The translations under genes were made by a program, and so were the position numbers. Shown piece after piece: positions 1 through 64,000 of a stretch of 64,000 bases of DNA (positions within the stretch are counted from its first letter, which is position 1; each line of letters begins with the position of its first letter). Below the pieces are notes generated by a model. That model had not been told where the DNA came from. It did not search any database and saw nothing but the letters and a program-made list of their open reading frames with translations. Source of the stretch: Armatimonadota bacterium (GTDB lineage: Bacteria; Armatimonadota; UBA5829; DTLH01); assembly GCA_039680575.1 (NCBI GenBank), contig JBDKSP010000023.1:35311-99310 (forward strand), in the 5' to 3' direction.

Positions 1-1
1 C

Positions 2-1306
2 CTGGTCCGGTCTACCGGCAAGAGGATGTGGTATCTGAACGACCCGATAGAGGACGATCCCAACCGCTGCTGGGCGGATTATAAGCGGAACTGGGAGTCC
101 ACCCTCGTGGCGTCCCTCCTCTGGCCGGATGTCTGCCGGTTCGAGGTCATGCCATGGCCTGCGCGCGTGTTTACCCACCCGTATCCTGTCAAAGAGGAAC
201 AGGAGCGCAAGCCCGGGGAGGATGTCGAACGCGAGTTTATCCCGGCCGGATACGCGACCGAGGTCATCAACGTAGCAAACGAGCTGAATAACATGGACCA
301 GGAAGAAATCACCTGGGACTGCGGGACCAGAGGATTAGGTGTGCTGGTATCCGATACGATGATGTTCCAGCGTGGAGAGCCGCGCTTTGGAGACGGATGC
401 CTTGGATCGTTTTTCGGGCTCGCAATGCCGCTTATCAAGCATGGCGCGCCTGTCGAGCCGGTACAGCTCGAAAACGCGGTTATTTCGGACTACCTGAAGC
501 CGTACAAGGTGCTCTTCCTTACCTGCGAAGGGATGAAACCGCCCATTCCCGAACTGCACGATGCGCTTGCTGGCTGGGTCAAGTCGGGCGGCGTGCTGGT
601 CTTCGTCGACGACGATAAAGACCCGTATAACGGTGTAAAGGAATGGTGGAACACTTCTCCGTTCAAATATACGGCTCCACGGCAGCACCTGTTCGAAAAG
701 CTCGGTGTGTCTGAAGAAGGGACGCATCAGGTCGGCAAGGGTTATGTCATATACGCCGCAGTCAGCCCGGATTCCCTTTCCCGAAGCAAAGAGGGCAAAG
801 AGAAGACTCTGGAACTTGCGAAGAGCGCATGCAGCCTCTCCGGCCTGGAATGGCGCGAAAGGGCATACATGCTGCTTCGGCGGGGGCCTTATGTCATCGG
901 AGCAGCGTTGGATGAGACAGATGGACTGCCTCAGCGCAAGCTCAATGGGTCGTTTATGAACCTGTTCAGCCCGAGCCTTGAGATTCTCGACTCGGTTTCG
1001 ATGGTACCGGGTTCGAGATGGTTCCTTCTGGACATGGACAAAGTGGACCGGACGAAACCCAAAGTGTTGGCCTCTGCCTCGAAGGTGCTCGACGTGAACA
1101 TCGGGCAGGAGAGCATTGATTTCCATTCAGAGGGGCCTGCCGGAGTAGTCTGCGCGGCCAGAATAGCCATTCCGAGGCCGCCGAAAGATGCGCTGGTCGA
1201 TGGCGAGGCTAAGAATGTGAGCGCGAAGTGGGACGAAGGCTCGAAAACGCTCCTCCTTACCTACGATAACTCGCCAAAGGGGCGCAGGGTGAAGGTTTCT
1301 TTTTGA
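2..1306 (+). CDS. Hypothetical protein, 5'-truncated by the window edge; possible beta-galactosidase trimerisation/class I GATase-like domain
   Basis: Frame is open from base 2. 'YKVLFL...LAGWVKSGGVLV' resembles trimerisation-domain motifs. Confidence 0.5.
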   Translation: MVRSTGKRMWYLNDPIEDDPNRCWADYKRNWESTLVASLLWPDVCRFEVMPWPARVFTHPYPVKEEQERKPGEDVEREFIPAGYATEVINVANELNNMDQEEITWDCGTRGLGVLVSDTMMFQRGEPRFGDGCLGSFFGLAMPLIKHGAPVEPVQLENAVISDYLKPYKVLFLTCEGMKPPIPELHDALAGWVKSGGVLVFVDDDKDPYNGVKEWWNTSPFKYTAPRQHLFEKLGVSEEGTHQVGKGYVIYAAVSPDSLSRSKEGKEKTLELAKSACSLSGLEWRERAYMLLRRGPYVIGAALDETDGLPQRKLNGSFMNLFSPSLEILDSVSMVPGSRWFLLDMDKVDRTKPKVLASASKVLDVNIGQESIDFHSEGPAGVVCAARIAIPRPPKDALVDGEAKNVSAKWDEGSKTLLLTYDNSPKGRRVKVSF

Positions 1307-1445
1307 ACCGCGGAGACGCGGAATAAAGGGAAACGCGGAAGGTAGAGATTTACAGCATTTATTCTTATGCTTTTATGCTTCTGGACCGCAGTTCATCCCG
1401 AAGCACGGCATCCACCAATCCCCTTTCGCGCACTTCGCGATTCAG
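1307..1445. repeat. Intergenic palindromic (REP/MITE-like) repeat, copy 1
   Basis: Shares CATCCCGAAGCACG.CATCCAC with ~7640 and CCGAAG...TCCACCAATCCC with ~18545. ATGCTTCTGGACCGCAGTTCATC is a near reverse complement of GATGAACTACGGTCTCGAAGCAT at ~7582. Confidence 0.65.
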
Positions 1446-1463
1446 ATCGCTGACAGCTAAGGC

Positions 1464-2348
1464 TCAGTTTTTATAAGTGATTGTTTGCCAGTTGATCTGA
1501 ACATCTTCCTTTTTCTGCTTGCCCTTGGTATTACTGACCTCGAATACTTTCTTTTCTATCCAGTTGCAGTATTTATCATACTTGTAGGCTGTGATCGTAT
1601 GGCCGATGAGTTTACTGCCGTAATACACCTTCGATTCCACCGGATTGGCGTTATCATCGTATGTCATTATTGCTGTCGTAACTTTGCCGGTAGTCTTCGA
1701 TATTACTGTGCAACAGGTTATTTTGCCTTTGGAGTTATACTTATAGGCGAGATTCGTACTGCCAGTGGTTTTACCGTTAAAGCGGGCAATGTTCTCTATC
1801 GGCAGATTGCGGTCATTCAGGTAGGTAAGGGTTTCAGCGCAGTCTGTATTCGGCTTAGGCTTACGGTGGAGTAATTGTTTTATCTTATCAAGCCAATTCT
1901 GCGATACAAGTTTACCATTGCCGTCGGAACTAATAGAGGTTCTTTCGGTGATCAGGCGTTTTGCCGGGTCGTATGTTATCTCTGTGCGTACCGGTATATT
2001 CTGCCAGGACATGTAAGAGATCTCTTCGGTGAGTTCTCCCCTGCTATTATAGTTGTAGACATCGGTTGATTTACTCTGGTATTTACTGGCTGGTTTTACA
2101 CTCTTCAATATTCTACCGTTTCCATCGTAAGTTAAGATAGCACTTTGATCCATCCATCCGAAATCTCTCTTTGTACTACCATCCACCCGAACCTCTATAA
2201 CATGCCCACGGATATCTGGTTCTCGAGCCGTCGCTTGAATAGCCAGCGGTATTCCATGGACCGTATTCTGCTTGCTGAAATACACGAGTAGCCCGCCAAG
2301 TATCAATATGACAATCAGCGGGATGAGGAATATCTTTGTTCTTTTCAC
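1464..2348 (-). CDS. Membrane-anchored/secreted protein with YD/RHS-like repeats
   Basis: N-terminal hydrophobic helix; repeated 'TYDGNG', 'YNYNSRG', 'YKYNSKG', 'YKYDKYCNW'; AT-rich. Confidence 0.6.
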   Translation of the reverse strand: MKRTKIFLIPLIVILILGGLLVYFSKQNTVHGIPLAIQATAREPDIRGHVIEVRVDGSTKRDFGWMDQSAILTYDGNGRILKSVKPASKYQSKSTDVYNYNSRGELTEEISYMSWQNIPVRTEITYDPAKRLITERTSISSDGNGKLVSQNWLDKIKQLLHRKPKPNTDCAETLTYLNDRNLPIENIARFNGKTTGSTNLAYKYNSKGKITCCTVISKTTGKVTTAIMTYDDNANPVESKVYYGSKLIGHTITAYKYDKYCNWIEKKVFEVSNTKGKQKKEDVQINWQTITYKN

Positions 2349-2453
2349 AGATTGGCCTCCGGCAGAATCAGAAATAGATTGCTCTGAGTATATGCACGCA
2401 AGCTCGATTAGTCAAGAATTTCCTGTTTTTCGAACACTGAACCTCAAATTTTC

Positions 2454-2482
2454 TTGACACGGCTCAGCCGGGATGGTATAAT
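2454..2482 (+). promoter_or_regulatory. Sigma70 promoter of the pyr operon
   Basis: TTGACA (2454-2459), 17-bp spacer, TATAAT (2477-2482) with an extended TGn. Confidence 0.85.
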
Positions 2483-2496
2483 GCCCAAAATAAAGA

Positions 2497-4119
<1,623 letters not shown>

Positions 4120-4136
<17 letters not shown>

Positions 4137-5445
4137 AGGCGGAAGGGTAATTGACCCGTCGCAAGGTATTGATGATATCGCCGACGTGCTGGTCCGTGAC
4201 GGTGTTATCGCCGGGACAGGCAAGATCGAGCTCGAGTCGATGGACGGCGCTCCTGGAGAAGTCTACGATGTGACCGGCAAAGTTGTTGCGCCGGGGCTTA
4301 TCGACATGCACGTCCACCTGAGAGAACCGGGCGATGAGCATAAAGAGACCATAGCGACAGGCGCTGCCGCTGCCGCCGCCGGAGGGTTCACGACGATTGT
4401 CGCTATGCCGAACACGCATCCGGCCCCCGACAGCCGCGCCGTAGTCGACCTGATTACAACAGAAGGCAAGAAAACACGCGTGAACGTCCTCTGCTGCGGA
4501 GCATTGACGAAGAACATGGCCGGTGAAGAGATGGCCGAGCTTGGCGAGATCGTCGAGGCCGGAGCGGTCGCCGCATCGGACGACGGATTCCCGATCCAGA
4601 ACTCGCTCGTTATGCGCCGGGTAATGGAGTATGCAGGGATGCTAAATATCCCCGTGCTTGTCCACTGCGAGGACAAGGCTCTTACAGCAGGCGCGGTCAT
4701 GAACGAGGGGATAGTCTCCACGGTCGTCGGGCTGAGAGGTATGCCCGCTGCCGCCGAAGTCAGTATGATCGAGCGGAACATCCTACTTGCCGAGCTTGCG
4801 GGCTGCCGGCTGCACATACAGCATGTTTCCTGTGCCGCTTCGGTCGATGTCATCCGGCTTGCGAAGGCTCGCGGCGTGAAAGTGACATGTGAGACCTGTC
4901 CTCAGTATTTCACGCTGACTGACGAAGTCTTGGCCGATTACGATACCAACACGAAGATGAACCCGCCGCTTCGCACCGCCGCCGATGTAGAGGCTATCAA
5001 GGCAGGGCTTGCCGACGGGACAATCGATGTGATCGCAACCGACCACGCGCCGCACTCTCTCGAGGATAAAGAGGTCGAGATGACCGTAGCCGCGTTTGGA
5101 ATAGTCGGGCTTGAGACTGCGCTGCCGCTTGTCGTGACTAAGCTGGTGGATGACGGGGTTATGAGCCTCTCGGACGCCATCGAAAAGCTGACGGCAAGAC
5201 CGGCTGAAGTGCTCGGAATCAACCGCGGCACGTTAGACATCGGCGCGCCAGCCGACATAGTGGTTTTCGATCCTGAAGAAGAGATTACAGTCCAGGCATC
5301 GAAGTTCAAATCTATGGGACGAAATACTCCCTTCGACGGCTGGAAGCTGAAAGGCGCTGTAATCGCAACAATCGCAGGCGGGAAAGTAGCGTACGGGAAA
5401 CTGGGGACAGAGAGCAAAGAGCAGGTAATACTTGAGCACGCTTGA
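4120..5445 (+). CDS. pyrC: Dihydroorotase
   Basis: [24 protein letters not shown] at 4120 follows GGAGG. Confidence 0.96.
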
Positions 5446-5653
5446 GATACTGCTGATAGTTGTACTGGGCATGATCCTTCTTACGTGGATTGTGATCTTG
5501 GTTACCGCATGGTTGATGGTGCGGAGGATCAAGGCGACCGTGAGAGGCCTTTTGGATGCGTACCGTGGACTGGCCGATCTCGGTACGCAGATCCGTGATC
5601 TTGGCAGAGCAGTAAGTGAGTTGAAAAAGGACCGAAACAGGAGGGTCGGATAA
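5432..5653 (+). CDS. Small membrane protein (one TM helix plus coiled coil)
   Basis: Overlaps the pyrC stop, ends 1 nt before pyrE, hydrophobic N-terminus. Confidence 0.55.
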   Translation: MSTLEILLIVVLGMILLTWIVILVTAWLMVRRIKATVRGLLDAYRGLADLGTQIRDLGRAVSELKKDRNRRVG

Positions 5654-5654
5654 C

Positions 5655-6251
5655 GTGGACGAGCTTTATACCCAACTTTTTGAAGCCGGATGTATCAAAT
5701 TCGGTGAGTTCAAGCTGAAAAGCGGGATCATGTCCCCGGTTTACGTCGATTTTCGCGTACTGGTGAGCAGCCCGTCGCTCCTTAAGCTGGTCGGGGAGAA
5801 GCTCGCGGCCAAACTGGACGGCCTTGAGTTCGACAGAATCGCTGCCCTGCCTTATGCCGGTATGCCGATAGGTGTCGCGGCGTCGCTTGCGGCGAATGTC
5901 CCGATGATCTACCCTCGAAAAGAGGCCAAAAACTACGGCACGGCGAAGCTGATCGAAGGCAAGTTCGAGCCGGGCGAGAAAGTAGTAGTCATAGACGACG
6001 TCATAACCGACGGCGGCGCGAAACTCGAAGCCATCAAGCCGATGGAAGAAGCCGGTCTTGTCGTGAAAGACGTTGTAATTATCCTGGACCGCGAGCAGGG
6101 CGGAAAGAAGATACTGGCTGATGCCGGTTACGCTCTTCACTCGGTCATGACGCTGACCGAAGCGCTGGACGCGCTCACAAAACTCGGAAAAGTAACGGAA
6201 GAAGTCCGCCAGGAGACACTGGCGTTTATAAAAGCTAATCAGTTCGTTTGA
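5655..6251 (+). CDS. pyrE: Orotate phosphoribosyltransferase
   Basis: FGEFKLKSG, RKEAKNYG, VVIDDVITDGG. Confidence 0.95.
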   Translation: MDELYTQLFEAGCIKFGEFKLKSGIMSPVYVDFRVLVSSPSLLKLVGEKLAAKLDGLEFDRIAALPYAGMPIGVAASLAANVPMIYPRKEAKNYGTAKLIEGKFEPGEKVVVIDDVITDGGAKLEAIKPMEEAGLVVKDVVIILDREQGGKKILADAGYALHSVMTLTEALDALTKLGKVTEEVRQETLAFIKANQFV

Positions 6252-6331
6252 TCACGAGAACACGAAATAAGAAACAGAAGCAAACACCGTAGGTGTCGGA
6301 AATCCTAATTCCCTTTTCTTCCTTTCGTGAT
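6252..6331. repeat. Short ATCACGA...TTTCGTGAT palindromic repeat
   Basis: Terminal inverted arms resembling those at 7493-7691. Confidence 0.5.
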
Positions 6332-6356
6332 AAAAAGAAATTCCCGGAGGGGATCG

Positions 6357-7493
6357 TTGAAAGCAATACTTACACTCGAAGACGGCACGACGTACGAGGG
6401 GACATCCATCGGTATTCCCGGAACTACGTTTGGTGAGGCCGTCTTTTCCACATCTATGACCGGCTATCAGGAGATGCTGACCGACCCAAGCTACGGCGGC
6501 CAGCTTTTGACTCTCACATATCCACTTATAGGCAACTACGGAGTGACCGATGCGGACTTCGAGTCCGGGAAAGTCCAGGCTGCCGGGTTTATTGTAAAGC
6601 AGATGTGCGACGAGCCCTCCAACTGGCGAAGTACGGGGAGCCTCCAGGACTTCCTCGTGAAAAACAACGTGGTAGGAATCCAGGGGATAGACACCCGCGC
6701 CCTGACCAGGCACTTGAGGGTCCGCGGGGTCATGATGGGCTCGATTTCGACAGAGTACACCGCGGGTGAACTGATCGAGAAGATAAAGGAGCAGCCGAAC
6801 TACTCCAAAATCGACTTCGTCCGCAGGGTCACGACTCCAGAGGTCTACGAATGGATGGGAGATGCCGAAGTCGAAGCCAATCGAGGCAACGCCCTTCCCG
6901 GAAGCCCTATTCCTAGGCCGGACGGCCCGAGGATCGCGCTTGTCGACTGCGGCGTAAAGCGGAATATTATGAGAAACCTCGCTTCGCTCGGCTGCCGGAT
7001 CACCGTGTTCCCCTGCTACGCAAAGGCGGAAGAGATTCTGGCGATAGACCCCGCCGGGGTAGTCATTTCTCCCGGCCCTGGCGACCCTGAAATGCTCGGC
7101 TATATGGTAGATGAGGTCAAAAAGCTGATCGGTAAAAAGCCGATTCTGGGCATCTGTCTAGGCCACCAACTCCTGGCATGGGCGTTTGGAGGCAGGACAT
7201 TCAAACTGAAGTTTGGTCACAGAGGAGGAAACCATCCGGTCAAAGACCTTATGACCGGACGGGTCTACATAACGAGCCAGAACCATGGTTATGCGGTCGA
7301 TGCCGACTCCCTCACAGGTAAAGGCATAGACGCGACGATGATTAATTTGAACGACGGGACGGTCGAGGGGCTTACGCACAAAGAGCTCCCAATCTTCTCG
7401 ATGCAGTACCACCCCGAGGCCTCACCCGGTCCCAGGGACAGTGCGTATAATTTCCGACGATTCTTCGAGGTAGTAAAAGCGGTGGATTTATAA
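6357..7493 (+). CDS. carA: Carbamoyl-phosphate synthase small subunit
   Basis: TGYQE...DPSY, GICLGHQ, QNHG, QYHPEASPGP; TTG start after GGAGG. Confidence 0.96.
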   Translation: MKAILTLEDGTTYEGTSIGIPGTTFGEAVFSTSMTGYQEMLTDPSYGGQLLTLTYPLIGNYGVTDADFESGKVQAAGFIVKQMCDEPSNWRSTGSLQDFLVKNNVVGIQGIDTRALTRHLRVRGVMMGSISTEYTAGELIEKIKEQPNYSKIDFVRRVTTPEVYEWMGDAEVEANRGNALPGSPIPRPDGPRIALVDCGVKRNIMRNLASLGCRITVFPCYAKAEEILAIDPAGVVISPGPGDPEMLGYMVDEVKKLIGKKPILGICLGHQLLAWAFGGRTFKLKFGHRGGNHPVKDLMTGRVYITSQNHGYAVDADSLTGKGIDATMINLNDGTVEGLTHKELPIFSMQYHPEASPGPRDSAYNFRRFFEVVKAVDL

Positions 7494-7691
7494 TCACGAA
7501 AGCACGAAATTAGGAAAACACGAAATAGGGACAGAGGGAATGGTGGAGACTTGTGCTTCTCCCCGTGTGCCCACGGGGTAAGATGAACTACGGTCTCGAA
7601 GCATAGGGTAGGAGGAATCTATTATGCTTCGGGATAACATCCCGAAGCACGACATCCACTAGTTCTTTCTTCCTTTCGCGTTTTCGTGATA
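7493..7691. repeat. Nested intergenic palindromic repeat, copy 2
   Basis: Outer ATCACGAAAGCACGAAA...TTTCGCGTTTTCGTGAT arms enclose a GGTGGAGA...TGCTTCGGGATAACATCCCGAAGCA...CATCCAC unit. Confidence 0.65.
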
Positions 7692-7715
7692 AGGAACCTT
7701 GCCTAAGGAGTAACA

Positions 7716-10700
7716 ATGCCAAAGAGTGATAATATTAAAAAGGTTATGGTCATAGGGTCCGGGCCGATTGTGATCGGGCAGGCGGCGGAGTTCGACTATG
7801 CAGGGACGCAGGCCTGTACGGCGCTCAGGGAAGAGGGGATCGAGGTCGTTTTGATGAACTCGAACCCGGCTACGATCATGACCGATACGGAGATTGCCGA
7901 TAAGGTCTACATCGAGCCGCTGAACGTCGAGTTTGCCACAAAGATCATAGAGCAGGAGCGGCCTGACGGGCTTTTGCCCACTCTTGGCGGACAGACTGGT
8001 CTGAACCTTGCTACCCGGCTTGCGAACCAGGGCGTGCTGGAGAAATATGACGTGAAGCTGCTTGGCACCCCGCTTTCCGCCATTCGGATGGCTGAAGACA
8101 GGGAAGAGTTCCGTCAGCTTATGCGCCGGATAGATGAACCAGTCCCTGAGAGCTGGATAGTCGAAAACATCGATGACCTTAAAGCCATTTTGACCAGGAA
8201 TCCCCACTTTCCGCTCATCGTTCGACCTGCTTACACACTTGGCGGGACCGGCGGAGGCATTGCGCACAACGCTGATGAGCTGATCGAGATCGGCAGCCGG
8301 GGCTTGAAGCTCTCCATGCGGAGCCAGGTAATGATAGAGCGCAGTCTCATCGGCTGGAAAGAGATCGAATACGAAGTGATGCGGGACGGCGCGGACAACT
8401 GCATCACCGTCTGTAACATGGAAAACTTCGACCCGATGGGTGTGCATACGGGCGACTCCATCGTAATCGCTCCTTCGCAGACTCTTTCGGACAAAGAGTA
8501 CCAGATGCTCCGCAGCACCTCGCTCAAGATCATCCGCGCGCTCGGAATCGAGGGCGGATGTAACGTCCAGCTTGCCCTTAACCCGAAGAGCTTCGAATAT
8601 TATGTGATCGAGGTAAACCCAAGGGTCAGCCGGTCTTCGGCGCTTGCATCGAAGGCCACAGGATACCCAATCGCCCGTGTTGCAGCGAAGATCGCGGCCG
8701 GGCTCACGCTCGACGAGATCCCGAACGCCGTTACGAAGAAGACTCTTGCCTGCTTCGAGCCTGCGCTCGACTATGTAGTCGTCAAGATCCCGCGCTGGCC
8801 GTTCGATAAGTTCTCCCAGGCCGACCGCACCATCGGGACTCAGATGAAAGCGACCGGAGAGGTCATGTCGATAGACCGGACATTCGAGGCTGCGCTCATG
8901 AAGGCTGTGAGGTCGCTTGAGATAGGGATGTACTCGCTCAAGCCCAAACATGCCGACCTTTTGAGTGACATGGACATCGAAGAAGGGCTCAAAACCGCGA
9001 CGGACGAGCGGTTGTTCATCGTGGCTGAGGCGCTTCGCCGGGGGATGATGGTCGATGAGATCGCGGACCTCTCCAACATCGATCCCTGGTTTCTCAACAA
9101 GATTAAAGGCATAGTCGACCTGGAAAACGAGCTGAAATCGTCGGCTGAGAGCGTCCTGGCGATAGGCTCAGGACAGTCCGAAAGCAGCGCAATTGAGCTT
9201 TTGAGAAAGGCGAAGGAACTGCGGTTCCCGGACAAGTTGATAAGCGATCTTACCGGCATCGGTGACAGGTACCTCAGATGGCTTGCCAGAAAGTACAACT
9301 TGCGCCCGACTTATAAGATGGTGGATACCTGCGCTGCCGAGTTCGAAGCTGCGACACCTTACTTCTACTCCTGTGCCGAGGAAGAAGACGAAGCGGAATG
9401 TGTAGATAGGGAACAGGACCGGCCGGTCCCTGCCAGAAAGGCCATCGTCATCGGCTCCGGGCCTATAAGGATCGGGCAGGGGATCGAGTTTGATTACTGC
9501 AGCGTGCACTGCGTACTTGCGCTGAGAGATGCCGGGTATAAGTCGATCATCATAAACAACAACCCAGAGACGGTCTCGACCGACTTCGACACATCCGACA
9601 AGCTCTACTTCGAGCCGCTTACGGCGGAGGATGTGATGAATATTATCGACGAAGAGCATCCCGATGGCGTCATTGTGCAGTTCGGCGGCCAGACAGCGAT
9701 CAACCTCGCTGGTCCGCTGCACCAGGCTGGAGTCCCGATATTCGGGTCGAGTTATGAATCGATCGAGCTCGCCGAAGACAGAGACAAGTTTGAGCGGATA
9801 CTAAGAGAGCTTTCGATTCCGAAGCCAGACGGCCGCGCTGTGACATGCGCCGAGGATGCGGTGCAGGTGGCCGAGGAGATCGGCTATCCGGTTTTGGTGA
9901 GACCGAGCTGGGTGCTCGGCGGCCGGGCGATGGAGATCATCTACAACCGGCTGGAACTGCTTTCGTATATGGCTTACGTCGTGGAGGTCTCGCCGGAAGC
10001 GCCTATCCTCGTCGATAAATACATCGTCGGCAAAGAAGTGGAAGTGGATGTCATCTCGGACGGTGTTGATTGCCTGATTCCGGGGATTATGGAGCACATC
10101 GAGCGGGCTGGGGTGCATTCCGGCGACTCGATGGCCGTATGCCCGCCGCAGACGCTCTCACAGGATGTCATCAACCAGATTGTCGACCATTCGATCAAGC
10201 TCGCCGGGGCGCTCGAAGTCAAGGGGCTGATGAACATCCAGTACGTCGTAGACGATGGCCTCGTCCAGGTGATAGAGGTCAACCCGCGCGCGAGCCGCAC
10301 GGTACCGTATCTCTCGAAAATCACCGGCGTGCCGATGATCAAGGTTGCAACGAATATCATCCTCGGCCAGAGCCTGATATCGCAGGGCTACGGGACCGGG
10401 CTTTACCAGAAACAGCCCAGTCTGGCCGTGAAGGCGCCGGTCTTCTCCTTCCAGAAGCTGACTGAAGTGGATATTTCGCTTGGGCCTGAGATGAAATCGA
10501 CCGGCGAGATAATGGGGATCGATACGGACTACTCTCGCGCTCTCTACAAGGCGATGGTCGCGGCCGGAATCGATGTGCCGCTTGAGGGAAGCCTCATCGC
10601 AACGATTGCAGACCAGGACAAGGATGAGGCACTGCCGATCATCAGGCAATTTTCCGAGCTGGGTTACAGAATATACTCCACCGGAGGCACCGCTAGCTTC

Positions 10701-11012
10701 CTGAAGTCGAACGGCATCGAAGCGACGACGGTCCACAAGATCAGCGACGGAGAGTCTCCGAACCTGCTGGACCTGGTACGGGGCGGCAAGGTAGAACTTC
10801 TGATAAACACGATGTCGAAAGACAAAAAGACGGAGATGGAGGCCGCGATAATCCGAAAAGCCAGCGTCCAGCACGGCATCCCGTGCATGACATCGCTCGA
10901 TACGGCTAAAGCGCTCCTTTGTGCCTTGTCCGCCAAACGAAACGGCGAGCGGTTCGAGTGCTTGACGATAGACAAGTATCTTGGAAACGGCCGGGCAGCG
11001 AAGAAGTCCTGA
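7716..11012 (+). CDS. carB: Carbamoyl-phosphate synthase large subunit
   Basis: [15 protein letters not shown], duplicated ATP-grasp domains, C-terminal MGS domain. Confidence 0.98.
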
Positions 11013-11046
11013 TTGAGTAAGAGTTCACTCTTGCAAGAATTATATA

Positions 11047-11214
11047 TCACCCTGAACAGCCAGCACGTCACCCTGAACTAAGGAGTTTCAGGTAATACCT
11101 GAAACTCTCCCCGGAAGATTTTCGGCTATAGCCGAAAACCCATAGATTCAGGGTCCATTTTCTTCCTGGATGCTGAGTCAAGCTCAGGGTGACGTTGTGA
11201 TAATTCAGCATGAT
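11047..11214. repeat. GTCACCCTGAAC...CTCAGGGTGAC REP-like palindromic element
   Basis: Nested inverted arms TCACCCTGAAC / TTCAGGGT / CTCAGGGTGAC downstream of carB. Confidence 0.55.
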
Positions 11215-11492
11215 GTTATACTCATCAACTCTCCTAACTAACACGGCGTAGCGTGCTAGTTTTTTGATAACTCGGCGCGCCGGGTGGGACACTGAACTCT
11301 TACCTGATTGACAACCGATAGGCCATAGGCTATAAAGAAGTTAAGCCCGCAGCATTACTTACAGAGTTTCGGCAGTTGATTTGACTGATAATAAATATTT
11401 TTCAGCCGAAACTCTGAGGGCTGTTTTAAGCAGTTTGAAGTAGTGCCCGCGGGCTTTTTTAACAGCCATAGAGAGTCCGGAAGGAGAAAAAG

Positions 11493-12229
11493 ATGAATAG
11501 AATCCAAATGCTGCTGCTCTTCGCGCTTGTGTTTCTCATTGCACTGACCACAATGCCTGCATCGGCGGATACTGCAATGCTGACTATCCATCCCGGTGAA
11601 AACTGGATCTCTCTGCCGCTCGTTCCGCTGAACAATAACCCTGCTGTATTGTTCGCAGGAATCGATATCGACCAAAATCTTGCCAAATTCGACCCATCGA
11701 CACAGACATCAGTGGTATACAATTCCTCGAACCCGGGCAATTTCGGAGGGGGGAGGGCTATATTCTGAACTACACCGGCACAGAGGCAAAAACCGTCTCC
11801 TATGCAGGTGCTCGGGACGGGCTTGGAGACGGGAACGGCAATAATATGACCGATGTGTGGATCAGCCTGGTTAACGAAACCAACTGGATTGGGCATCCGT
11901 TCAACCACATTACCCCTTTCAGCAGTCTTATGGTCACAGACCATGACTCGATGTTAAGTATCGATGAAGCAATCAGCAGGGGATGGCTCGACGGATTATG
12001 GACTACGATGGACAACGAGACGAAAGAGACACATACAGTCGGGCTGTCATCATTGAAGGCGGACGATCTTTACCTCAGACCTGGCTCAATGTACAAAGTG
12101 ACGACCCACGTGGATCAACTCGGCCTAATAATCCATGCATATACCAACGTTCCCGAACCATCGAGCTTCCTTTCTCTTGTCTTTGGCCTTGGCGGAGCTG
12201 GCGGGATGATGTTGAGGAGAAAAAGATAG
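11493..12229 (+). pseudogene. PEP-CTERM surface protein split by a frameshift at a G-run (~11748-11753)
   Basis: ORF1 has a signal peptide. The frame of ORF2 is already open at the G-run (GEGYILNYTGTEAKTVSYAG...MTDVW) and ends in VPEPSS-TM-RRKR. Confidence 0.8.
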
Positions 12230-12262
12230 AGTTGTGGAATACCACAAACATTGAGAACAAGA

Positions 12263-13315
12263 ATGACTGACTTCAGACAAATCATCATTAAGAATCTAGC
12301 ATACTCCCCTGAAATAGTAGAATCACCAGAGGTTATTATCGAGATTGATTCACTTCTCCATCGTGTTGATCAGGCTGGGCACCAGAAGCTTGTTGATAAT
12401 TTTTGCAACCAGACTGATCCAGAGCGTGCCAGAGATTTCCTTCTGGAGTTATGGATTTGCGATTTACTATCCTGTGATAGCAGAGTAGAGAATTTACAAT
12501 ATGAACCTGCAGACGAATCTTTTCCACCAGACTTTAGATTCATGATCGATGGATGTGCATTTGATCTACAAGTTAAACGAATGCATAATGTCAATAATGA
12601 GATCATTAGGCGGCGTTTCAGAAGGGAAATTGAGCGTAGATTATCTTATATTCAGAAGCCATGGTTCATTGACTATTGGCTTTCTGAAAAGTTGCAACCA
12701 AAGCATATAAATGCATTCTTTGACAGCCTAAACAAAAATATCGACCGTAAGAGGCTAACACACAGCAGTGTAAAAGCTTTAATGGCAGAACACTATCGTT
12801 GGAGTCAAGATGGTGTTTTGCTTGTTAAGTATGCATTTAGGCTTAATAATTCAGGTGAACTTGGTATTCAACCAGGTGTTTACCATGGTCCTTGTGGTTG
12901 TATAGACCTTGAAGCCATACGTAAATCTGTAGATAATATATTAAAAAAATCCCGGAAGACTCTTACACATGAGGTTTCCACCACACAATCAAACATAGTT
13001 TTAATTGAAGCAGTTGGAGATGTATGGCTAGATAAGGATACTATGGAGACTTCTTTGTGGGGAGACAGGATTGTCAGGTTGTTTGCACTACAAGATGGCT
13101 CTAGAAAAATGGTTTTGACACATGCGCAGAACGGATTGTTTAGAGATGGTCAGTTTCACAGGATATGCGGTGTAATCTTTATAGATCGAAACGCCAATCC
13201 TATTGATGAAATTTTTAAAGGTTCTTATTTTGCGCATCCAATGCATATTCATAATATAAAGAAACATCCCAAACCGTTTAGCAATATGTCTTTCATCATA
13301 CCTAAAGATTGGTAG
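12263..13315 (+). CDS. AT-rich hypothetical protein, possible PD-(D/E)xK nuclease fold
   Basis: E...PPDF...DLQVK spacing; composition lower in GC than the flanks. Confidence 0.45.
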   Translation: MTDFRQIIIKNLAYSPEIVESPEVIIEIDSLLHRVDQAGHQKLVDNFCNQTDPERARDFLLELWICDLLSCDSRVENLQYEPADESFPPDFRFMIDGCAFDLQVKRMHNVNNEIIRRRFRREIERRLSYIQKPWFIDYWLSEKLQPKHINAFFDSLNKNIDRKRLTHSSVKALMAEHYRWSQDGVLLVKYAFRLNNSGELGIQPGVYHGPCGCIDLEAIRKSVDNILKKSRKTLTHEVSTTQSNIVLIEAVGDVWLDKDTMETSLWGDRIVRLFALQDGSRKMVLTHAQNGLFRDGQFHRICGVIFIDRNANPIDEIFKGSYFAHPMHIHNIKKHPKPFSNMSFIIPKDW

Positions 13316-13413
13316 ATTGGTAATATAGACGATGAATCCATTGCTCGAAGGAAAGATAAACAATGATTTACGCAAGGGGAGTTTTAGTGTCTTGAATAGC
13401 GAGTGTGTATTAT

Positions 13414-13453
13414 AAAAAGAGACGAGGGGGGTTATTGAATCCTCGTCTCTTCT
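13414..13453. terminator. Hairpin terminator between convergent genes
   Basis: AAGAGACGAGG/CCTCGTCTCTT stem with flanking A/T tracts. Confidence 0.6.
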
Positions 13454-13470
13454 ATTGTTATAATAGTTCG

Positions 13471-14661
13471 TTACTTCGTCCCGACGCCTTCTGCTTTCTT
13501 CGCGGAGTAGAGCGGGGACATCATCCTCAGCCGCTCGACGATTACCGGGAGCGCTTCGAGCACGTTTTTCACGTCCCATTCCGTGTTTTCACGCCCCAGC
13601 GTGAGCCTCAGGCTGCCGTGTGCTTCTTCATGCTTTAGACCGAGAGACATCAGCACATGGGATGGGTCGAGCGAGCCGGATGTGCATGCGCTGCCTGACG
13701 ACGCGCAGATCCCGTGCATGTCGAGGAGCAGAATGATGGATTCACCCTCTATCCCGTCGAAGGATACGTTCACATTGTTCGGCAGCCGCCTGCTGCGGTG
13801 GCCGTTCAGGCGGACATCGGGGATTTTTGCCAGGATGCCGTCGATCAGCTTGTCCCGGAGAGCCGTGAGTTGGGGGCCTGTCTCACCCATGCTCTCCCGT
13901 GCGATCTTTGCAGCCTTCCCGAGCCCGACTATTCCCGGCACATTGTGCGTCCCAGCGCGCCGGTTCATCTCCTGTCCGCCGCCCATCATAAACCGCTGGA
14001 TTTTCGTTCCCTTGCGCAGGTACATCGCGCCGACGCCCTTCGGACCGTAGAGCTTGTGGGCAGATATGGAAAGCGCGTCGCAGCCTATCTCGTTCACATC
14101 TACAGGGATACTGCCGACTGCCTGAACGGTGTCCGTATGGAAGATGATATTTCGCGCGCGCGCGATCTTTCCGATTTCCTCGACCGGCTGAATCGTACCG
14201 ATCTCGTTGTTCGCGTGCATCACGGAGATGATGATCGTCCGGTCGGTGATTGCGCGCTCTACATCTTCCGGGTCCACCATACCGTCTTTATCAACCGGTA
14301 GATATGTGACTGTAAACCCGTGCTTCTCAAGGAAATGGCAGGTCTCAAGGATCGCATGATGCTCTATCTTGCTCGTGATGATATGGTTGCCCTTGCCCTC
14401 GTTTGCGAACGCCGCGCCGGTGAGCGCCCAGTTGTCCGATTCCGTCCCGCCGCTTGTGAAGTAGATCTCGTCCGGCTTTGCGCCGATAAGAAGCGCCACA
14501 CTCTCTCGTGCTTCTTCGACCGCCGACTTTGCATCTTTACCAAGCGAGTACAAAGTAGATGCGCTTCCGAACCGGTCGGTGAAATACGGCAGCATCGCCT
14601 GTAACACCTCAGGGTCAGTCGGCGTTGTTGCCGCGTGGTCAAGATAGATGACTTTGTACAT
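13471..14661 (-). CDS. iscS: Cysteine desulfurase (IscS/NifS)
   Basis: YLDHAATT, SAHKLYGPKG (PLP lysine), SSGSACTS. Confidence 0.93.
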   Translation of the reverse strand: MYKVIYLDHAATTPTDPEVLQAMLPYFTDRFGSASTLYSLGKDAKSAVEEARESVALLIGAKPDEIYFTSGGTESDNWALTGAAFANEGKGNHIITSKIEHHAILETCHFLEKHGFTVTYLPVDKDGMVDPEDVERAITDRTIIISVMHANNEIGTIQPVEEIGKIARARNIIFHTDTVQAVGSIPVDVNEIGCDALSISAHKLYGPKGVGAMYLRKGTKIQRFMMGGGQEMNRRAGTHNVPGIVGLGKAAKIARESMGETGPQLTALRDKLIDGILAKIPDVRLNGHRSRRLPNNVNVSFDGIEGESIILLLDMHGICASSGSACTSGSLDPSHVLMSLGLKHEEAHGSLRLTLGRENTEWDVKNVLEALPVIVERLRMMSPLYSAKKAEGVGTK

Positions 14662-14672
14662 TATCGTTCCCC

Positions 14673-15197
14673 CTATGTATTGTCAATCGTAGTTCCTGTA
14701 AGCTCAAGATGGGTACGGTTTACTATGCAGCAGCCGATGTGGTCGTCTCCGCAGCGCAGGCATACAGAATCGACGCTTTTTCGGTCTTCGAGCATGGCCG
14801 CGAGAAGCGCCTCAATCCCGCGCATCACGCCTTCGAGGTCTTCGGGCTTGACTCTTGCAAGCGCCCGCGCCAGTATTTCCGTCCGTTTCGCGAGGATATG
14901 GGTTCCGAGCTCATGGCCAGCCTCTGTCAGCCCAATAAGCGACACTCGCCTGTCGGACTTGCTCTCCGTCCGGCGCACGAAGCCTTTTTTTCGCAGCCTG
15001 TCTACCATCCTGACGGCGGCAGGGTGGCTTATCGTAAGCCCCTGGGCAATTTCTCCGACTGGAGACTCGCCATGATGATATAGATACGAGAGCCCCTGAA
15101 GCTGGGACGGCGTAAGTCCCAAATCTTCCGGCTCCATGCTCGCCACTACCTTTCCGAACAGGGTAGCAATCTTTTCTACGTACCGGGCAGTATCCAT
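14673..15197 (-). CDS. MarR-family regulator with a Cys-rich C-terminus
   Basis: wHTH 'VDRLRKKGFVRR...DRR'; C-terminal CLRCGDDHIGCC; 11 nt from iscS. Confidence 0.8.
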   Translation of the reverse strand: MDTARYVEKIATLFGKVVASMEPEDLGLTPSQLQGLSYLYHHGESPVGEIAQGLTISHPAAVRMVDRLRKKGFVRRTESKSDRRVSLIGLTEAGHELGTHILAKRTEILARALARVKPEDLEGVMRGIEALLAAMLEDRKSVDSVCLRCGDDHIGCCIVNRTHLELTGTTIDNT

Positions 15198-15230
15198 GTT
15201 TGTCTGCTATATACCCAAAACACCAATTAC

Positions 15231-15272
15231 GTAACCTGGTTACATATTATTTGATAAGATTAGTTGTGTCAA
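15231..15272 (-). promoter_or_regulatory. Promoter with palindromic operator upstream of marR-iscS
   Basis: Minus-strand TTGACA-17-TAATAT followed by the palindrome GTAACC-N-GGTTAC (15231-15243). Confidence 0.55.
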
Positions 15273-15425
15273 GCCCTGAAAGTCATTATTGATCCCTCTT
15301 TACTCATCCCTTGTGGAGGTGGATAAATTAAAAAAGCAAATTTTTCTTTTCCGCAGGCCGTCTCTCTGTTATACTGTAAAATAAACAGAATTTTCTGTAG
15401 TCTACATTTATACCGGAGCGGCAGA

Positions 15426-16034
15426 TTGATCAGGATAGTTGATTACGGCATGGGCAACCTGCGCAGTGTGCAGAAGGCGCTCGAACGCGTCGGCCATACC
15501 GCCGAATTGACTCAAGATCCGGCTGAAATCCGAAATGCCGAGAGGTTGGTCCTTCCCGGTGTAGGAGCGTTCGGCGCAGCGATGAAAAACCTCGAACGCT
15601 TCGGGTTGATAGATGCCGTTAAGGATTATGCGGGCTCCGGAAGGCCGTTTCTTGGGATATGCCTGGGCATGCAGCTGCTGCTCACTCAAAGTGAGGAGCA
15701 GGGTATCTTCGACGGGCTGGATATTATCCACGGCAAGGTCGTGAAGTTTCCGCCGCCGGATGAATCAGGGCAGAAAGTGCCGCACATGGGCTGGAATTCA
15801 CTCCGAAAGACGGGCGATTGCCCGCTTCTGGAAGGAGTGCCGGACGGTGCAAGCGTTTACTTCGTCCACTCTTATTACACCGACCCGCCGAAAGAGGCCG
15901 CAGCGGCCTACACAGACTACGCGGTAGAGTTCTGCTCCGTCATCGGGAAAGATAATATATACGCGACCCAGTTTCACCCGGAAAAAAGCGGAGCCGTAGG
16001 GCTCAAAATACTGGAAAATTTTGCCGCCATCTGA
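15426..16034 (+). CDS. hisH: Imidazole glycerol phosphate synthase glutaminase subunit
   Basis: DYGMGNL, LPGVG, GICLGMQ, QFHPEKS. Confidence 0.96.
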   Translation: MIRIVDYGMGNLRSVQKALERVGHTAELTQDPAEIRNAERLVLPGVGAFGAAMKNLERFGLIDAVKDYAGSGRPFLGICLGMQLLLTQSEEQGIFDGLDIIHGKVVKFPPPDESGQKVPHMGWNSLRKTGDCPLLEGVPDGASVYFVHSYYTDPPKEAAAAYTDYAVEFCSVIGKDNIYATQFHPEKSGAVGLKILENFAAI

Positions 16035-16049
16035 CAGGAGAATAGAGTT

Positions 16050-16772
16050 ATGGAAGTCATACCTGCAATCGATATAATCGGAGGAAAATGTGTCCGGCTT
16101 GTCCAGGGACAGTTTGATCAGGAGACGGTTTTTTCCGACAGTCCTGCCGATATGGCGAAGGAATGGGAACAGCAGGGAGCGACGAGACTTCATGTAGTCG
16201 ATCTGGACGGTGCGCGGACCGGTGCGCCCGAAAACCTGAAGGTAATGGAATCCATAATAAGCGTTGTGAACATCCCGGTGCAGGTCGGCGGCGGGGTAAG
16301 GTCTATCAATAAGGCGCAGCAGGTCTTGAATGTCGGGGTAGAACGGGTAATAGTCGGCACATCCGCCGCGCTCGACAGCGACACGGCGAAAATGATGTTC
16401 GATGAGCTTGGCGACCGGGTGATACTCGGCGTCGATGCACTGAACGGCTATGTGGCCGTGAGAGGGTGGCAGGCACGGACCGAAGAGCGAGCCGTGGATT
16501 TCGCCCGGCGGATGACCGCTCTGGGGGCTAAACGTATAATTTTTACCGATATTTCTCGGGATGGTATGTTGAGCGGCGTTAATGCGTTTGCCATAGAGAA
16601 GATGGTCGCAGCAGTAGACATTCCTGTGATAGCCTCAGGCGGAGTCGGAAGTATAGCAGACATAAAACGTCTTCGCCCATTGAAAGGCAAAGGGCTTGAA
16701 GGCGTAATTCTCGGAAAAGCGCTCTATGTCGGCTCCGTAGCCCTCCCCGAAGCCATATCCGCGGCAAGATAG
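16050..16772 (+). CDS. hisA: ProFAR isomerase
   Basis: IPAIDI.GGKCVRL.QG, HVVDLDGA, TDISRDG. Confidence 0.95.
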   Translation: MEVIPAIDIIGGKCVRLVQGQFDQETVFSDSPADMAKEWEQQGATRLHVVDLDGARTGAPENLKVMESIISVVNIPVQVGGGVRSINKAQQVLNVGVERVIVGTSAALDSDTAKMMFDELGDRVILGVDALNGYVAVRGWQARTEERAVDFARRMTALGAKRIIFTDISRDGMLSGVNAFAIEKMVAAVDIPVIASGGVGSIADIKRLRPLKGKGLEGVILGKALYVGSVALPEAISAAR

Positions 16773-16887
16773 AGCCTCTCCGGCTCGTCCAGAATATGAT
16801 CTCCAGGCAATCTCTCTCCCGCATCAGCCGGTTTTCAGATTATACCCTCAGGGTAAAGGCATAAAAGGGCTGTGTTGAGGTTTCACA

Positions 16888-17460
16888 ATGGCGGATGATG
16901 ATGCGGGGGTATTCGAACCGTTTTTGGATGAAGACGAACTTATCCTGTGGACAGGTAAGCCGGATACGCATATTCTTCTCACACCTGCTGATGTACTCCT
17001 TGTACCGGTCAGTATATTGATCGGTATTTCGTTCATAAACAGGGGGTTGAAGTATATATTCGGAGGTATCGACATAGGCTACGCTGTGCTTGCAGTATGG
17101 GGAACGCTCTTTATCCTCATGGGCGGCTATTTGATGCTCGGCAGGTTATTCTATAAAATCTGGAGGAAGAAGCGCACCCATTACGCGCTGACCAACAGGC
17201 GGATACTGGTGTATGCCCGCGGCAGGCGGATGGTGGCAGAGGAGATTTTACAGATACCGGCGCTTGGTAGGTCCGTCCGCACGAACGGTAGCGGCACGAT
17301 CACATTCGGACCGTCCCCATTTACCGCGTCCTGGTGCGGAAATACCGGAATGAACTGCCTCGCAGGGTTCGACCACTGGGACTTACTTGGGTTCCACGAC
17401 ATCAAAGACGCAAACCACGTCTACGCGATTCTCGAGACGCTCCGGGGACATTGGCGGTAG
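16888..17460 (+). CDS. Membrane protein with a bacterial PH-like domain
   Basis: DEL.LWTGKP, two TM helices, YALTNRRI, GSGTITF. Confidence 0.6.
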   Translation: MADDDAGVFEPFLDEDELILWTGKPDTHILLTPADVLLVPVSILIGISFINRGLKYIFGGIDIGYAVLAVWGTLFILMGGYLMLGRLFYKIWRKKRTHYALTNRRILVYARGRRMVAEEILQIPALGRSVRTNGSGTITFGPSPFTASWCGNTGMNCLAGFDHWDLLGFHDIKDANHVYAILETLRGHWR

Positions 17461-17463
17461 GGT

Positions 17464-18342
17464 TTATCCCTTCATCCCGCTCATTACCACTCCCTGTACG
17501 AAGTAGCGCTGTGCGAGGAAGAAGATGACGAGCACGGGGATGAGGACGGCGGTCGATGCAGCCATGAGCGAGACTATATCCACTCCCCACACGTCCTGGA
17601 ACGTCGCAAGCCCCAGTGCGAGGGTCCGTTTATTCACGGAGTTCAGGTAAATGAGCGGGGTCATGAAGTCGTTCCAGTGGGCGACGAACGCGAATACCGC
17701 CACGGTCACGACTACCGGCTTGGAGAGCGGCATGAACACCTGCCAGTAGGTCCGAAGCGGCGAACACCCGTCGATTTTTGCGGCGTCCTCGAGGTCGCTT
17801 GGGATAGAAAGGAAAAACTGCCGCATCAAAAAGATATAGAACGCGCTTCCGAAGAAAGCCGGGACGTACAGCGGCAGGAGCGTGTCATACCACCCGATGC
17901 TGCGGAAGATTATGAACCGGGGGATCATAAGCACCTCGCCGGGGAGCATAATCGTCGCAAGTACGAGGTAGAAAAGCAGGTCCTTGCCCGGAGCTTTGAG
18001 CCGCGCAAAGCCGTATGCGACTATCGAGCTTGATAAGACGGTTCCGATGACCGAAAGCACCGTCACTTCAAGGGTGTTTATCAGGTAAAGGTGAAACGGC
18101 ATGATCGTGAGGGCTTTCGGGTAGTTGCTCCAGAGAATCTTGTGAGGCAAAAGGTTCAGCCCGGAGGATGCGACCTCGACAGGGTCTTTGAGCGAGATCG
18201 AGATCATCCACAAAAACGGCAGCACAAAGAGCGCAGCGCCCGCGATGAGTGCCGAATAACCAAGCGTCGAGCATATACCTCGCCGTGCTTTTATGCCAAA
18301 TCCATTTTTTTCGCCTGTTGTGGCCGTATCAACTCTTTTCAT
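17464..18342 (-). CDS. Carbohydrate ABC transporter permease
   Basis: EAA motif 'DLEDAAKIDG', six TM helices. Confidence 0.9.
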   Translation of the reverse strand: MKRVDTATTGEKNGFGIKARRGICSTLGYSALIAGAALFVLPFLWMISISLKDPVEVASSGLNLLPHKILWSNYPKALTIMPFHLYLINTLEVTVLSVIGTVLSSSIVAYGFARLKAPGKDLLFYLVLATIMLPGEVLMIPRFIIFRSIGWYDTLLPLYVPAFFGSAFYIFLMRQFFLSIPSDLEDAAKIDGCSPLRTYWQVFMPLSKPVVVTVAVFAFVAHWNDFMTPLIYLNSVNKRTLALGLATFQDVWGVDIVSLMAASTAVLIPVLVIFFLAQRYFVQGVVMSGMKG

Positions 18343-18404
18343 CGTATATAGTTATACTACGACTTGTGCCGCCGGTGCAATTCCCGTTTCTGAGTCATCA
18401 GCTT

Positions 18405-18650
18405 TTGAAACGCGGATTACGCAGATAAAACGGATTTCGCGAATGGTGGAGATTTGCAGCACCTGCTGATGGACCGGGGGATCATGCCCCGGTCTCCATT
18501 CTCCAGGGCATCCATGTCCTTTACCTATGCTTTGGGATAACATTCCGAAGTGCGAGTCTCCACCAATCCCTTTAGAATACGGAAGCGCTAGCTTCCGCTT
18601 TTCTATCGACATTCACTTTATCGCCAAATCCCCGTAATTCGCGTTTCCAA
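18405..18650. repeat. Nested intergenic palindromic repeat, copy 3
   Basis: GAAACGCGGATTACG...CGTAATTCGCGTTTC outer arms around GGTGGAGA...ATGCTTTGGGATAACATTCCGAAG...TCTCCACCAATCCC. Confidence 0.6.
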
Positions 18651-18760
18651 TCCATTGTATAATATACTATTGATGCCGCGTCTAATGTACGCGGCTACAT
18701 CGAACTTAATAATCCATCTGTTATAATAGCTAACAGATGAAGAGAAGGTGGTGTTACTAG

Positions 18761-19871
18761 TTGCTCGTTGATGTTAAACGAGAAATCGAAAGTCTTTTGG
18801 CCGAACTAGTGGAATTGGGTGGCCATCTTTGACTTGGCCGGTAAGCAAGTCGAGATAGAAAAACTTGAGCAAAGTACGACAGAGCCTGGGTTCTGGGACG
18901 ATTCGCAGGAAGCCCAGAAAGTACTCCAGGAGCTGAACCAGATAAAAAGCTCTATCGATCCGATACAAGAGCTTGAGCGTAGGCTCGAAGACCTGCAGGT
19001 CCTGGTGGAGCTTGCAGAAGAAGAAGAGGCAAGCGAAGAGGATATCAAGGAAATCGAGCAAGAAGCCGAGGACATTCTGCGGGAGTTCAAGCAGTTCGAG
19101 TTATCGACTCTGCTCTCGGGTGAGCACGATAGATCGAGCGCGATTGTCGAGATCAATGCGGGCGCGGGCGGCACGGAAGCCTGCGACTGGGCCGATATGC
19201 TCCTTCGGATGTACCTCAGGTGGGCTGAGCGGCATGGTTACCGCGCGGAAATCATCGATACCGTCGCTGGTGAGATGGCCGGATACAAAAAAGTGACCTT
19301 CCTTGTTGAGGGAAGAAATGCCTACGGCTATCTGAAAGCTGAACGGGGAGTCCACCGGCTGGTGCGGATTTCGCCGTTCGATGCAAACAAACGGCGGCAC
19401 ACGTCGTTTGCATCCGTGGATGTCATTCCAGAGATCGATGAGACTGAAGAGGTCCACATCAACCCTGAGGAAATAAGGATCGATACTTTCAGAGCGTCGG
19501 GGGCGGGCGGCCAGCATGTAAACAAGACCGATTCCGCGGTTCGGATTACACATATACCTACCGGAATAGTGGTTTCCTGCCAGAATGAGCGCTCGCAGCA
19601 CAGTAACCGCGATATGGCGATGAAAGTCCTTCAGGCGAGGCTGCTGGAACTGCAGCGGGCAGAGGATGAAGCCCGGATGGCGGAGATTCGCGGTGACCTC
19701 AGGGCTATTCAGTGGGGAAACCAGATAAGGTCATACGTTTTCCAGCCGTATACCATGGTCAAGGACCACCGGACCGGCTATGAAGCCGGAGATGTTATCC
19801 GGGTTATGGACGGCGATATAGATGATTTTATTCAGGCATTTCTAACAGCGCCAAAACAGGGCATCAGTTAA
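18761..19871 (+). CDS. prfB: Peptide chain release factor 2 with a programmed +1 frameshift at CTT-TGA-C (18827-18833)
   Basis: TTG-start leader MLVDVKREIESLLAELVELGGHL, internal SD-like GGGTGG, then CTTTGAC; SPF and GGQ motifs in the shifted frame. Confidence 0.95.
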
Positions 19872-19994
19872 TGCAAGTAACGTCTTGGTTACGTGAGAAG
19901 TAGTTTTTCTACGAGCGGGAATAGGAATAAGCATAAAGGAATTATCTTTCCGTTATCTGTTTCTTCCTAATTACCGCCCGAAGGTGGTGTAAAA

Positions 19995-20657
19995 ATGATG
20001 AGGGCGAGAATAGTTCGGTTTGGATGGATTGTGGCGATTGTGCTCATAGCCATGAGCGGTGCGTTTGCGGCAACGACAACGAGCCGGAGCGCGCTGGGGA
20101 CTTCGGGTGTGCAGAAGTCCGAGGTCTCGCTTGGCGATCTGGTGGCGGATGCAATCCGTGCATCGGCAGGCGCGAATGTCGCATTTGTGAGTGCAAGCGA
20201 GCTGAAGGAATCCGTTACACAAATCTCTGCAGGCAAGGTTTCCACGGAAGATGTTACGGCTTATGTAGCCTATACGGACGATCCGATAGTCGTGGTAAAG
20301 CTCACCGGAAGGCAGATCAAACAGGCGCTTGAGCGAAGCGTGCTCATCTACCCCAAGAACAATCTTGGTTTTCTCCAGGTGTCGGGACTCAGCTTCACGT
20401 TCAACCCCGACGGGCCGCAGGAGGGCAGGCTGGTCTCCGTGAACGTAGGCGGCAGCCCCATCTCCGACAGCGCTGCTTATTCCGTCGCTATGACAAGCAG
20501 TATGGCTAATGGGGCGCTCGGCTACTGGAAGATATGGACCAAGAACGACATCGTAAACACGACTGATGTGACCATTCCAAAAGCAATAGACCAGTTTTTT
20601 ACCGGTAATAGCAGCATCGATTATTCGAACCTTAACCGTATAAAGGCTGGTAAGTAA
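19995..20657 (+). CDS. Secreted protein with a 5'-nucleotidase C-terminal domain only
   Basis: EVSLGDLVADAIR, LTGRQIKQALE, FLQVSGLSF; no metallophosphoesterase domain. Confidence 0.8.
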   Translation: MMRARIVRFGWIVAIVLIAMSGAFAATTTSRSALGTSGVQKSEVSLGDLVADAIRASAGANVAFVSASELKESVTQISAGKVSTEDVTAYVAYTDDPIVVVKLTGRQIKQALERSVLIYPKNNLGFLQVSGLSFTFNPDGPQEGRLVSVNVGGSPISDSAAYSVAMTSSMANGALGYWKIWTKNDIVNTTDVTIPKAIDQFFTGNSSIDYSNLNRIKAGK

Positions 20658-20697
20658 TATACCGCCTGGAGGCGCCCTCCTCCGGGCAATTTACTAA

Positions 20698-21657
20698 ATG
20701 GAAGATGAGGACAGGCTCTTGAATCGATCTCTTCGCGCCGCGGCCATTGTCGCGGTATTTATACTATTGTCCGGCTGTGGGACCAAGACCGATAGAGCTT
20801 CGGCGTTCGATGGAATACGCGCTTATGAGCTTCTCAAAAAGCAATGTACTTTCGGCCCGCGCTACCCCGGTGTCAAAGGACATAAAGACACTCTGGAATT
20901 CATTCAATCCGAGCTGAAACCGCTCGCGGACGAGGTTGCCACTCATACTTTCAAGTATGACGCCGGAGGTAAGACTATCGAGCTTTCGAATGTCTATGCG
21001 GTGTTCAACCCCGATGCATCTCACTTTGTGCTCTTATGCGCCCACTGGGATACCCGCCCTTGCGCCGATCAGGAAATCGATGAAGCCAAAAGTAAAAAGC
21101 CGGTTCCGGGTGCGAACGACGGCGCGTCCGGCACTGCAGTCCTTCTTGAGCTTGCCCGGATATTCAATAACAAAAAGCCCGATGTCGGTGTTGTTATGGC
21201 GTTTTTTGATGGTGAAGACTACGGTCCCGGCGAAAATGACATGTTTATTGGGTCGAAGGAGTTCGCCAAGAACTGGAAGACGGCCGTCCAGCCCAAAGGC
21301 AGGCAGATCAAATACGACTACGGCATCCTGTTGGATATGGTCGGAGACAGAGATCTCCAGATCGCCAAAGAGGTGTTTTCTTATCGGAAGGCGCCTCAAG
21401 TCGTCGACAAGGTCTGGGCAGCCGCGAAAAAAATCGGTTACGACAACGCTTTTCTGGATGAAGAACGCCACATGCTGCAGGATGACCACCTGCCGCTCTG
21501 CGCCGCAGGGATTTCCTGCATAGACGTGATCGATTTCAACTATGCCTATTGGCATACAATCGACGATACCCCCGATAAGTGCAGCGCCAAGTCCTTACAG
21601 ACAGTGGGAAATGTCATATCAAAGGTAATCTATGATGAGGGTGCGCGGGCGAAGTGA
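20698..21657 (+). CDS. M28 family peptidase / glutaminyl-cyclase-like lipoprotein
   Basis: Lipobox LSGC, AHWDT, GANDGASG, DGED, DDH, WHT. Confidence 0.85.
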   Translation: MEDEDRLLNRSLRAAAIVAVFILLSGCGTKTDRASAFDGIRAYELLKKQCTFGPRYPGVKGHKDTLEFIQSELKPLADEVATHTFKYDAGGKTIELSNVYAVFNPDASHFVLLCAHWDTRPCADQEIDEAKSKKPVPGANDGASGTAVLLELARIFNNKKPDVGVVMAFFDGEDYGPGENDMFIGSKEFAKNWKTAVQPKGRQIKYDYGILLDMVGDRDLQIAKEVFSYRKAPQVVDKVWAAAKKIGYDNAFLDEERHMLQDDHLPLCAAGISCIDVIDFNYAYWHTIDDTPDKCSAKSLQTVGNVISKVIYDEGARAK

Positions 21658-22472
21658 TAGATTACCACGTACATTCGACCTATTCAGGCGACTCGCCCAC
21701 CAGGCTCCGCGATATGTGCGCGAAGGCCGTCGAGACAGGGATTGACGAGATCGTCTTTACGGAACATCTGGACTACACTCCTACGGACATATCTTACGGC
21801 AGCTTGGTCTACTCCAGGTGGATGGACGAGATTGCTGCAGCACGGGAAGAGTTTTCGGGCAGGCTTACCATCCTCTCCGGCGTGGAAGTGGATTATCAGG
21901 AGAAGTATCTGCCAGAGATCGAGGGTTTTCTGGGCTCGCATGAGCTCGATTTCGTCCTGGTCTCAGCCCATTATGTCCACGGGATTCTTCTTGAAGAACA
22001 CGAGAAATATTTCCCCGGAAAGAGCGAGCGCGAGGCGTATCTGCCGTACTTCGAGGCTGCGCTTGCGGCAGTAGAGACAGGGCTTTTCGACGGGCTGGCG
22101 CACATGGACCTCTGTAAGCGGCATGGCGCGAGATACTACGGTAAATTCGACCTCGACAGATATTTACCCCAGGTCGAAGATATCCTGAAAGCCTTGATCC
22201 GGCACGATATGGCGCTCGAAGTCAATACGTCGGGCTTACGGCAGGCTCCGGGCGAAATGTACCCGTCTTTGGAGACTCTGGAGCTTTACACAAGTCTCGG
22301 CGGCAGGAAAGTGACCATCGGATCGGACTCTCACCTCGTTCAGCACCTGGGATTCGGACTTTCGGACGGCGTAAAAGCGATAAAGAGCGCCGGAATATCC
22401 GAAATTGCCCGATACAGAAGAAGAGTGGAGCAGATATCTGTATATTCTTCTCCTGAAATTCACGCTCTGTAG
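21654..22472 (+). CDS. PHP-family histidinol-phosphatase (HisJ/HisK-like)
   Basis: DYHVHS, FTEH, GVEVD, AHMDL, EVNTSG, GSDSH. Confidence 0.85.
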   Translation: MIDYHVHSTYSGDSPTRLRDMCAKAVETGIDEIVFTEHLDYTPTDISYGSLVYSRWMDEIAAAREEFSGRLTILSGVEVDYQEKYLPEIEGFLGSHELDFVLVSAHYVHGILLEEHEKYFPGKSEREAYLPYFEAALAAVETGLFDGLAHMDLCKRHGARYYGKFDLDRYLPQVEDILKALIRHDMALEVNTSGLRQAPGEMYPSLETLELYTSLGGRKVTIGSDSHLVQHLGFGLSDGVKAIKSAGISEIARYRRRVEQISVYSSPEIHAL

Positions 22473-23958
22473 TAAGGTACATATCAGCCGGGCTTCGTGC
22501 CCTATTTGTCATCATTTCTGATGGAGATGGCAGGTAGCAGAGATCGATGCTGACTTCATCCTTATCGATGGTTATGCGTTCCGTTATGTTCTCTATAATC
22601 TTGCGCTTCTGATCATAAGACAGCTCCTGCCAGCGGGAATGAAGGTCCTTGGCTTCTTGAAGGATTTCGTCACTGGAAAGGAACTGGATTTTGAGGAAGT
22701 CTATCTCTGCCTGTAGTTCAGGTATATGCTCCACAATCTGATTCTTCCTTTCTTCAAGCGGCTTATAGCGCTCCCCGAACCCAGCCGGAGTGATTTGTCC
22801 CTCGACATATAGCCTATAGATTAGATCCATCTCTTGCGTGACTTTCTTCTCATCCTCAAGCAGGGTTTGCAGCAGATCCTCTTTCTCACTGATTACGTTA
22901 TTAGCTTGGCTGAGATAATTGTTGATTTCCACGGGGGAAAAGAAAAATGCCTTAAGCTGTCCTTGGAATATCTCTTCAAGGTCGCTGACACCTATTTTGT
23001 TGCGGCACTTGGAACAAGTATATTTGGGTGAGTTTGAAGGGACGTACATCTTGTTTCCGCACTCGCAGAAGACCACACCCGTGAAAAGATGTGCGACTTT
23101 TTTCGCCGGACGCTTATTGCTTTTTTCCTGCTCATCAAGAATCTGGTTGCACTGGAGCCAGAGGTCTTCGGAGACAATCGGCTCAACCTCGGTATAAATC
23201 CATTCCTCCTTGGGCTTGAGAATGCACTTTTTGCCACTCACATTCCGCGTATAGTTGGCTCGATGCTGTCCTTTTGCTGTCGAGTCTCGTAGAAGTCTCT
23301 CTATTGCTGTGCCAGAGAATAGTGCACCCTCCCTCGTCCTATAACCTGCCTCATTAAGAAGCCTTGCCACTCTTTTCTTCCTGCGATGCTCAAAGAAAAG
23401 TTCATATATCTGCTTTCTGATAGGAGCCTCATTTGGATCGGGAACGAGTTCTTTTTCAACCCATCTGTATCCATAGACCGCTTTGCCGCCAAGAGGCTTT
23501 CCCAGCTTTGCTCTGATAGGGACTGAAGCAGCTACTCTGCTGGCAATTTCTTCTCGCTCCCACTGAGCCATTGCAGCTATCATCGTATAGAAAAGTCTGC
23601 CAGCAGGGGTGGAGGTATCGATAGACTCCTGAAGAGAGATGAGATCAGCATTGTGGTTGCTGAAAATATCAGCGAATTCCAGGAGTTCCTTGGTGTTGCG
23701 TGCAAGCCGAGCCAGCTTGGAGAAAATGAGGCCCGTGATGTGGCCGTTTCTAATATCATCGAGCATCCTTTTTGCTTCAGGATGGTTCATTACAGACTTA
23801 CCACTTACAGCTTCAAGGTGGTAGACCTCTCGAACCTGCCAGCCCTTGGATTCGGCATAAAACCTGGCCCGTTTCTCATGATGTTCGGGACTTTCACCCC
23901 TTGCCTGGTCTTCTGTTGATACTCTAATCCAAATCCCAACCTGCTTTATCTTTTCCAT
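22222..23958 (-). CDS. Large serine recombinase 1; the tail reads through the island border antisense to the PHP gene
   Basis: WIRVSTEDQ catalytic Ser, SKLARLARN, CECG...CSKC zinc ribbon, coiled coil. Confidence 0.92.
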   Translation of the reverse strand: MEKIKQVGIWIRVSTEDQARGESPEHHEKRARFYAESKGWQVREVYHLEAVSGKSVMNHPEAKRMLDDIRNGHITGLIFSKLARLARNTKELLEFADIFSNHNADLISLQESIDTSTPAGRLFYTMIAAMAQWEREEIASRVAASVPIRAKLGKPLGGKAVYGYRWVEKELVPDPNEAPIRKQIYELFFEHRRKKRVARLLNEAGYRTREGALFSGTAIERLLRDSTAKGQHRANYTRNVSGKKCILKPKEEWIYTEVEPIVSEDLWLQCNQILDEQEKSNKRPAKKVAHLFTGVVFCECGNKMYVPSNSPKYTCSKCRNKIGVSDLEEIFQGQLKAFFFSPVEINNYLSQANNVISEKEDLLQTLLEDEKKVTQEMDLIYRLYVEGQITPAGFGERYKPLEERKNQIVEHIPELQAEIDFLKIQFLSSDEILQEAKDLHSRWQELSYDQKRKIIENITERITIDKDEVSIDLCYLPSPSEMMTNRARSPADMYLTTEREFQEKNIQISAPLFFCIGQFRIFRRSLSLLRRPKVRIPGAERGESPIRWSLSCRRDLCKAPESPKTGTFRPEPAVSPTY

Positions 23959-24024
23959 TCATTTCACCCATAGATATATAGCTGTGGGATTGTAACGCCC
24001 CATCATGAAAGTTGTCAACAAGAG

Positions 24025-25311
24025 TCAAGAAGTGCTGGACTGTATCTCTTTCTCAACCTCGAACCTCGGACGTCCATACTTGACCCTTGAGAATTCGACT
24101 ATCTCTCTCCTTAACGATTGCACAGCTGCTGGTGGCGGTAAAGTCCTGGCGCTGAACGGCTTGGAGGTTGTGCCATCTATCATCAGCTTAAGGTAGATGC
24201 AATATCTTGGAAGGTTGATAAGGTCATTGGCATCAAAAGCTGGACGGAACTCCTTAGTCAAAAAAGGAGCATCTTCTGCTCCAACACGAAAAGAGATAAC
24301 TGTTCCGACATTACCGAAGATGGCAGACCTTACCTTTTCATCAAGCTGCGCTATGTATTGATGTGCCAGGACCAGGTCCAGACCATATTTACGTGACTCA
24401 GAGAGAATATCAGCAAAAGCCGGAGTAAGATAGTTATGCACCTCATCAACATAAAGGTGAAAAGGCTTTCTTTTTTCTTCCGGTATATCAGCTCTGCCTA
24501 TAGCAGAAAGCATTATCTTACTTACAAGCAAAGTGCCAAACAGTGAGCTGGTATCTTCACCAATCCTGCCTTTCGAGAGGTTTGCTATCAGTATCTTTCC
24601 TTCATCCATTACCCTGCGGAGATTAAAGGAGCTTTCACTCTGGCCGAGTATATAGCGGATGTAAGGGCTTGCCACAAGCTGCCCTGTTTTGTTGAGTATT
24701 GGTGAAATAGTCTCAGAGCTTTTAGCAGCTCCAGGCTTACCCGCCTGAAGTTTCCAGAAGTCTAAAATGTGCCTGTCTTTAATGTCTTTTAGAACAATTT
24801 CTCTAAAGGACAAGTCCGTAAGGATCCGAGGCAGGTCCAAAAGAGTGCTTCCAGGATGTTCAAGGAGAGTAAGCAACGAAAAACGGAGTATATGCTCAAG
24901 TCTCGGTCCCCAGTAGTCCGGCCAGACCTTCTTGAAGATGGAGATGAGGTCAGATGCAATCAGGTAACGCTGCTTAGCATTTACTTCCTCCAGCGGGTTA
25001 AATGCAATCGGATATTCAAGGTCAGAAGGGTTAAAAAAGATAATGTCTTCCATCCGGTCTTCAGGAACATAGTTCAAAATATCTTCAGCCAGGTCTCCGT
25101 GAGGGTCAATGAGTGCAAGTCCTTCACCCCTTTTTATGTCCGAGACCAGCATGTTCTTTAAGAGCGTAGATTTACCAGTGCCGGTCTTACCGATCACATA
25201 CATATGGTTTCGGCGATCCCTTTTTCTGATGCCAAAAACATCCCTTCGATCTCTAAAGTCTGTTACGGCAAAGGTGGTGACCTGATTCTCATCATCATTG
25301 TTTGTCCTCAT
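24025..25311 (-). CDS. VirD4/TraD/HerA-like P-loop ATPase (type IV coupling-protein-like)
   Basis: GKTGTGKS, IDPHGD, LYVDE, SESRKY, AHQ. Confidence 0.85.
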   Translation of the reverse strand: MRTNNDDENQVTTFAVTDFRDRRDVFGIRKRDRRNHMYVIGKTGTGKSTLLKNMLVSDIKRGEGLALIDPHGDLAEDILNYVPEDRMEDIIFFNPSDLEYPIAFNPLEEVNAKQRYLIASDLISIFKKVWPDYWGPRLEHILRFSLLTLLEHPGSTLLDLPRILTDLSFREIVLKDIKDRHILDFWKLQAGKPGAAKSSETISPILNKTGQLVASPYIRYILGQSESSFNLRRVMDEGKILIANLSKGRIGEDTSSLFGTLLVSKIMLSAIGRADIPEEKRKPFHLYVDEVHNYLTPAFADILSESRKYGLDLVLAHQYIAQLDEKVRSAIFGNVGTVISFRVGAEDAPFLTKEFRPAFDANDLINLPRYCIYLKLMIDGTTSKPFSARTLPPPAAVQSLRREIVEFSRVKYGRPRFEVEKEIQSSTS

Positions 25312-25453
25312 AAAACCACGATAACAATCCCCATTGACACATAAAGCAGTGATATGTTGCCGACCGAAGCAAATATCTCTGCCTTTCTTGGATATTTAAA
25401 TCAGCTATTTTAAGTTCAGGTCTTTAGCAAAAATGCAAAAGGAGGGGCACATA

Positions 25454-25705
25454 ATGCCTGATAGTAAAAGACTGAACGCTGAATACTTCAAGGAGCCAGG
25501 ATCGCTAATCTATGAGTTCGCTGCATATCTTGCAGGAAATCGTATCGGTCATGGCACAAGCCTGGCTTTCTACTGCAAAGAAGACCTTATGCAAGCTGTA
25601 GAGAAGTTCAAGGCAGGTTCTGAAGAGAAGGAAGAGATTACTTCCTGGATAGACACATTGCTCTTTGATGAAAACAACCGTATCGCGTTTTCATTCGTCT
25701 GGTAG
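25454..25705 (+). CDS. Hypothetical protein
   Basis: AGGAGG upstream of ATG 25454. Confidence 0.5.
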   Translation: MPDSKRLNAEYFKEPGSLIYEFAAYLAGNRIGHGTSLAFYCKEDLMQAVEKFKAGSEEKEEITSWIDTLLFDENNRIAFSFVW

Positions 25706-25990
25706 GAGGTGAAGAGATGTCACGCTGGACAATATGTTTTAATGCTGTAGTGATCGTCAGCGTAGAAGCTGACAGGGTAGATCAGGCTCTGATCAGGGCT
25801 GTGAGAACGCTGTGTATCCTCGGACTCCTTACTGAAGTTATATGCCGCTTTCCCTGCATCATTATTGTTATCAAAGATATGCAGACAAATACGGTAGACA
25901 GTGAGTGACGGAAAGACAGGCGTTCCGTTCTTCATTTAAACAAAGGCCACTTATTATTGAGTGGCCTGACATTTATAGGTTGGAGGGTAG

Positions 25991-26656
25991 ATGAATGGTT
26001 ACTGGTATGAACGAGAAGATATAAGAGAGAAGCTGGTCCTTTTTGGTCGTGCCATACAAGGCCCAGGACCCTATGAAGTAGTCATCGAGCCGGACCAGGA
26101 TAAATGCCACAGTGCTTGCTGCAGCTTTGAGTCAAAAAGGATAACTGTAAACCCGACCATCTTTAATGTCTCACCGAAGGAGCAGTATCTACTCACTAAA
26201 GCTGCACTTGTCCATGAAGCCGGACATCGCAGATACACCACACCGACGCCACTTCCATCCATCATCTCTGAGATATTCAACATACTTGAAGACGAAAGAG
26301 TAGAAAACCGGATGTGGGAGGAGTTTATCGGATTAAGATGGCTCATCAAAAGACTGGCTGCAAGGTTCTATGAAGAAGCAGAACCGGTTAACAAAGCCTC
26401 TGATATGCCGCATGCTGTGGTCTCTTACTTCCTTCAGCTGAGATGGGCTAAAAGAATAGGTAAACCAGTCAAGGGTGGCCTTTCATCCAGAAATGCAGCT
26501 CTTTGGGAGAAGATAGAGCCGCTTGTATATGAGTCCTGGCAGGCAGAAAGTTCGGAATCAGTAACCAGAAATACAGCAAAGATTGCCGAGATTCTCTCCT
26601 TCAACGAAATCATCATATCGAATAGAAATAATAGTAATAGAAATGGAGGTGTATGA
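25991..26656 (+). CDS. HExxH putative metallopeptidase domain protein (CobT/VWA N-terminal-like), no VWA domain
   Basis: LVHEAGH and FNILEDERVE. Confidence 0.6.
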   Translation: MNGYWYEREDIREKLVLFGRAIQGPGPYEVVIEPDQDKCHSACCSFESKRITVNPTIFNVSPKEQYLLTKAALVHEAGHRRYTTPTPLPSIISEIFNILEDERVENRMWEEFIGLRWLIKRLAARFYEEAEPVNKASDMPHAVVSYFLQLRWAKRIGKPVKGGLSSRNAALWEKIEPLVYESWQAESSESVTRNTAKIAEILSFNEIIISNRNNSNRNGGV

Positions 26657-27477
26657 AACTAAGATCACCAATTCCGTGGTTCGGTGGCAAGCAATTAATG
26701 TCAGGAAAGCTCTTGCCGCTCTTTCCAGAGCATAAAACCTATGTAGAAGCTTTTGGCGGAGCCTGTTCACTCCTGTTTGCCAAGGAGCCAAGTCCTGTTG
26801 AGGTATATAACGACCTTGACTCCGATCTGGTCAATTTTATGCGTGTGCTAAGAGATAAAGAGATGTTCCCGGACTTCTACAACAGAGCCTGCCTGAGTCC
26901 TTACAGTCGGGAAGAATGGCAATTCTGTAAAGAACATTTAAATGATGACCCAAATCCAGTAGAAAGAGCCAGACGCTTCTTTGTTCTTGCCAGGTTTTCA
27001 TTCAGCGGACTTGTCGGGAATTCATTCGGCATTACTGTAACATCTTCTAAAGGAGGGATGGTGCAGAAGGCTTCAGCATATCATGGTGTCCTTAATACAC
27101 TTCCTCGTCTCAGCGAAAGAATGTCATCTGTGCTGATAGAAAATAAGGACTTCCGCAAAATAATAGCGGCTTATGATTCCGACGAGACTTTCTTTTACCT
27201 CGATCCGCCTTACCTGCCGGAAACCCGCAGAGGCGGCAGCTACAAATGTGAGATGACGACAGAAGATCACCACAATCTTGTTAAGATGCTGCAATCCATC
27301 AAAGGCAAAGTGATGCTCTCAGGCTATCCAAGCGAGCTATATGATTCACTCGGCTGGAAGAAACTTGAGTGGGAGGTTCCCTGCTGTGCTGTGGGCAGGA
27401 CGAAGGTCTCCGGACTGCAAGGGAAGGGCGCATTAGGCTCGCATAAACGAACCGAGTGCGTTTGGATAAACTACTAA
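26653..27477 (+). CDS. Orphan D12-class N6-adenine DNA methyltransferase
   Basis: WFGGK, YVEAFGG, ND, YLDPPY. Confidence 0.9.
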   Translation: MKLRSPIPWFGGKQLMSGKLLPLFPEHKTYVEAFGGACSLLFAKEPSPVEVYNDLDSDLVNFMRVLRDKEMFPDFYNRACLSPYSREEWQFCKEHLNDDPNPVERARRFFVLARFSFSGLVGNSFGITVTSSKGGMVQKASAYHGVLNTLPRLSERMSSVLIENKDFRKIIAAYDSDETFFYLDPPYLPETRRGGSYKCEMTTEDHHNLVKMLQSIKGKVMLSGYPSELYDSLGWKKLEWEVPCCAVGRTKVSGLQGKGALGSHKRTECVWINY

Positions 27478-27608
27478 GTCTCTATGAAGGTGTGTTTCTA
27501 CTGAGGTATTGACCAGCGTCTGGGGTAATGATACATGTACGTACGCTTAAAAATCCCCTTTATCATTAACCCCGTTCTCCTTAATGAGAACAGATCAATG
27601 GAGCCCTC

Positions 27609-27945
27609 TATGAAGTGCCTCTTATACATTCGCTTTCCAATACATAAAGGCTTGCCTCAGTACAGAACCTTCGATACTTGTCTTGTCGTGTCAAGAAACT
27701 ACGCCAAAGAGAAAGGCTGGAATATCGTAGACCGGATTGTTGATATAGACGACTTTTCCAGCCGTAACATTAAGACTAAAATCAAGAACCTGCATAGCTA
27801 TCTGGAGAAGAAACATCCCCGCATTGATATGGTCATAATGGCAACATCTGATATACCACGCTTCACCGACTTTGCCTTACTGAAAAGAATCCTATCGAAA
27901 AGTAATATTGAGCTTACTATGTTAATTGCACCAGATTATAAATAG
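27609..27945 (+). CDS. Degenerate serine-resolvase catalytic-domain-like protein
   Basis: MKCLLYIR...YAKEKGWNIV..IVD pattern; the catalytic Ser motif is not recognisable. Confidence 0.45.
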
Positions 27946-28011
27946 GCGCTATGTGTGTCTGGGTGCGTTGGAAGGGAAAAGACGTGGACTAATGTGTGCA
28001 GTTAATCATCT

Positions 28012-28380
28012 TTATTCTGCTGTATCTTCCCTCAGTGAGACAATCAAGTCCACCATACATCGGATCTGTTCGGTCAGGAGTTCTTCCTCTTTTTCTGTAA
28101 GGCGTTCAAACTCCCTGGCTACTGCCTCTACTCTGTCGGTATGGGTAAATGTCCGGCCCATAGTAACAAGTGCGCCAACATCAACCTGAAGTGCTTCAGC
28201 CAGACGTGATAATGCCGGAAGTGAAGGAGCATTCATCGCTACTTCCAGCCGTGCAACATAGTTTGTGCTTAAACCGGCGCGGTCTGCAAGCTCTTCCTGT
28301 GTTATATCTAATGCCTTCCGTCTATTGCTGATGTTCCTTGCAACGGAAGCAAGCAATCCTTCTAATCTCTGCCTTTTCAT
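28012..28380 (-). CDS. XRE-family HTH regulator
   Basis: ITQEELADRAGLSTNYVARLE...PS. Confidence 0.85.
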   Translation of the reverse strand: MKRQRLEGLLASVARNISNRRKALDITQEELADRAGLSTNYVARLEVAMNAPSLPALSRLAEALQVDVGALVTMGRTFTHTDRVEAVAREFERLTEKEEELLTEQIRCMVDLIVSLREDTAE

Positions 28381-28510
28381 CACCTGTAGTTTAAACTTCA
28401 ACAATCCCACCCTCAATTGAGTAAAATGATAGCAATATTGACTAAAAAGATAAGTCATGAATACCATGTATCTTAGTGGTCGGATGCTTCAGTCAAAGGA
28501 GGAGTCAATT

Positions 28511-29302
28511 ATGAAGTTGAAAATGAAGGGAAGACACTATCGTTTCAAGCAAGCAGGAGGATTTATTCTGGCAGCCACAGCAATTCTACTCATTGTCCTG
28601 CTGCAAGGCTGTGGCGGTGGAGGAGGGGGATCAAGCAGTGGAAAGGGATCCATTGAAGGAAAAGTCCGAAACAGTGAGGGTACAGCTCTACCTCATGCAA
28701 CCGTAACTGCCGGTGGAAAAAACGCAACAACAGACAATGATGGAAACTTTACAATTAACGATGTATCAGCAGGCACACAGACAGTTTCAGCATCACTTGC
28801 TGGATACTTTAATGATGGCAGAGGTAGTGCTTCCGTTCAGGTAGTTGATAAGAACACCACCAGTGGTTCCTCACTGATTCTGGTGCCTACATCGAACGGA
28901 GAAGTGTTTATCTGGCATCTAGCGGCGAGTAGTTCAGATTATGACAGTAATCCGCAGCAGAAGCAGCTTGGCGGTACGATTTACTATGATAGTCTGTTCC
29001 GCAATGGAGGTTGGATATTTGATGACTATCTGGAAGCGATCTACTCACTTGGACGCCGGTATTCGAGGTTCAAAGCTACGATAGGTGTAGCGGATGACGA
29101 GTCTGACCTGACTTCACATCTTGTCTTTAAGGTGATAGGTGACGGCAATACCCTTTACCAGTCAGAGCCTTTGAAGGTTGGAATGATCGATAATGTTGAT
29201 GTCGATGTCTCCAATGTCTTAACCCTGCAACTCCAGGTATATTGTGTGGATGATGAAAAACCAGCTGCTGTCTGGGGGAATGCTCGATTGTCGTTGAAGT
29301 AA
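28511..29302 (+). CDS. Lipoprotein with carboxypeptidase-regulatory-like and NPCBM/NEW2 domains
   Basis: LQGC lipobox plus Gly linker; TTDNDGNFTI; FKATIGVAD...F.V.GDG...VWGNARL. Confidence 0.75.
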   Translation: MKLKMKGRHYRFKQAGGFILAATAILLIVLLQGCGGGGGGSSSGKGSIEGKVRNSEGTALPHATVTAGGKNATTDNDGNFTINDVSAGTQTVSASLAGYFNDGRGSASVQVVDKNTTSGSSLILVPTSNGEVFIWHLAASSSDYDSNPQQKQLGGTIYYDSLFRNGGWIFDDYLEAIYSLGRRYSRFKATIGVADDESDLTSHLVFKVIGDGNTLYQSEPLKVGMIDNVDVDVSNVLTLQLQVYCVDDEKPAAVWGNARLSLK

Positions 29303-29312
29303 GTTAGTTAAT

Positions 29313-29352
29313 AGGAATGGGGTGAAGTTATGCTCCATTCCTGTTTTTGTTT
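29313..29352 (+). terminator. Rho-independent terminator
   Basis: AGGAATGG/CCATTCCT stem followed by a T-tract. Confidence 0.65.
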
Positions 29353-29537
29353 CAGGTAAGTGACAACTGACAGTTCCGCTTCATTGACGTGTCTAGTGCC
29401 TGCTAGCTATACTTTAGGTAAAGTTTCAATAGTGGGGGTGATAATAGAAAATTAACCTGCAATCCATGGGATGTGTACTGCTTTACCAGAATGGTGTACA
29501 CGACAGAATTTGAATCCAGGAGATAAGAGCAATTACT

Positions 29538-32500
29538 ATGAGATTGATGAAAGCAGTATTGATTTGCAGTTTAATGGTAGCAATGGTGCTACTCGCGGTG
29601 GGGGCCTATGCAGTAGAACCAACGTGGACGACCAGACCTGGAACAATCAGGCATGCTTTGGAGCAGACTGATGGGACTTCCGTATATCTAGACGCAGTAA
29701 GAATCAGAAAAAACAGGCCAAGCGATAACCCAGCTTATTATGTTGTTGGTGAATGCTATAAATGTGAATCTACAATTATCGTACTTGCCTCTCTGCCTGA
29801 AGGTTTTCAAATAGATCAAACAGTAGATGTAGAAGGAACCCTTACTACGCTCGACAATGGTTATAGAGCAGTAACCAATGTAACTATTTATGCGTATCTC
29901 GACCGCGACGGAAATATGCTCTACCATGGTCCTCTCGTAAAGGGGGTACTATCACCCACGCAATGGGAGTGGAAGCAGGCTTTTGCTTCATCAACTACAT
30001 CATCGTCATCTATGAATAGTATGTCTGCAATGGCAGAGAACGAATCATCAAGTAATGAGCCTGATCCGTCGCCGCTAGCAGCATCTACTTATTATTCAAC
30101 AATAGCAGCAGTTAAATCTCAACCGGATGATACGTTCGTGGAGTTGCAGTGTCATCCAATCCAGTCAGTATCTACTGGTTATTTCATTATGTCCGAGGAT
30201 GGTACATCGGATACGATCAAGGTTTATTATTCAAACCCAGCTGTTGCAACATCAAGAGTAAACAAGATCACTGGGACAATGAAGACTGAATCGGGGCAGC
30301 GCGTACTGTGTGTAGATAGCGGTCCAGGATTTGATCCTGCTGTCAATCAGATTGGTAATGCATTTATAGTTTCAAGCGGTACAATAGCTTGGGCAATGAC
30401 CTTCCCAGATGGTATCACTCTTCCTACCGATGGTAGGTCCCATGCTCTCGTTGGCAAGTTAGTTTCCTGGTGCGATGGTAGTGTTCTAAACATACAGGAA
30501 CCTGGTGGATACATGGGAATCATGGTTAATCCCAGTACTTTACCGCCAGATAGCCAAAACTACACTGTTGATATAGATGGAATCATATATTCTGATGCCA
30601 ATACAGGTGAACGTTTTATCTCTGGAACAACTACATACACGGTGACTAGCCAGAGTGTAAAATCTGTGGGTATGAATGGCAAGTCCATCGGTGGTAGTGA
30701 TTTTAATGTTTATACTACAAGTGTTGGTCAAAGTGTCGGACTATACAATATTGGAACCTATGTTCGTGTTTGGGGTCGAGTAACGGATTCATATCCTCAA
30801 TATGGCTATTTTTACATTGATGATGGTAGTCATCGAACTGATGGAACACTTGACGCTAATGGACAACCAAGAGTTGGCATCTGTGTGGCTTGTTACCACA
30901 ATGTAATTCCTGCTGTTGGTTCGTATGCAATAGTCAATGGCGTATTAGGTAAATTTACAGATGGTACAAATATTGGCGTTGCAGTGTGGTCCTATCTTCC
31001 TTCTGATATAAGCTTCGATGGTGCTCCATCTCCGGTCGGTTTGAGCGCTGATGGATACAATGGCAAAGTGTTGCTTTCTTGGACGAGTATTATCGGTGGT
31101 AGTGTAACTGTATATCGAAGTGACTCAGAAACGGGACAGTATGTTGCTATAGGGCAAGGTGACGAGACTGGTTATACCGATGCAACGGTCACAAATGGTA
31201 CAACATATTGGTATAAGGTTGCTGCACACGGGCCATCAGGTGACGGATCACTATCAACTGCTGTTTCAGCGACTCCTAATGCGTCATTTCCGATTGTCAC
31301 AATATCTGGACACACGATGGCCGATGATGGTCTAGTGACACTTAACGTAGTTGGGTATGCATGCGCAGGGGGTACGGCGCCAACTGTATATAGCCTTTAT
31401 GTTGATGGTGAGTCCGTATGGGATTTTACTCCTGCCGAGGCGTCTTCAATAAAATACGATACGACACAGCTTCCGAATGGTACACATACTATAGAAATAA
31501 AAGGAGTAGGGACAGATAGCGCTGGTAACAACGCAATAGGATCCGATAAGTGGACGTTTGTTGTAAACAACTATATATCTGAGTTCAATGTTCCTGATGA
31601 CATGTGCGGAATGCAACCGATTTCTGCTAAGTTTCCAACTGATACGAGTTGGACACTGACCGTTGTAAAGAATAACTCGACACTATACTCAACCAGTGGG
31701 TATGGAAATTCTATGCAGGTAGCTTGGGATGCAGGAAATACCTATGGTGATTTTCAGGTAGCCTTGGCAGCTGGAGGGAAAACACGAACTGTAAAGAGCA
31801 GAAAAGATAATAGTAGTTCAGGTGGATCATATTATTCATGGGCATCAGTCTATGTAAAGGATAGTGATCCAGGGTATCAGGGTAATTTCCAGTATATGCA
31901 TCAGGCCGCTTGTTATGCACTTCAATCCAAATATGGAGTATCTTTATATTCGGGCATGCTTAGTGATGATAATGATTGGCAGGATATTGTAATAGACTCA
32001 GTATTGAATGGAGATATTCCTGCAAATAATCTTGTCATATCTGGACACGGAATGGCAGGTGTAACAAGCCAGAAAAACCCAATGTGGCAGGGCGTGGTAG
32101 CAGGTAAGTTTCCTGGCAGCAGCTATGTAGCTGGCTCTGGCCTTACTGCTTTTTTTGATATATCACCATACCTTCGCCTGCCTGGGCACTATACGCCTGT
32201 TGGCCCAGCGATAGGCAATACGGTGGAATGGGATAACGATAGCGGGCGTCCAATGAACTGGAATTCTACACGACGATTAAGATTCGTATATATTGGCGCC
32301 TGCAGAGCAGGCCAAGGAGTATTCAGCCTTGCTTTTGGAACACCAAGGGGTAGGTATCCTGGTAGAGGGAGAGCCTTCCTATCATTTAAAGATGAAGTTC
32401 CTGGTGGTTATGCCCAGATGTTCTCAGAAAGATTCTGGTCAGCATGGAGTAACTCTGGTGTTACTGTAGCACAAGCTGCCACACAGGCTTACTGGTATGT

Positions 32501-32567
32501 TAGGAATCAGACAGGGTATAAAGTCAACTACGTTCTTCACGGAGATCCGAATCTTCTGATACAATAG
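29538..32567 (+). CDS. Large secreted multidomain protein (OB-like repeats, FN3, Ig-like, C-terminal putative caspase/gingipain-fold domain)
   Basis: Signal peptide; VRVWGRVT..FYIDDGS; YTDATVTNGTTYWYKV; C-terminal SGHG...GAC...HGDP. Confidence 0.65.
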   Translation: MRLMKAVLICSLMVAMVLLAVGAYAVEPTWTTRPGTIRHALEQTDGTSVYLDAVRIRKNRPSDNPAYYVVGECYKCESTIIVLASLPEGFQIDQTVDVEGTLTTLDNGYRAVTNVTIYAYLDRDGNMLYHGPLVKGVLSPTQWEWKQAFASSTTSSSSMNSMSAMAENESSSNEPDPSPLAASTYYSTIAAVKSQPDDTFVELQCHPIQSVSTGYFIMSEDGTSDTIKVYYSNPAVATSRVNKITGTMKTESGQRVLCVDSGPGFDPAVNQIGNAFIVSSGTIAWAMTFPDGITLPTDGRSHALVGKLVSWCDGSVLNIQEPGGYMGIMVNPSTLPPDSQNYTVDIDGIIYSDANTGERFISGTTTYTVTSQSVKSVGMNGKSIGGSDFNVYTTSVGQSVGLYNIGTYVRVWGRVTDSYPQYGYFYIDDGSHRTDGTLDANGQPRVGICVACYHNVIPAVGSYAIVNGVLGKFTDGTNIGVAVWSYLPSDISFDGAPSPVGLSADGYNGKVLLSWTSIIGGSVTVYRSDSETGQYVAIGQGDETGYTDATVTNGTTYWYKVAAHGPSGDGSLSTAVSATPNASFPIVTISGHTMADDGLVTLNVVGYACAGGTAPTVYSLYVDGESVWDFTPAEASSIKYDTTQLPNGTHTIEIKGVGTDSAGNNAIGSDKWTFVVNNYISEFNVPDDMCGMQPISAKFPTDTSWTLTVVKNNSTLYSTSGYGNSMQVAWDAGNTYGDFQVALAAGGKTRTVKSRKDNSSSGGSYYSWASVYVKDSDPGYQGNFQYMHQAACYALQSKYGVSLYSGMLSDDNDWQDIVIDSVLNGDIPANNLVISGHGMAGVTSQKNPMWQGVVAGKFPGSSYVAGSGLTAFFDISPYLRLPGHYTPVGPAIGNTVEWDNDSGRPMNWNSTRRLRFVYIGACRAGQGVFSLAFGTPRGRYPGRGRAFLSFKDEVPGGYAQMFSERFWSAWSNSGVTVAQAATQAYWYVRNQTGYKVNYVLHGDPNLLIQ

Positions 32568-32635
32568 TTGCGTCTTTAATGTGGAGGTGATTTTATATTA
32601 CTCACCTCCACATATCTATCGTCAAGAGGCTGAAA

Positions 32636-33124
32636 ATGAAATCAATAATGGGCGTGATAATTATCATTGTTATTGGTGCTACTTTTGTTGGTTGTGCAAA
32701 ACAGAAAATAACTCCAGTAAAGGAACAGAAGAAAGATGAGGTGATGGTAGATCGGGATTATGTGTCTATTATAAAAAAAACAGCGGATCCTTATATCTTT
32801 AAAATAAGCATCATAAAAGTAAACAAGAAAGCCAGTACCCAAATCAGTGGTCTTCCCGCAGTAGTTGATCTGACTCTAACGGACAGCAAAGGCAAGATCT
32901 TTACTGCTGAAAAATGGCAAGATCAGAAATATGCTAAAGAAGTTGGCAATATATTTAGCACTTTAAGAAAACCTGGCTTGCAGACAGTTACAGGGAAATT
33001 ACGGCTAGTAAAGAATGATCTTCCACCTGGTAGGTATATAGTTAAGCCGCGAATCAGAATACAGGAAGTGTTTGCTTCGATAGACTACCCTGCGGGTAAC
33101 TCAGTAACGATTGAGGTCAAATAG
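32636..33124 (+). CDS. Lipoprotein with one copy of a ~130-150 aa repeated domain
   Basis: FVGC lipobox; DRDYV...PAGNSV domain. Confidence 0.65.
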   Translation: MKSIMGVIIIIVIGATFVGCAKQKITPVKEQKKDEVMVDRDYVSIIKKTADPYIFKISIIKVNKKASTQISGLPAVVDLTLTDSKGKIFTAEKWQDQKYAKEVGNIFSTLRKPGLQTVTGKLRLVKNDLPPGRYIVKPRIRIQEVFASIDYPAGNSVTIEVK

Positions 33125-33132
33125 GCAAAGTT

Positions 33133-34107
33133 ATGAGGCGACGTTCACTTGCTACTATTCTGATAGGCATTATTGTTGCGGTAGGTTTTGTAGCTTATTG
33201 GATAAGAGTGCATACCTTAGCTGCTGCTAGGAAAGACACTGTAGATCGTGACTTTGTGGCTACAATACAGAAGACCGAAGATCCTTACGAATTTGAGATA
33301 AGTATCAAAAAAACAAATAAACATGTGGACAAGAAGATAGGCGGTTTCGCTGTTGTTGCTGATCTGGCTTTAAGAGACAGCAAAGGACGAGTGTTTCCTG
33401 CTGAAGATGACGTAAACCTTAGTTATGCAGTAGAAATTGGCGAAACATTCGGCATAATCATGCCTCCCTACATGGACTCTCTTACCAGTAAGGTTCGCCT
33501 GATTCGGCGTGATCTTCCTCTGGGTGACTACATCATACAACCGCGCATTCGCATACTTGAAGACGGAAAGGACCGGCTTAGGGGTACACTCTATTGCGAT
33601 GGCGGGACTGTTGCTGTTCCTGCAGGTAACTCTGTAAAAGTAAAAGTGCAGCCACCTTGGATGGTAAAGCCGTTGGAAGACGCAAATGATGTGATTGACC
33701 CCGATTTTGCAGCTACTATAGCACCAACAAGTATGCCCAATGTTTTTTTGATTGAAGTCAAGCGCGTAAACAAGAACTCTGATAAGGCTATCAACAGCCA
33801 TCATGAAGTCTTTGTCGACTTCGATCTTGTGGACGAGAAAGGAAGACTTTATAAAGGAGACTTCCAGATAAGGACATTTGCAAAAGAAGTTAGCGATGAT
33901 TTCGCACCTAACGACGCATCACCATACCCAACCTCAAGAAAAGGTAAAGTACGGCTGATAACGACGAGTCTATCTACCGGAACTTATACGATCAAACCCA
34001 GTGTTCGGGTAGTGGAAGAAGGTAAAGATAGAGTTGAGAATCCACGGGCAGAAGCTGGCAGCGTAAAGGTTCCTGCAGCTAATTCGGTGAAGGTTACTAT
34101 TCCATAG
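33133..34107 (+). CDS. Membrane-anchored protein with two copies of the same domain
   Basis: DRDFV...PAGNSV and DPDFA...PAANSV. Confidence 0.7.
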   Translation: MRRRSLATILIGIIVAVGFVAYWIRVHTLAAARKDTVDRDFVATIQKTEDPYEFEISIKKTNKHVDKKIGGFAVVADLALRDSKGRVFPAEDDVNLSYAVEIGETFGIIMPPYMDSLTSKVRLIRRDLPLGDYIIQPRIRILEDGKDRLRGTLYCDGGTVAVPAGNSVKVKVQPPWMVKPLEDANDVIDPDFAATIAPTSMPNVFLIEVKRVNKNSDKAINSHHEVFVDFDLVDEKGRLYKGDFQIRTFAKEVSDDFAPNDASPYPTSRKGKVRLITTSLSTGTYTIKPSVRVVEEGKDRVENPRAEAGSVKVPAANSVKVTIP

Positions 34108-34285
34108 CGCATGGAAAGCCAAACCATTATCGTCTTATAGGCTCTTGTGTTGATAATGCGGCATTCTCTGATGGTATGCTTCGCAATTCCGCAGGGAATG
34201 GATAGCATGGACAGTCCCAAGTAGGCAAGAGTATCACACTGAAAACGGGATAAATATACATCTGTGATGCAAAGGGGGGTGTGGT

Positions 34286-35497
34286 TTGAGACACCATAAT
34301 ATCAACTTTATAAAGCTTATGCAGGTGTGTAGTATTATTTTACTCGTGTCAGTTCCTTGTTATAGCAACAGTACAGAACAAACACTGCCACGTGGGGTTG
34401 TTGCGTTCAGTGCTCTCGTGGATCCAAATGAATATACCGCAGACGGCGGCTGCTATGACTTGTTCCTTCAGACTACCCATGGATGTAAAGTCACACAACT
34501 GACTAACCGCATAACTACACCAAAGCTTAAATTGGGTGGTGCCATCAGAGAACCGTTATTCTCTCACGATGGAAAGCGTGTGATTTTCCTTGCAGATTAC
34601 TCGAATTCTGACGATAGACGGATGACAATGACTGGTTCGTTGCCTTATCCAAATACGTTTCTCAATGTCTGGGAGGTGCAGCTTGATACACAGAAAGTCT
34701 CGCCTGTAACAAAGGGAGACTGGGGATGGCGTATTTTCGGATGGTCACCGGATGACCATTATATTTGTGCTGTTTATCAGATAAAGCAGGGATTTCTGGA
34801 ACAGGACAAACCCATACCAAATGACATCTACGTTTGGGATATGAATATGCGAAAAGGACAAAAACTTGCTCGTGTCCCAAATGGGGTAGAATATGCCTTC
34901 TGGTCGCATGATGGAAAGAGTATCCTCTATCAGAGTTGTTACAGTGGGAATCTCTACTCGGTTCCGCGTGAAGGTGGTGAATCAAATGTACTACTTCATG
35001 GGAAAGTCGGCCGATATGGGTACAATTTCTCACCGGATGGCCGGAAAATTGCGTATGTGGATGGCGATACAATCTATATAGCTAACACAAACGGCACTAA
35101 ACCAAAGCCGATCCTCAAGATGAGTAAGAACTCCTATCCGCCAGAGTATTGCTGGTCAAGAGACAGTAAAAAACTGGCAATAGTGACAAATGAGCCGTTG
35201 GAAAACTCTCTGGATTCAACTAACTTCCGTGTCTATGATGATAACACGGGGAAGGATGGAGTCGTTGCTACATTGCATGAATCTGTCAAGAATCCAGTGT
35301 GGTCACGGGATGGACAGTGGCTCATTGTGAAGAAATGGGATGCAGGTAGCACCGAGAAACCCGATCCCAAAACCGGATGGCACATGTTCCGTCGCGAAGG
35401 ATTATTGGCGGTTTCGGTTACCGATGGCCACGTTGTTATATTAAAGGAACCGAATGAAGAGACAAAAGGATTGGATTGGGTCGAGATAGCTAATTAG
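34286..35497 (+). CDS. TolB/PD40 beta-propeller secreted protein
   Basis: Repeats FSHDGK, WSPDD, WSHDGK, FSPDGRKIAY, WSRDG. Confidence 0.8.
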   Translation: MRHHNINFIKLMQVCSIILLVSVPCYSNSTEQTLPRGVVAFSALVDPNEYTADGGCYDLFLQTTHGCKVTQLTNRITTPKLKLGGAIREPLFSHDGKRVIFLADYSNSDDRRMTMTGSLPYPNTFLNVWEVQLDTQKVSPVTKGDWGWRIFGWSPDDHYICAVYQIKQGFLEQDKPIPNDIYVWDMNMRKGQKLARVPNGVEYAFWSHDGKSILYQSCYSGNLYSVPREGGESNVLLHGKVGRYGYNFSPDGRKIAYVDGDTIYIANTNGTKPKPILKMSKNSYPPEYCWSRDSKKLAIVTNEPLENSLDSTNFRVYDDNTGKDGVVATLHESVKNPVWSRDGQWLIVKKWDAGSTEKPDPKTGWHMFRREGLLAVSVTDGHVVILKEPNEETKGLDWVEIAN

Positions 35498-35509
35498 CAC
35501 TGCATATAG

Positions 35510-35543
35510 GGCTCCCGTGGATAGAAGCGGGAGCCATTTTTTA
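35510..35543 (+). terminator. Rho-independent terminator (overlaps an att-like motif on the minus strand)
   Basis: GGCTCCCG/CGGGAGCC stem followed by ATTTTTT. Confidence 0.7.
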
Positions 35544-35775
35544 TTATAAATCTATCTTTAGTAAAACTTAGCATTCGTGCAGTGCAAGAACATAAAAGCT
35601 GGGACTTGCCGATTTAGTCAAATCCTTCTACCTTTCCTGCTTTCGTAGATGAGATATTCTGACGTTATCGTACTATTTACATATCGCTTGCTGTACGCTA
35701 AATTCCACATGTCCAACCCCAAGAATTGCTTTGGGATCGAATAATCCACTAGTTTATCAGTAGACTTCCCCACTT

Positions 35776-37377
35776 ATGAAAAACTGCTTCATTTACTGCC
35801 GTGTATCCACAGAGGAGCAAGCAGATAAAGGACACTCTCTCGATACCCAAGAAAGACTATGCCGAGATTTTGCAAAACATGGCGAATATGCAGTGAAAGA
35901 GATATTTCGAGACGAAGGAAAGAGTGCCACTAACCTGGAAAGGCCAGCTCTAAAGGAGTTGCTTTCAAGGTGTACAGAGAGCCAAATCGATGCTGTCATA
36001 GTTCAAGAGACAGATCGGTTAGCAAGAAACACTAAGGATCATCTCACCATAAAAGCAGTTCTCAAGAAGGCAGGAATCAAACTTATATCTGTTGCTCAAC
36101 CTATGCTCGATGATAGCCCCGAGGGCATGATGATTGATACGATATTAGCCAGTGTTAATCAGTTTCAGTCGGATATTAATGGGCGTAAAGCCAAAAGGGG
36201 ACTTGAAGAAAAGTTCAATATGGGATGGTGGCCTGGTTGGGCTCCAGTTGGTTATATCAATGTAACAGTAGAAGGCAATGGAGATGTCAGCAAGAGTCTT
36301 AGGATTATTAAAAAAGACCCTGATAAATGGCATCTGGTTCGAGAGGGTTTCGATCTCTATCTTACAGGTAATTATTCTGCCGATGAGGTTACTGATATCC
36401 TTAACGAAAAAGGGCTGCGCTCCAAATATGGAAGGAAAATCGCCCACAGTGTAATGGTTAATACCTTAAAGAATCCTTTTTATGCTGGAGTTATCAGCTG
36501 GAATGGCAAGAAGTGTGTAGGAAAACATGAGCCCATGATAACCCTGAAAGAACACGAACGGGTATTGCATATAATGGAATCCCATAATGTCCATGCGTGT
36601 AGAAGGCGAAAGCATAACTTTCTTTTACGCGGCTTTGCCTTCTGTAATATCTGCGGCTATCGGTACACTGCCGAAATTCATCAAGTGAAAAAGAAATCAT
36701 ACTACCACTGTGCTGCTATGAGAACACATAGTAATCTTGGACAAAATATTGAGACACTGGAACTCGAACGGGCGGTTGAGAAACAGTTTAGGAAAATTCA
36801 ATTCACTGAAGATTTTGCTCAACTGATCGTTGATAAACTGAGAACAATATATCTTGGTAAAAGGGAATCGACTACCTCTCAGAAACAGGCTCTTTACAAT
36901 CAGAAGAAAGCTATCGAAATGAGACGCGATAAAGCTGAGGAAAAGCTTTTCGATGGATTAATTTCAGATGAAGATTTCTCCAGAATTCGAGCTAAATTTA
37001 GTGCTGAGTTGGCACAGATTCAAAGCCGGATAGAAGAACTTGATGCTCAACAAGATATTGATATAGATGTTGTTCAGGAAATTCTAAGGCTTTCTCGTAA
37101 TATCTACAAAGCATATTTAAAAGCTCCTCAAGAGTTGAAACGTCAGTATCTGGCGCTATTTTGGGATAAATTTCTAATACAGGATAAGAAAATCGTTAAG
37201 GCAATTCCAACAGATCTAGTACTGGCTCTTCAGCAGGAGCAAAAAGTTATAATAAGCATTGATTGGTTCCCCAGTCCGGCACTTACTATAACTATTGAAG
37301 ACAGAAAGTATATGAAAGCCATAAGAAAAAAACTGCAAGAGATCCTCGACTATAATCTCTTGCTCAATGCTGCATAG
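35776..37377 (+). CDS. Large serine recombinase 2
   Basis: YCRVSTEEQ, ETDRLARN, CNICG...YYHC zinc ribbon, coiled coil. Confidence 0.93.
   Translation: MKNCFIYCRVSTEEQADKGHSLDTQERLCRDFAKHGEYAVKEIFRDEGKSATNLERPALKELLSRCTESQIDAVIVQETDRLARNTKDHLTIKAVLKKAGIKLISVAQPMLDDSPEGMMIDTILASVNQFQSDINGRKAKRGLEEKFNMGWWPGWAPVGYINVTVEGNGDVSKSLRIIKKDPDKWHLVREGFDLYLTGNYSADEVTDILNEKGLRSKYGRKIAHSVMVNTLKNPFYAGVISWNGKKCVGKHEPMITLKEHERVLHIMESHNVHACRRRKHNFLLRGFAFCNICGYRYTAEIHQVKKKSYYHCAAMRTHSNLGQNIETLELERAVEKQFRKIQFTEDFAQLIVDKLRTIYLGKRESTTSQKQALYNQKKAIEMRRDKAEEKLFDGLISDEDFSRIRAKFSAELAQIQSRIEELDAQQDIDIDVVQEILRLSRNIYKAYLKAPQELKRQYLALFWDKFLIQDKKIVKAIPTDLVLALQQEQKVIISIDWFPSPALTITIEDRKYMKAIRKKLQEILDYNLLLNAA
37245..37293 (+). 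other. Putative att site 1 inside the LSR2 3' end
   Basis: AGTTATAATAAG-N25-CTTACTATAACT, an 11/12 inverted repeat spanning 49 bp, with core TGGTTCCCCAGTCCG. Confidence 0.65.
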
Positions 37378-37392
37378 TGAACACTCTTCTAC

Positions 37393-37541
37393 TTATCTTT
37401 CTCCGTGCTCCGTGTTTTTAGATGCCCGTTTCTCGAGAACTTGTTGAAGAAAAAGCCTAGCGAACTGTTCAGCTGCTTGGTCTACCAAATGGTTACGTTC
37501 TTATCTGACATTTGTTTATCTTCATCGTGTTGGTTAGCCAT
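37393..37541 (-). pseudogene. Small convergent ORF, copy 1 (1-nt frameshift near 37500)
   Basis: AAGGAG-ATG; reads MANQHDEDKQMSD then LVDQAAEQFARLFLQQVLEKR in the shifted frame; paralog of 42316-42486. Confidence 0.65.
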
Positions 37542-37660
37542 GATCTCCTTATTGCTTATTGGCTAGTTCTAAATCATAGGAGATAATTTGCGTTCGTACA
37601 AGAGGTTGAAGATTGGCCACATTGGATGTACCTGTATTTGGATAAAGATGACAGGGTGTC

Positions 37661-39574
37661 TCATAATTTAGATACTTCTATTTCATCTTCCTGAAACCAA
37701 CCTTCAGTTAAAACATAGTCCTGTAGCTTTTGGGGATTCGCAGTATAGGCAACAATTGCTAAGCTGTTTATTGCACGGCTGCAAGCTACATAGAAGAGAC
37801 GGCGCGTCCTACTAATGCTTGTATCATTGCCTTCTTGTTCATTTTTTACATCTGTTTGAGTTTTTTCTTTTACACCAAACAGTTTTTCATAACTGAACAA
37901 GAAGCCTTTGGCTTCTTCGTCACTAAGAATGACCATCACGCGTGGAAATTCGAGCCCTTTAATACCCTGGTGTGTACCAAACTGGCTCGAATCAGTTATG
38001 TACGCATCATATGCTTCAATCTGACTAAAAGGGGCTTCCAAGCATTCTTTCCAAGCATCTAGTTCCGGTGTCTCGGTTGAATTGCTGGCATCGTTCTCTT
38101 CAGCAGGACTAGCGGCATCCTTATATTCAGCGGTATTTGAGAACGCCAACGGATATAAGCAATCTGGAATATCAAACAGCCTTGTTGTTGCAATGTTGCA
38201 TAAAACATCCACAAGACGAGGATCGTTATGATCTTTCCAAAGAGATAGTAATCGAGTTACAGCATTGTGAGCTTTTTCTACTTCTTTTAGTTGATTATCG
38301 GTAACTGCTGATAAAGTTTTTTTGCTTAGTAGCGGCGAAAACTTTCTTATAATCCGAGTTATTACAAATTGATCCGCTGTTTCTCTTGCTTTCTTGATTG
38401 GCAAAATCAGTTGAGTAAATAGTCTTAATCCAGGCAGAGAACCATCAAGTAATCCTGTTTTAAGTGTATCTATTTTGTAGATGGGGTCGAACATATCCAA
38501 AAATCCCATTCTACTTGCAGCCATATGGTGCTCAAGTATGAGACTCTTATAATCTGATTCGTCACCAGTCCATGCAGAATCGCCAGTGACTTTGGCCATT
38601 CTCTCTGCAGCATTTTTTTCTGCAACGGCTTTATTTGTTGATGAAGGAAAAATAAATAGACGAACGACACCGGCCTGTTTATCTGTTCTTGCTTTCTGCT
38701 CTTGGCTATCTACCTGAGATCTGATTTTATTAATCAGCTTGATTATTCGCGGAGGACAACGATGGTTCATTATCTTTGCCGGTTTTAGCCAATCTTCGGG
38801 TAAATCATGTCCAAGATCAACCTTCCCGTCAGTATATATTTGCTGCATAGTATCACCGAATAATCCTAAAGAAAATCTTTCTTTATGCGCTTCTTGCACT
38901 TCGAGAAAGGCTTCCATCAGGTTCTTGTTGGTGTCCTGACTCTCATCGATCAGAAGAATCGGGAATTTCTCAACCAATATCTTTTTCATCAAGGACTTCT
39001 CTGCAAGAAAATAAGCCCCGATAGCTATTACTTCAGCATGGCTCAGGGAGTCTTTTTCTCGATTATCACTATTTGGATTGTATCTAAAACGTTTGATATT
39101 CTCTAAATTCTGAATTCGCTTCTTTTTATTTTCAATATCCTTCTCTCGATTCATCGATGCTTGAGTTCCACTGCGTCCTTTTTGTTGCTGTATCTCTAGC
39201 TCAGCTATCTGCTTTTCAAGATTCTGCCTCAACCACTCTTTAATGTCGCTTTGAAACCCTTTTATAAGGTCCCAGGTGAAGCTATGTATAGTGGATACGA
39301 CAAATAGAGAATCGTACTCAATCCTGCGTTTAATTTCATCGCAAGCAGCGTTAGTATATGTAATAACAGCGATTTGCTTTCCTTGATATCTGAGACGGCT
39401 ACCTCTATTCTTGCGGAATTCATTAAGAACGTTAACTAATGATCGTGTTTTACCTGACCCAGCTCCTGCGAATAAAAAGAAACTTTTTGGAGAATCTAGG
39501 TCCAAGCAATTGCCTATTTCAACGTCGATATGATCATCAATATGGTTATCTTTTTCTAATGGTTCAATTGACAT
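37661..39574 (-). CDS. gajB: UvrD/SF1 helicase, Gabija GajB-like
   Basis: AGAGSGKT, TYTN, DESQD, GD..Q.IY, KGLEF, YVACSRA; overlaps the OLD nuclease stop. Confidence 0.8.
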   Translation of the reverse strand: MSIEPLEKDNHIDDHIDVEIGNCLDLDSPKSFFLFAGAGSGKTRSLVNVLNEFRKNRGSRLRYQGKQIAVITYTNAACDEIKRRIEYDSLFVVSTIHSFTWDLIKGFQSDIKEWLRQNLEKQIAELEIQQQKGRSGTQASMNREKDIENKKKRIQNLENIKRFRYNPNSDNREKDSLSHAEVIAIGAYFLAEKSLMKKILVEKFPILLIDESQDTNKNLMEAFLEVQEAHKERFSLGLFGDTMQQIYTDGKVDLGHDLPEDWLKPAKIMNHRCPPRIIKLINKIRSQVDSQEQKARTDKQAGVVRLFIFPSSTNKAVAEKNAAERMAKVTGDSAWTGDESDYKSLILEHHMAASRMGFLDMFDPIYKIDTLKTGLLDGSLPGLRLFTQLILPIKKARETADQFVITRIIRKFSPLLSKKTLSAVTDNQLKEVEKAHNAVTRLLSLWKDHNDPRLVDVLCNIATTRLFDIPDCLYPLAFSNTAEYKDAASPAEENDASNSTETPELDAWKECLEAPFSQIEAYDAYITDSSQFGTHQGIKGLEFPRVMVILSDEEAKGFLFSYEKLFGVKEKTQTDVKNEQEGNDTSISRTRRLFYVACSRAINSLAIVAYTANPQKLQDYVLTEGWFQEDEIEVSKL

Positions 39575-41882
39575 TGGCTTTCTCCACTGCAAGAACTTTG
39601 GAAGCATCTGATCCGATAGTTTGTTCGCTATCCAGTTGTTGCTCTAACCAGGAAAGACCTCCAGCGATATAAGTAGGCACCTTAAGCGCGTTAGGATCTT
39701 GCAGAAAAAGAAGTTCGAGGGCAAATTCTGCTTTCTTGGCCGTTCCTAATTCATTAAATAGTTTAGTCCCTAAGCCAGAAACAGTTGATGCATTAACAAT
39801 AGCTTGTTTGCACTTTGCTATCAGTCCTGTTCCTTCCAATTCTCTGAATGTTTCTAGATTCTCGAAGATTAAGGCATCTTCAAATGTATAAGGAAGGGCT
39901 TCCTCATTCTTATCTTTCAGCTTTATGGTTATGGGGTATTGATACGAGGCTCGGACTCGCGAATCGTTATATTCCTTTATTTTTTCTTCAGGCTTTAGAT
40001 CTAGCAAAGCGTCTATCTTCGATTTGGCAGGCACCCATTCTTTAATTGTAGAGTTTCTGGTTTCGTATTCTTTGCCTCTCTCTGGTTGAACAGCTACTCT
40101 ATTATTATTAACATCCACAGCATCTAGATCTGTGATGATAAGGGTAGTCAGCCCCAATTTCTCAATAAGCGGTCTAAGGCGATGGGCATGACTTCCACCA
40201 ATTTCTAATAATGAGATGTAGCTTTTATCGAGCTTCTGAAAATGCTGACGAATGAAATGAGGAAGAAGTATCCTTTCTGCTGGCCCTTCAACGATCATTG
40301 CTGCGTCTGCAAAGAAAAGATCACAATGTGTGGATTTGAGGTATCTAGCCGCGAATTTTAGCGTTTCATTTTCTGGACCGAAAACGTCTGACAAGTTGAC
40401 TACAGTGGAAGTTGGTACTTCAGTCCCTGCCCTAGATCGTTTCCTGCGAAAATAACGAAGACAAGAGAAATCTATCTCATGGGCAATGTGGCTAGAGTGT
40501 GTACTAACAATCAACTGTGTTGATAAACCCGCATTCTCACCTAAAGCATCGTGCTTCCGCAGAATTTCGTATGCTTTACGTATGAAAACTTGTTGGACTT
40601 GCATGTGAAGGTAGGCTTCCGGTTCCTCTATTAACACAAGGTGTAGCGGCTGTATGAGAGAATCCCTTCCTTGTTCAAAAGCTTTTTGGGCGACTTTTCC
40701 TACTTTCATCCATTCGTCACGGAATCTCATCAATCTGAAAACCATAGAAATTAAGTTTTGGTAGCCCAATCCGTTGTGTTGCTCAGGCAGCCTTAATAGG
40801 TTCTCGTTCTTGTTGGAGCCGAAATTGTTTAATTCATATTGGACAGCAGAATTATGATTAAGGCCTTCGATTGGCCTTATTTTTGTTGAAATGGTTATGC
40901 GAGGGTCTGAGAATCCAGGATATCCCAAAGATTCAAGTTCGCCTATAGCACTGCTAAAACCATCTGATAATTTCTTATCAAATGTTTGCTGAGCTTCTTC
41001 AATTGCTTTGAGTGCATCCATGTCATTCACATCTGGAAATTCCATTGGATTCAGATGTTTATCATAATAGCTCCTTAACTGTGAAGAAAGGCATCCACGC
41101 AATTTGAAAGAAGAATCAGTATTTTCATCCGAACGAATGTTACCATCGGAATCAGAAAATCCACGTTGAGCATCAATGGTATTTATTAGAATCAAGCCTT
41201 TAAATGGATCCAGGTCATCAAGTCTGTTTTCATCTATGGTCTCTTGAGGATTTGCAGCTTCACTTTTTGCTAGTTTTGATGGGTCAAGAGTGTATGCACA
41301 TAGTGCAAAGTGTTGGTTTAAGCGTTTCTCAAGAAACTCCTGCATGTTCCTGGGCCATAATCGCAAATCTGAGCAGGCTGTAGTTTCCTTTCCGGTCTTG
41401 AATGAGTCTTCGTATTCCTTAATAAGCTGATTTGTTGATTTACGACTGGCGCAATAATCTTTGAAAAGCTCTTCCATTTGTTTTGGCTCTAGTCTTAGCC
41501 GAACCCCTAGAAGACCGCCTTTCCAATCTAGTGTTGGAATTAAATGGATAACATGATGGATTTCATTATCAGCAACTTCAAGCCATATATCCATCGATGG
41601 CAGATATGGTTCCCATAGATTGAGGGATATATCTATACTATCAGTTGAAGGTTCGTCCTTTTCCCAATTTGATCCAATCTTGTTGATTTCTATCCAATTC
41701 GACAGCGTAAAATCCGTGGTGCTAAAATTGTTCTTTTTGCATAAGAATTTGTATAAGGCAGCCATAGCAGAGGTCTTTCCACTATTGTTTGCGCCGACAA
41801 ACACAGTTGTTTCATCAGCGAAGTCAATGCGGCAAGACTTTAATTTTCTGAAATTTTGTATTTCGATAAACTTTATCTTCAT
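39564..41882 (-). CDS. gajA: OLD-family ABC-ATPase/TOPRIM nuclease, Gabija GajA-like
   Basis: GANNSGKT, IEEPEAYLH, STHS, VEGPAE, TDLD; ATG 41882 after GAGG. Confidence 0.82.
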   Translation of the reverse strand: MKIKFIEIQNFRKLKSCRIDFADETTVFVGANNSGKTSAMAALYKFLCKKNNFSTTDFTLSNWIEINKIGSNWEKDEPSTDSIDISLNLWEPYLPSMDIWLEVADNEIHHVIHLIPTLDWKGGLLGVRLRLEPKQMEELFKDYCASRKSTNQLIKEYEDSFKTGKETTACSDLRLWPRNMQEFLEKRLNQHFALCAYTLDPSKLAKSEAANPQETIDENRLDDLDPFKGLILINTIDAQRGFSDSDGNIRSDENTDSSFKLRGCLSSQLRSYYDKHLNPMEFPDVNDMDALKAIEEAQQTFDKKLSDGFSSAIGELESLGYPGFSDPRITISTKIRPIEGLNHNSAVQYELNNFGSNKNENLLRLPEQHNGLGYQNLISMVFRLMRFRDEWMKVGKVAQKAFEQGRDSLIQPLHLVLIEEPEAYLHMQVQQVFIRKAYEILRKHDALGENAGLSTQLIVSTHSSHIAHEIDFSCLRYFRRKRSRAGTEVPTSTVVNLSDVFGPENETLKFAARYLKSTHCDLFFADAAMIVEGPAERILLPHFIRQHFQKLDKSYISLLEIGGSHAHRLRPLIEKLGLTTLIITDLDAVDVNNNRVAVQPERGKEYETRNSTIKEWVPAKSKIDALLDLKPEEKIKEYNDSRVRASYQYPITIKLKDKNEEALPYTFEDALIFENLETFRELEGTGLIAKCKQAIVNASTVSGLGTKLFNELGTAKKAEFALELLFLQDPNALKVPTYIAGGLSWLEQQLDSEQTIGSDASKVLAVEKANVN

Positions 41883-42147
41883 GTTAAGCACCTCGACAAT
41901 TGTAACTTTATGATAGCACCTCAGCAATTTTTGGTAAATCTTTAAGCCTGGCAGGAATTATATTGATTAACCCTACAAGAATAGAATTTCGCTAAAATTA
42001 CACTTGTTTGTGCCTACCTTTTCTGCCAATTTGCTTCTTTGAGCATATTCTCCTATTTATTGTGGTAGTATTGGCTTGGTAATCTAGGGGGCAGAATTGG
42101 TTATGGAATGTACGTAGCACTAGGTGCTGAAAAAATAAGGTCGAGTT

Positions 42148-42187
42148 AAAATAAGGAGATTAGAACTAGTTCTAGTCTCCTTATTTT
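42148..42187. repeat. 40-bp near-perfect palindrome abutting putative att site 2
   Basis: AAAATAAGGAGA-T-TAGAACTAGTTCTA-G-TCTCCTTATTTT. Confidence 0.85.
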
Positions 42188-42290
42188 GGCTCCCGAGCCC
42201 GCTGCTTAACACAACTTTTCATGACCGGATGTATATGACTGTGTAAAAGCAAGAGTAAGAAGCATAAATGCTCTGATAGCTGGGAAGTAG
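42168..42290 (+). pseudogene. Putative att site 2 plus an orphan LSR C-terminal tail
   Basis: AGTT-N41-AACT with the same spacing as site 1. Translates WLPSPLLNTTFHDRMYMT.. versus LSR2 WFPSPALTITIEDRKYMK.. Confidence 0.7.
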
Positions 42291-42315
42291 TTTCTGTTGT
42301 TTTCTGCTATTCGCA

Positions 42316-42486
42316 TCATCTTAAATACCGCGAAGAATCAGATGTGTTTTCTGATTTTTTCCTGCTCCGCATTTCCAGCACCTGCTGAAGGAAAAGTCTG
42401 GCAAATAGAATAGCAGCCTCATCAACGATATTCCCCATTTCTTTTTTCTCCTCATCTGTACCAGCTTCCAATGATGTATCAGTCAT
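42316..42486 (-). CDS. Small convergent ORF, copy 2 (56 aa)
   Basis: AAGGAG-ATG; MTDTSLEAGTDEEKKEMGNIVDEAAILFARLFLQQVLEMRSRKKSENTSDSSRYLR. Confidence 0.7.
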   Translation of the reverse strand: MTDTSLEAGTDEEKKEMGNIVDEAAILFARLFLQQVLEMRSRKKSENTSDSSRYLR

Positions 42487-42701
42487 TAAAGCTCCTTTTC
42501 CTTAATAAATAGATACATCCAGCCTACGGAATAAAGAGAACTCCCACAAGAATGGATGTATTGCCTTAACAGGCAAAGCTAGCTACGAGTTTGCCTCCTG
42601 AAGCAATATCTCCTCACTTATGCCTGTCATTCCAGTCTGCTATCTTTTGAAGCGCCATGCAAACAAGTGTTTGCGTGAGACTCAAATGGAGGCAGTGTGC
42701 A

Positions 42702-43634
42702 GTGAAACTGCAGGAACTCAGATTCGGAGTAGAGATAGAAACCGTGAAGCGCAGAAGAGGGGATGTTGCTAATGCTATCCAATCGGTTGTCGGAGGTGCA
42801 GCAACGCATGTTGGAAGATCATCTTCATTTGACCCTTGGGAAGTCCGTGATGATCAGAATCGTGTGTGGAAAGTGGTTGCTGATTCGTCTCTTTCCAACG
42901 TTGCACCGGAATTTCGCGCTGAAGTAGTAAGCCCAGTCCTAACTTATGAAGATCTGCTAGATCTTCAGGATGTGGTGAGAGCCATTCGCAGATGCGGATC
43001 AGTAGTGGATGAAAAGTGCGGGATGCACATACACGTAGATGCAAGCGCATTTGACGGAAGATCTCTTACCAACCTCGCCAAGATCATCCACAAACAAGAG
43101 GAATTAATCTTAACAGCCTTGGGTGTAAGTGCAGAAAGAATGCGTCGGTATACAAAGCCGATGAGTCCAGACTTCATAGCAAAGATTGAGAGCAGCCGTC
43201 CAAAGACAAAGGAACAGATGAACCGCATCTGGTATGGATATCAGAATAACCATCCAGAACACTATGACCAGACAAGGTATTACGGAGTGAACTTTCACAA
43301 CGTCTGGTATCGAGGAACTGTCGAGTTCAGATGGTTTGCAGCCACGTTACATGCAGGCAAAGTTAAAGCTGCTATACAGTTTGTTCTTGCCATAGCAGCC
43401 AAGGCGCTAAATAACCGTGGTGCATCAAGTAGAAGACGTCAGTTCGATCCGCAAAGCGCCAAATACGACTTCCGCTGCTTTCTTCTAAGACTTGGGATGA
43501 ATGGTGATGAATTCAAGACGGCGAGAAAGCATTTACTCTGTGCTATGCCTGGAGATGCTGCCTGGAAATATGGACGCCCAAAACAAGATGATAGAGATTT
43601 AGAGCAATCGGAGGTATGCGATGAAACGAGATAA
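42702..43634 (+). CDS. Putative amidoligase (COOH-NH2 ligase, Amidoligase_2 type)
   Basis: [31 protein letters not shown]. Confidence 0.88.
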
Positions 43635-43905
43635 GGTACAGATACCTCAAAAAGTGATGGAAGGGATCGAGGCGGTAAGGCTGTCCGGCAAGACTAATAT
43701 GCTTGATGTCCCGATGGTAATACATTTGGCGCTGGAAATGGGTTTTCCTCAAGCAGCAGTGTGGGTTTATGAATATCAAAATCTCTATGCCCAGGGAGTA
43801 TTCACTGGATTTGTTACTGCTGAAAGTGTTGAGAATTCTGAGCTTGGCAAACCAAAAGAGATTATCGACTGGGATGGAGGTGATGAGGAATGTGTGGACA
43901 GGTAG
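43621..43905 (+). CDS. DUF5049-like small protein
   Basis: [15 protein letters not shown]...ALEMGF. Confidence 0.65.
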
Positions 43906-44231
43906 GTATAATATTCGGGCAGAAGCAGCGTAATAAGAGTGAATTGGATTACTTCAAAAAGGTATTCATCTATCTATTGCTTCTCAGTGAACAAAGAGGA
44001 ACACATGCGACCGGAGTAAGTTGGTTGAAATGTGATGGTGGGTATCGTATTTTGAAGCATCCGCAACGAGCATCAGAGTTTCTTCATGGTAGGGATATTC
44101 CAGGATTTTTTAGTGGTATTGATTCGAATGTTACCTGGCTTGCCGGTCATACTCGTTGGCAGACTGTAGGCGATGCAAGAAATAACCTGAATAACCATCC
44201 GATTCTTGCCGGAAGAATTATAGGGACGCAT
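43890..44231 (+). pseudogene. Class II glutamine amidotransferase, 5' half (interrupted by RIT)
   Basis: MCG start, RG.HATG, GHTR, NNHP; breaks at IIGTH. Confidence 0.9.
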
Positions 44232-44425
44232 TATGCTGAGTCAGCGATTATGTAGAGTCGTCGGGCGGCTTGTGCTCATTCTGTGAGCTGCCGCCCGTTT
44301 TTTCTTTACATAATGATCCTGCATTTCTGCTCCCGATATCGCTTCACCTCTTGACTTCCGCACGTTTGTGAGTGATGAATTGGACCCCAATCGTAAAAGC
44401 GACTGGGTAATTCGGAGGTGATATT

Positions 44426-45181
44426 GTGTGTGGACTTGCAGGAATGGTGTTTGGAAGAATGAATCGTACGCAGGCAGATATCGAGGATGTCAAGCAGATT
44501 TTTTCTCGACTCTTAGTTCTGAGTGAGCATCGCGGGCCTCATGCCACTGGCGCTGCCTGGGTCAAGGACAACGGAATGTATCAGCTTGCGAAAGCTCCAT
44601 TATCGGCAAACTCGTTCATTAAATCGGATCGTTACAATCGATGGCACCAAGGTATTGACGATAGCACGGCGATCCTCATGGGCCACACTCGCTATCCCAC
44701 TCAGGGAAGCCATCTAAACAACTATAATAATCAACCGCTACTGTCAGCCCCCGAGCAACCTGTGTTGCTAACACACAACGGCCATATCCCCGAATCGCAA
44801 CACATACTTGAAAGCATGGGATTGCCGCGCGAGCTTGAGGTCGACAGCGAGGTGCTTCTGAGAATGGCTTGTTGCAGTCTTGGACCCGCAGGATTTTCCA
44901 TTGGTAGATTGCTCTCCAACGTGCGGGCATGTCCGGGTCAGATCGCGGCTGTGTTTGTTACTCCGGTCAATTCCGATGAGATCATCCTGGTCCGGCGAGA
45001 GCGTCCGCTCTTCCTCGCATATAATAACGAAAAGCAACTCCTTGCTTATGCCTCGGAACAGCAGATTCTTACAAGTGCAGTCTATGATAACGGCTGGCAT
45101 ATAAGCCGCATTCCGGCTTTTATGGCGGTTGTTGTGCACAGGCACCATGATCTTGCGACCACGCAGTATTCACTCACCTGA
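44426..45181 (+). CDS. Intact class II glutamine amidotransferase carried inside the RIT
   Basis: GGAGG-GTG; MCG, RGPHATG, GHTR, THNG, VDSE, YASE. Confidence 0.9.
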   Translation: MCGLAGMVFGRMNRTQADIEDVKQIFSRLLVLSEHRGPHATGAAWVKDNGMYQLAKAPLSANSFIKSDRYNRWHQGIDDSTAILMGHTRYPTQGSHLNNYNNQPLLSAPEQPVLLTHNGHIPESQHILESMGLPRELEVDSEVLLRMACCSLGPAGFSIGRLLSNVRACPGQIAAVFVTPVNSDEIILVRRERPLFLAYNNEKQLLAYASEQQILTSAVYDNGWHISRIPAFMAVVVHRHHDLATTQYSLT

Positions 45182-45257
45182 TTAATGCTCACTACAAGCC
45201 TCTTCCGATGTTTTTGTTATAAGGCGGTTCATCCGTCACATTCACGAGGAGGCTTGT

Positions 45258-46517
45258 ATGTTACCTAATGTAGATTTTGAAAATCCGCAAACGCCGTTAG
45301 AAAGCACAATAGCGTCGGCACGACATGGAATGGTGAGCAAAAAATACCCCTACCACAGTATATATGAAGCTACACGAATATGGCGTCACCTGCTGGTGTT
45401 TGCCGGGGAGCGTAGTATAGACCGGTTTTCTACCGAACTTGCTACCGATTATCTTACCTACTGCTTGGCGAACAACTCAGCCAGAGGCTGCTGCTGGAAG
45501 ACCGCGAACAGATACCTGCGCATATTGACCGAATACCATATACATGGAACATGGGAGCGCAATCCACGGCGGTCGAAAACACCATTAATAACGTCGCCTG
45601 TTCTTGCTGGCGGACTCGAGCAGTTCATACTCTATTGGAAGCACGAACGGCACGCCTCATACAACACGACCACCTACGGCAGACGCTATCTGACGGACTT
45701 TCTGCTGCTTCTCGAAAAAAGAGGTATATGCGACTGGTCGGGACTCGACGGATCCGTCTTCGAGGCGTTCTTCGCCGCCAGGACTCACATGAAACCTCGC
45801 TCAATGGACCTGATATCCTGTGTTTTGAGACTATTTGTGCGGTTTCTTTTCAGAGAAGGGATTGCGGAAAGCAACTGGGCTTCTTACATTCCAAGGTTTC
45901 GTGGCTTCAGAAACGAAAAGCTGCCGAAGACGTGGACAAGCGATGAAGTAGAGTTGCTGCTTTCAATGGTGGATCGCGCATCGCCGGTTGGAAAGCGAGA
46001 TTACGCCATTTTGCTACTTGCATGCAGGCTCGGCATGCGTCCAAGCGATATCACTTCATTAACTCTCGATAATCTTAGGTGGGACGACGCGAGAATCGAT
46101 TTCACTCAAACCAAGACTGGCAAGAAAGTCATGCTTCCACTGACAGAGGATGTTGGCGAGGCAATCATCGACTATCTGCGTAACGCAAGACCGGTCTCCG
46201 AACACAGAGAGGTGTTCCTGTATGTTTGTTCGCCATATGCACCGCTCGGCACGGAAAACAGGCTTCACGGCATCATCTCCAAATACAGGAGGAAAGCCGA
46301 GATGCCAATCGTAGAAGGCGTTTCCCAAGGCATGCGGTCGCTTCGCCACAACCTGGCTACAAGGCTGCAGCAGGCTAATGTACCTTTGGAAACCATCGCT
46401 GATATACTCGGGCACACTTCACTTGAGACCACACGCATATATGCCCGAGTCGATATTAGTGCCCTGCGTAGTGTCGCGCTGAACCCCGAGGAGGTATGTG
46501 ATGTCCACAGATGCTAA
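45258..46517 (+). CDS. Tyrosine recombinase (RitA-like)
   Basis: LGMRPSDI, SLRH, LGH, RIY. Confidence 0.9.
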   Translation: MLPNVDFENPQTPLESTIASARHGMVSKKYPYHSIYEATRIWRHLLVFAGERSIDRFSTELATDYLTYCLANNSARGCCWKTANRYLRILTEYHIHGTWERNPRRSKTPLITSPVLAGGLEQFILYWKHERHASYNTTTYGRRYLTDFLLLLEKRGICDWSGLDGSVFEAFFAARTHMKPRSMDLISCVLRLFVRFLFREGIAESNWASYIPRFRGFRNEKLPKTWTSDEVELLLSMVDRASPVGKRDYAILLLACRLGMRPSDITSLTLDNLRWDDARIDFTQTKTGKKVMLPLTEDVGEAIIDYLRNARPVSEHREVFLYVCSPYAPLGTENRLHGIISKYRRKAEMPIVEGVSQGMRSLRHNLATRLQQANVPLETIADILGHTSLETTRIYARVDISALRSVALNPEEVCDVHRC

Positions 46518-47484
46518 AAGAAATCCTGTATTCACTGGACCGTTTGAGGATTTGCTCGCCGGGTTTGTTCGTGAAAAGCGTGCCAGTGGCTACAAATATG
46601 ATACTGCCATTGTTTATCTGCTCAACCTGGATACGTTCCTGAAGAATGAAACGGTATGCCCTGACGAACTGACCAAGGATGTGGTAGAGCGTTGGACACA
46701 GAAGATGTCTAATGAGCAAGAGAAAACACATTACAGCAGAGTGAGCATTCTCAGGCAATTTGCGTTGTATCTAAGCCGCCAGGGGATTCCGGCGTACATG
46801 CCGCCCAGGGAGAAGATGTTCTGCAAATCTGGTTTCGTTCCGAGGATTTTTACTCATGAAGAGATCCGCAGGATGTTCGAGATACTGGACAACTGGCGCT
46901 GTTTTTCGGACCTGCCTTATCGCCACCTGGTATTGCCGGAGTTGTTCCGCATGTTGTATGGCTGTGGTCTTCGCATAGGCGAGGCACTCAACCTCGAAGT
47001 CCGAGACGTCGATCTGACAGAAGGAATTCTGACCATCCGCAATGCAAAATTCGGTAAAGAGCGGCTTGTTCCAATGGCACCTACCTTGGCCCAACGCTTG
47101 AAAACTTACGCCTCCAAATTTGGCGTGCGCGAACAGGACGCACCTTTCTTTCCCGGCTCGGACGGTCGGCATCTAAGTCACGCCGTTGTCTATAATTGCT
47201 TCAGGGATATTCTCTGGCAGTTGGGAATTCCACACATTGGGCGAAACAGGGGGCCACGCATCCATGACCTGCGCCATACATTCGCTGTGCACCGATTGCT
47301 TCGATGGTATCAGGAGGGCGCCGATATGGGCGTGATGCTTCCCCGGCTTTCGACCTACTTGGGCCACGTTGGAATGGAGGGAACGCAGCGTTACCTGCAT
47401 ATGGTAGCGGAATTGATGCCGGAAGTTACAAAGACACTCGAAGCCGCAGTTGGTCATATGATTCCTGGAGGTGACGAGATATGA
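46498..47484 (+). CDS. Tyrosine recombinase (RitB-like)
   Basis: GCGLRIGE, KFGKER, HDLRHTFAV, YLGH, QRY. Confidence 0.92.
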   Translation: MMSTDAKRNPVFTGPFEDLLAGFVREKRASGYKYDTAIVYLLNLDTFLKNETVCPDELTKDVVERWTQKMSNEQEKTHYSRVSILRQFALYLSRQGIPAYMPPREKMFCKSGFVPRIFTHEEIRRMFEILDNWRCFSDLPYRHLVLPELFRMLYGCGLRIGEALNLEVRDVDLTEGILTIRNAKFGKERLVPMAPTLAQRLKTYASKFGVREQDAPFFPGSDGRHLSHAVVYNCFRDILWQLGIPHIGRNRGPRIHDLRHTFAVHRLLRWYQEGADMGVMLPRLSTYLGHVGMEGTQRYLHMVAELMPEVTKTLEAAVGHMIPGGDEI

Positions 47485-48491
47485 AGCCGGAGCAATTCGG
47501 GCAATTACTGAGTGGATATCTGGTCGAGCATCTGGCGGGCCGAATGAACATGAGCAGCAACACAATCCGCTCTTACAGAGACACTTTTGTAATCCTGCTT
47601 CGTTACTGCAGAGATGCGGTCGGCAAGCCACCGGAAAGACTTTGTCTGAAAGACATAGATACTCATCTCATAACGAGTTTTCTTGAATATCTGGAAAATG
47701 AGCGCCGCTGCAGTCCCTCGACACGCAACCAAAGGCTTGCCGCGATACATTCCTTTATGCGATATGTCCAGATTGAGCATCCGGACAGCTTTCTGGAGTG
47801 TCAACGCATATTGCTGATTCCATCCAAGCGGCATGAAAGCAGAGAAGTGGCACACCTTAACACTGACGAGTTGGCTGCGATTCTCGCACAGCCGAACCTG
47901 GGTTCACAGAGTGGTCGACGCGATGCGGTGTTACTCAGCTTGATCTACGATACCGGCGCTCGTGTGCAAGAGATTTCGGATCTCAAAGTAAAGGATATAC
48001 GCCTCGATCCACCCGCACAGGTTCGTCTAACCGGCAAGGGACAAAAGGTTCGGCATGTGCCGCTGATGCAGAAGACTGTCGGAATCCTCAAGCATTACCT
48101 AAATGAGAACGGACTCGACCATCCCGGATGCTTGGAAATACCAGTATTTCAAAACAGATATGGCAACGCGCTTTCTCGATCCGGTATGCGATATATCCTG
48201 CTAAAATACGTTGAGCAGGCACATAATTCAGGGAGCAACATACGGGAGAGGGTAACTCCCCACACACTACGCCACACAAAGGCGATGCACTTGCTGCAGG
48301 CAGGAAACCCGTTGGTGGTGATCCAGAAAATCCTGGGGCATGTGGATATTAAGACGACAGAAATCTACGCCAGGGCTGACATGAACATGAAGCGACAGGC
48401 GCTTGAGAAAATCGCCGACATATCACCATCACCGAACATCCCGACCTGGCAGAACAACCGTGACTTAATGGACTGGCTGCGAAAGCTGTAA
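47481..48491 (+). CDS. Tyrosine recombinase (RitC-like)
   Basis: TRNQRLAAI, DTGARVQE, HTLRHTKAMHLL, LGH, EIY. Confidence 0.92.
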   Translation: MKPEQFGQLLSGYLVEHLAGRMNMSSNTIRSYRDTFVILLRYCRDAVGKPPERLCLKDIDTHLITSFLEYLENERRCSPSTRNQRLAAIHSFMRYVQIEHPDSFLECQRILLIPSKRHESREVAHLNTDELAAILAQPNLGSQSGRRDAVLLSLIYDTGARVQEISDLKVKDIRLDPPAQVRLTGKGQKVRHVPLMQKTVGILKHYLNENGLDHPGCLEIPVFQNRYGNALSRSGMRYILLKYVEQAHNSGSNIRERVTPHTLRHTKAMHLLQAGNPLVVIQKILGHVDIKTTEIYARADMNMKRQALEKIADISPSPNIPTWQNNRDLMDWLRKL

Positions 48492-48613
48492 CGAGCGACA
48501 TTATGTAAAGAAAAAACGGGCGGCAGCTCACAGAATGAGCACAAGCCGCCCGACGACTCTACATAATCGCTGACTCAGCATAATGTGTTTTATGTTCTGC
48601 TGCGCATAAAACA

Positions 48614-49054
48614 CATAATGGTACAATTATCAATGCTGACACCTTGTTTGCGCGTTTCAGCTTACCAAGATCTGCAGAGGTAGATAGCGAGTTGATCTTT
48701 CGGCTCGCGGATTCGACACTAGATCAGGGACGCATAGACATCAATGCGCTTAAGTCACGGCTGACGCTTTGTAAAGGGACAATCAGTGCAGTAATGGCAT
48801 CTATACTTAACCCTAAAGAAGTGGTTATCATCAAGGGTAATAAGCCTTTGGAGGTTCAGTACAACAAATCGCATCAGGTTATAGTCTATGCTTCTGATGC
48901 GAGGTATTTGAATGTGGCTTTAGCCTGTCAGAAAGGTTGGAAACATATCAACCTGAATATGATGAGGATTGCAATGCTCACATGTGACTGCTTGGATAGT
49001 TTGTATTCTGAGCCGTTCGAGTTCTACAGTTCTATTGGACGAAGTCACTGCTAA
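48614..49054 (+). pseudogene. Class II glutamine amidotransferase, 3' half
   Basis: Resumes HNGTIINADTLF...EVDSE...YASD; joins the 5' half to give ~259 aa. Confidence 0.9.
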
Positions 49055-49117
49055 GGCCTAGGTAGTATTGCAGATGTCCGAAATTTACCGGCTTTTCATT
49101 CAAAAGGCAGTATTTCT

Positions 49118-49146
49118 GCTCCTGGGAACTCCCAGGAGCTTTTTTA
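49118..49146 (+). terminator. Rho-independent terminator
   Basis: GCTCCTGGG-AACT-CCCAGGAGC followed by a T-tract. Confidence 0.75.
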
Positions 49147-50025
49147 TATTAATGGAACCACACTGTACAAAATTTAATAATAGTCCTATCCGAGATATCA
49201 AACTGGATGTTATTGAACAAATGCTAATTTGTCTTTTCAGAAAGAGATGCAGTGGTAAAAAGGTTAGTCGGCTCAATTATAGGAACGATTAAATTTTAGC
49301 AAAGCAGTTCGATGCCTGTTTGTTTTACCAAGCAATAGAATACATATTATATTTGTGTTTATTGCTGCAATGGGTCGACCGAATGCCGGTTGCCATTACT
49401 AACCGTGCTATGTATTTTCCTACCCTTGGCAACCTAACTAACAAGTGTTCATTGCAATATAATGAGCAAATAAGTAACAATATATGGATATGGTGTCTAT
49501 TACTAAGCGTAAAATGTCAACTTAGCTGGCGACCTTGTTGAATATAAACTAATATGTTATTATAAATAGTCCTTATGCTTGAGCCAGAATAACCTGGTGA
49601 TCCAGAGTATTCTGGCCACCTCAATAGTTTATCTGTAGTTCACGCGGTAAGTCTATGTTCAATATTGAAAATGTGCTGCTGAGATAATTGATGCGTAGCT
49701 GGAATAGGACTAGATTACCATAAATGGTGGACGGATAAGCAGAGCTTACCGCTGAATGTAATTGGGGAACACATACTTAAATCAAATGGGCATGTGCGCA
49801 TTATTGCTGAGCTTGGCAGGCTTAAGCAAGAATTTAACTCCTTTTTTGCATCAGATAAGTTCCGTCCTTTCAAATACCACCAATTGTGCAGGTATCTCTT
49901 TATGAATCTTTAATTTGTAAAGGGATGCAAGTAATAGTTAAAGCATGATGTGAAGTTTGAGAGCAGTAATGGCTTTTAGTGTTGCATATCTACTAGTTGT
50001 TTGTTGCTACTGAGGAGTTTCTGTC

Positions 50026-51048
50026 ATGGGGGACAGTCGTACATTAGAGGAAGAGCTTGAATACAGATCTAAGAAATCGGATGATGCAAAGGAGCTGTGG
50101 CACCGGTACGGAGCTATGAAAGCTCATCTCATAAATCAATACTATCCTTGGATTCAAGCAAATTGTCCATGGTTTACTGATCATGGTGAAGCTCATATTG
50201 ATTCTGTTATACGATCTGCTAGTTGGCTTCTCTTAAGTCGATTGCCTACAAAAGTAAAACCTAAGTTAACATGTCTAGATTTATTTCTCGTTCTTGCTGC
50301 GATCCTTTGGCATGATGTCGGTAATGTTTACTCTCGCACAGGCCATGCTGATATTAGTAAAATAACCAATGAAATAAAGGCCTTAGGATTCCCGAATGTA
50401 AGTATTCATCGATTAGTCGCAGAGATTTCGAAAGCTCATGTCGGCAAAGCAGGCCTTGATATTCCAAAGTTGAATGAGATTTGTGCTACTTCACATGACC
50501 AGCATAAGGTGTATACTCGTGCGTTAGCTGCGGTTTTGCGATTTGCTGATGAAATATCTGAAAATCGTTCCAGAATAAGTCAAGCACTTTTGCCAAGCGT
50601 GCCTGACAGTAATCGGATATACTGGGAATACGCGAATTGTATTTCAGCTTGCAAGCCGGAAGTAGGTCGTGAGGAGATTGTAGTAGAGGTTGAAATCCCT
50701 CTTGATAAAGTTGCTACCAAATTTTATTGCAGTGATTATCCAGAATTAACAGATAAAGAAGAAAAGATTAGCCTGATTCACTATATTCTTTGTCGTTTAG
50801 AAAAGATGAATACAGAAAGAGTGTACTGTGCTGGATTATTCGGTCAGTATACATCTATACGTCATATCGTAGCACGGTTCTGTATTATGCAAGATACTAC
50901 GCGTGTCGATGGTTACGATCTTGAACTTGTTTTGGGTGATGACGGGTTGCAGAAGGACAGTTATCCTGAGATACCTATTGTTACTAAATTCTTCGAATGC
51001 AATCCTAATTGGCAGCCTGAAACACTTGAGGAGGCACTTCTCAAATGA
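50026..51048 (+). CDS. HD-domain phosphohydrolase (HD-CE-like)
   Basis: FTDHGEAH, WHDVG, KAH, LRFADE. Confidence 0.8.
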   Translation: MGDSRTLEEELEYRSKKSDDAKELWHRYGAMKAHLINQYYPWIQANCPWFTDHGEAHIDSVIRSASWLLLSRLPTKVKPKLTCLDLFLVLAAILWHDVGNVYSRTGHADISKITNEIKALGFPNVSIHRLVAEISKAHVGKAGLDIPKLNEICATSHDQHKVYTRALAAVLRFADEISENRSRISQALLPSVPDSNRIYWEYANCISACKPEVGREEIVVEVEIPLDKVATKFYCSDYPELTDKEEKISLIHYILCRLEKMNTERVYCAGLFGQYTSIRHIVARFCIMQDTTRVDGYDLELVLGDDGLQKDSYPEIPIVTKFFECNPNWQPETLEEALLK

Positions 51049-52910
51049 GCAGATTTATAGATAATAACAGCTTACAACTAGAAAATCCATTTCATGTTGA
51101 GAGCCCTGAAAAATTATCGCCCAGACAAGTTGTTGAGCTTTTTATCAGTGATTATACGCGAATTGAAACTGTAAAGCAACGAAAGCATACCTTCATCTGG
51201 GGTTCACGTGGTTCAGGAAAGAGTATGATGTTCAGATTTTTGGAGCCGCAGTGTCAATCAATATTTTACGGCGGTTATGAAGAATATCTATCCAGAAGTG
51301 ATGCATTTCTCGCTATTTACTGTCCAATTAAAGAAGGTGCGCTAAAAAAGACGGAATTGCTACTATTGGATGATTATCAGCGACTTATAATTGTTGAGCA
51401 TATGATGAATATGTTTGTGGCATATCGCACGATGGATAGTTTGCGAACTCAAATCCCTCAAGAACGTATTAGCCATGATCAGTGTACTCAATTTGCTTGG
51501 CAAGTTGCTCAACTTTTTGATAGAGCATCAATAGCCCCATCGATACAAGAAGCTAATACAAGAGTGAAAATTGAAGATTCCCCTATGCTTTGGCTGCAGA
51601 TATTATTCGACAACGAAATACGAAAAATAAACTCATTTTTGCATACCAAAGCAATGTACAAGACCGAGGCGGTTTATGAGGGGGCCACAAGCGGTTACCA
51701 TGATTTTCTTATGCCCCTAATGAGGCTGGTACAATCCATAATGATGAATGGTAGCTTACCAGTTTATGTATTACTTGATGACGCAGGTAAGCTGACGGAT
51801 AATCAAGAAAAACTTCTACTCACTAAAAACCAACAGTGTATAATTAACTCTTGGGTTGCGAATCGCGATCAAGCAACACTATGCCTAAAAGTTTCAGCCG
51901 AGAGAGCCGCCTACAAAACTTACAGCACCCGAGATGGTGCACTCATTGAGGAGCCTCATGATTATTCGAGTATAGATGTAGATGAGCTATACACTAAATC
52001 AAAAACCAATTACTTTGAAAAAGTGAAGCTGATCGCAAATAGACGGCTTGAGCTATCTTTAGTGCCAACAAAAGACATCACAGAGTTTCTACCTCCAAAT
52101 AAGGAAGAGGAGCTTTTGTTGGCTGAGTTTAAGAAACAAACCCGTGAGGAATGGCATACCGCAAAAGAACCAGGAAGGCAAAACGATTATGTTACCCGAT
52201 ATGCCACTGCACGGCTTTTTCAGCATTTACGGAAGACAAAGAAGCGGAAGAGTTACGCAGGATTCGGAAATATTGTAGATCTGTCGTCGGGTGTAATAAG
52301 AGCATTTTTAGAGCCATGCTACCTTATGTTTGATGAATGTAAAAGTAGTGGGACTGATATTCCTTCTATTTCTCATATTCCATCAAACATTCAGGATGAC
52401 GTTTTGTTCAGATATGCCGAGGAGCTTGTGCTTAAAAAGTTTGATGAAATTCGCGAAGGATTACCACCCGAAAAATGGACTCTTGTTGATGCTTTAGCAA
52501 CACTTATTGCTTCATTGGGTCAGCTATTTTATGAACGCTTGCATGATCCTGATGCACGTGAGGCTCGATTATTCTCTTTCACAGTCCGTGGTCGAGTGCC
52601 AGATGACATTGACCAGGTACTTCAGTTAGGCGTAAGATATCGCTATTTTCAGCTTCGAACCTACAGCACAAAGGAAGGTGGCGGACGAGAGAAATGGTAC
52701 ATACTTAACCGACGATTATGCCCTGTGTACAAACTTGATCCGAGTGGCTTTGAAGGTCGAATATCGCTGACGGCAGAAGCGCTGAGGTTAGCTTGTGAGA
52801 ACCCTCAGAAGTTTGTTCGCATGCGATTAAAGCAAAATATAAATCAATCATCTGATCATGAGCATCCAACGTTGTTTGTTCTAGAAGAGGAGACTGATGA
52901 TGCTAATTAA
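51045..52910 (+). CDS. P-loop ATPase (ORC/CDC6-like)
   Basis: Walker A GSRGSGKS, Walker B VLLDD, SSGVIRAFL; ATGA overlap with the HD gene. Confidence 0.7.
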   Translation: MSRFIDNNSLQLENPFHVESPEKLSPRQVVELFISDYTRIETVKQRKHTFIWGSRGSGKSMMFRFLEPQCQSIFYGGYEEYLSRSDAFLAIYCPIKEGALKKTELLLLDDYQRLIIVEHMMNMFVAYRTMDSLRTQIPQERISHDQCTQFAWQVAQLFDRASIAPSIQEANTRVKIEDSPMLWLQILFDNEIRKINSFLHTKAMYKTEAVYEGATSGYHDFLMPLMRLVQSIMMNGSLPVYVLLDDAGKLTDNQEKLLLTKNQQCIINSWVANRDQATLCLKVSAERAAYKTYSTRDGALIEEPHDYSSIDVDELYTKSKTNYFEKVKLIANRRLELSLVPTKDITEFLPPNKEEELLLAEFKKQTREEWHTAKEPGRQNDYVTRYATARLFQHLRKTKKRKSYAGFGNIVDLSSGVIRAFLEPCYLMFDECKSSGTDIPSISHIPSNIQDDVLFRYAEELVLKKFDEIREGLPPEKWTLVDALATLIASLGQLFYERLHDPDAREARLFSFTVRGRVPDDIDQVLQLGVRYRYFQLRTYSTKEGGGREKWYILNRRLCPVYKLDPSGFEGRISLTAEALRLACENPQKFVRMRLKQNINQSSDHEHPTLFVLEEETDDAN

Positions 52911-53889
52911 TAAGGTTGAGCAGGTGAAATCTTCTGGTGGAATAAAGACAGCAACTAATGATGTACCCGATGATCTCTATTTGGTATGTGCTAGCTACGA
53001 ACCAAGATCAGTCGCAGCCACAGAATCACTATCACTAGATTATAAAGCAAGAAAAGGCATTATTTATATTAACAAGGAGTTCTACTCTGGGGCATCTAGT
53101 GAATCGATAAGATCTAATATTATACGATTGCAAACAATTCTTGAGCAACGTTGTGATTCCGTGGAGTTGGCGATTGGCAGTTGGTTGGATGTCAAATCGC
53201 AGCTGGAAGTTCTGAAAAGTACTTTGTTGCCAGCGAAACCAGAGCAATCCAAGGAATGGACCTCTACTATAGATATTACATCATTTAACCGTGAAGTTCT
53301 ATTAACATCTGTAGCACTATTGCGAGTGGGAGTAATTCGTTCTCGTATCAAAGTTATATATGTCTCTCCTCATTCACATGGTCAGTGGCTTAGTCGTGGT
53401 TTTCGTGGCATACGCAATGTAATGGGGCTGAGTGGTATTCAATCACCAAGTAAACAATCTTTATTAGTTGTGCTATCTGGATTTGAACCTGATAGAACAA
53501 TTCGGATAATTGAGGAACACGAACCTCGCCTTGTGCTCCTTGGTTTAGGTGATCCACCTACCAATCAAGAATTCCTACTTAGAAACCGTGAAGAGATGAA
53601 GCTAGTGCTGGCTAGGCAGGACGTTAAAGAATTTGAGTTTCCAACAGCCAGTATCCAAGAGTGCTTGGATGTATTGCAAAAATTGCTTAAAAATTATCTC
53701 CAGGACTATAACATCATATTAGCGCCCATGAGTACCAAGTTATCTACCATTGCAGCTTTTCTTGTTGCTGAGTGTCATCCTGAAGTACAGATTACTTACG
53801 CACTTCCTGGTGAATACAACACGAAAGATTACTCTACTGGTGCTGATAATGTTTATGAGGATTGGTTGCCTGAGTTAATTACTAGATGA
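52897..53889 (+). CDS. Hypothetical protein, likely two Rossmann-like lobes
   Basis: [27 protein letters not shown]; overlaps both neighbours. Confidence 0.6.
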
Positions 53890-55094
53890 ATTGGTTGTTA
53901 CTAATGGTCTCGCTTCCGTGTATTACCCAATGCAACAATAATGCAGAGAAAGTCAAGAATATTGCAACAATCGATCTTTTTGCTGGGGCAGGTGGACTTA
54001 GTCTAGGATTTAAAAAGGCTGGGTTTACTATCATTCAGGCTGTTGAGATTGATGCACACGCAGCTAACACATATCGACATAATCATCCGCAGACAAATGT
54101 TATTGAAAAAGACATCCAGAATGTTGATCCTATAGATTGTTTGAAACAATCTAATTTACGACCAGGTGACGTAGGAGTTCTGATTGGTGGGCCTCCTTGT
54201 CAAGGGTTTTCTGAATCGAACCGCCGCACACGGACACTTTCAAATCCAAAGAATCTATTGTATCAGGAGTTTCTTCGATTTCTTAAGGTTATACAGCCAA
54301 GATGGTTTGTGATAGAAAATGTGGCAGGACTACGTACGCTAGCGAAAGGCACAATACTACAATGCATAATTAAGGAATGTAGTAATGAAGGATATTTGGT
54401 TGATTGGAAGGAACTAAATGCGGCAGATCATGGTGTTCCGCAGTTTCGCCGTCGTTTATTCATCGTTGGAAACAGGCTTGGACTTCCAATTTCCTTTCCA
54501 TCGCCTACTCATGGGCCGAATATGAAACCGTATGTGACGGTTCGTGAAGCAATTAGTGATCTTCCCTCACTTGCAAATGGCGCAACGGTTGATCGCTTGC
54601 CGTATGGCGGGGACAATTGTTCGGAATCGGATTACAAAAGAACTATGCGTTCGGCAAATAGCAATATGCAGGGCAATCTAGTCACTAATAATTCAAATAA
54701 AATCATCGAACGGTACAAATATATCAAGCAGGGACAAAATTGGACAGTTATCCCGCACAGTCTTATGGCCGATTACTCTGATTTTACACGATGTCATACT
54801 GGAATTTACCATCGATTGGAGTGGGAAAAGCCCGCCAAGGTAATTGGTAATTTTCGTAAGAATATGCTTATCCATCCAGAGCAGCATAGAGGATTGTCAG
54901 TTCGTGAAGCTGCTCGGCTACAGTCATTTCCAGATAATTATGAATTTATTGGATCAATAGGCTTTCAGCAGCAACAAGTGGCTGATTCAGTACCTCCGTT
55001 GCTTGCTGAATCTATAGCGCGTTGTATATTAAATACAGATCAGTCAATGAATGCAGATGATATTAAAGATCAAAAACTATTTAATTGTAAGTGA
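53886..55094 (+). CDS. C5 DNA cytosine methyltransferase
   Basis: [34 protein letters not shown]. Confidence 0.93.
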
Positions 55095-55210
55095 TGCTTT
55101 GGTAGTATCTAGTTTTGAAAGTTTATCTGCTGAAAAAGGCAGATCTATATATAGATCTGCCTCTGTTAGTCTGCAATATTACGGTAAAGTTATTACCAAG
55201 AGTTTGCAAA

Positions 55211-55882
55211 CTATATGTGATCCGAATCTAGTTTGTAGATGCAGGATGGTAATAGAAAACGACTTCCATTGCTAGTTTCACTATACACCCAGCAAAGCTC
55301 GGGATGCTTGATACCGGTAGGCATTCCAATATATGGTATCTTATAGCAACATCCGTAATAAGAGCCAACAGCGCTAACATTATGCTGCAAGAACAAGTCG
55401 GTATGAATGCACAGCGAGATTACCTCTGTAATATTAAGTGGTAGTCGGGGTGCTTTAGTAATCAATTTCCGAGTTTGGCCTAAAGCCGATTGCTCTAACG
55501 GAGCCATGCCAACATCAATATCAAATATATAGTATGGTTTCTCTGATTGCTTTGTTTTATCGACTATCAACGGTAGCTCAATGTAGCGACTATAGCATAT
55601 GTTGTTCTTATTTCGTACTAGCTTTAGCTGCTCGCATAAAGGGAGACAGGTAATCGGGATGACAGGAAGAAACGGAATACTATCTTCATTTATTGTCATC
55701 TCTGTAGCTTTATCAATTACCCGCTTTTGTAGTGATTCAAGATGCTTCACAATTTGCAATGGAACATTTCGTCTTTTAAGTAGCATTAATAGTCGACTGT
55801 TAAAACTCTTTAGAGTCGTGATTCTAGAATCCAGATGAACATGATTAAGCGGTTCTTCGCCATGTTTTAGCAGTTCCCCCAT
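55211..55882 (-). CDS. Hypothetical protein (DUF5701-like)
   Basis: PFLPVIP, PYYIFDID.G, RLPLNITE; ATG 55882 after AAGGAGGTG. Confidence 0.5.
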   Translation of the reverse strand: MGELLKHGEEPLNHVHLDSRITTLKSFNSRLLMLLKRRNVPLQIVKHLESLQKRVIDKATEMTINEDSIPFLPVIPITCLPLCEQLKLVRNKNNICYSRYIELPLIVDKTKQSEKPYYIFDIDVGMAPLEQSALGQTRKLITKAPRLPLNITEVISLCIHTDLFLQHNVSAVGSYYGCCYKIPYIGMPTGIKHPELCWVYSETSNGSRFLLPSCIYKLDSDHI

Positions 55883-55887
55883 TATTG

Positions 55888-55939
55888 TCGTCACCTCCTT
55901 GTGGTGGATGAACGTTCATCCACCACAAGGAGGTGACGA
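55888..55939. repeat. 52-bp perfect spacerless palindrome
   Basis: TCGTCACCTCCTTGTGGTGGATGAAC|GTTCATCCACCACAAGGAGGTGACGA. Confidence 0.95.
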
Positions 55940-56352
55940 GGCAGAAGTTGAACGCATTTAAATGTCACTGCAGTTTGCTGAACAACTATTACACGATACA
56001 CATATATTAATACTGTGTCAACATATAACATGAATGTATAAGTTAAAATGAAAAAATGAACACATGGAATTTATGAAAATCTATAATTGTGAGGATGTAA
56101 ATAGAAGCTTGAAATTAACATAATTAAAATTTTATTTTTCCTTAATCTCCTTCTGCTATACTGCTCTTCGCTTTGGAAAGACCCAGCAAGTGGACCTCGG
56201 ACTAATCAATTCTTAATCTAATTCCTTCGTAGAAGCGCCGGCATCCTCACGGTGTTTTTGCTTCTGTCGGCAAATTCTCCCTGCTTGTTGTGGTCTTCCT
56301 AGCTTGATACTTTGATGTCAATGGTCGATTTAACAAACCTCAGCAAGATAAA

Positions 56353-56637
56353 ATGAGACGTAAACATATCCACAATTACCTGAAGCGTTGTAGAAAAGAA
56401 TGCGGACTTTCACAGAAGGAAGTTGCGCGTATTTTGGGGCTAGAGTCAAGCAGCATGATCTCTCGCTGGGAGAAAGGTGTTTCTCTGCCGGAGACTCTAA
56501 ACGCACTTAAGATGGCAGCTATCTATCAGACAACGGTTGATTATGTCTTCGAAGATTTACGTCTCAATATTCAAGATGAACTTTCAGAAAGGACTGCTGC
56601 GGTCCTCCATATGTCAGGAAGAAGGCAGCATGTCTGA
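56353..56637 (+). CDS. XRE-family HTH regulator
   Basis: LSQKEVARILG..SSMISRWEKG..P. Confidence 0.85.
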   Translation: MRRKHIHNYLKRCRKECGLSQKEVARILGLESSSMISRWEKGVSLPETLNALKMAAIYQTTVDYVFEDLRLNIQDELSERTAAVLHMSGRRQHV

Positions 56638-56797
56638 ATACGCAAAGCACAAGAAGAAGCTAAGCATACAAGCAAAGTATAGGCAGATTCTTGGTATGCC
56701 AAATCTGACCGACAGTGAGATTGAGGAGTTTAGAAAGCCTGTAATCCTGCTGGCAGAGACTATCTGTGAGCATGTTTGGGGCAAGAAGTTCTATTAG
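56630..56797 (+). CDS. Small hypothetical protein
   Basis: ATG overlapping the HTH stop; MSEYAKHKKK...ICEHVWGKKFY. Confidence 0.5.
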   Translation: MSEYAKHKKKLSIQAKYRQILGMPNLTDSEIEEFRKPVILLAETICEHVWGKKFY

Positions 56798-56803
56798 CGC
56801 TAT

Positions 56804-57136
56804 ATGAAAGACCACCAAAGAGCAAATGTAAGGTGGATGAAGAAAGGCAACTGGTACTGGATAGAGAAAGCCTTCATCCGAGAATATACGCCAAAGGTGG
56901 GTGCTCTTGGTGTTGCCGTATATAACTATCTGGCTTCTCTCGTTGATACCAACCAGAGCTGTTACCCATCACAAAAGCACATTGCCGAAGTCTTAGGCTA
57001 TTCCAGAACCACCATAAACAAAGTGATAAAGAAACTGGAGGATAACGGGCTGGTCCTTGTGGAAAGGTCGGGAAGATATTCACATATTTACCGGCTTTTA
57101 GCGGTCAGATGTAAAGCTGAAGAAACTCAGATGTAA
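56804..57136 (+). CDS. wHTH replication-initiator-like protein, possibly truncated
   Basis: AVYNYLA...CYPSQKHIAEVLGYSRTTINKVIKKLE; iteron-like repeats at the 3' end. Confidence 0.65.
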   Translation: MKDHQRANVRWMKKGNWYWIEKAFIREYTPKVGALGVAVYNYLASLVDTNQSCYPSQKHIAEVLGYSRTTINKVIKKLEDNGLVLVERSGRYSHIYRLLAVRCKAEETQM

Positions 57137-57159
57137 ACCGGACGCAATCAAGATGTAAA
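57107..57159 (+). repeat. Three AGATGTAAA direct repeats at a 22-bp period (iteron-like)
   Basis: Copies start at 57107, 57129 and 57151; an AT-rich tract follows at ~57170-57205. Confidence 0.75.
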
Positions 57160-57398
57160 GCCTATGCACACTAACAATAGTAAGAGAACAATAATTAATA
57201 ACAATAGGGGAAGTGGATATGTGGACAACTTCAGAGGTGAAGGGATAAGCGTTCAAAGGCCATAGTGAGCGTAAGAGAACGGACCTTTAGCTAGATTCTC
57301 AGCTTCCATCTTTGCAGGTCACTATCTGAATACGGCTTAAATGCCTCCAGATGCCCGAATGTGGGCACAGAAAGTTTGTCTGCCACTCCAGATAACAC

Positions 57399-57944
57399 AT
57401 GCATAACAAAAGACTTACAATCCTGGCTATCAACCTCGGTACAAGATATTTAGGCATTGCCGTTCTTAAAAGATCGATTCTTATCGATTGGTCGGTAAAG
57501 GTCGTAAACGGAATGAAAGCACAGTTCAAGCTGAATAAAGCTATAGACATCATTACCAGCCTTATAGACTATTATCAACCGGATACCATAGTCCTAAAAA
57601 AGCTTCACTCTTCCCGAAGTTCCTTGAGACTCAACAAGCTGAGCCTCAAGGTCGAGGAGCTTTCCATGATAAACCGGATAAAGCTTATCAAGTATTCCAT
57701 TCAGGAAGTGGAAGCATTCCATTCACCGGAGAGGAGGATCAATAAGACCACTCTTGCTGAACTTATCTGCCAGAAGCACCCAGTATTACGCCACGAACTG
57801 CAGAAAGAGCAGAACAACCTAAACCCATATCACATCAGGATGTTCGAGGCAGTAGCTTTAGGGACTATGGCTGAAGAAAAATGCCAGATGTCAACTTCAT
57901 CGACTGACGTTAACCTTGTATTTCCACTTTCTTGTCATGTATAA
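57399..57944 (+). CDS. RuvC/RNase H-fold protein, apparently catalytically altered
   Basis: ILAINLGTRYLGIAV has N where RuvC has D; YQPDTIVLK has K where RuvC has E; FEAVAL. Confidence 0.6.
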   Translation: MHNKRLTILAINLGTRYLGIAVLKRSILIDWSVKVVNGMKAQFKLNKAIDIITSLIDYYQPDTIVLKKLHSSRSSLRLNKLSLKVEELSMINRIKLIKYSIQEVEAFHSPERRINKTTLAELICQKHPVLRHELQKEQNNLNPYHIRMFEAVALGTMAEEKCQMSTSSTDVNLVFPLSCHV

Positions 57945-58014
57945 TCTCATCAATACGCTTGCTTAGCAGTATTTGGCAGCGCGTTCATTCATTACAGATA
58001 TGGGGGATGCGTAG

Positions 58015-58593
58015 ATGGGTTTCGGTATTCTTGGTAAGTACCAGATTGCTGAGAAGTGGGGTGCGATGATCGGAGATGCTGCTGGCAGGGGTGAAGACCT
58101 GCTCTCAGCTACTGAGCGTTTTCTTGAGCTATCACAGGCTCCTGATACAAAACTACAGCGCCGCAGTATGTCACCCGGAGTCCTAAGAGGTGCCTTAGGC
58201 GGCAAAAGACCTTTTATTGTAATAAGCAACACTTCCAATACTAATCTCCGACCCTTCAAGCTGTATCTCAACGTTAGGGATTACGGCACGAATCTGCAGG
58301 TATCCTGGTATCTTGTCTCTCAGCCGAATTTTAAGGAAAAGCTCTCATCCTTCATACTCTCGATACCAGTAGTAGGCTTACTGTTTGCTCCATCGTTTTT
58401 GCTCGGTCGTGCCAGCAATGCCGGAAAAGCAGGCATGTTAGAGCTTGATATCTTTGATGAGCAGGACCTCTCTGCATATGTGACCAATCTTCATCACTGT
58501 GTTCTTGATGCCGTTGATAACCTTATGCAGGAGTTGAAGCAGGACTTCTCCAAGATCGACAAGCATTCAAAAGGATTCCTTGGCATTTCGTAA
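58015..58593 (+). CDS. Hypothetical membrane protein
   Basis: Central hydrophobic segment; directly upstream of the coupling ATPase. Confidence 0.6.
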   Translation: MGFGILGKYQIAEKWGAMIGDAAGRGEDLLSATERFLELSQAPDTKLQRRSMSPGVLRGALGGKRPFIVISNTSNTNLRPFKLYLNVRDYGTNLQVSWYLVSQPNFKEKLSSFILSIPVVGLLFAPSFLLGRASNAGKAGMLELDIFDEQDLSAYVTNLHHCVLDAVDNLMQELKQDFSKIDKHSKGFLGIS

Positions 58594-58625
58594 ATGCAGG
58601 ACACTATCGATTACAGGGTGCGTAG

Positions 58626-60791
58626 ATGAGCTTTTGGTCACGACTTCTGGGATACGAAGACGAAAAACGATCTGTGAAAGACGAAGACGAAGAACCAGGT
58701 TTTCATAACGAGTATATACCTGGTACCTTTGACCTCGGCCTTTATTACAGCGAAAACAAAAACGAGATACAGGTCGCCAAGTTCAAAGACGAAGACCGAG
58801 CTACCCACCTCTATGTAATCGGAGCTACCGGAACTGGCAAAACGAAGTTTCTGGAGTCCCTCATCCGACAGGATATCGAGAAAGGCAATGGCTTCTGCGT
58901 CATTGATCCTCATGGAGACCTCATCGAAGATATAAAAGGGTTTCTTGCCTGCCGCTATCTTGCTGATGAAACGGATGTCTTCAATAATGTAATCCTCATC
59001 GACCCTACGGACCCGGATATAACAGTAACCTTTAATCCATTAGAGAAAATGCCTGGTGTTTCTGTTGCAGAGCAGGCCGGAGAACTTGTCAGCTCCTTCA
59101 GAAAGATATGGTCCGACTCCTGGGGTGCTAGGATGGAAGACCTGATGAGAAACAGCCTTATTGCATTAGGTGAAGCGGAATTGACTCTGTGCGAACTTAC
59201 CTCTTTTCTTACCAGGAGATCATTTAGGCAGGTTGTTCTCGAAAAGGTGAAATCTCCTACCGCCATGGACTACTTCCAGCGTTTCGACAGCCTGACCGAT
59301 AGAGGCCAGATTACCTGGATAGAGCCGGTGATGAACAAGATCAATGCTTTTCTTGCTGATGAGAGAATGCGACAGATGTTCTCTTCCCCCAAAAGCTCTT
59401 TTCAGTTTCGGGAAGCAATGGACAGCAGAAAGCACATACTCATCAAGCTCGATAAAGGAAAACTAAAGGGCTCATCCGATCTCTTAGGCTCTCTATTTAT
59501 GGCTAAGATTCAGATGGCTGCTTTCTCAAGATCAGACCAGGCCAAGAGTCAGCGAGTCCCGTTCTATCTTTACATCGATGAGTTCCAAAACTTTGCCACT
59601 GAATCGTTTAAGGTCGTATTATCTGAATCCAGGAAGTACGGTCTTTCACTTGTTATGGCTCACCAGAGTCTGTCGCAGATCTCGGACGAGTTAAGGAACT
59701 TGATCCTGGGCAGTGCAGGTCTTCAGGTGTATTTCAGAGTCAACAGACAGGATGCTCAGACTCTTGCAAAAGAGGCTTTCCAGTATTCAGGCAACTGGGA
59801 GCGAGAGATTGAAGAACTGCAACATCTTCAGCCAAGGATGTGCTATACCAAACACAAAATAGAAGGCGACATCATACAACTTCATACAATGAGTGTTGAA
59901 TCAGCTCCTGAGCTGCTTGGAGTATCTGAAGAGGAGTATCAGGACATTATTCCGGTAGTCCCAATTGGTATGAAGTATGTGGTCTTGAGGGAAGAACTGG
60001 TTGCAAAGACCAATGAAAGACAGCAAAAGATAGAAGAAGCAGCAAAATCCAAAGAACCCATAAAAGAGCGGGTAGTTGAGAATAGACCTGCTGTTGTTTC
60101 TAATGAGGCTAATCCTGAACCGGTTCCAAAGCAAGGCACTGAACAACTAAGGCAGATAGTATCACCGGAACAACCTGCTCAGACAAAAGAACCAAAAGCA
60201 ACTCGAAAAGAGGTAGTCGGGAGAACTCCAAGAGAGATTAAGTTTCCTGAAGTTGAGCCAAAACGTGATCCGAAAATAGAACGCGAGCACAAGAGACTTC
60301 AGCACTTAATCAAGAAGTTGGCTGAACAGAGTGGCTATCTTGCCACTATTGAACAACCGACCACAGATGGACAGGGCAGGGTGGATGTTGGGCTTGAACG
60401 GGATGGCAGAAGAATCGCCTGCGAGGTTTCCGTCACTACTTCACCTGAGCATGAACTGGCTAATATCCAAAAGTGCTTGGCTTCAGAGTATGAACTTGTC
60501 ATACTCTGCTCTCCCGAGAAGAAGGTGCTGAATAAGATAAAGACGCTATGTAATAAAGAGTTGTCCGAAATTGAGCAGCAGAAAGTCCTCTTTTTCGAGC
60601 CGGACGAGCTTGTTTTCTACTTCGAGGAAGAAGCAGCAAAGAACGCAGGCCGAGAAGATAGAATAAAAGGCTATAAGGTCAAAGTTAACTTTCAACCAGT
60701 TGATGAAAATGAAAAGAAAGCTAAGAGGCAGGTTCTCGCCCAAGTGTTTTTACGATCGTTCCATCCTCAAAAGAAAGAGGATAACCGGTAG
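58626..60791 (+). CDS. VirD4/TraD/HerA-like ATPase with a C-terminal PD-(D/E)xK-like domain
   Basis: GATGTGKT, IDPHGD, LYIDEFQ, SESRKY, AHQ; tail H..L...E...VDV...IACEV. Confidence 0.82.
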   Translation: MSFWSRLLGYEDEKRSVKDEDEEPGFHNEYIPGTFDLGLYYSENKNEIQVAKFKDEDRATHLYVIGATGTGKTKFLESLIRQDIEKGNGFCVIDPHGDLIEDIKGFLACRYLADETDVFNNVILIDPTDPDITVTFNPLEKMPGVSVAEQAGELVSSFRKIWSDSWGARMEDLMRNSLIALGEAELTLCELTSFLTRRSFRQVVLEKVKSPTAMDYFQRFDSLTDRGQITWIEPVMNKINAFLADERMRQMFSSPKSSFQFREAMDSRKHILIKLDKGKLKGSSDLLGSLFMAKIQMAAFSRSDQAKSQRVPFYLYIDEFQNFATESFKVVLSESRKYGLSLVMAHQSLSQISDELRNLILGSAGLQVYFRVNRQDAQTLAKEAFQYSGNWEREIEELQHLQPRMCYTKHKIEGDIIQLHTMSVESAPELLGVSEEEYQDIIPVVPIGMKYVVLREELVAKTNERQQKIEEAAKSKEPIKERVVENRPAVVSNEANPEPVPKQGTEQLRQIVSPEQPAQTKEPKATRKEVVGRTPREIKFPEVEPKRDPKIEREHKRLQHLIKKLAEQSGYLATIEQPTTDGQGRVDVGLERDGRRIACEVSVTTSPEHELANIQKCLASEYELVILCSPEKKVLNKIKTLCNKELSEIEQQKVLFFEPDELVFYFEEEAAKNAGREDRIKGYKVKVNFQPVDENEKKAKRQVLAQVFLRSFHPQKKEDNR

Positions 60792-60921
60792 TCTTTACTA
60801 CTCAATATTCGAATCAGCAATATGGTCTATTACTATCGCGCTTTACTATTGGAACACTCGAACTCCATGTATAATTTGTAGTAACGTTAACTAGAACCAA
60901 ATGATTCATCAGGATAATCTC

Positions 60922-61754
60922 ATGAAACATACGGAAACAAAATCTTTAGATCACGAATCAATCAAACAGCTTGATAGTTTACTGCAAAAGAGATTTCATG
61001 GTGCTGCTAACATCAAAGGCATTCGTTATCAAATCTTGTATTCTGTGTATCTCGCAATGCAATTGTACAAAGATGGTTCCTCGGATTGGCATCTTCAACT
61101 TGAAGGCATTGAGGATGCCGACCTGAGAGGCATTAATACAGACACCTGCTACATCCAAATCAAAGCATCGGATCGCTCATGGAACTGGGCAATGTTGAAA
61201 AGGCCAGTTAGCGGCTTTCTTGAGGTATTAAAGAAAAATCCCACCGGTAAATTCTGCCTCGCAGTCGATTTTCCACTCCACGGAGATATAGAGTTACTTG
61301 CTAGAATTAATTCTCTTAAAGGCAAGGATTCAGATCGTATCAGAAAGAAATTTCGCAATCTTTGCAGAGATCTTGGCGCAGCTTCTGATGAAGCTGACCA
61401 ATTATCAGCGGGATTAAACATTCGTTCAAGATCAGAACGTGATATCTGTATCGCCAGTAGGCAACATATTGCTGAAGCATTCAATCTAGCAAGTGAAGCC
61501 ATCGATATCTATCTACAGGTCTTAGTGTCACGATTTCTCGATTGGGCCCAACAGAGGCGCACTATCAATCGATCTGATCTCGATAAAGTAAGAATAGAAG
61601 TTGGGGAAGCATTATCACGTGAAAGTAACTTTCAAGCTTATGGTTTAGGATTGATTGATCGCTTACATTGGGCCGACGACTGTAATACATCAGATTATTT
61701 CGATGGCAAAAGAACTAGACCCGGACACATAAGAGCTGGCCTAGATGTCCCACG
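60922..61754 (+). pseudogene. Putative defence protein with an N-terminal Cap4/DUF4297-like nuclease, interrupted by IS21
   Basis: GIRYQ...EGIEDAD...YIQIK motif; the frame runs into the IS end at GLDVPR. Confidence 0.65.
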
Positions 61755-61820
61755 TGTCAACGCCGGTCTGAAAATGCTCCAATTCGGCCGGTGTGAATAT
61801 GTACCACCCGTACCGATGGA

Positions 61821-62594
61821 TTACTCAGTTTCGGTTTGTGTCACCTCCTCTGCGAGTTTGTCCTTGAGGCGATAGCTGCTGCCCTTGATGTTCACCACCG
61901 TGCTGTGGTGCAGGAGTCGGTCGAGGATCGCGGTGACGATCACCGGGTCGTGAAAAAGCTCACTCCACTCGCCGAATGCCTTGTTTGAGGTGATGATCGT
62001 GCTCGCTTTTTCGTATCGCGTGGCGACGAACGAATAGAACAGGTTGCACTCATCGCGATCAATCGGAGTGTAGCCCACCTCATCGACAACTATCACATCC
62101 GAGCAGCAATAAGGACGTCTGCTTCGGCCAATTCTCCCTGCGTCGCGGTCGATTCTCAGCCTTGCAATCAGGTCGGCCATCGTCGTGAAGTGGATCGATC
62201 TGCCGCTCTGACAGGATTTGACAGCAAGAGCAGTCGCGAGATGTGTCTTGCCCACACCGGGTGGCCCCAGAAACAGAATATTCTCTCTTCGGTCGAGAAA
62301 TGTCAGGTCGAAGAGATTGCTGATCTGCTGGCGGTTTATGCCGGGCTGGAAAGTGAAATCGAACTCGTCGATCGTCTTCACATAGGGCAGCCCGGACGTC
62401 CTCAGCGAGTTTGAGATGCGCTTTTGCTCCTTTGTAACGACCTCTTCGTCCAGGAGCCGGTCAAGCAGCGTCAGATAGCTCCAATCCTCGATTTCGGCGG
62501 TCTTTATCATTTCGCTGAAGATATCTCGCATACGAGGCAGACGCAGTCGAGTGAGGTTCTCGATGAGCCTTTCGGAGATGAGCTGCTCAGGCAT
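61821..62594 (-). CDS. istB: IS21 helper ATPase
   Basis: GPPGVGKT, VVDEVGY, TSN, DRLLHH, SYR. Confidence 0.95.
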   Translation of the reverse strand: MPEQLISERLIENLTRLRLPRMRDIFSEMIKTAEIEDWSYLTLLDRLLDEEVVTKEQKRISNSLRTSGLPYVKTIDEFDFTFQPGINRQQISNLFDLTFLDRRENILFLGPPGVGKTHLATALAVKSCQSGRSIHFTTMADLIARLRIDRDAGRIGRSRRPYCCSDVIVVDEVGYTPIDRDECNLFYSFVATRYEKASTIITSNKAFGEWSELFHDPVIVTAILDRLLHHSTVVNIKGSSYRLKDKLAEEVTQTETE

Positions 62595-63861
62595 AAGCCA
62601 CCTCGCCTCCAATGGATGCGTAGGTGCCGATATCTCGAATTTGCACATCGAGATCGTATTTGCCAGCAATCGGACTTCTTGTCGCCTTGCCCTTGCCTCG
62701 TTTCGGACATCTCCACTTGCGCTCGTTCATTCTGCGGTCTGCTCGGATCGCATCGATAAGACCGGCAAGGCGCACGAATCCGCCCTTAATCTTCGACTGA
62801 TCCAATGTTGCCACAAGCCTGTCGTCGTCGAATATCCGCAGGACTCCGTCTTTCATTCGCACGACTATTTTCTTGCCGACGAGCGTGTAAGGCACCTCGT
62901 ATCTCGATCCGTCGACGCTTATCGTGCAGTCTTTTGCGACCTTGCGATAGAGCTTTTCGGAGACATCGAGAGTCGAGTGCGGAAGCGCCAATAGAAACTG
63001 CTGTTCACGCTCAAATCGATCGATCACTTTCTCGTGAGTTGTCCCGTGAATCCGGTGCGACTTTTCCTCGCAAAATGACATCAGGTCCCGATTCCCTGCC
63101 TCGATATTTACAAACTCATAGCCCCGCCACCAGCCCTCACGCACGAAATCCATAGGTCGCTCGATTTTGCCCTTGACCCACGGAGCATACGCAGGTGCGA
63201 CTATCGGAGAAAATCCGTAATGGCACGAGAGATTGATCATCCCCTGCGTGAACGTGTCTTTACCGGCGAGCTTGCCGATGTAGACATTCTTCATCCGATC
63301 GTAGAGAATCTCGCCCGGAACTCCACCGAAATACGCGAACGCCCTCTGATGAGCATCGAGAAAACTGACCATATCGCATCTTTCGAGAAGCTCGCAGTAG
63401 AGCATCCGAGAGTAACCCAGAATCATCGCAAACAGATAGTATGTTTTCTCGGTGCCGTCCGGCTCGATAACCTTAAAATCGCCGAAATCCACTTGAGCTT
63501 GCCGACCTGGATCCGTCTCGAATCGGACATATGCAAGGCGCCGATTCTCGCTCTTGATCTCATGGACGGCATCCTTTACGATGGTCCGACCGCCGTCGAA
63601 GCCCATCTTCACAAGCCGGTCGTAGATCCATGCGGCCGTGTAATATTCATCCTCCTCGAGCCAGTTCTTGATGGTCGGTAGAAACGGATCGAGCTTACTC
63701 AGCCGTGGTTTTGATACTCTCGACTTCCCGATAAGCTCCGGATTCTCCGCATACCGCTTCACTGTGCGCCGGTCCAACCCCGTCTTTCGACTCAGCGCCC
63801 GATACGACAGCCCCTGATTGTTGAAATAATTAATCTCCAAAGTGATCTCCCGTGATATCAT
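62587..63861 (-). CDS. istA: IS21 DDE transposase
   Basis: RFETDPGRQAQVDF, YDRMK, KGKIER, HGTT. Confidence 0.95.
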   Translation of the reverse strand: MISREITLEINYFNNQGLSYRALSRKTGLDRRTVKRYAENPELIGKSRVSKPRLSKLDPFLPTIKNWLEEDEYYTAAWIYDRLVKMGFDGGRTIVKDAVHEIKSENRRLAYVRFETDPGRQAQVDFGDFKVIEPDGTEKTYYLFAMILGYSRMLYCELLERCDMVSFLDAHQRAFAYFGGVPGEILYDRMKNVYIGKLAGKDTFTQGMINLSCHYGFSPIVAPAYAPWVKGKIERPMDFVREGWWRGYEFVNIEAGNRDLMSFCEEKSHRIHGTTHEKVIDRFEREQQFLLALPHSTLDVSEKLYRKVAKDCTISVDGSRYEVPYTLVGKKIVVRMKDGVLRIFDDDRLVATLDQSKIKGGFVRLAGLIDAIRADRRMNERKWRCPKRGKGKATRSPIAGKYDLDVQIRDIGTYASIGGEVAYA

Positions 63862-64000
63862 TAACCCTGACTCCATAGTTGCTTGCTAACAATTCTACGG
63901 AGTCACAGGGCGAAGGATCACTCCTCCGCCCTTTTTCAATTCACGGGTGGTACAATTTCAGACCGGCCAGTTTGGATCATTTTAGCACCGGCGGGGACAC

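Follow-up and report, generated by a model that had tools for sequence, protein, structure and literature searches.

SCCmec and other SCC composite islands are built by large serine recombinases (LSRs; CcrAB or CcrC) that insert units at the 3′ end of a conserved gene, with recombinase-less units stacked between repeated sites. The same picture of unit stacking is given for SCC islands in passages of a study of Dehalococcoides (PMC3146451), whose tandem ssrA islands combine a CcrB-like integrase gene that overlaps attP with integrase-less islands between the repeats, an arrangement read there as accretion with cis-mobilisation. The integrase of these islands, DsiB (McMurdie et al. 2011), is a serine recombinase of about 540 amino acids whose gene overlaps attP or attL and the 3′ end of a tRNA-like RNA gene, and whose stop codon depends on the integration state; the target is the tmRNA gene, and a second, small recombinase, DsiA, is also present (PMC3146451, in part). 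Accretion of CIMEs is reviewed for elements of the ICESt1/ICESt3 type, in which an incoming element joins a decayed resident that has kept its att sites and the composite can excise as one; in the relevant section, these elements have tyrosine integrases and identical direct repeats (PMC5704250).

Serine recombinases at tRNA genes, such as those of Mycobacterium AICEs at tRNA-Leu and phage phiRSM1 at tRNA-Ser, are called rare in the passage concerned (PMC3218068). Phage-type serine integrases use an imperfect palindromic attP of about 50 bp, with the zinc-ribbon motif lying 5 bp further inward in attB, and have a small helical partner. Integrons have the tyrosine recombinase IntI and attC sites that fold as single strands; their cassettes lack promoters, are driven by Pc and form long arrays.

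Here we describe a locus in the window (the whole 64,000-nucleotide stretch of Armatimonadota DNA that was analysed) in which a Gabija operon follows an LSR gene called LSR2. The LSR2 family resembles DsiB in the overlap of the recombinase gene with its att site and with an RNA gene end, and in the state-dependent stop codon, a likeness in gene arrangement. Tandem joining with an integrase-less unit is likewise common to this locus and the Dehalococcoides islands, but the LSR2 family targets tRNAs, and the window composite is in an attP configuration away from any tRNA. Joining to a decayed resident is also the ICESt1/ICESt3 pattern, which here would be carried out by a serine recombinase. SCC islands differ in their target, which is rlmH rather than a tRNA, and in having the att site outside the ccr gene. 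LSR2 has the domain set of the LI (A118) integrase (PMC3783163, in part) and of the SPbeta integrase, which works with a 58-aa recombination directionality factor (RDF; PMC11722253, in part). The family also shares the attP form and the 5-bp inward motif of phage-type integrases, and a small helical partner, predicted for LSR2 to sit at the coiled-coil base; unlike them, it has attP inside coding sequence and a tRNA T-arm as target, and the RDF role of its small ORF is a candidate one. It is like the Mycobacterium AICEs and phiRSM1 in its target, a serine recombinase entering a tRNA 3′ end (PMC3218068, in part).

A palindromic site within the LSR2 gene

The recombinase end of the locus has three features.

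35776..37377, plus strand: LSR2, large serine recombinase of 533 aa, full length, in attP configuration (Pfam Resolvase, Recombinase and Zn_ribbon_recom)
37245..37293, no strand: site 1, attP-type (P arm, crossover, P′ arm), a 49-bp imperfect palindrome inside the LSR2 3′ end (arm covariation, anatomy of relatives)
37264..37377, plus strand: tail 1, the last 37 codons of LSR2 (WFPSPALTITIEDRKYMK...), from the P′ arm onward (tail HMM)

LSR2 is a large serine recombinase by its resolvase catalytic, recombinase and zinc-ribbon domains (Pfam E-values 1.8e-38, 3.4e-15 and 7.4e-07). The TP901-1 and A118 integrases are its PDB sequence matches, and it is 55–72% identical to the best 120 of 1493 relatives. 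CcrB is among its nearest named families (E 9.4e-36), at 123.5 bits against an NCBIfam cut-off of 900, which rules out LSR2 as a CcrA/B/C equivalog. It is the sole member of its family in this 96.8%-complete genome.

The 49-bp inverted-repeat site that the initial annotation reported in the 3′ end of this gene is real. By itself the palindrome is a marginal fold (z −1.9; 12 of 200 shuffles fold equally well), and it is accepted because its outer arms covary across 27 relatives, not because of the fold. Specifically, own arm pairs match at 9.74 of 12 positions compared with 8.57 for cross pairs, a value reached by 0 of 5000 permutations. Against the LSR2 P arm, the tail-1 arm agrees at 11/12 and the tail-2 arm (below) at 9/12; both values lie within the cross-locus range of 7–12, and arm symmetry does not tell which tail is native to LSR2. 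The crossover falls at or just past the Trp codon at 37264-37266, and the anatomy of attL and attR in relatives suggests that LSR2 would recombine attP with attB through a 2-nt crossover.

Relatives that abut tRNA genes

A survey of relatives covered 80 metagenome loci: the recombinase is full length in 27, and in 32 its homology ends at the Trp codon that lies at the centre of the palindrome. Sixteen of these 32 abut a convergent tRNA called by ARAGORN (Asn 9, Leu 3, Gln 2, Ser 1, Ala 1), as expected of tDNA islands, and six more have a T-loop-like motif; the window copy abuts no tRNA, and no tRNA gene was found in the window. The missing tail is present in 10 loci as an orphan 3.6–10.9 kb upstream on the same strand, and these orphans are the ordinary left ends of complete elements. 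Where both ends are visible (six elements), the orphan would give a tail of 32–42 residues in 6/6, and the junctions share 4–9 letters. On the tRNA side, the arm motif fits the T-loop GGTTCGAATCC best when shifted 5 bp toward the centre (mean 5.56/12 versus 2.0–4.4 at other shifts; 16 loci), and an offset of 5 bp between attB and attP motifs is described for the LI integrase (PMC3783163, in part). Both marks of a large-serine-integrase attP are therefore present: an imperfect dyad of about 50 bp, seen as covariation, and an attB outer motif 5 bp inward, seen as the +5 shift in the 16 loci.

Because of the truncation at the Trp codon, the abutting tRNAs and the upstream orphan tails, we read the palindrome as the family attP, tRNA 3′ ends as attB, and an orphan tail with its flank as attL. 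It is almost certain that LSR2 belongs to a large cross-phylum LSR family in which attP is the palindrome in the recombinase's own last ~37 codons and attB is the 3′ end of a tRNA gene, such that integration yields attR (the 5′ part fused to the tRNA) and attL (the displaced tail, usually with a small convergent gene). The truncated relatives and orphan tails thus support the earlier proposal that integration swaps the C-terminal tail of the recombinase. In integrated relatives, cargo lies antisense beside the tail and includes restriction-modification genes, Mrr, DruA with NurA/HerA, HigB and Schlafen-like genes.

A second module beyond Gabija

Downstream of LSR2 lie the Gabija genes, the second module and the first genes beyond it.

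37661..39574, minus strand: gajB, UvrD-like helicase (Pfam; PADLOC GajB E 3.1e-259)
39564..41882, minus strand: gajA, AAA_15 ATPase with OLD-like TOPRIM (Pfam; PADLOC GajA E 2.4e-292)
42143..42192, minus strand: hairpin with 25-nt arms, a terminator-like flank whose 3′ arm is the left half of site 2 (repeat search and fold)
42168..42216, no strand: site 2, junction of attL type, with a foreign flank, the crossover and the P′ arm of a sister element (homology begins right at the core)
42187..42246, plus strand: orphan tail 2 (WLPSPLLNTTFHDRMYMTV, then stop), decayed (tail HMM)
42657..43905, plus strand: Amidoligase_2 and DUF5049 genes, the first genes of the downstream sister element (Pfam; synteny in L021)

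The PADLOC matches confirm the Gabija cassette, an adjacent pair of an ATPase plus TOPRIM gene and a UvrD-like helicase gene that overlap by 11 nt; gajA starts with ATG at 41882, and a longer TTG frame reaches 41927.

The initial annotation described a diverged copy of the whole recombinase-end module 4,923 bp on. At that spacing, a 53-nt direct repeat (37263-37315 versus 42186-42238, 72% identical) forms the longest repeat family within 35500-43000, and it exceeds chance because the tail HMM built from relatives (E 6.8e-21 and 3.6e-4) and the small-ORF HMM each match both places. The repeat, the orphan tail and the paralogous small ORF of the second copy hold up, but its left half is a hairpin arm, and tail 2 is cut by a stop after 19 residues, as against the 32–42 residues of family tails. 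On the minus strand the hairpin has a folding energy of −30.2 kcal/mol (z −5.3) and a U-run after it; such a terminator flank resembles the attL flanks of three relatives (L066, L079 and L081). In five relatives from this bacterial family the flank has no counterpart, which counts against the accretion favoured below.

These features bear on whether the second module is simply the residue of a second complete LSR gene and its element after an ordinary deletion, with no site-specific event at site 2. Remnants of this kind do exist among relatives, where L078 retains a recognisable P arm (+5.3 on the P-arm matrix) and L047 about 15 nt of one, 11/14 identical. In the window, homology starts at the crossover, where a random endpoint is unlikely to fall, and the left arm scores −12, whereas the median of the 52 distinct real P arms is +24.6 and the lowest of them scores −3.6. 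Site 2 is thus not a visible remnant of a deleted LSR gene, and we regard ordinary deletion as very improbable.

A further observation on the left arm counts against the accretion of two elements that we favour below. The sequence AGTTCTAGT lies there at attP-type spacing, matches the tail-1 arm at 8/12 (a level reached by 0.3% of island 12-mers) and ranks in the top 3% on the P-arm matrix; among attL left arms at this spacing it is the highest (6 versus 2–5). It would fit either a P-like cassette arm, the idea first put forward, or a decayed P-arm remnant.

A candidate directionality factor

Each tail is accompanied by a small ORF.

37393..37541, minus strand: small ORF 1, RDF-like, 31 aa through a frameshift or shortening (small-ORF HMM match at 37408-37497, E 8.8e-10)
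42316..42486, minus strand: small ORF 2, 56 aa, intact, candidate recombination directionality factor (small-ORF HMM E 7.9e-15; predicted complex)

The two are paralogous minus-strand genes, as initially described, but small ORF 1 is not intact: read from the ATG at 37541, it reaches a stop after 19 codons, and FARLFLQQ, the conserved part, lies in another frame (31 aa, TTG at 37488). Strong HMM matches occur in 15 of the 80 loci, 12 of them no more than 40 nt from the tail on the opposite strand, which bears out the earlier view of tail and small ORF as one conserved module. No Pfam, NCBIfam or PADLOC family matched the small ORF.

A predicted complex of small ORF 2 with LSR2 scored 0.79 compared with 0.00 for the best control, a mark reached by 116/157 solved complexes and 2/215 mismatched pairs. 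At least 78% of contacts recur between runs, the partner has a pLDDT of 67 or higher, and the predicted contacts fall on LSR2 residues 347-358, 428-461 and 481-490. This placement is similar to that of the SPbeta RDF, which binds DBD2 and the coiled-coil hinge (PMC11722253, in part), and the prediction may owe its success to likeness to that solved complex. The small ORF thus appears to be a conserved partner, predicted at the base of the recombinase coiled coil, and because of this predicted position we propose it as a candidate directionality factor.

A proposed joining of two related elements

Decay of the two modules is complementary: tail 1 and small ORF 2 are intact, and tail 2 and small ORF 1 are broken. 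In a related locus (L021), an LSR, its tail, 1.2 kb, the small ORF, an amidoligase gene (75% identical at the protein level) and DUF5049 follow one another without Gabija. Because of this synteny, the complementary decay and the status of LSR2 as sole family member in the genome, LSR2 appears to belong with the downstream element. Very likely, site 1 is of attP type and intact, site 2 marks a precise junction of attL type that belongs to a sister element (terminator flank, tail 2, small ORF 2, amidoligase, other genes), and Gabija occupies the usual cargo slot of the family, next to the P′ arm and antisense to the recombinase. The segment 37263-42185 carries no recombinase and is bounded by sites 1 and 2, the structure of a CIME or accreted composite.

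An alternative is that a single native element in attP form comprises LSR2, tail 1, small ORF 1 and Gabija. The downstream element would then have entered a tRNA gene or pseudo-attB carried beside gajA, using a recombinase of its own that now lies past the contig end or is lost. Such nested integration is consistent with the 11/12 match of the LSR2 P arm to the tail-1 arm, as good as native pairs (mean 9.74), with Gabija in the canonical cargo slot of an LSR2–tail 1 element, with the ordinary attL anatomy of site 2 and with a contig that stops at IS21 before the downstream element's right end. We nevertheless consider it unlikely: the 96.8%-complete assembly holds no second LSR2-family recombinase, the P arm of a tRNA-Asn-fused LSR pseudogene on another contig (C21) is unrelated, LSR2, small ORF, amidoligase and DUF5049 are syntenic in L021, and no core genes of an LSR2–Gabija element were seen upstream of LSR2.

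The initial annotation favoured a recombinase-less cassette inserted into the recombinase's own gene. On this account, 37263-42185 is a circle (replacement tail, small ORF, Gabija and hairpin arm) that LSR2-type enzymes insert in trans into the attP inside LSR2, making a reusable SCC- or integron-like capture platform. Both junctions are indeed precise at the family crossover, a P-like motif lies at attP spacing in the site 2 left arm, removal of the segment would leave the LSR2 5′ part, tail 2, small ORF 2 and amidoligase in parallel to L021, the complementary decay fits, and CcrB is among the nearest named families of LSR2, although far under its cut-off. However, insertion requires attP-type × attL-type pairing, which characterised serine integrases do not carry out in the account cited (PMC3783163, in part), and reversal would yield a recombinase without the conserved tail helix, tail 2 being decayed. 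Among the full-length relatives, a second downstream module is present in 1 of 27 (L047); its 848-bp insert (83% repeat) carries only a small ORF and an HTH gene, and together with L078 it represents the decayed tandem joints seen elsewhere. The 10 other orphan tails are ordinary left ends, and the 80 loci contain no multi-cassette array. No empty-site or circle joint between 37264 and 42186 was found in assembled contigs of four runs, which drop rare variants. We judge insertion in trans distinctly unlikely, and the proposed integron-like array is not borne out: no IntI, attC, Pc-driven promoterless cassettes or long array was found at the locus. Cargo gathers next to a recombinase gene at a recombination site, as in integrons, but this is not an integron because the recombinase is of serine type, Gabija has its own upstream region and the 80 loci hold no array.

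We put the chance at about even that two related elements became joined side by side by site-specific accretion, trapping the Gabija operon, as a recombinase-less CIME/SCC-like unit in the usual cargo slot, between one intact site and a junction left behind. The Gabija unit, consisting of tail 1, small ORF 1, gajBA and the hairpin, would first have lain beside a tRNA in an earlier host, with no recombinase of its own. The LSR2 element would then have integrated into that same tRNA, creating the hairpin/tail 2 junction, and later joint excision of both through the outer attL and attR would have placed tail 1 behind the LSR2 5′ part and made tail 2 an internal scar, since decayed. The composite, its attP unused, would now sit in a larger island whose boundary belongs to a second recombinase, LSR1. 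Tandem accretion and co-excision reach the same end state as cassette insertion with canonical reactions alone.

The proposed earlier array is not seen because the window has no tRNA gene and the downstream element's right end runs off the contig at IS21. Synteny with a same-genus genome ends at 22489, and the island's chromosomal junction belongs to LSR1; because an attP-type site sits unused inside this LSR1-bounded island, the history needs either one more capture step or an element with two recombinases. We infer every recombination event at the locus from sequence, and the history as a whole (Gabija unit at a tRNA, joining by the LSR2 element, co-excision and capture in the LSR1 island) is offered tentatively, with a chance slightly below even. 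The arrangement looks like known mobile-element accretion, not a new integron-like system. Unlike accretion in ICESt1/ICESt3-type elements, the joint in the LSR2 family lies inside the recombinase's own gene, so that accretion would also exchange the tail of the enzyme.

LSR2 and its genomic setting

The large serine recombinase LSR2 ends in an imperfect palindrome, site 1, and its final 37 codons start at the Trp497 codon at 37264, the centre of that palindrome. No further LSR2-family member is present in the source assembly, a metagenome-assembled genome of 122 contigs that is 96.8% complete. Synteny with a genome of the same genus, at 92% identity, ends at 22489, and a low-GC island extends from 22,489 through the contig end.

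Features of the window
1–22,489: chromosome portion with pyrimidine, histidine and release-factor genes; GC about 0.55
22222–23958, − strand: LSR1, a distant serine recombinase whose gene spans the island/chromosome junction near 22489–22537
35776–37377, + strand: LSR2, 533 aa, with resolvase, recombinase and zinc-ribbon domains
37245–37293: site 1, imperfect palindrome of 49 bp in the LSR2 3′ end
Downstream of LSR2, − strand: small ORF 1, the conserved FARLFLQQ half out of frame with its ATG
Downstream of small ORF 1, − strand: gajB (PADLOC E 3.1e-259)
Adjoining gajB, − strand: gajA (PADLOC E 2.4e-292)
About 260 bp: upstream region of gajBA, preceding the hairpin
42143–42192: hairpin with 25-nt arms; − strand fold −30.2 kcal/mol, z −5.3, with a U-run after it
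42316–42486: small ORF 2, 56 aa, intact paralogue of small ORF 1

LSR1, which shares 24% identity with LSR2, runs from the island into the chromosome, overlapping the 3′ end of an opposite-strand PHP-domain gene. Its C-terminal part contains a YLPSP motif resembling the WLPSP of the LSR2 family, and given this motif its tail may also be host-derived. The window contains no LSR1-type orphan tail, and the full 64 kb contains no tRNA gene.

To the right of site 2, a second junction-like site past gajA, the order is amidoligase, DUF5049, glutamine amidotransferase, three tyrosine recombinases, a putative defence cluster and HTH genes, followed farther right by a coupling-protein-like ATPase and then IS21 at 61.8–63.9 kb. 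The tyrosine recombinase genes (419, 328 and 336 aa; 45258–48491, + strand) are arranged as a recombinase-in-trio, which has inserted into the downstream element. The cluster at 50026–55094 (+ strand) encodes HD-CE, an ORC-CDC6-like protein, a CARF6-matching protein (PADLOC, E 8.5e-76) and a C5 cytosine methylase, and is a possible defence system carried as cargo by that element.

Relatives of LSR2 point to tail exchange at tRNA genes

Among 8,000 candidates scored, 1,493 relatives of LSR2 were found at E 1e-20. The best 120 of these show 55–72% identity and source names spanning several phyla, and most close with a conserved tail, W-x-P-S-P..I.TL.D..YM. Thirteen of the 120 end a few residues past the Trp/Leu position, several of them in peptides such as QDSNLQ or RQDSNPS, which are the opposite-strand coding of a tRNA T-arm.

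The best 80 of 126 confirmed metagenome loci were fetched and scanned with a tail HMM and ARAGORN. The gene is full length, with the P and P′ halves joined, at 27 of the 80 loci, and at 32 its homology stops at HMM position 24–25, the Trp, where P meets a target-side half, B′. Another 17 lack a tail match, and matched ranges put the contig end within many of these genes. Half of the truncated genes (16/32) overlap a convergent tRNA 3′ end (Asn 9, Leu 3, Gln 2, Ser 1, Ala 1), and six more carry a T-loop-like motif. Orphan tails, starting at HMM position 16–33, occur at 11 of the 80 loci, and ten of the 11 lie on the same strand as the recombinase, 3.6–10.9 kb upstream of it. Where both junctions can be seen, in six elements, the orphan would restore a tail of 32–42 residues and the junctions have 4–9 letters in common. 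The left flanks of orphan tails are mutually unrelated, often a hairpin and T-run right after the tRNA CCA (loci L066, L079 and L081).

The outer arms of the palindrome covary across the 27 full-length loci (own pairs 9.74/12, cross pairs 8.57; 0/5,000 permutations). On the tRNA side, at 16 loci, the arm motif (A/G)GTTATAATAAG matches the T-loop GGTTCGAATCC at a 5-bp slide toward the centre, with a mean of 5.56/12 at this shift versus 2.0–4.4 at other shifts. The attP/attB half-site offset described for a Listeria phage integrase equals this 5-bp shift (PMC3783163). The truncated and orphan-tail loci, the covariation and the 5-bp shift, combined, indicate that the palindrome is almost certainly the attP of the LSR2 family and tRNA 3′ ends its attB, and that integration would swap the tail of the enzyme and deposit the displaced tail at the element's other end. 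The initial annotation had read the palindrome as an attachment site that exchanges gene 3′ ends, and arm covariation and the tRNA-fused relatives bear this out, marking it as an attP.

The right flank past the crossover is not a tRNA in truncated relatives L012, L036, L050, L052, L053, L055, L061 and L075 (for example, CTCCCCCAACTGAA..CCGAACC). For seven loci with such flanks, neither ARAGORN nor Rfam matched the junction, and a sub-lineage therefore seems to use a target other than tRNA. LOOT RNAs (RF03000) score above gathering in L050 (2529–2641), L052 (738–850) and L061 (3045–3160), and L050 also has a group I intron. Six loci (L028, L031, L043, L045, L049 and L067) have a second resolvase-domain gene about 2.4 kb upstream on the same strand, which recalls CcrA/B or DsiA/B pairs; the one in L043 encodes 591 aa with recombinase and zinc-ribbon domains. 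In L012 (8001–8177, from a Patescibacteria assembly) there is only an LSR2-like C-terminal piece, 67% identical over residues 450–498, as a stranded fragment.

Plasmid and phage collections yielded no LSR2 relative at E 1e-40, and IMG/VR yielded one. Three of 401 genomes of the phylum have a relative at E 1e-80, and the genome-contig collection has two weak LSR2-related loci.

A probable recombination junction beyond the Gabija operon

The hairpin at 42143–42192 was missed by a simple terminator scan, whose loop rule is unsuited to it, and was detected by folding. Its right arm continues directly as TGG CTC CCG AGC CCG, and from that point a 53-nt repeat is 72% identical to 37263–37315 at a spacing of 4,923. 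The recombinase tail encoded here (tail 2, as opposed to tail 1 at site 1) reads WLPSPLLNTTFHDRMYMTV and then stops; it is decayed, with 18 residues beyond the Trp versus 32–42 in live elements.

The palindrome in the LSR2 3′ end, the repeat at this spacing and the paralogous small ORF downstream are all present as the initial annotation had reported. Its account of duplicated modules stands as far as the recurrence goes, but small ORF 1 is broken or shortened, and tail 2 is cut short. Likewise, the second site it described is real, but the left half belongs to the terminator-like hairpin. Being just some 70% alike, the two modules come from two different elements rather than from a recent duplication.

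Site 2 might also have been what remains of a deleted second recombinase gene, an origin that the first reading had itself set against its proposal. LSR2-family homology at site 2 starts precisely at the core, like ordinary attL junctions. On a matrix derived from 52 distinct real P arms, the site 2 left arm scores −12.0, compared with at least −3.6 (median +24.6) for real P arms, −12 to −57 for other attL flanks, and +5.3 for L078, which retains a genuine remnant of a recombinase gene lost by deletion. Because the homology begins at the core and the left arm scores this low, site 2 is not a visible leftover of such a gene. Judged from its sequence, site 2 (42168–42216) is where recombination precisely joined a foreign, terminator-like flank to a sister element's P′ arm. 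The hairpin region (41930–42200) has no match in five relatives (best E 0.07), and its only match in its own genome is to itself.

In ten integrated relatives, the genes beside the orphan tails are antisense to the recombinase and mostly serve defence or conflict: HinP1I-type restriction with Vsr and C5 methylase, Mrr, DruA with NurA/HerA, HigB, Schlafen-like and LHH/SUKH genes. The strand of the recombinase carries replication and regulation genes (CHC2 primase-like, AAA_25 and HTH). Gabija, which adjoins tail 1, occupies the slot that such cargo takes in the integrated relatives.

A small ORF as candidate directionality factor

The small ORFs belong to a family of 56–75-aa proteins that share a single conserved amphipathic helix (..IEMAAEQLA.LLWK.WL..) and, after it, a basic end, and no family in Pfam, NCBIfam or PADLOC matched them. 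Strong HMM matches occur at 15 of the 80 loci, all on the strand opposite the recombinase and 12 of them no more than 40 nt from the tail; weaker matches lie upstream of the recombinase in other sub-lineages.

A predicted complex of small ORF 2 with LSR2 residues 275–533 scores 0.79 (median of three runs), against 0.00 for the best control. Among solved complexes 116 of 157 attain this mark, and among mismatched pairs 2 of 215, counts that apply only roughly here because custom alignments were used. Contact agreement among the runs is at least 78% and partner pLDDT at least 67. The predicted contacts join the small ORF 2 helix (residues 17–42) to LSR2 residues 347–358, 428–461 and 481–490, which are the chain segments into and out of the presumed coiled coil and the adjoining domain. 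The 58-aa recombination directionality factor (RDF) of SPbeta is described as binding DBD2 and the coiled-coil hinge (PMC11722253); the general binding mode is alike, that of small ORF 2 being a prediction, and because of this similarity the complex score may mirror likeness to the solved SPbeta complex. We give the small ORF about an even chance of being a directionality factor, on the basis of its modelled contacts.

Probable ownership of LSR2 and a proposed history of the composite

Relative L021, whose recombinase is 65% identical to LSR2, has the order recombinase, tail, 1.2 kb of small antisense ORFs, small ORF, amidoligase (75% identical as protein) and DUF5049, which is the order of the window minus the Gabija unit. 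HTH_3, HTH_36 and two more genes (56.3–58.6 kb in the window), as well as coupling-protein-like ATPases, recur near LSR2-like genes in L026, L028, L056, L063, L076 and L077. LSR2 with tail 1 and small ORF 2 are intact, and tail 2 and small ORF 1 are broken. We group LSR2 with the downstream element because of the L021 order, the recurring genes, its standing as sole family member in the assembly, and this pattern of intact and broken parts. Arm symmetry does not decide which tail is native to LSR2, because its P arm matches the tail-1 arm at 11/12 and the tail-2 arm at 9/12, both within the cross-locus spread of 7–12.

The best reading of these sequences is that the locus would be an accreted composite of serine-recombinase elements carrying a recombinase-less Gabija unit. 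Accretion and then co-excision is the most likely history, which we infer tentatively, at slightly less than an even chance. A recombinase-less Gabija unit (tail 1, small ORF 1, gajBA and hairpin) would have lain beside a tRNA gene. The LSR2 element would then have entered that tRNA, joining the hairpin to tail 2 at one end and the LSR2 5′ part to the tRNA at the other. Excision through the outer attL and attR would have produced the composite, in which LSR2 reads into tail 1 and tail 2 persists as an internal scar. This history requires attP × attB and attL × attR reactions only. L047 has a full-length recombinase gene, then 848 bp (tail, small ORF and HTH gene) and then a second tail, 83% identical over 113 nt, with about 15 nt of P arm kept; its layout identifies it as a tandem joint with internal loss within the LSR2 family.

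The same end state would be reached if the Gabija segment were a recombinase-less circular cassette that brings its own replacement tail, RDF-like gene, cargo and terminator arm, this last bearing a P-like motif, and that LSR2-type enzymes place in trans at their own in-gene site or at the joint of recombinase and tRNA, each insertion donating a fresh C-terminal tail and pushing the old one downstream. This model appears improbable to us. It gains from the site 2 left arm, which has AGTTCTAGT at attP-type spacing, matches the tail-1 arm at 8/12 (a level met by only 0.3% of island 12-mers), ranks among the best-scoring 3% of island positions under the P-arm matrix, and is the best among attL left arms at that spacing (6 versus 2–5). 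However, the model requires an attP-type × attL-type pairing, which characterised serine integrases, as described in PMC3783163, do not perform; tail 2 is decayed; and the integron-like array at first envisaged has no counterpart among the 80 loci, none of which holds a cassette array. If true, the model would describe a serine-recombinase gene-capture platform, SCC-like or integron-like.

To return to accretion and co-excision, the attP of the composite is unused and the whole lies in an island whose chromosomal joint is that of LSR1, which this history does not explain. In L063 (10001–18677), a full-length LSR2-like gene lies internally; 5 kb beyond it come a coupling-protein-like gene and a 67% identical LSR1-like gene, the latter at the island edge beside tRNA-Gly, tig and clpP. 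L063 thus repeats the LSR2/LSR1 pairing of the window, so two-recombinase elements may be a recurrent form. Several other full-length loci are also surrounded by ordinary chromosomal or island genes.

Related contigs and sequencing runs

In the same-genus genome G005, the tRNA-Asn locus is also occupied by a large serine recombinase, and the contig stops 1.7 kb beyond. Contig C21 of the source genome was rejected as the missing right end, the P arm of its frameshifted, tRNA-Asn-fused recombinase being unrelated to tail 2. This gene (L110, 294–1927) is of a second serine recombinase type, split over three frames and fused at ...NENWLP to the convergent tRNA-Asn. Contigs C65 and C76 were likewise set aside, as they hold an N-terminal recombinase remnant and a C21-type paralogue, respectively, and not LSR2-family members. 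In the paralogue (L002), an IS3-type transposase gene interrupts the 5′ end, and the sequence beyond NENWL differs.

Contigs from four sequencing runs with matching sequence were compared over 33000–47000: X1, probably from the wastewater source, and X2–X4, from soil in another study. An X1 contig spans 33000–44258 unbroken, with no joint between 37264 and 42186, a comparison in which contigs cannot reveal rare circles. The soil runs gave scattered low-depth contigs of 160–480 nt between 33785 and 44235, at roughly 87–100% identity (mostly 95% or more), which cover parts of the PD40 gene, LSR2, Gabija, small ORF 2 and the amidoligase region, none bridging site 2. These matches indicate that the composite, or else its host, also occurs outside the wastewater sample of origin.

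Relation to known systems

Tandem accretion with cis-mobilisable units has been reviewed for ICEs and IMEs (PMC5704250), and matches the history proposed for the composite. In the ssrA islands of Dehalococcoides, attP and the RNA gene both overlap the gene of a CcrB-like serine integrase, islands occur in tandem, and 15 are reported without integration modules; the authors proposed that the integrase is perhaps complete only on the circle or beside an adjacent island (PMC3146451). This tandem, partly integrase-less arrangement also matches the proposed history. A 2014 database paper describes serine-family integrases as not known at tRNA genes (PMC4383910), and a 2011 survey calls serine-recombinase integration into tRNA genes rare, citing Mycobacterium elements at tRNA-Leu and phage phiRSM1 at tRNA-Ser (PMC3218068). 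In the part of the literature covered, no tRNA-targeting serine integrase with an in-gene attP was described apart from the ssrA case.

The relatives of LSR2 supply a sequence-level rule for a widespread serine integrase family, comprising an in-gene attP, a tRNA T-arm attB and tail exchange, with a candidate small directionality factor beside the attachment site. By this rule, the ends of defence-carrying mini-islands can be mapped exactly. It accounts for orphan ‘recombinase tails’ and for full-length recombinase genes inside islands, and the locus shows how a Gabija operon can be carried along without a recombinase of its own. Being compact, the enzymes and their sites are candidate tools for genome engineering. 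Exchange of the tail may serve as an inbuilt switch between integration and excision. Of chief value are the family rule, an attP arm that mimics the T-loop, the tail swap and the candidate directionality factor.
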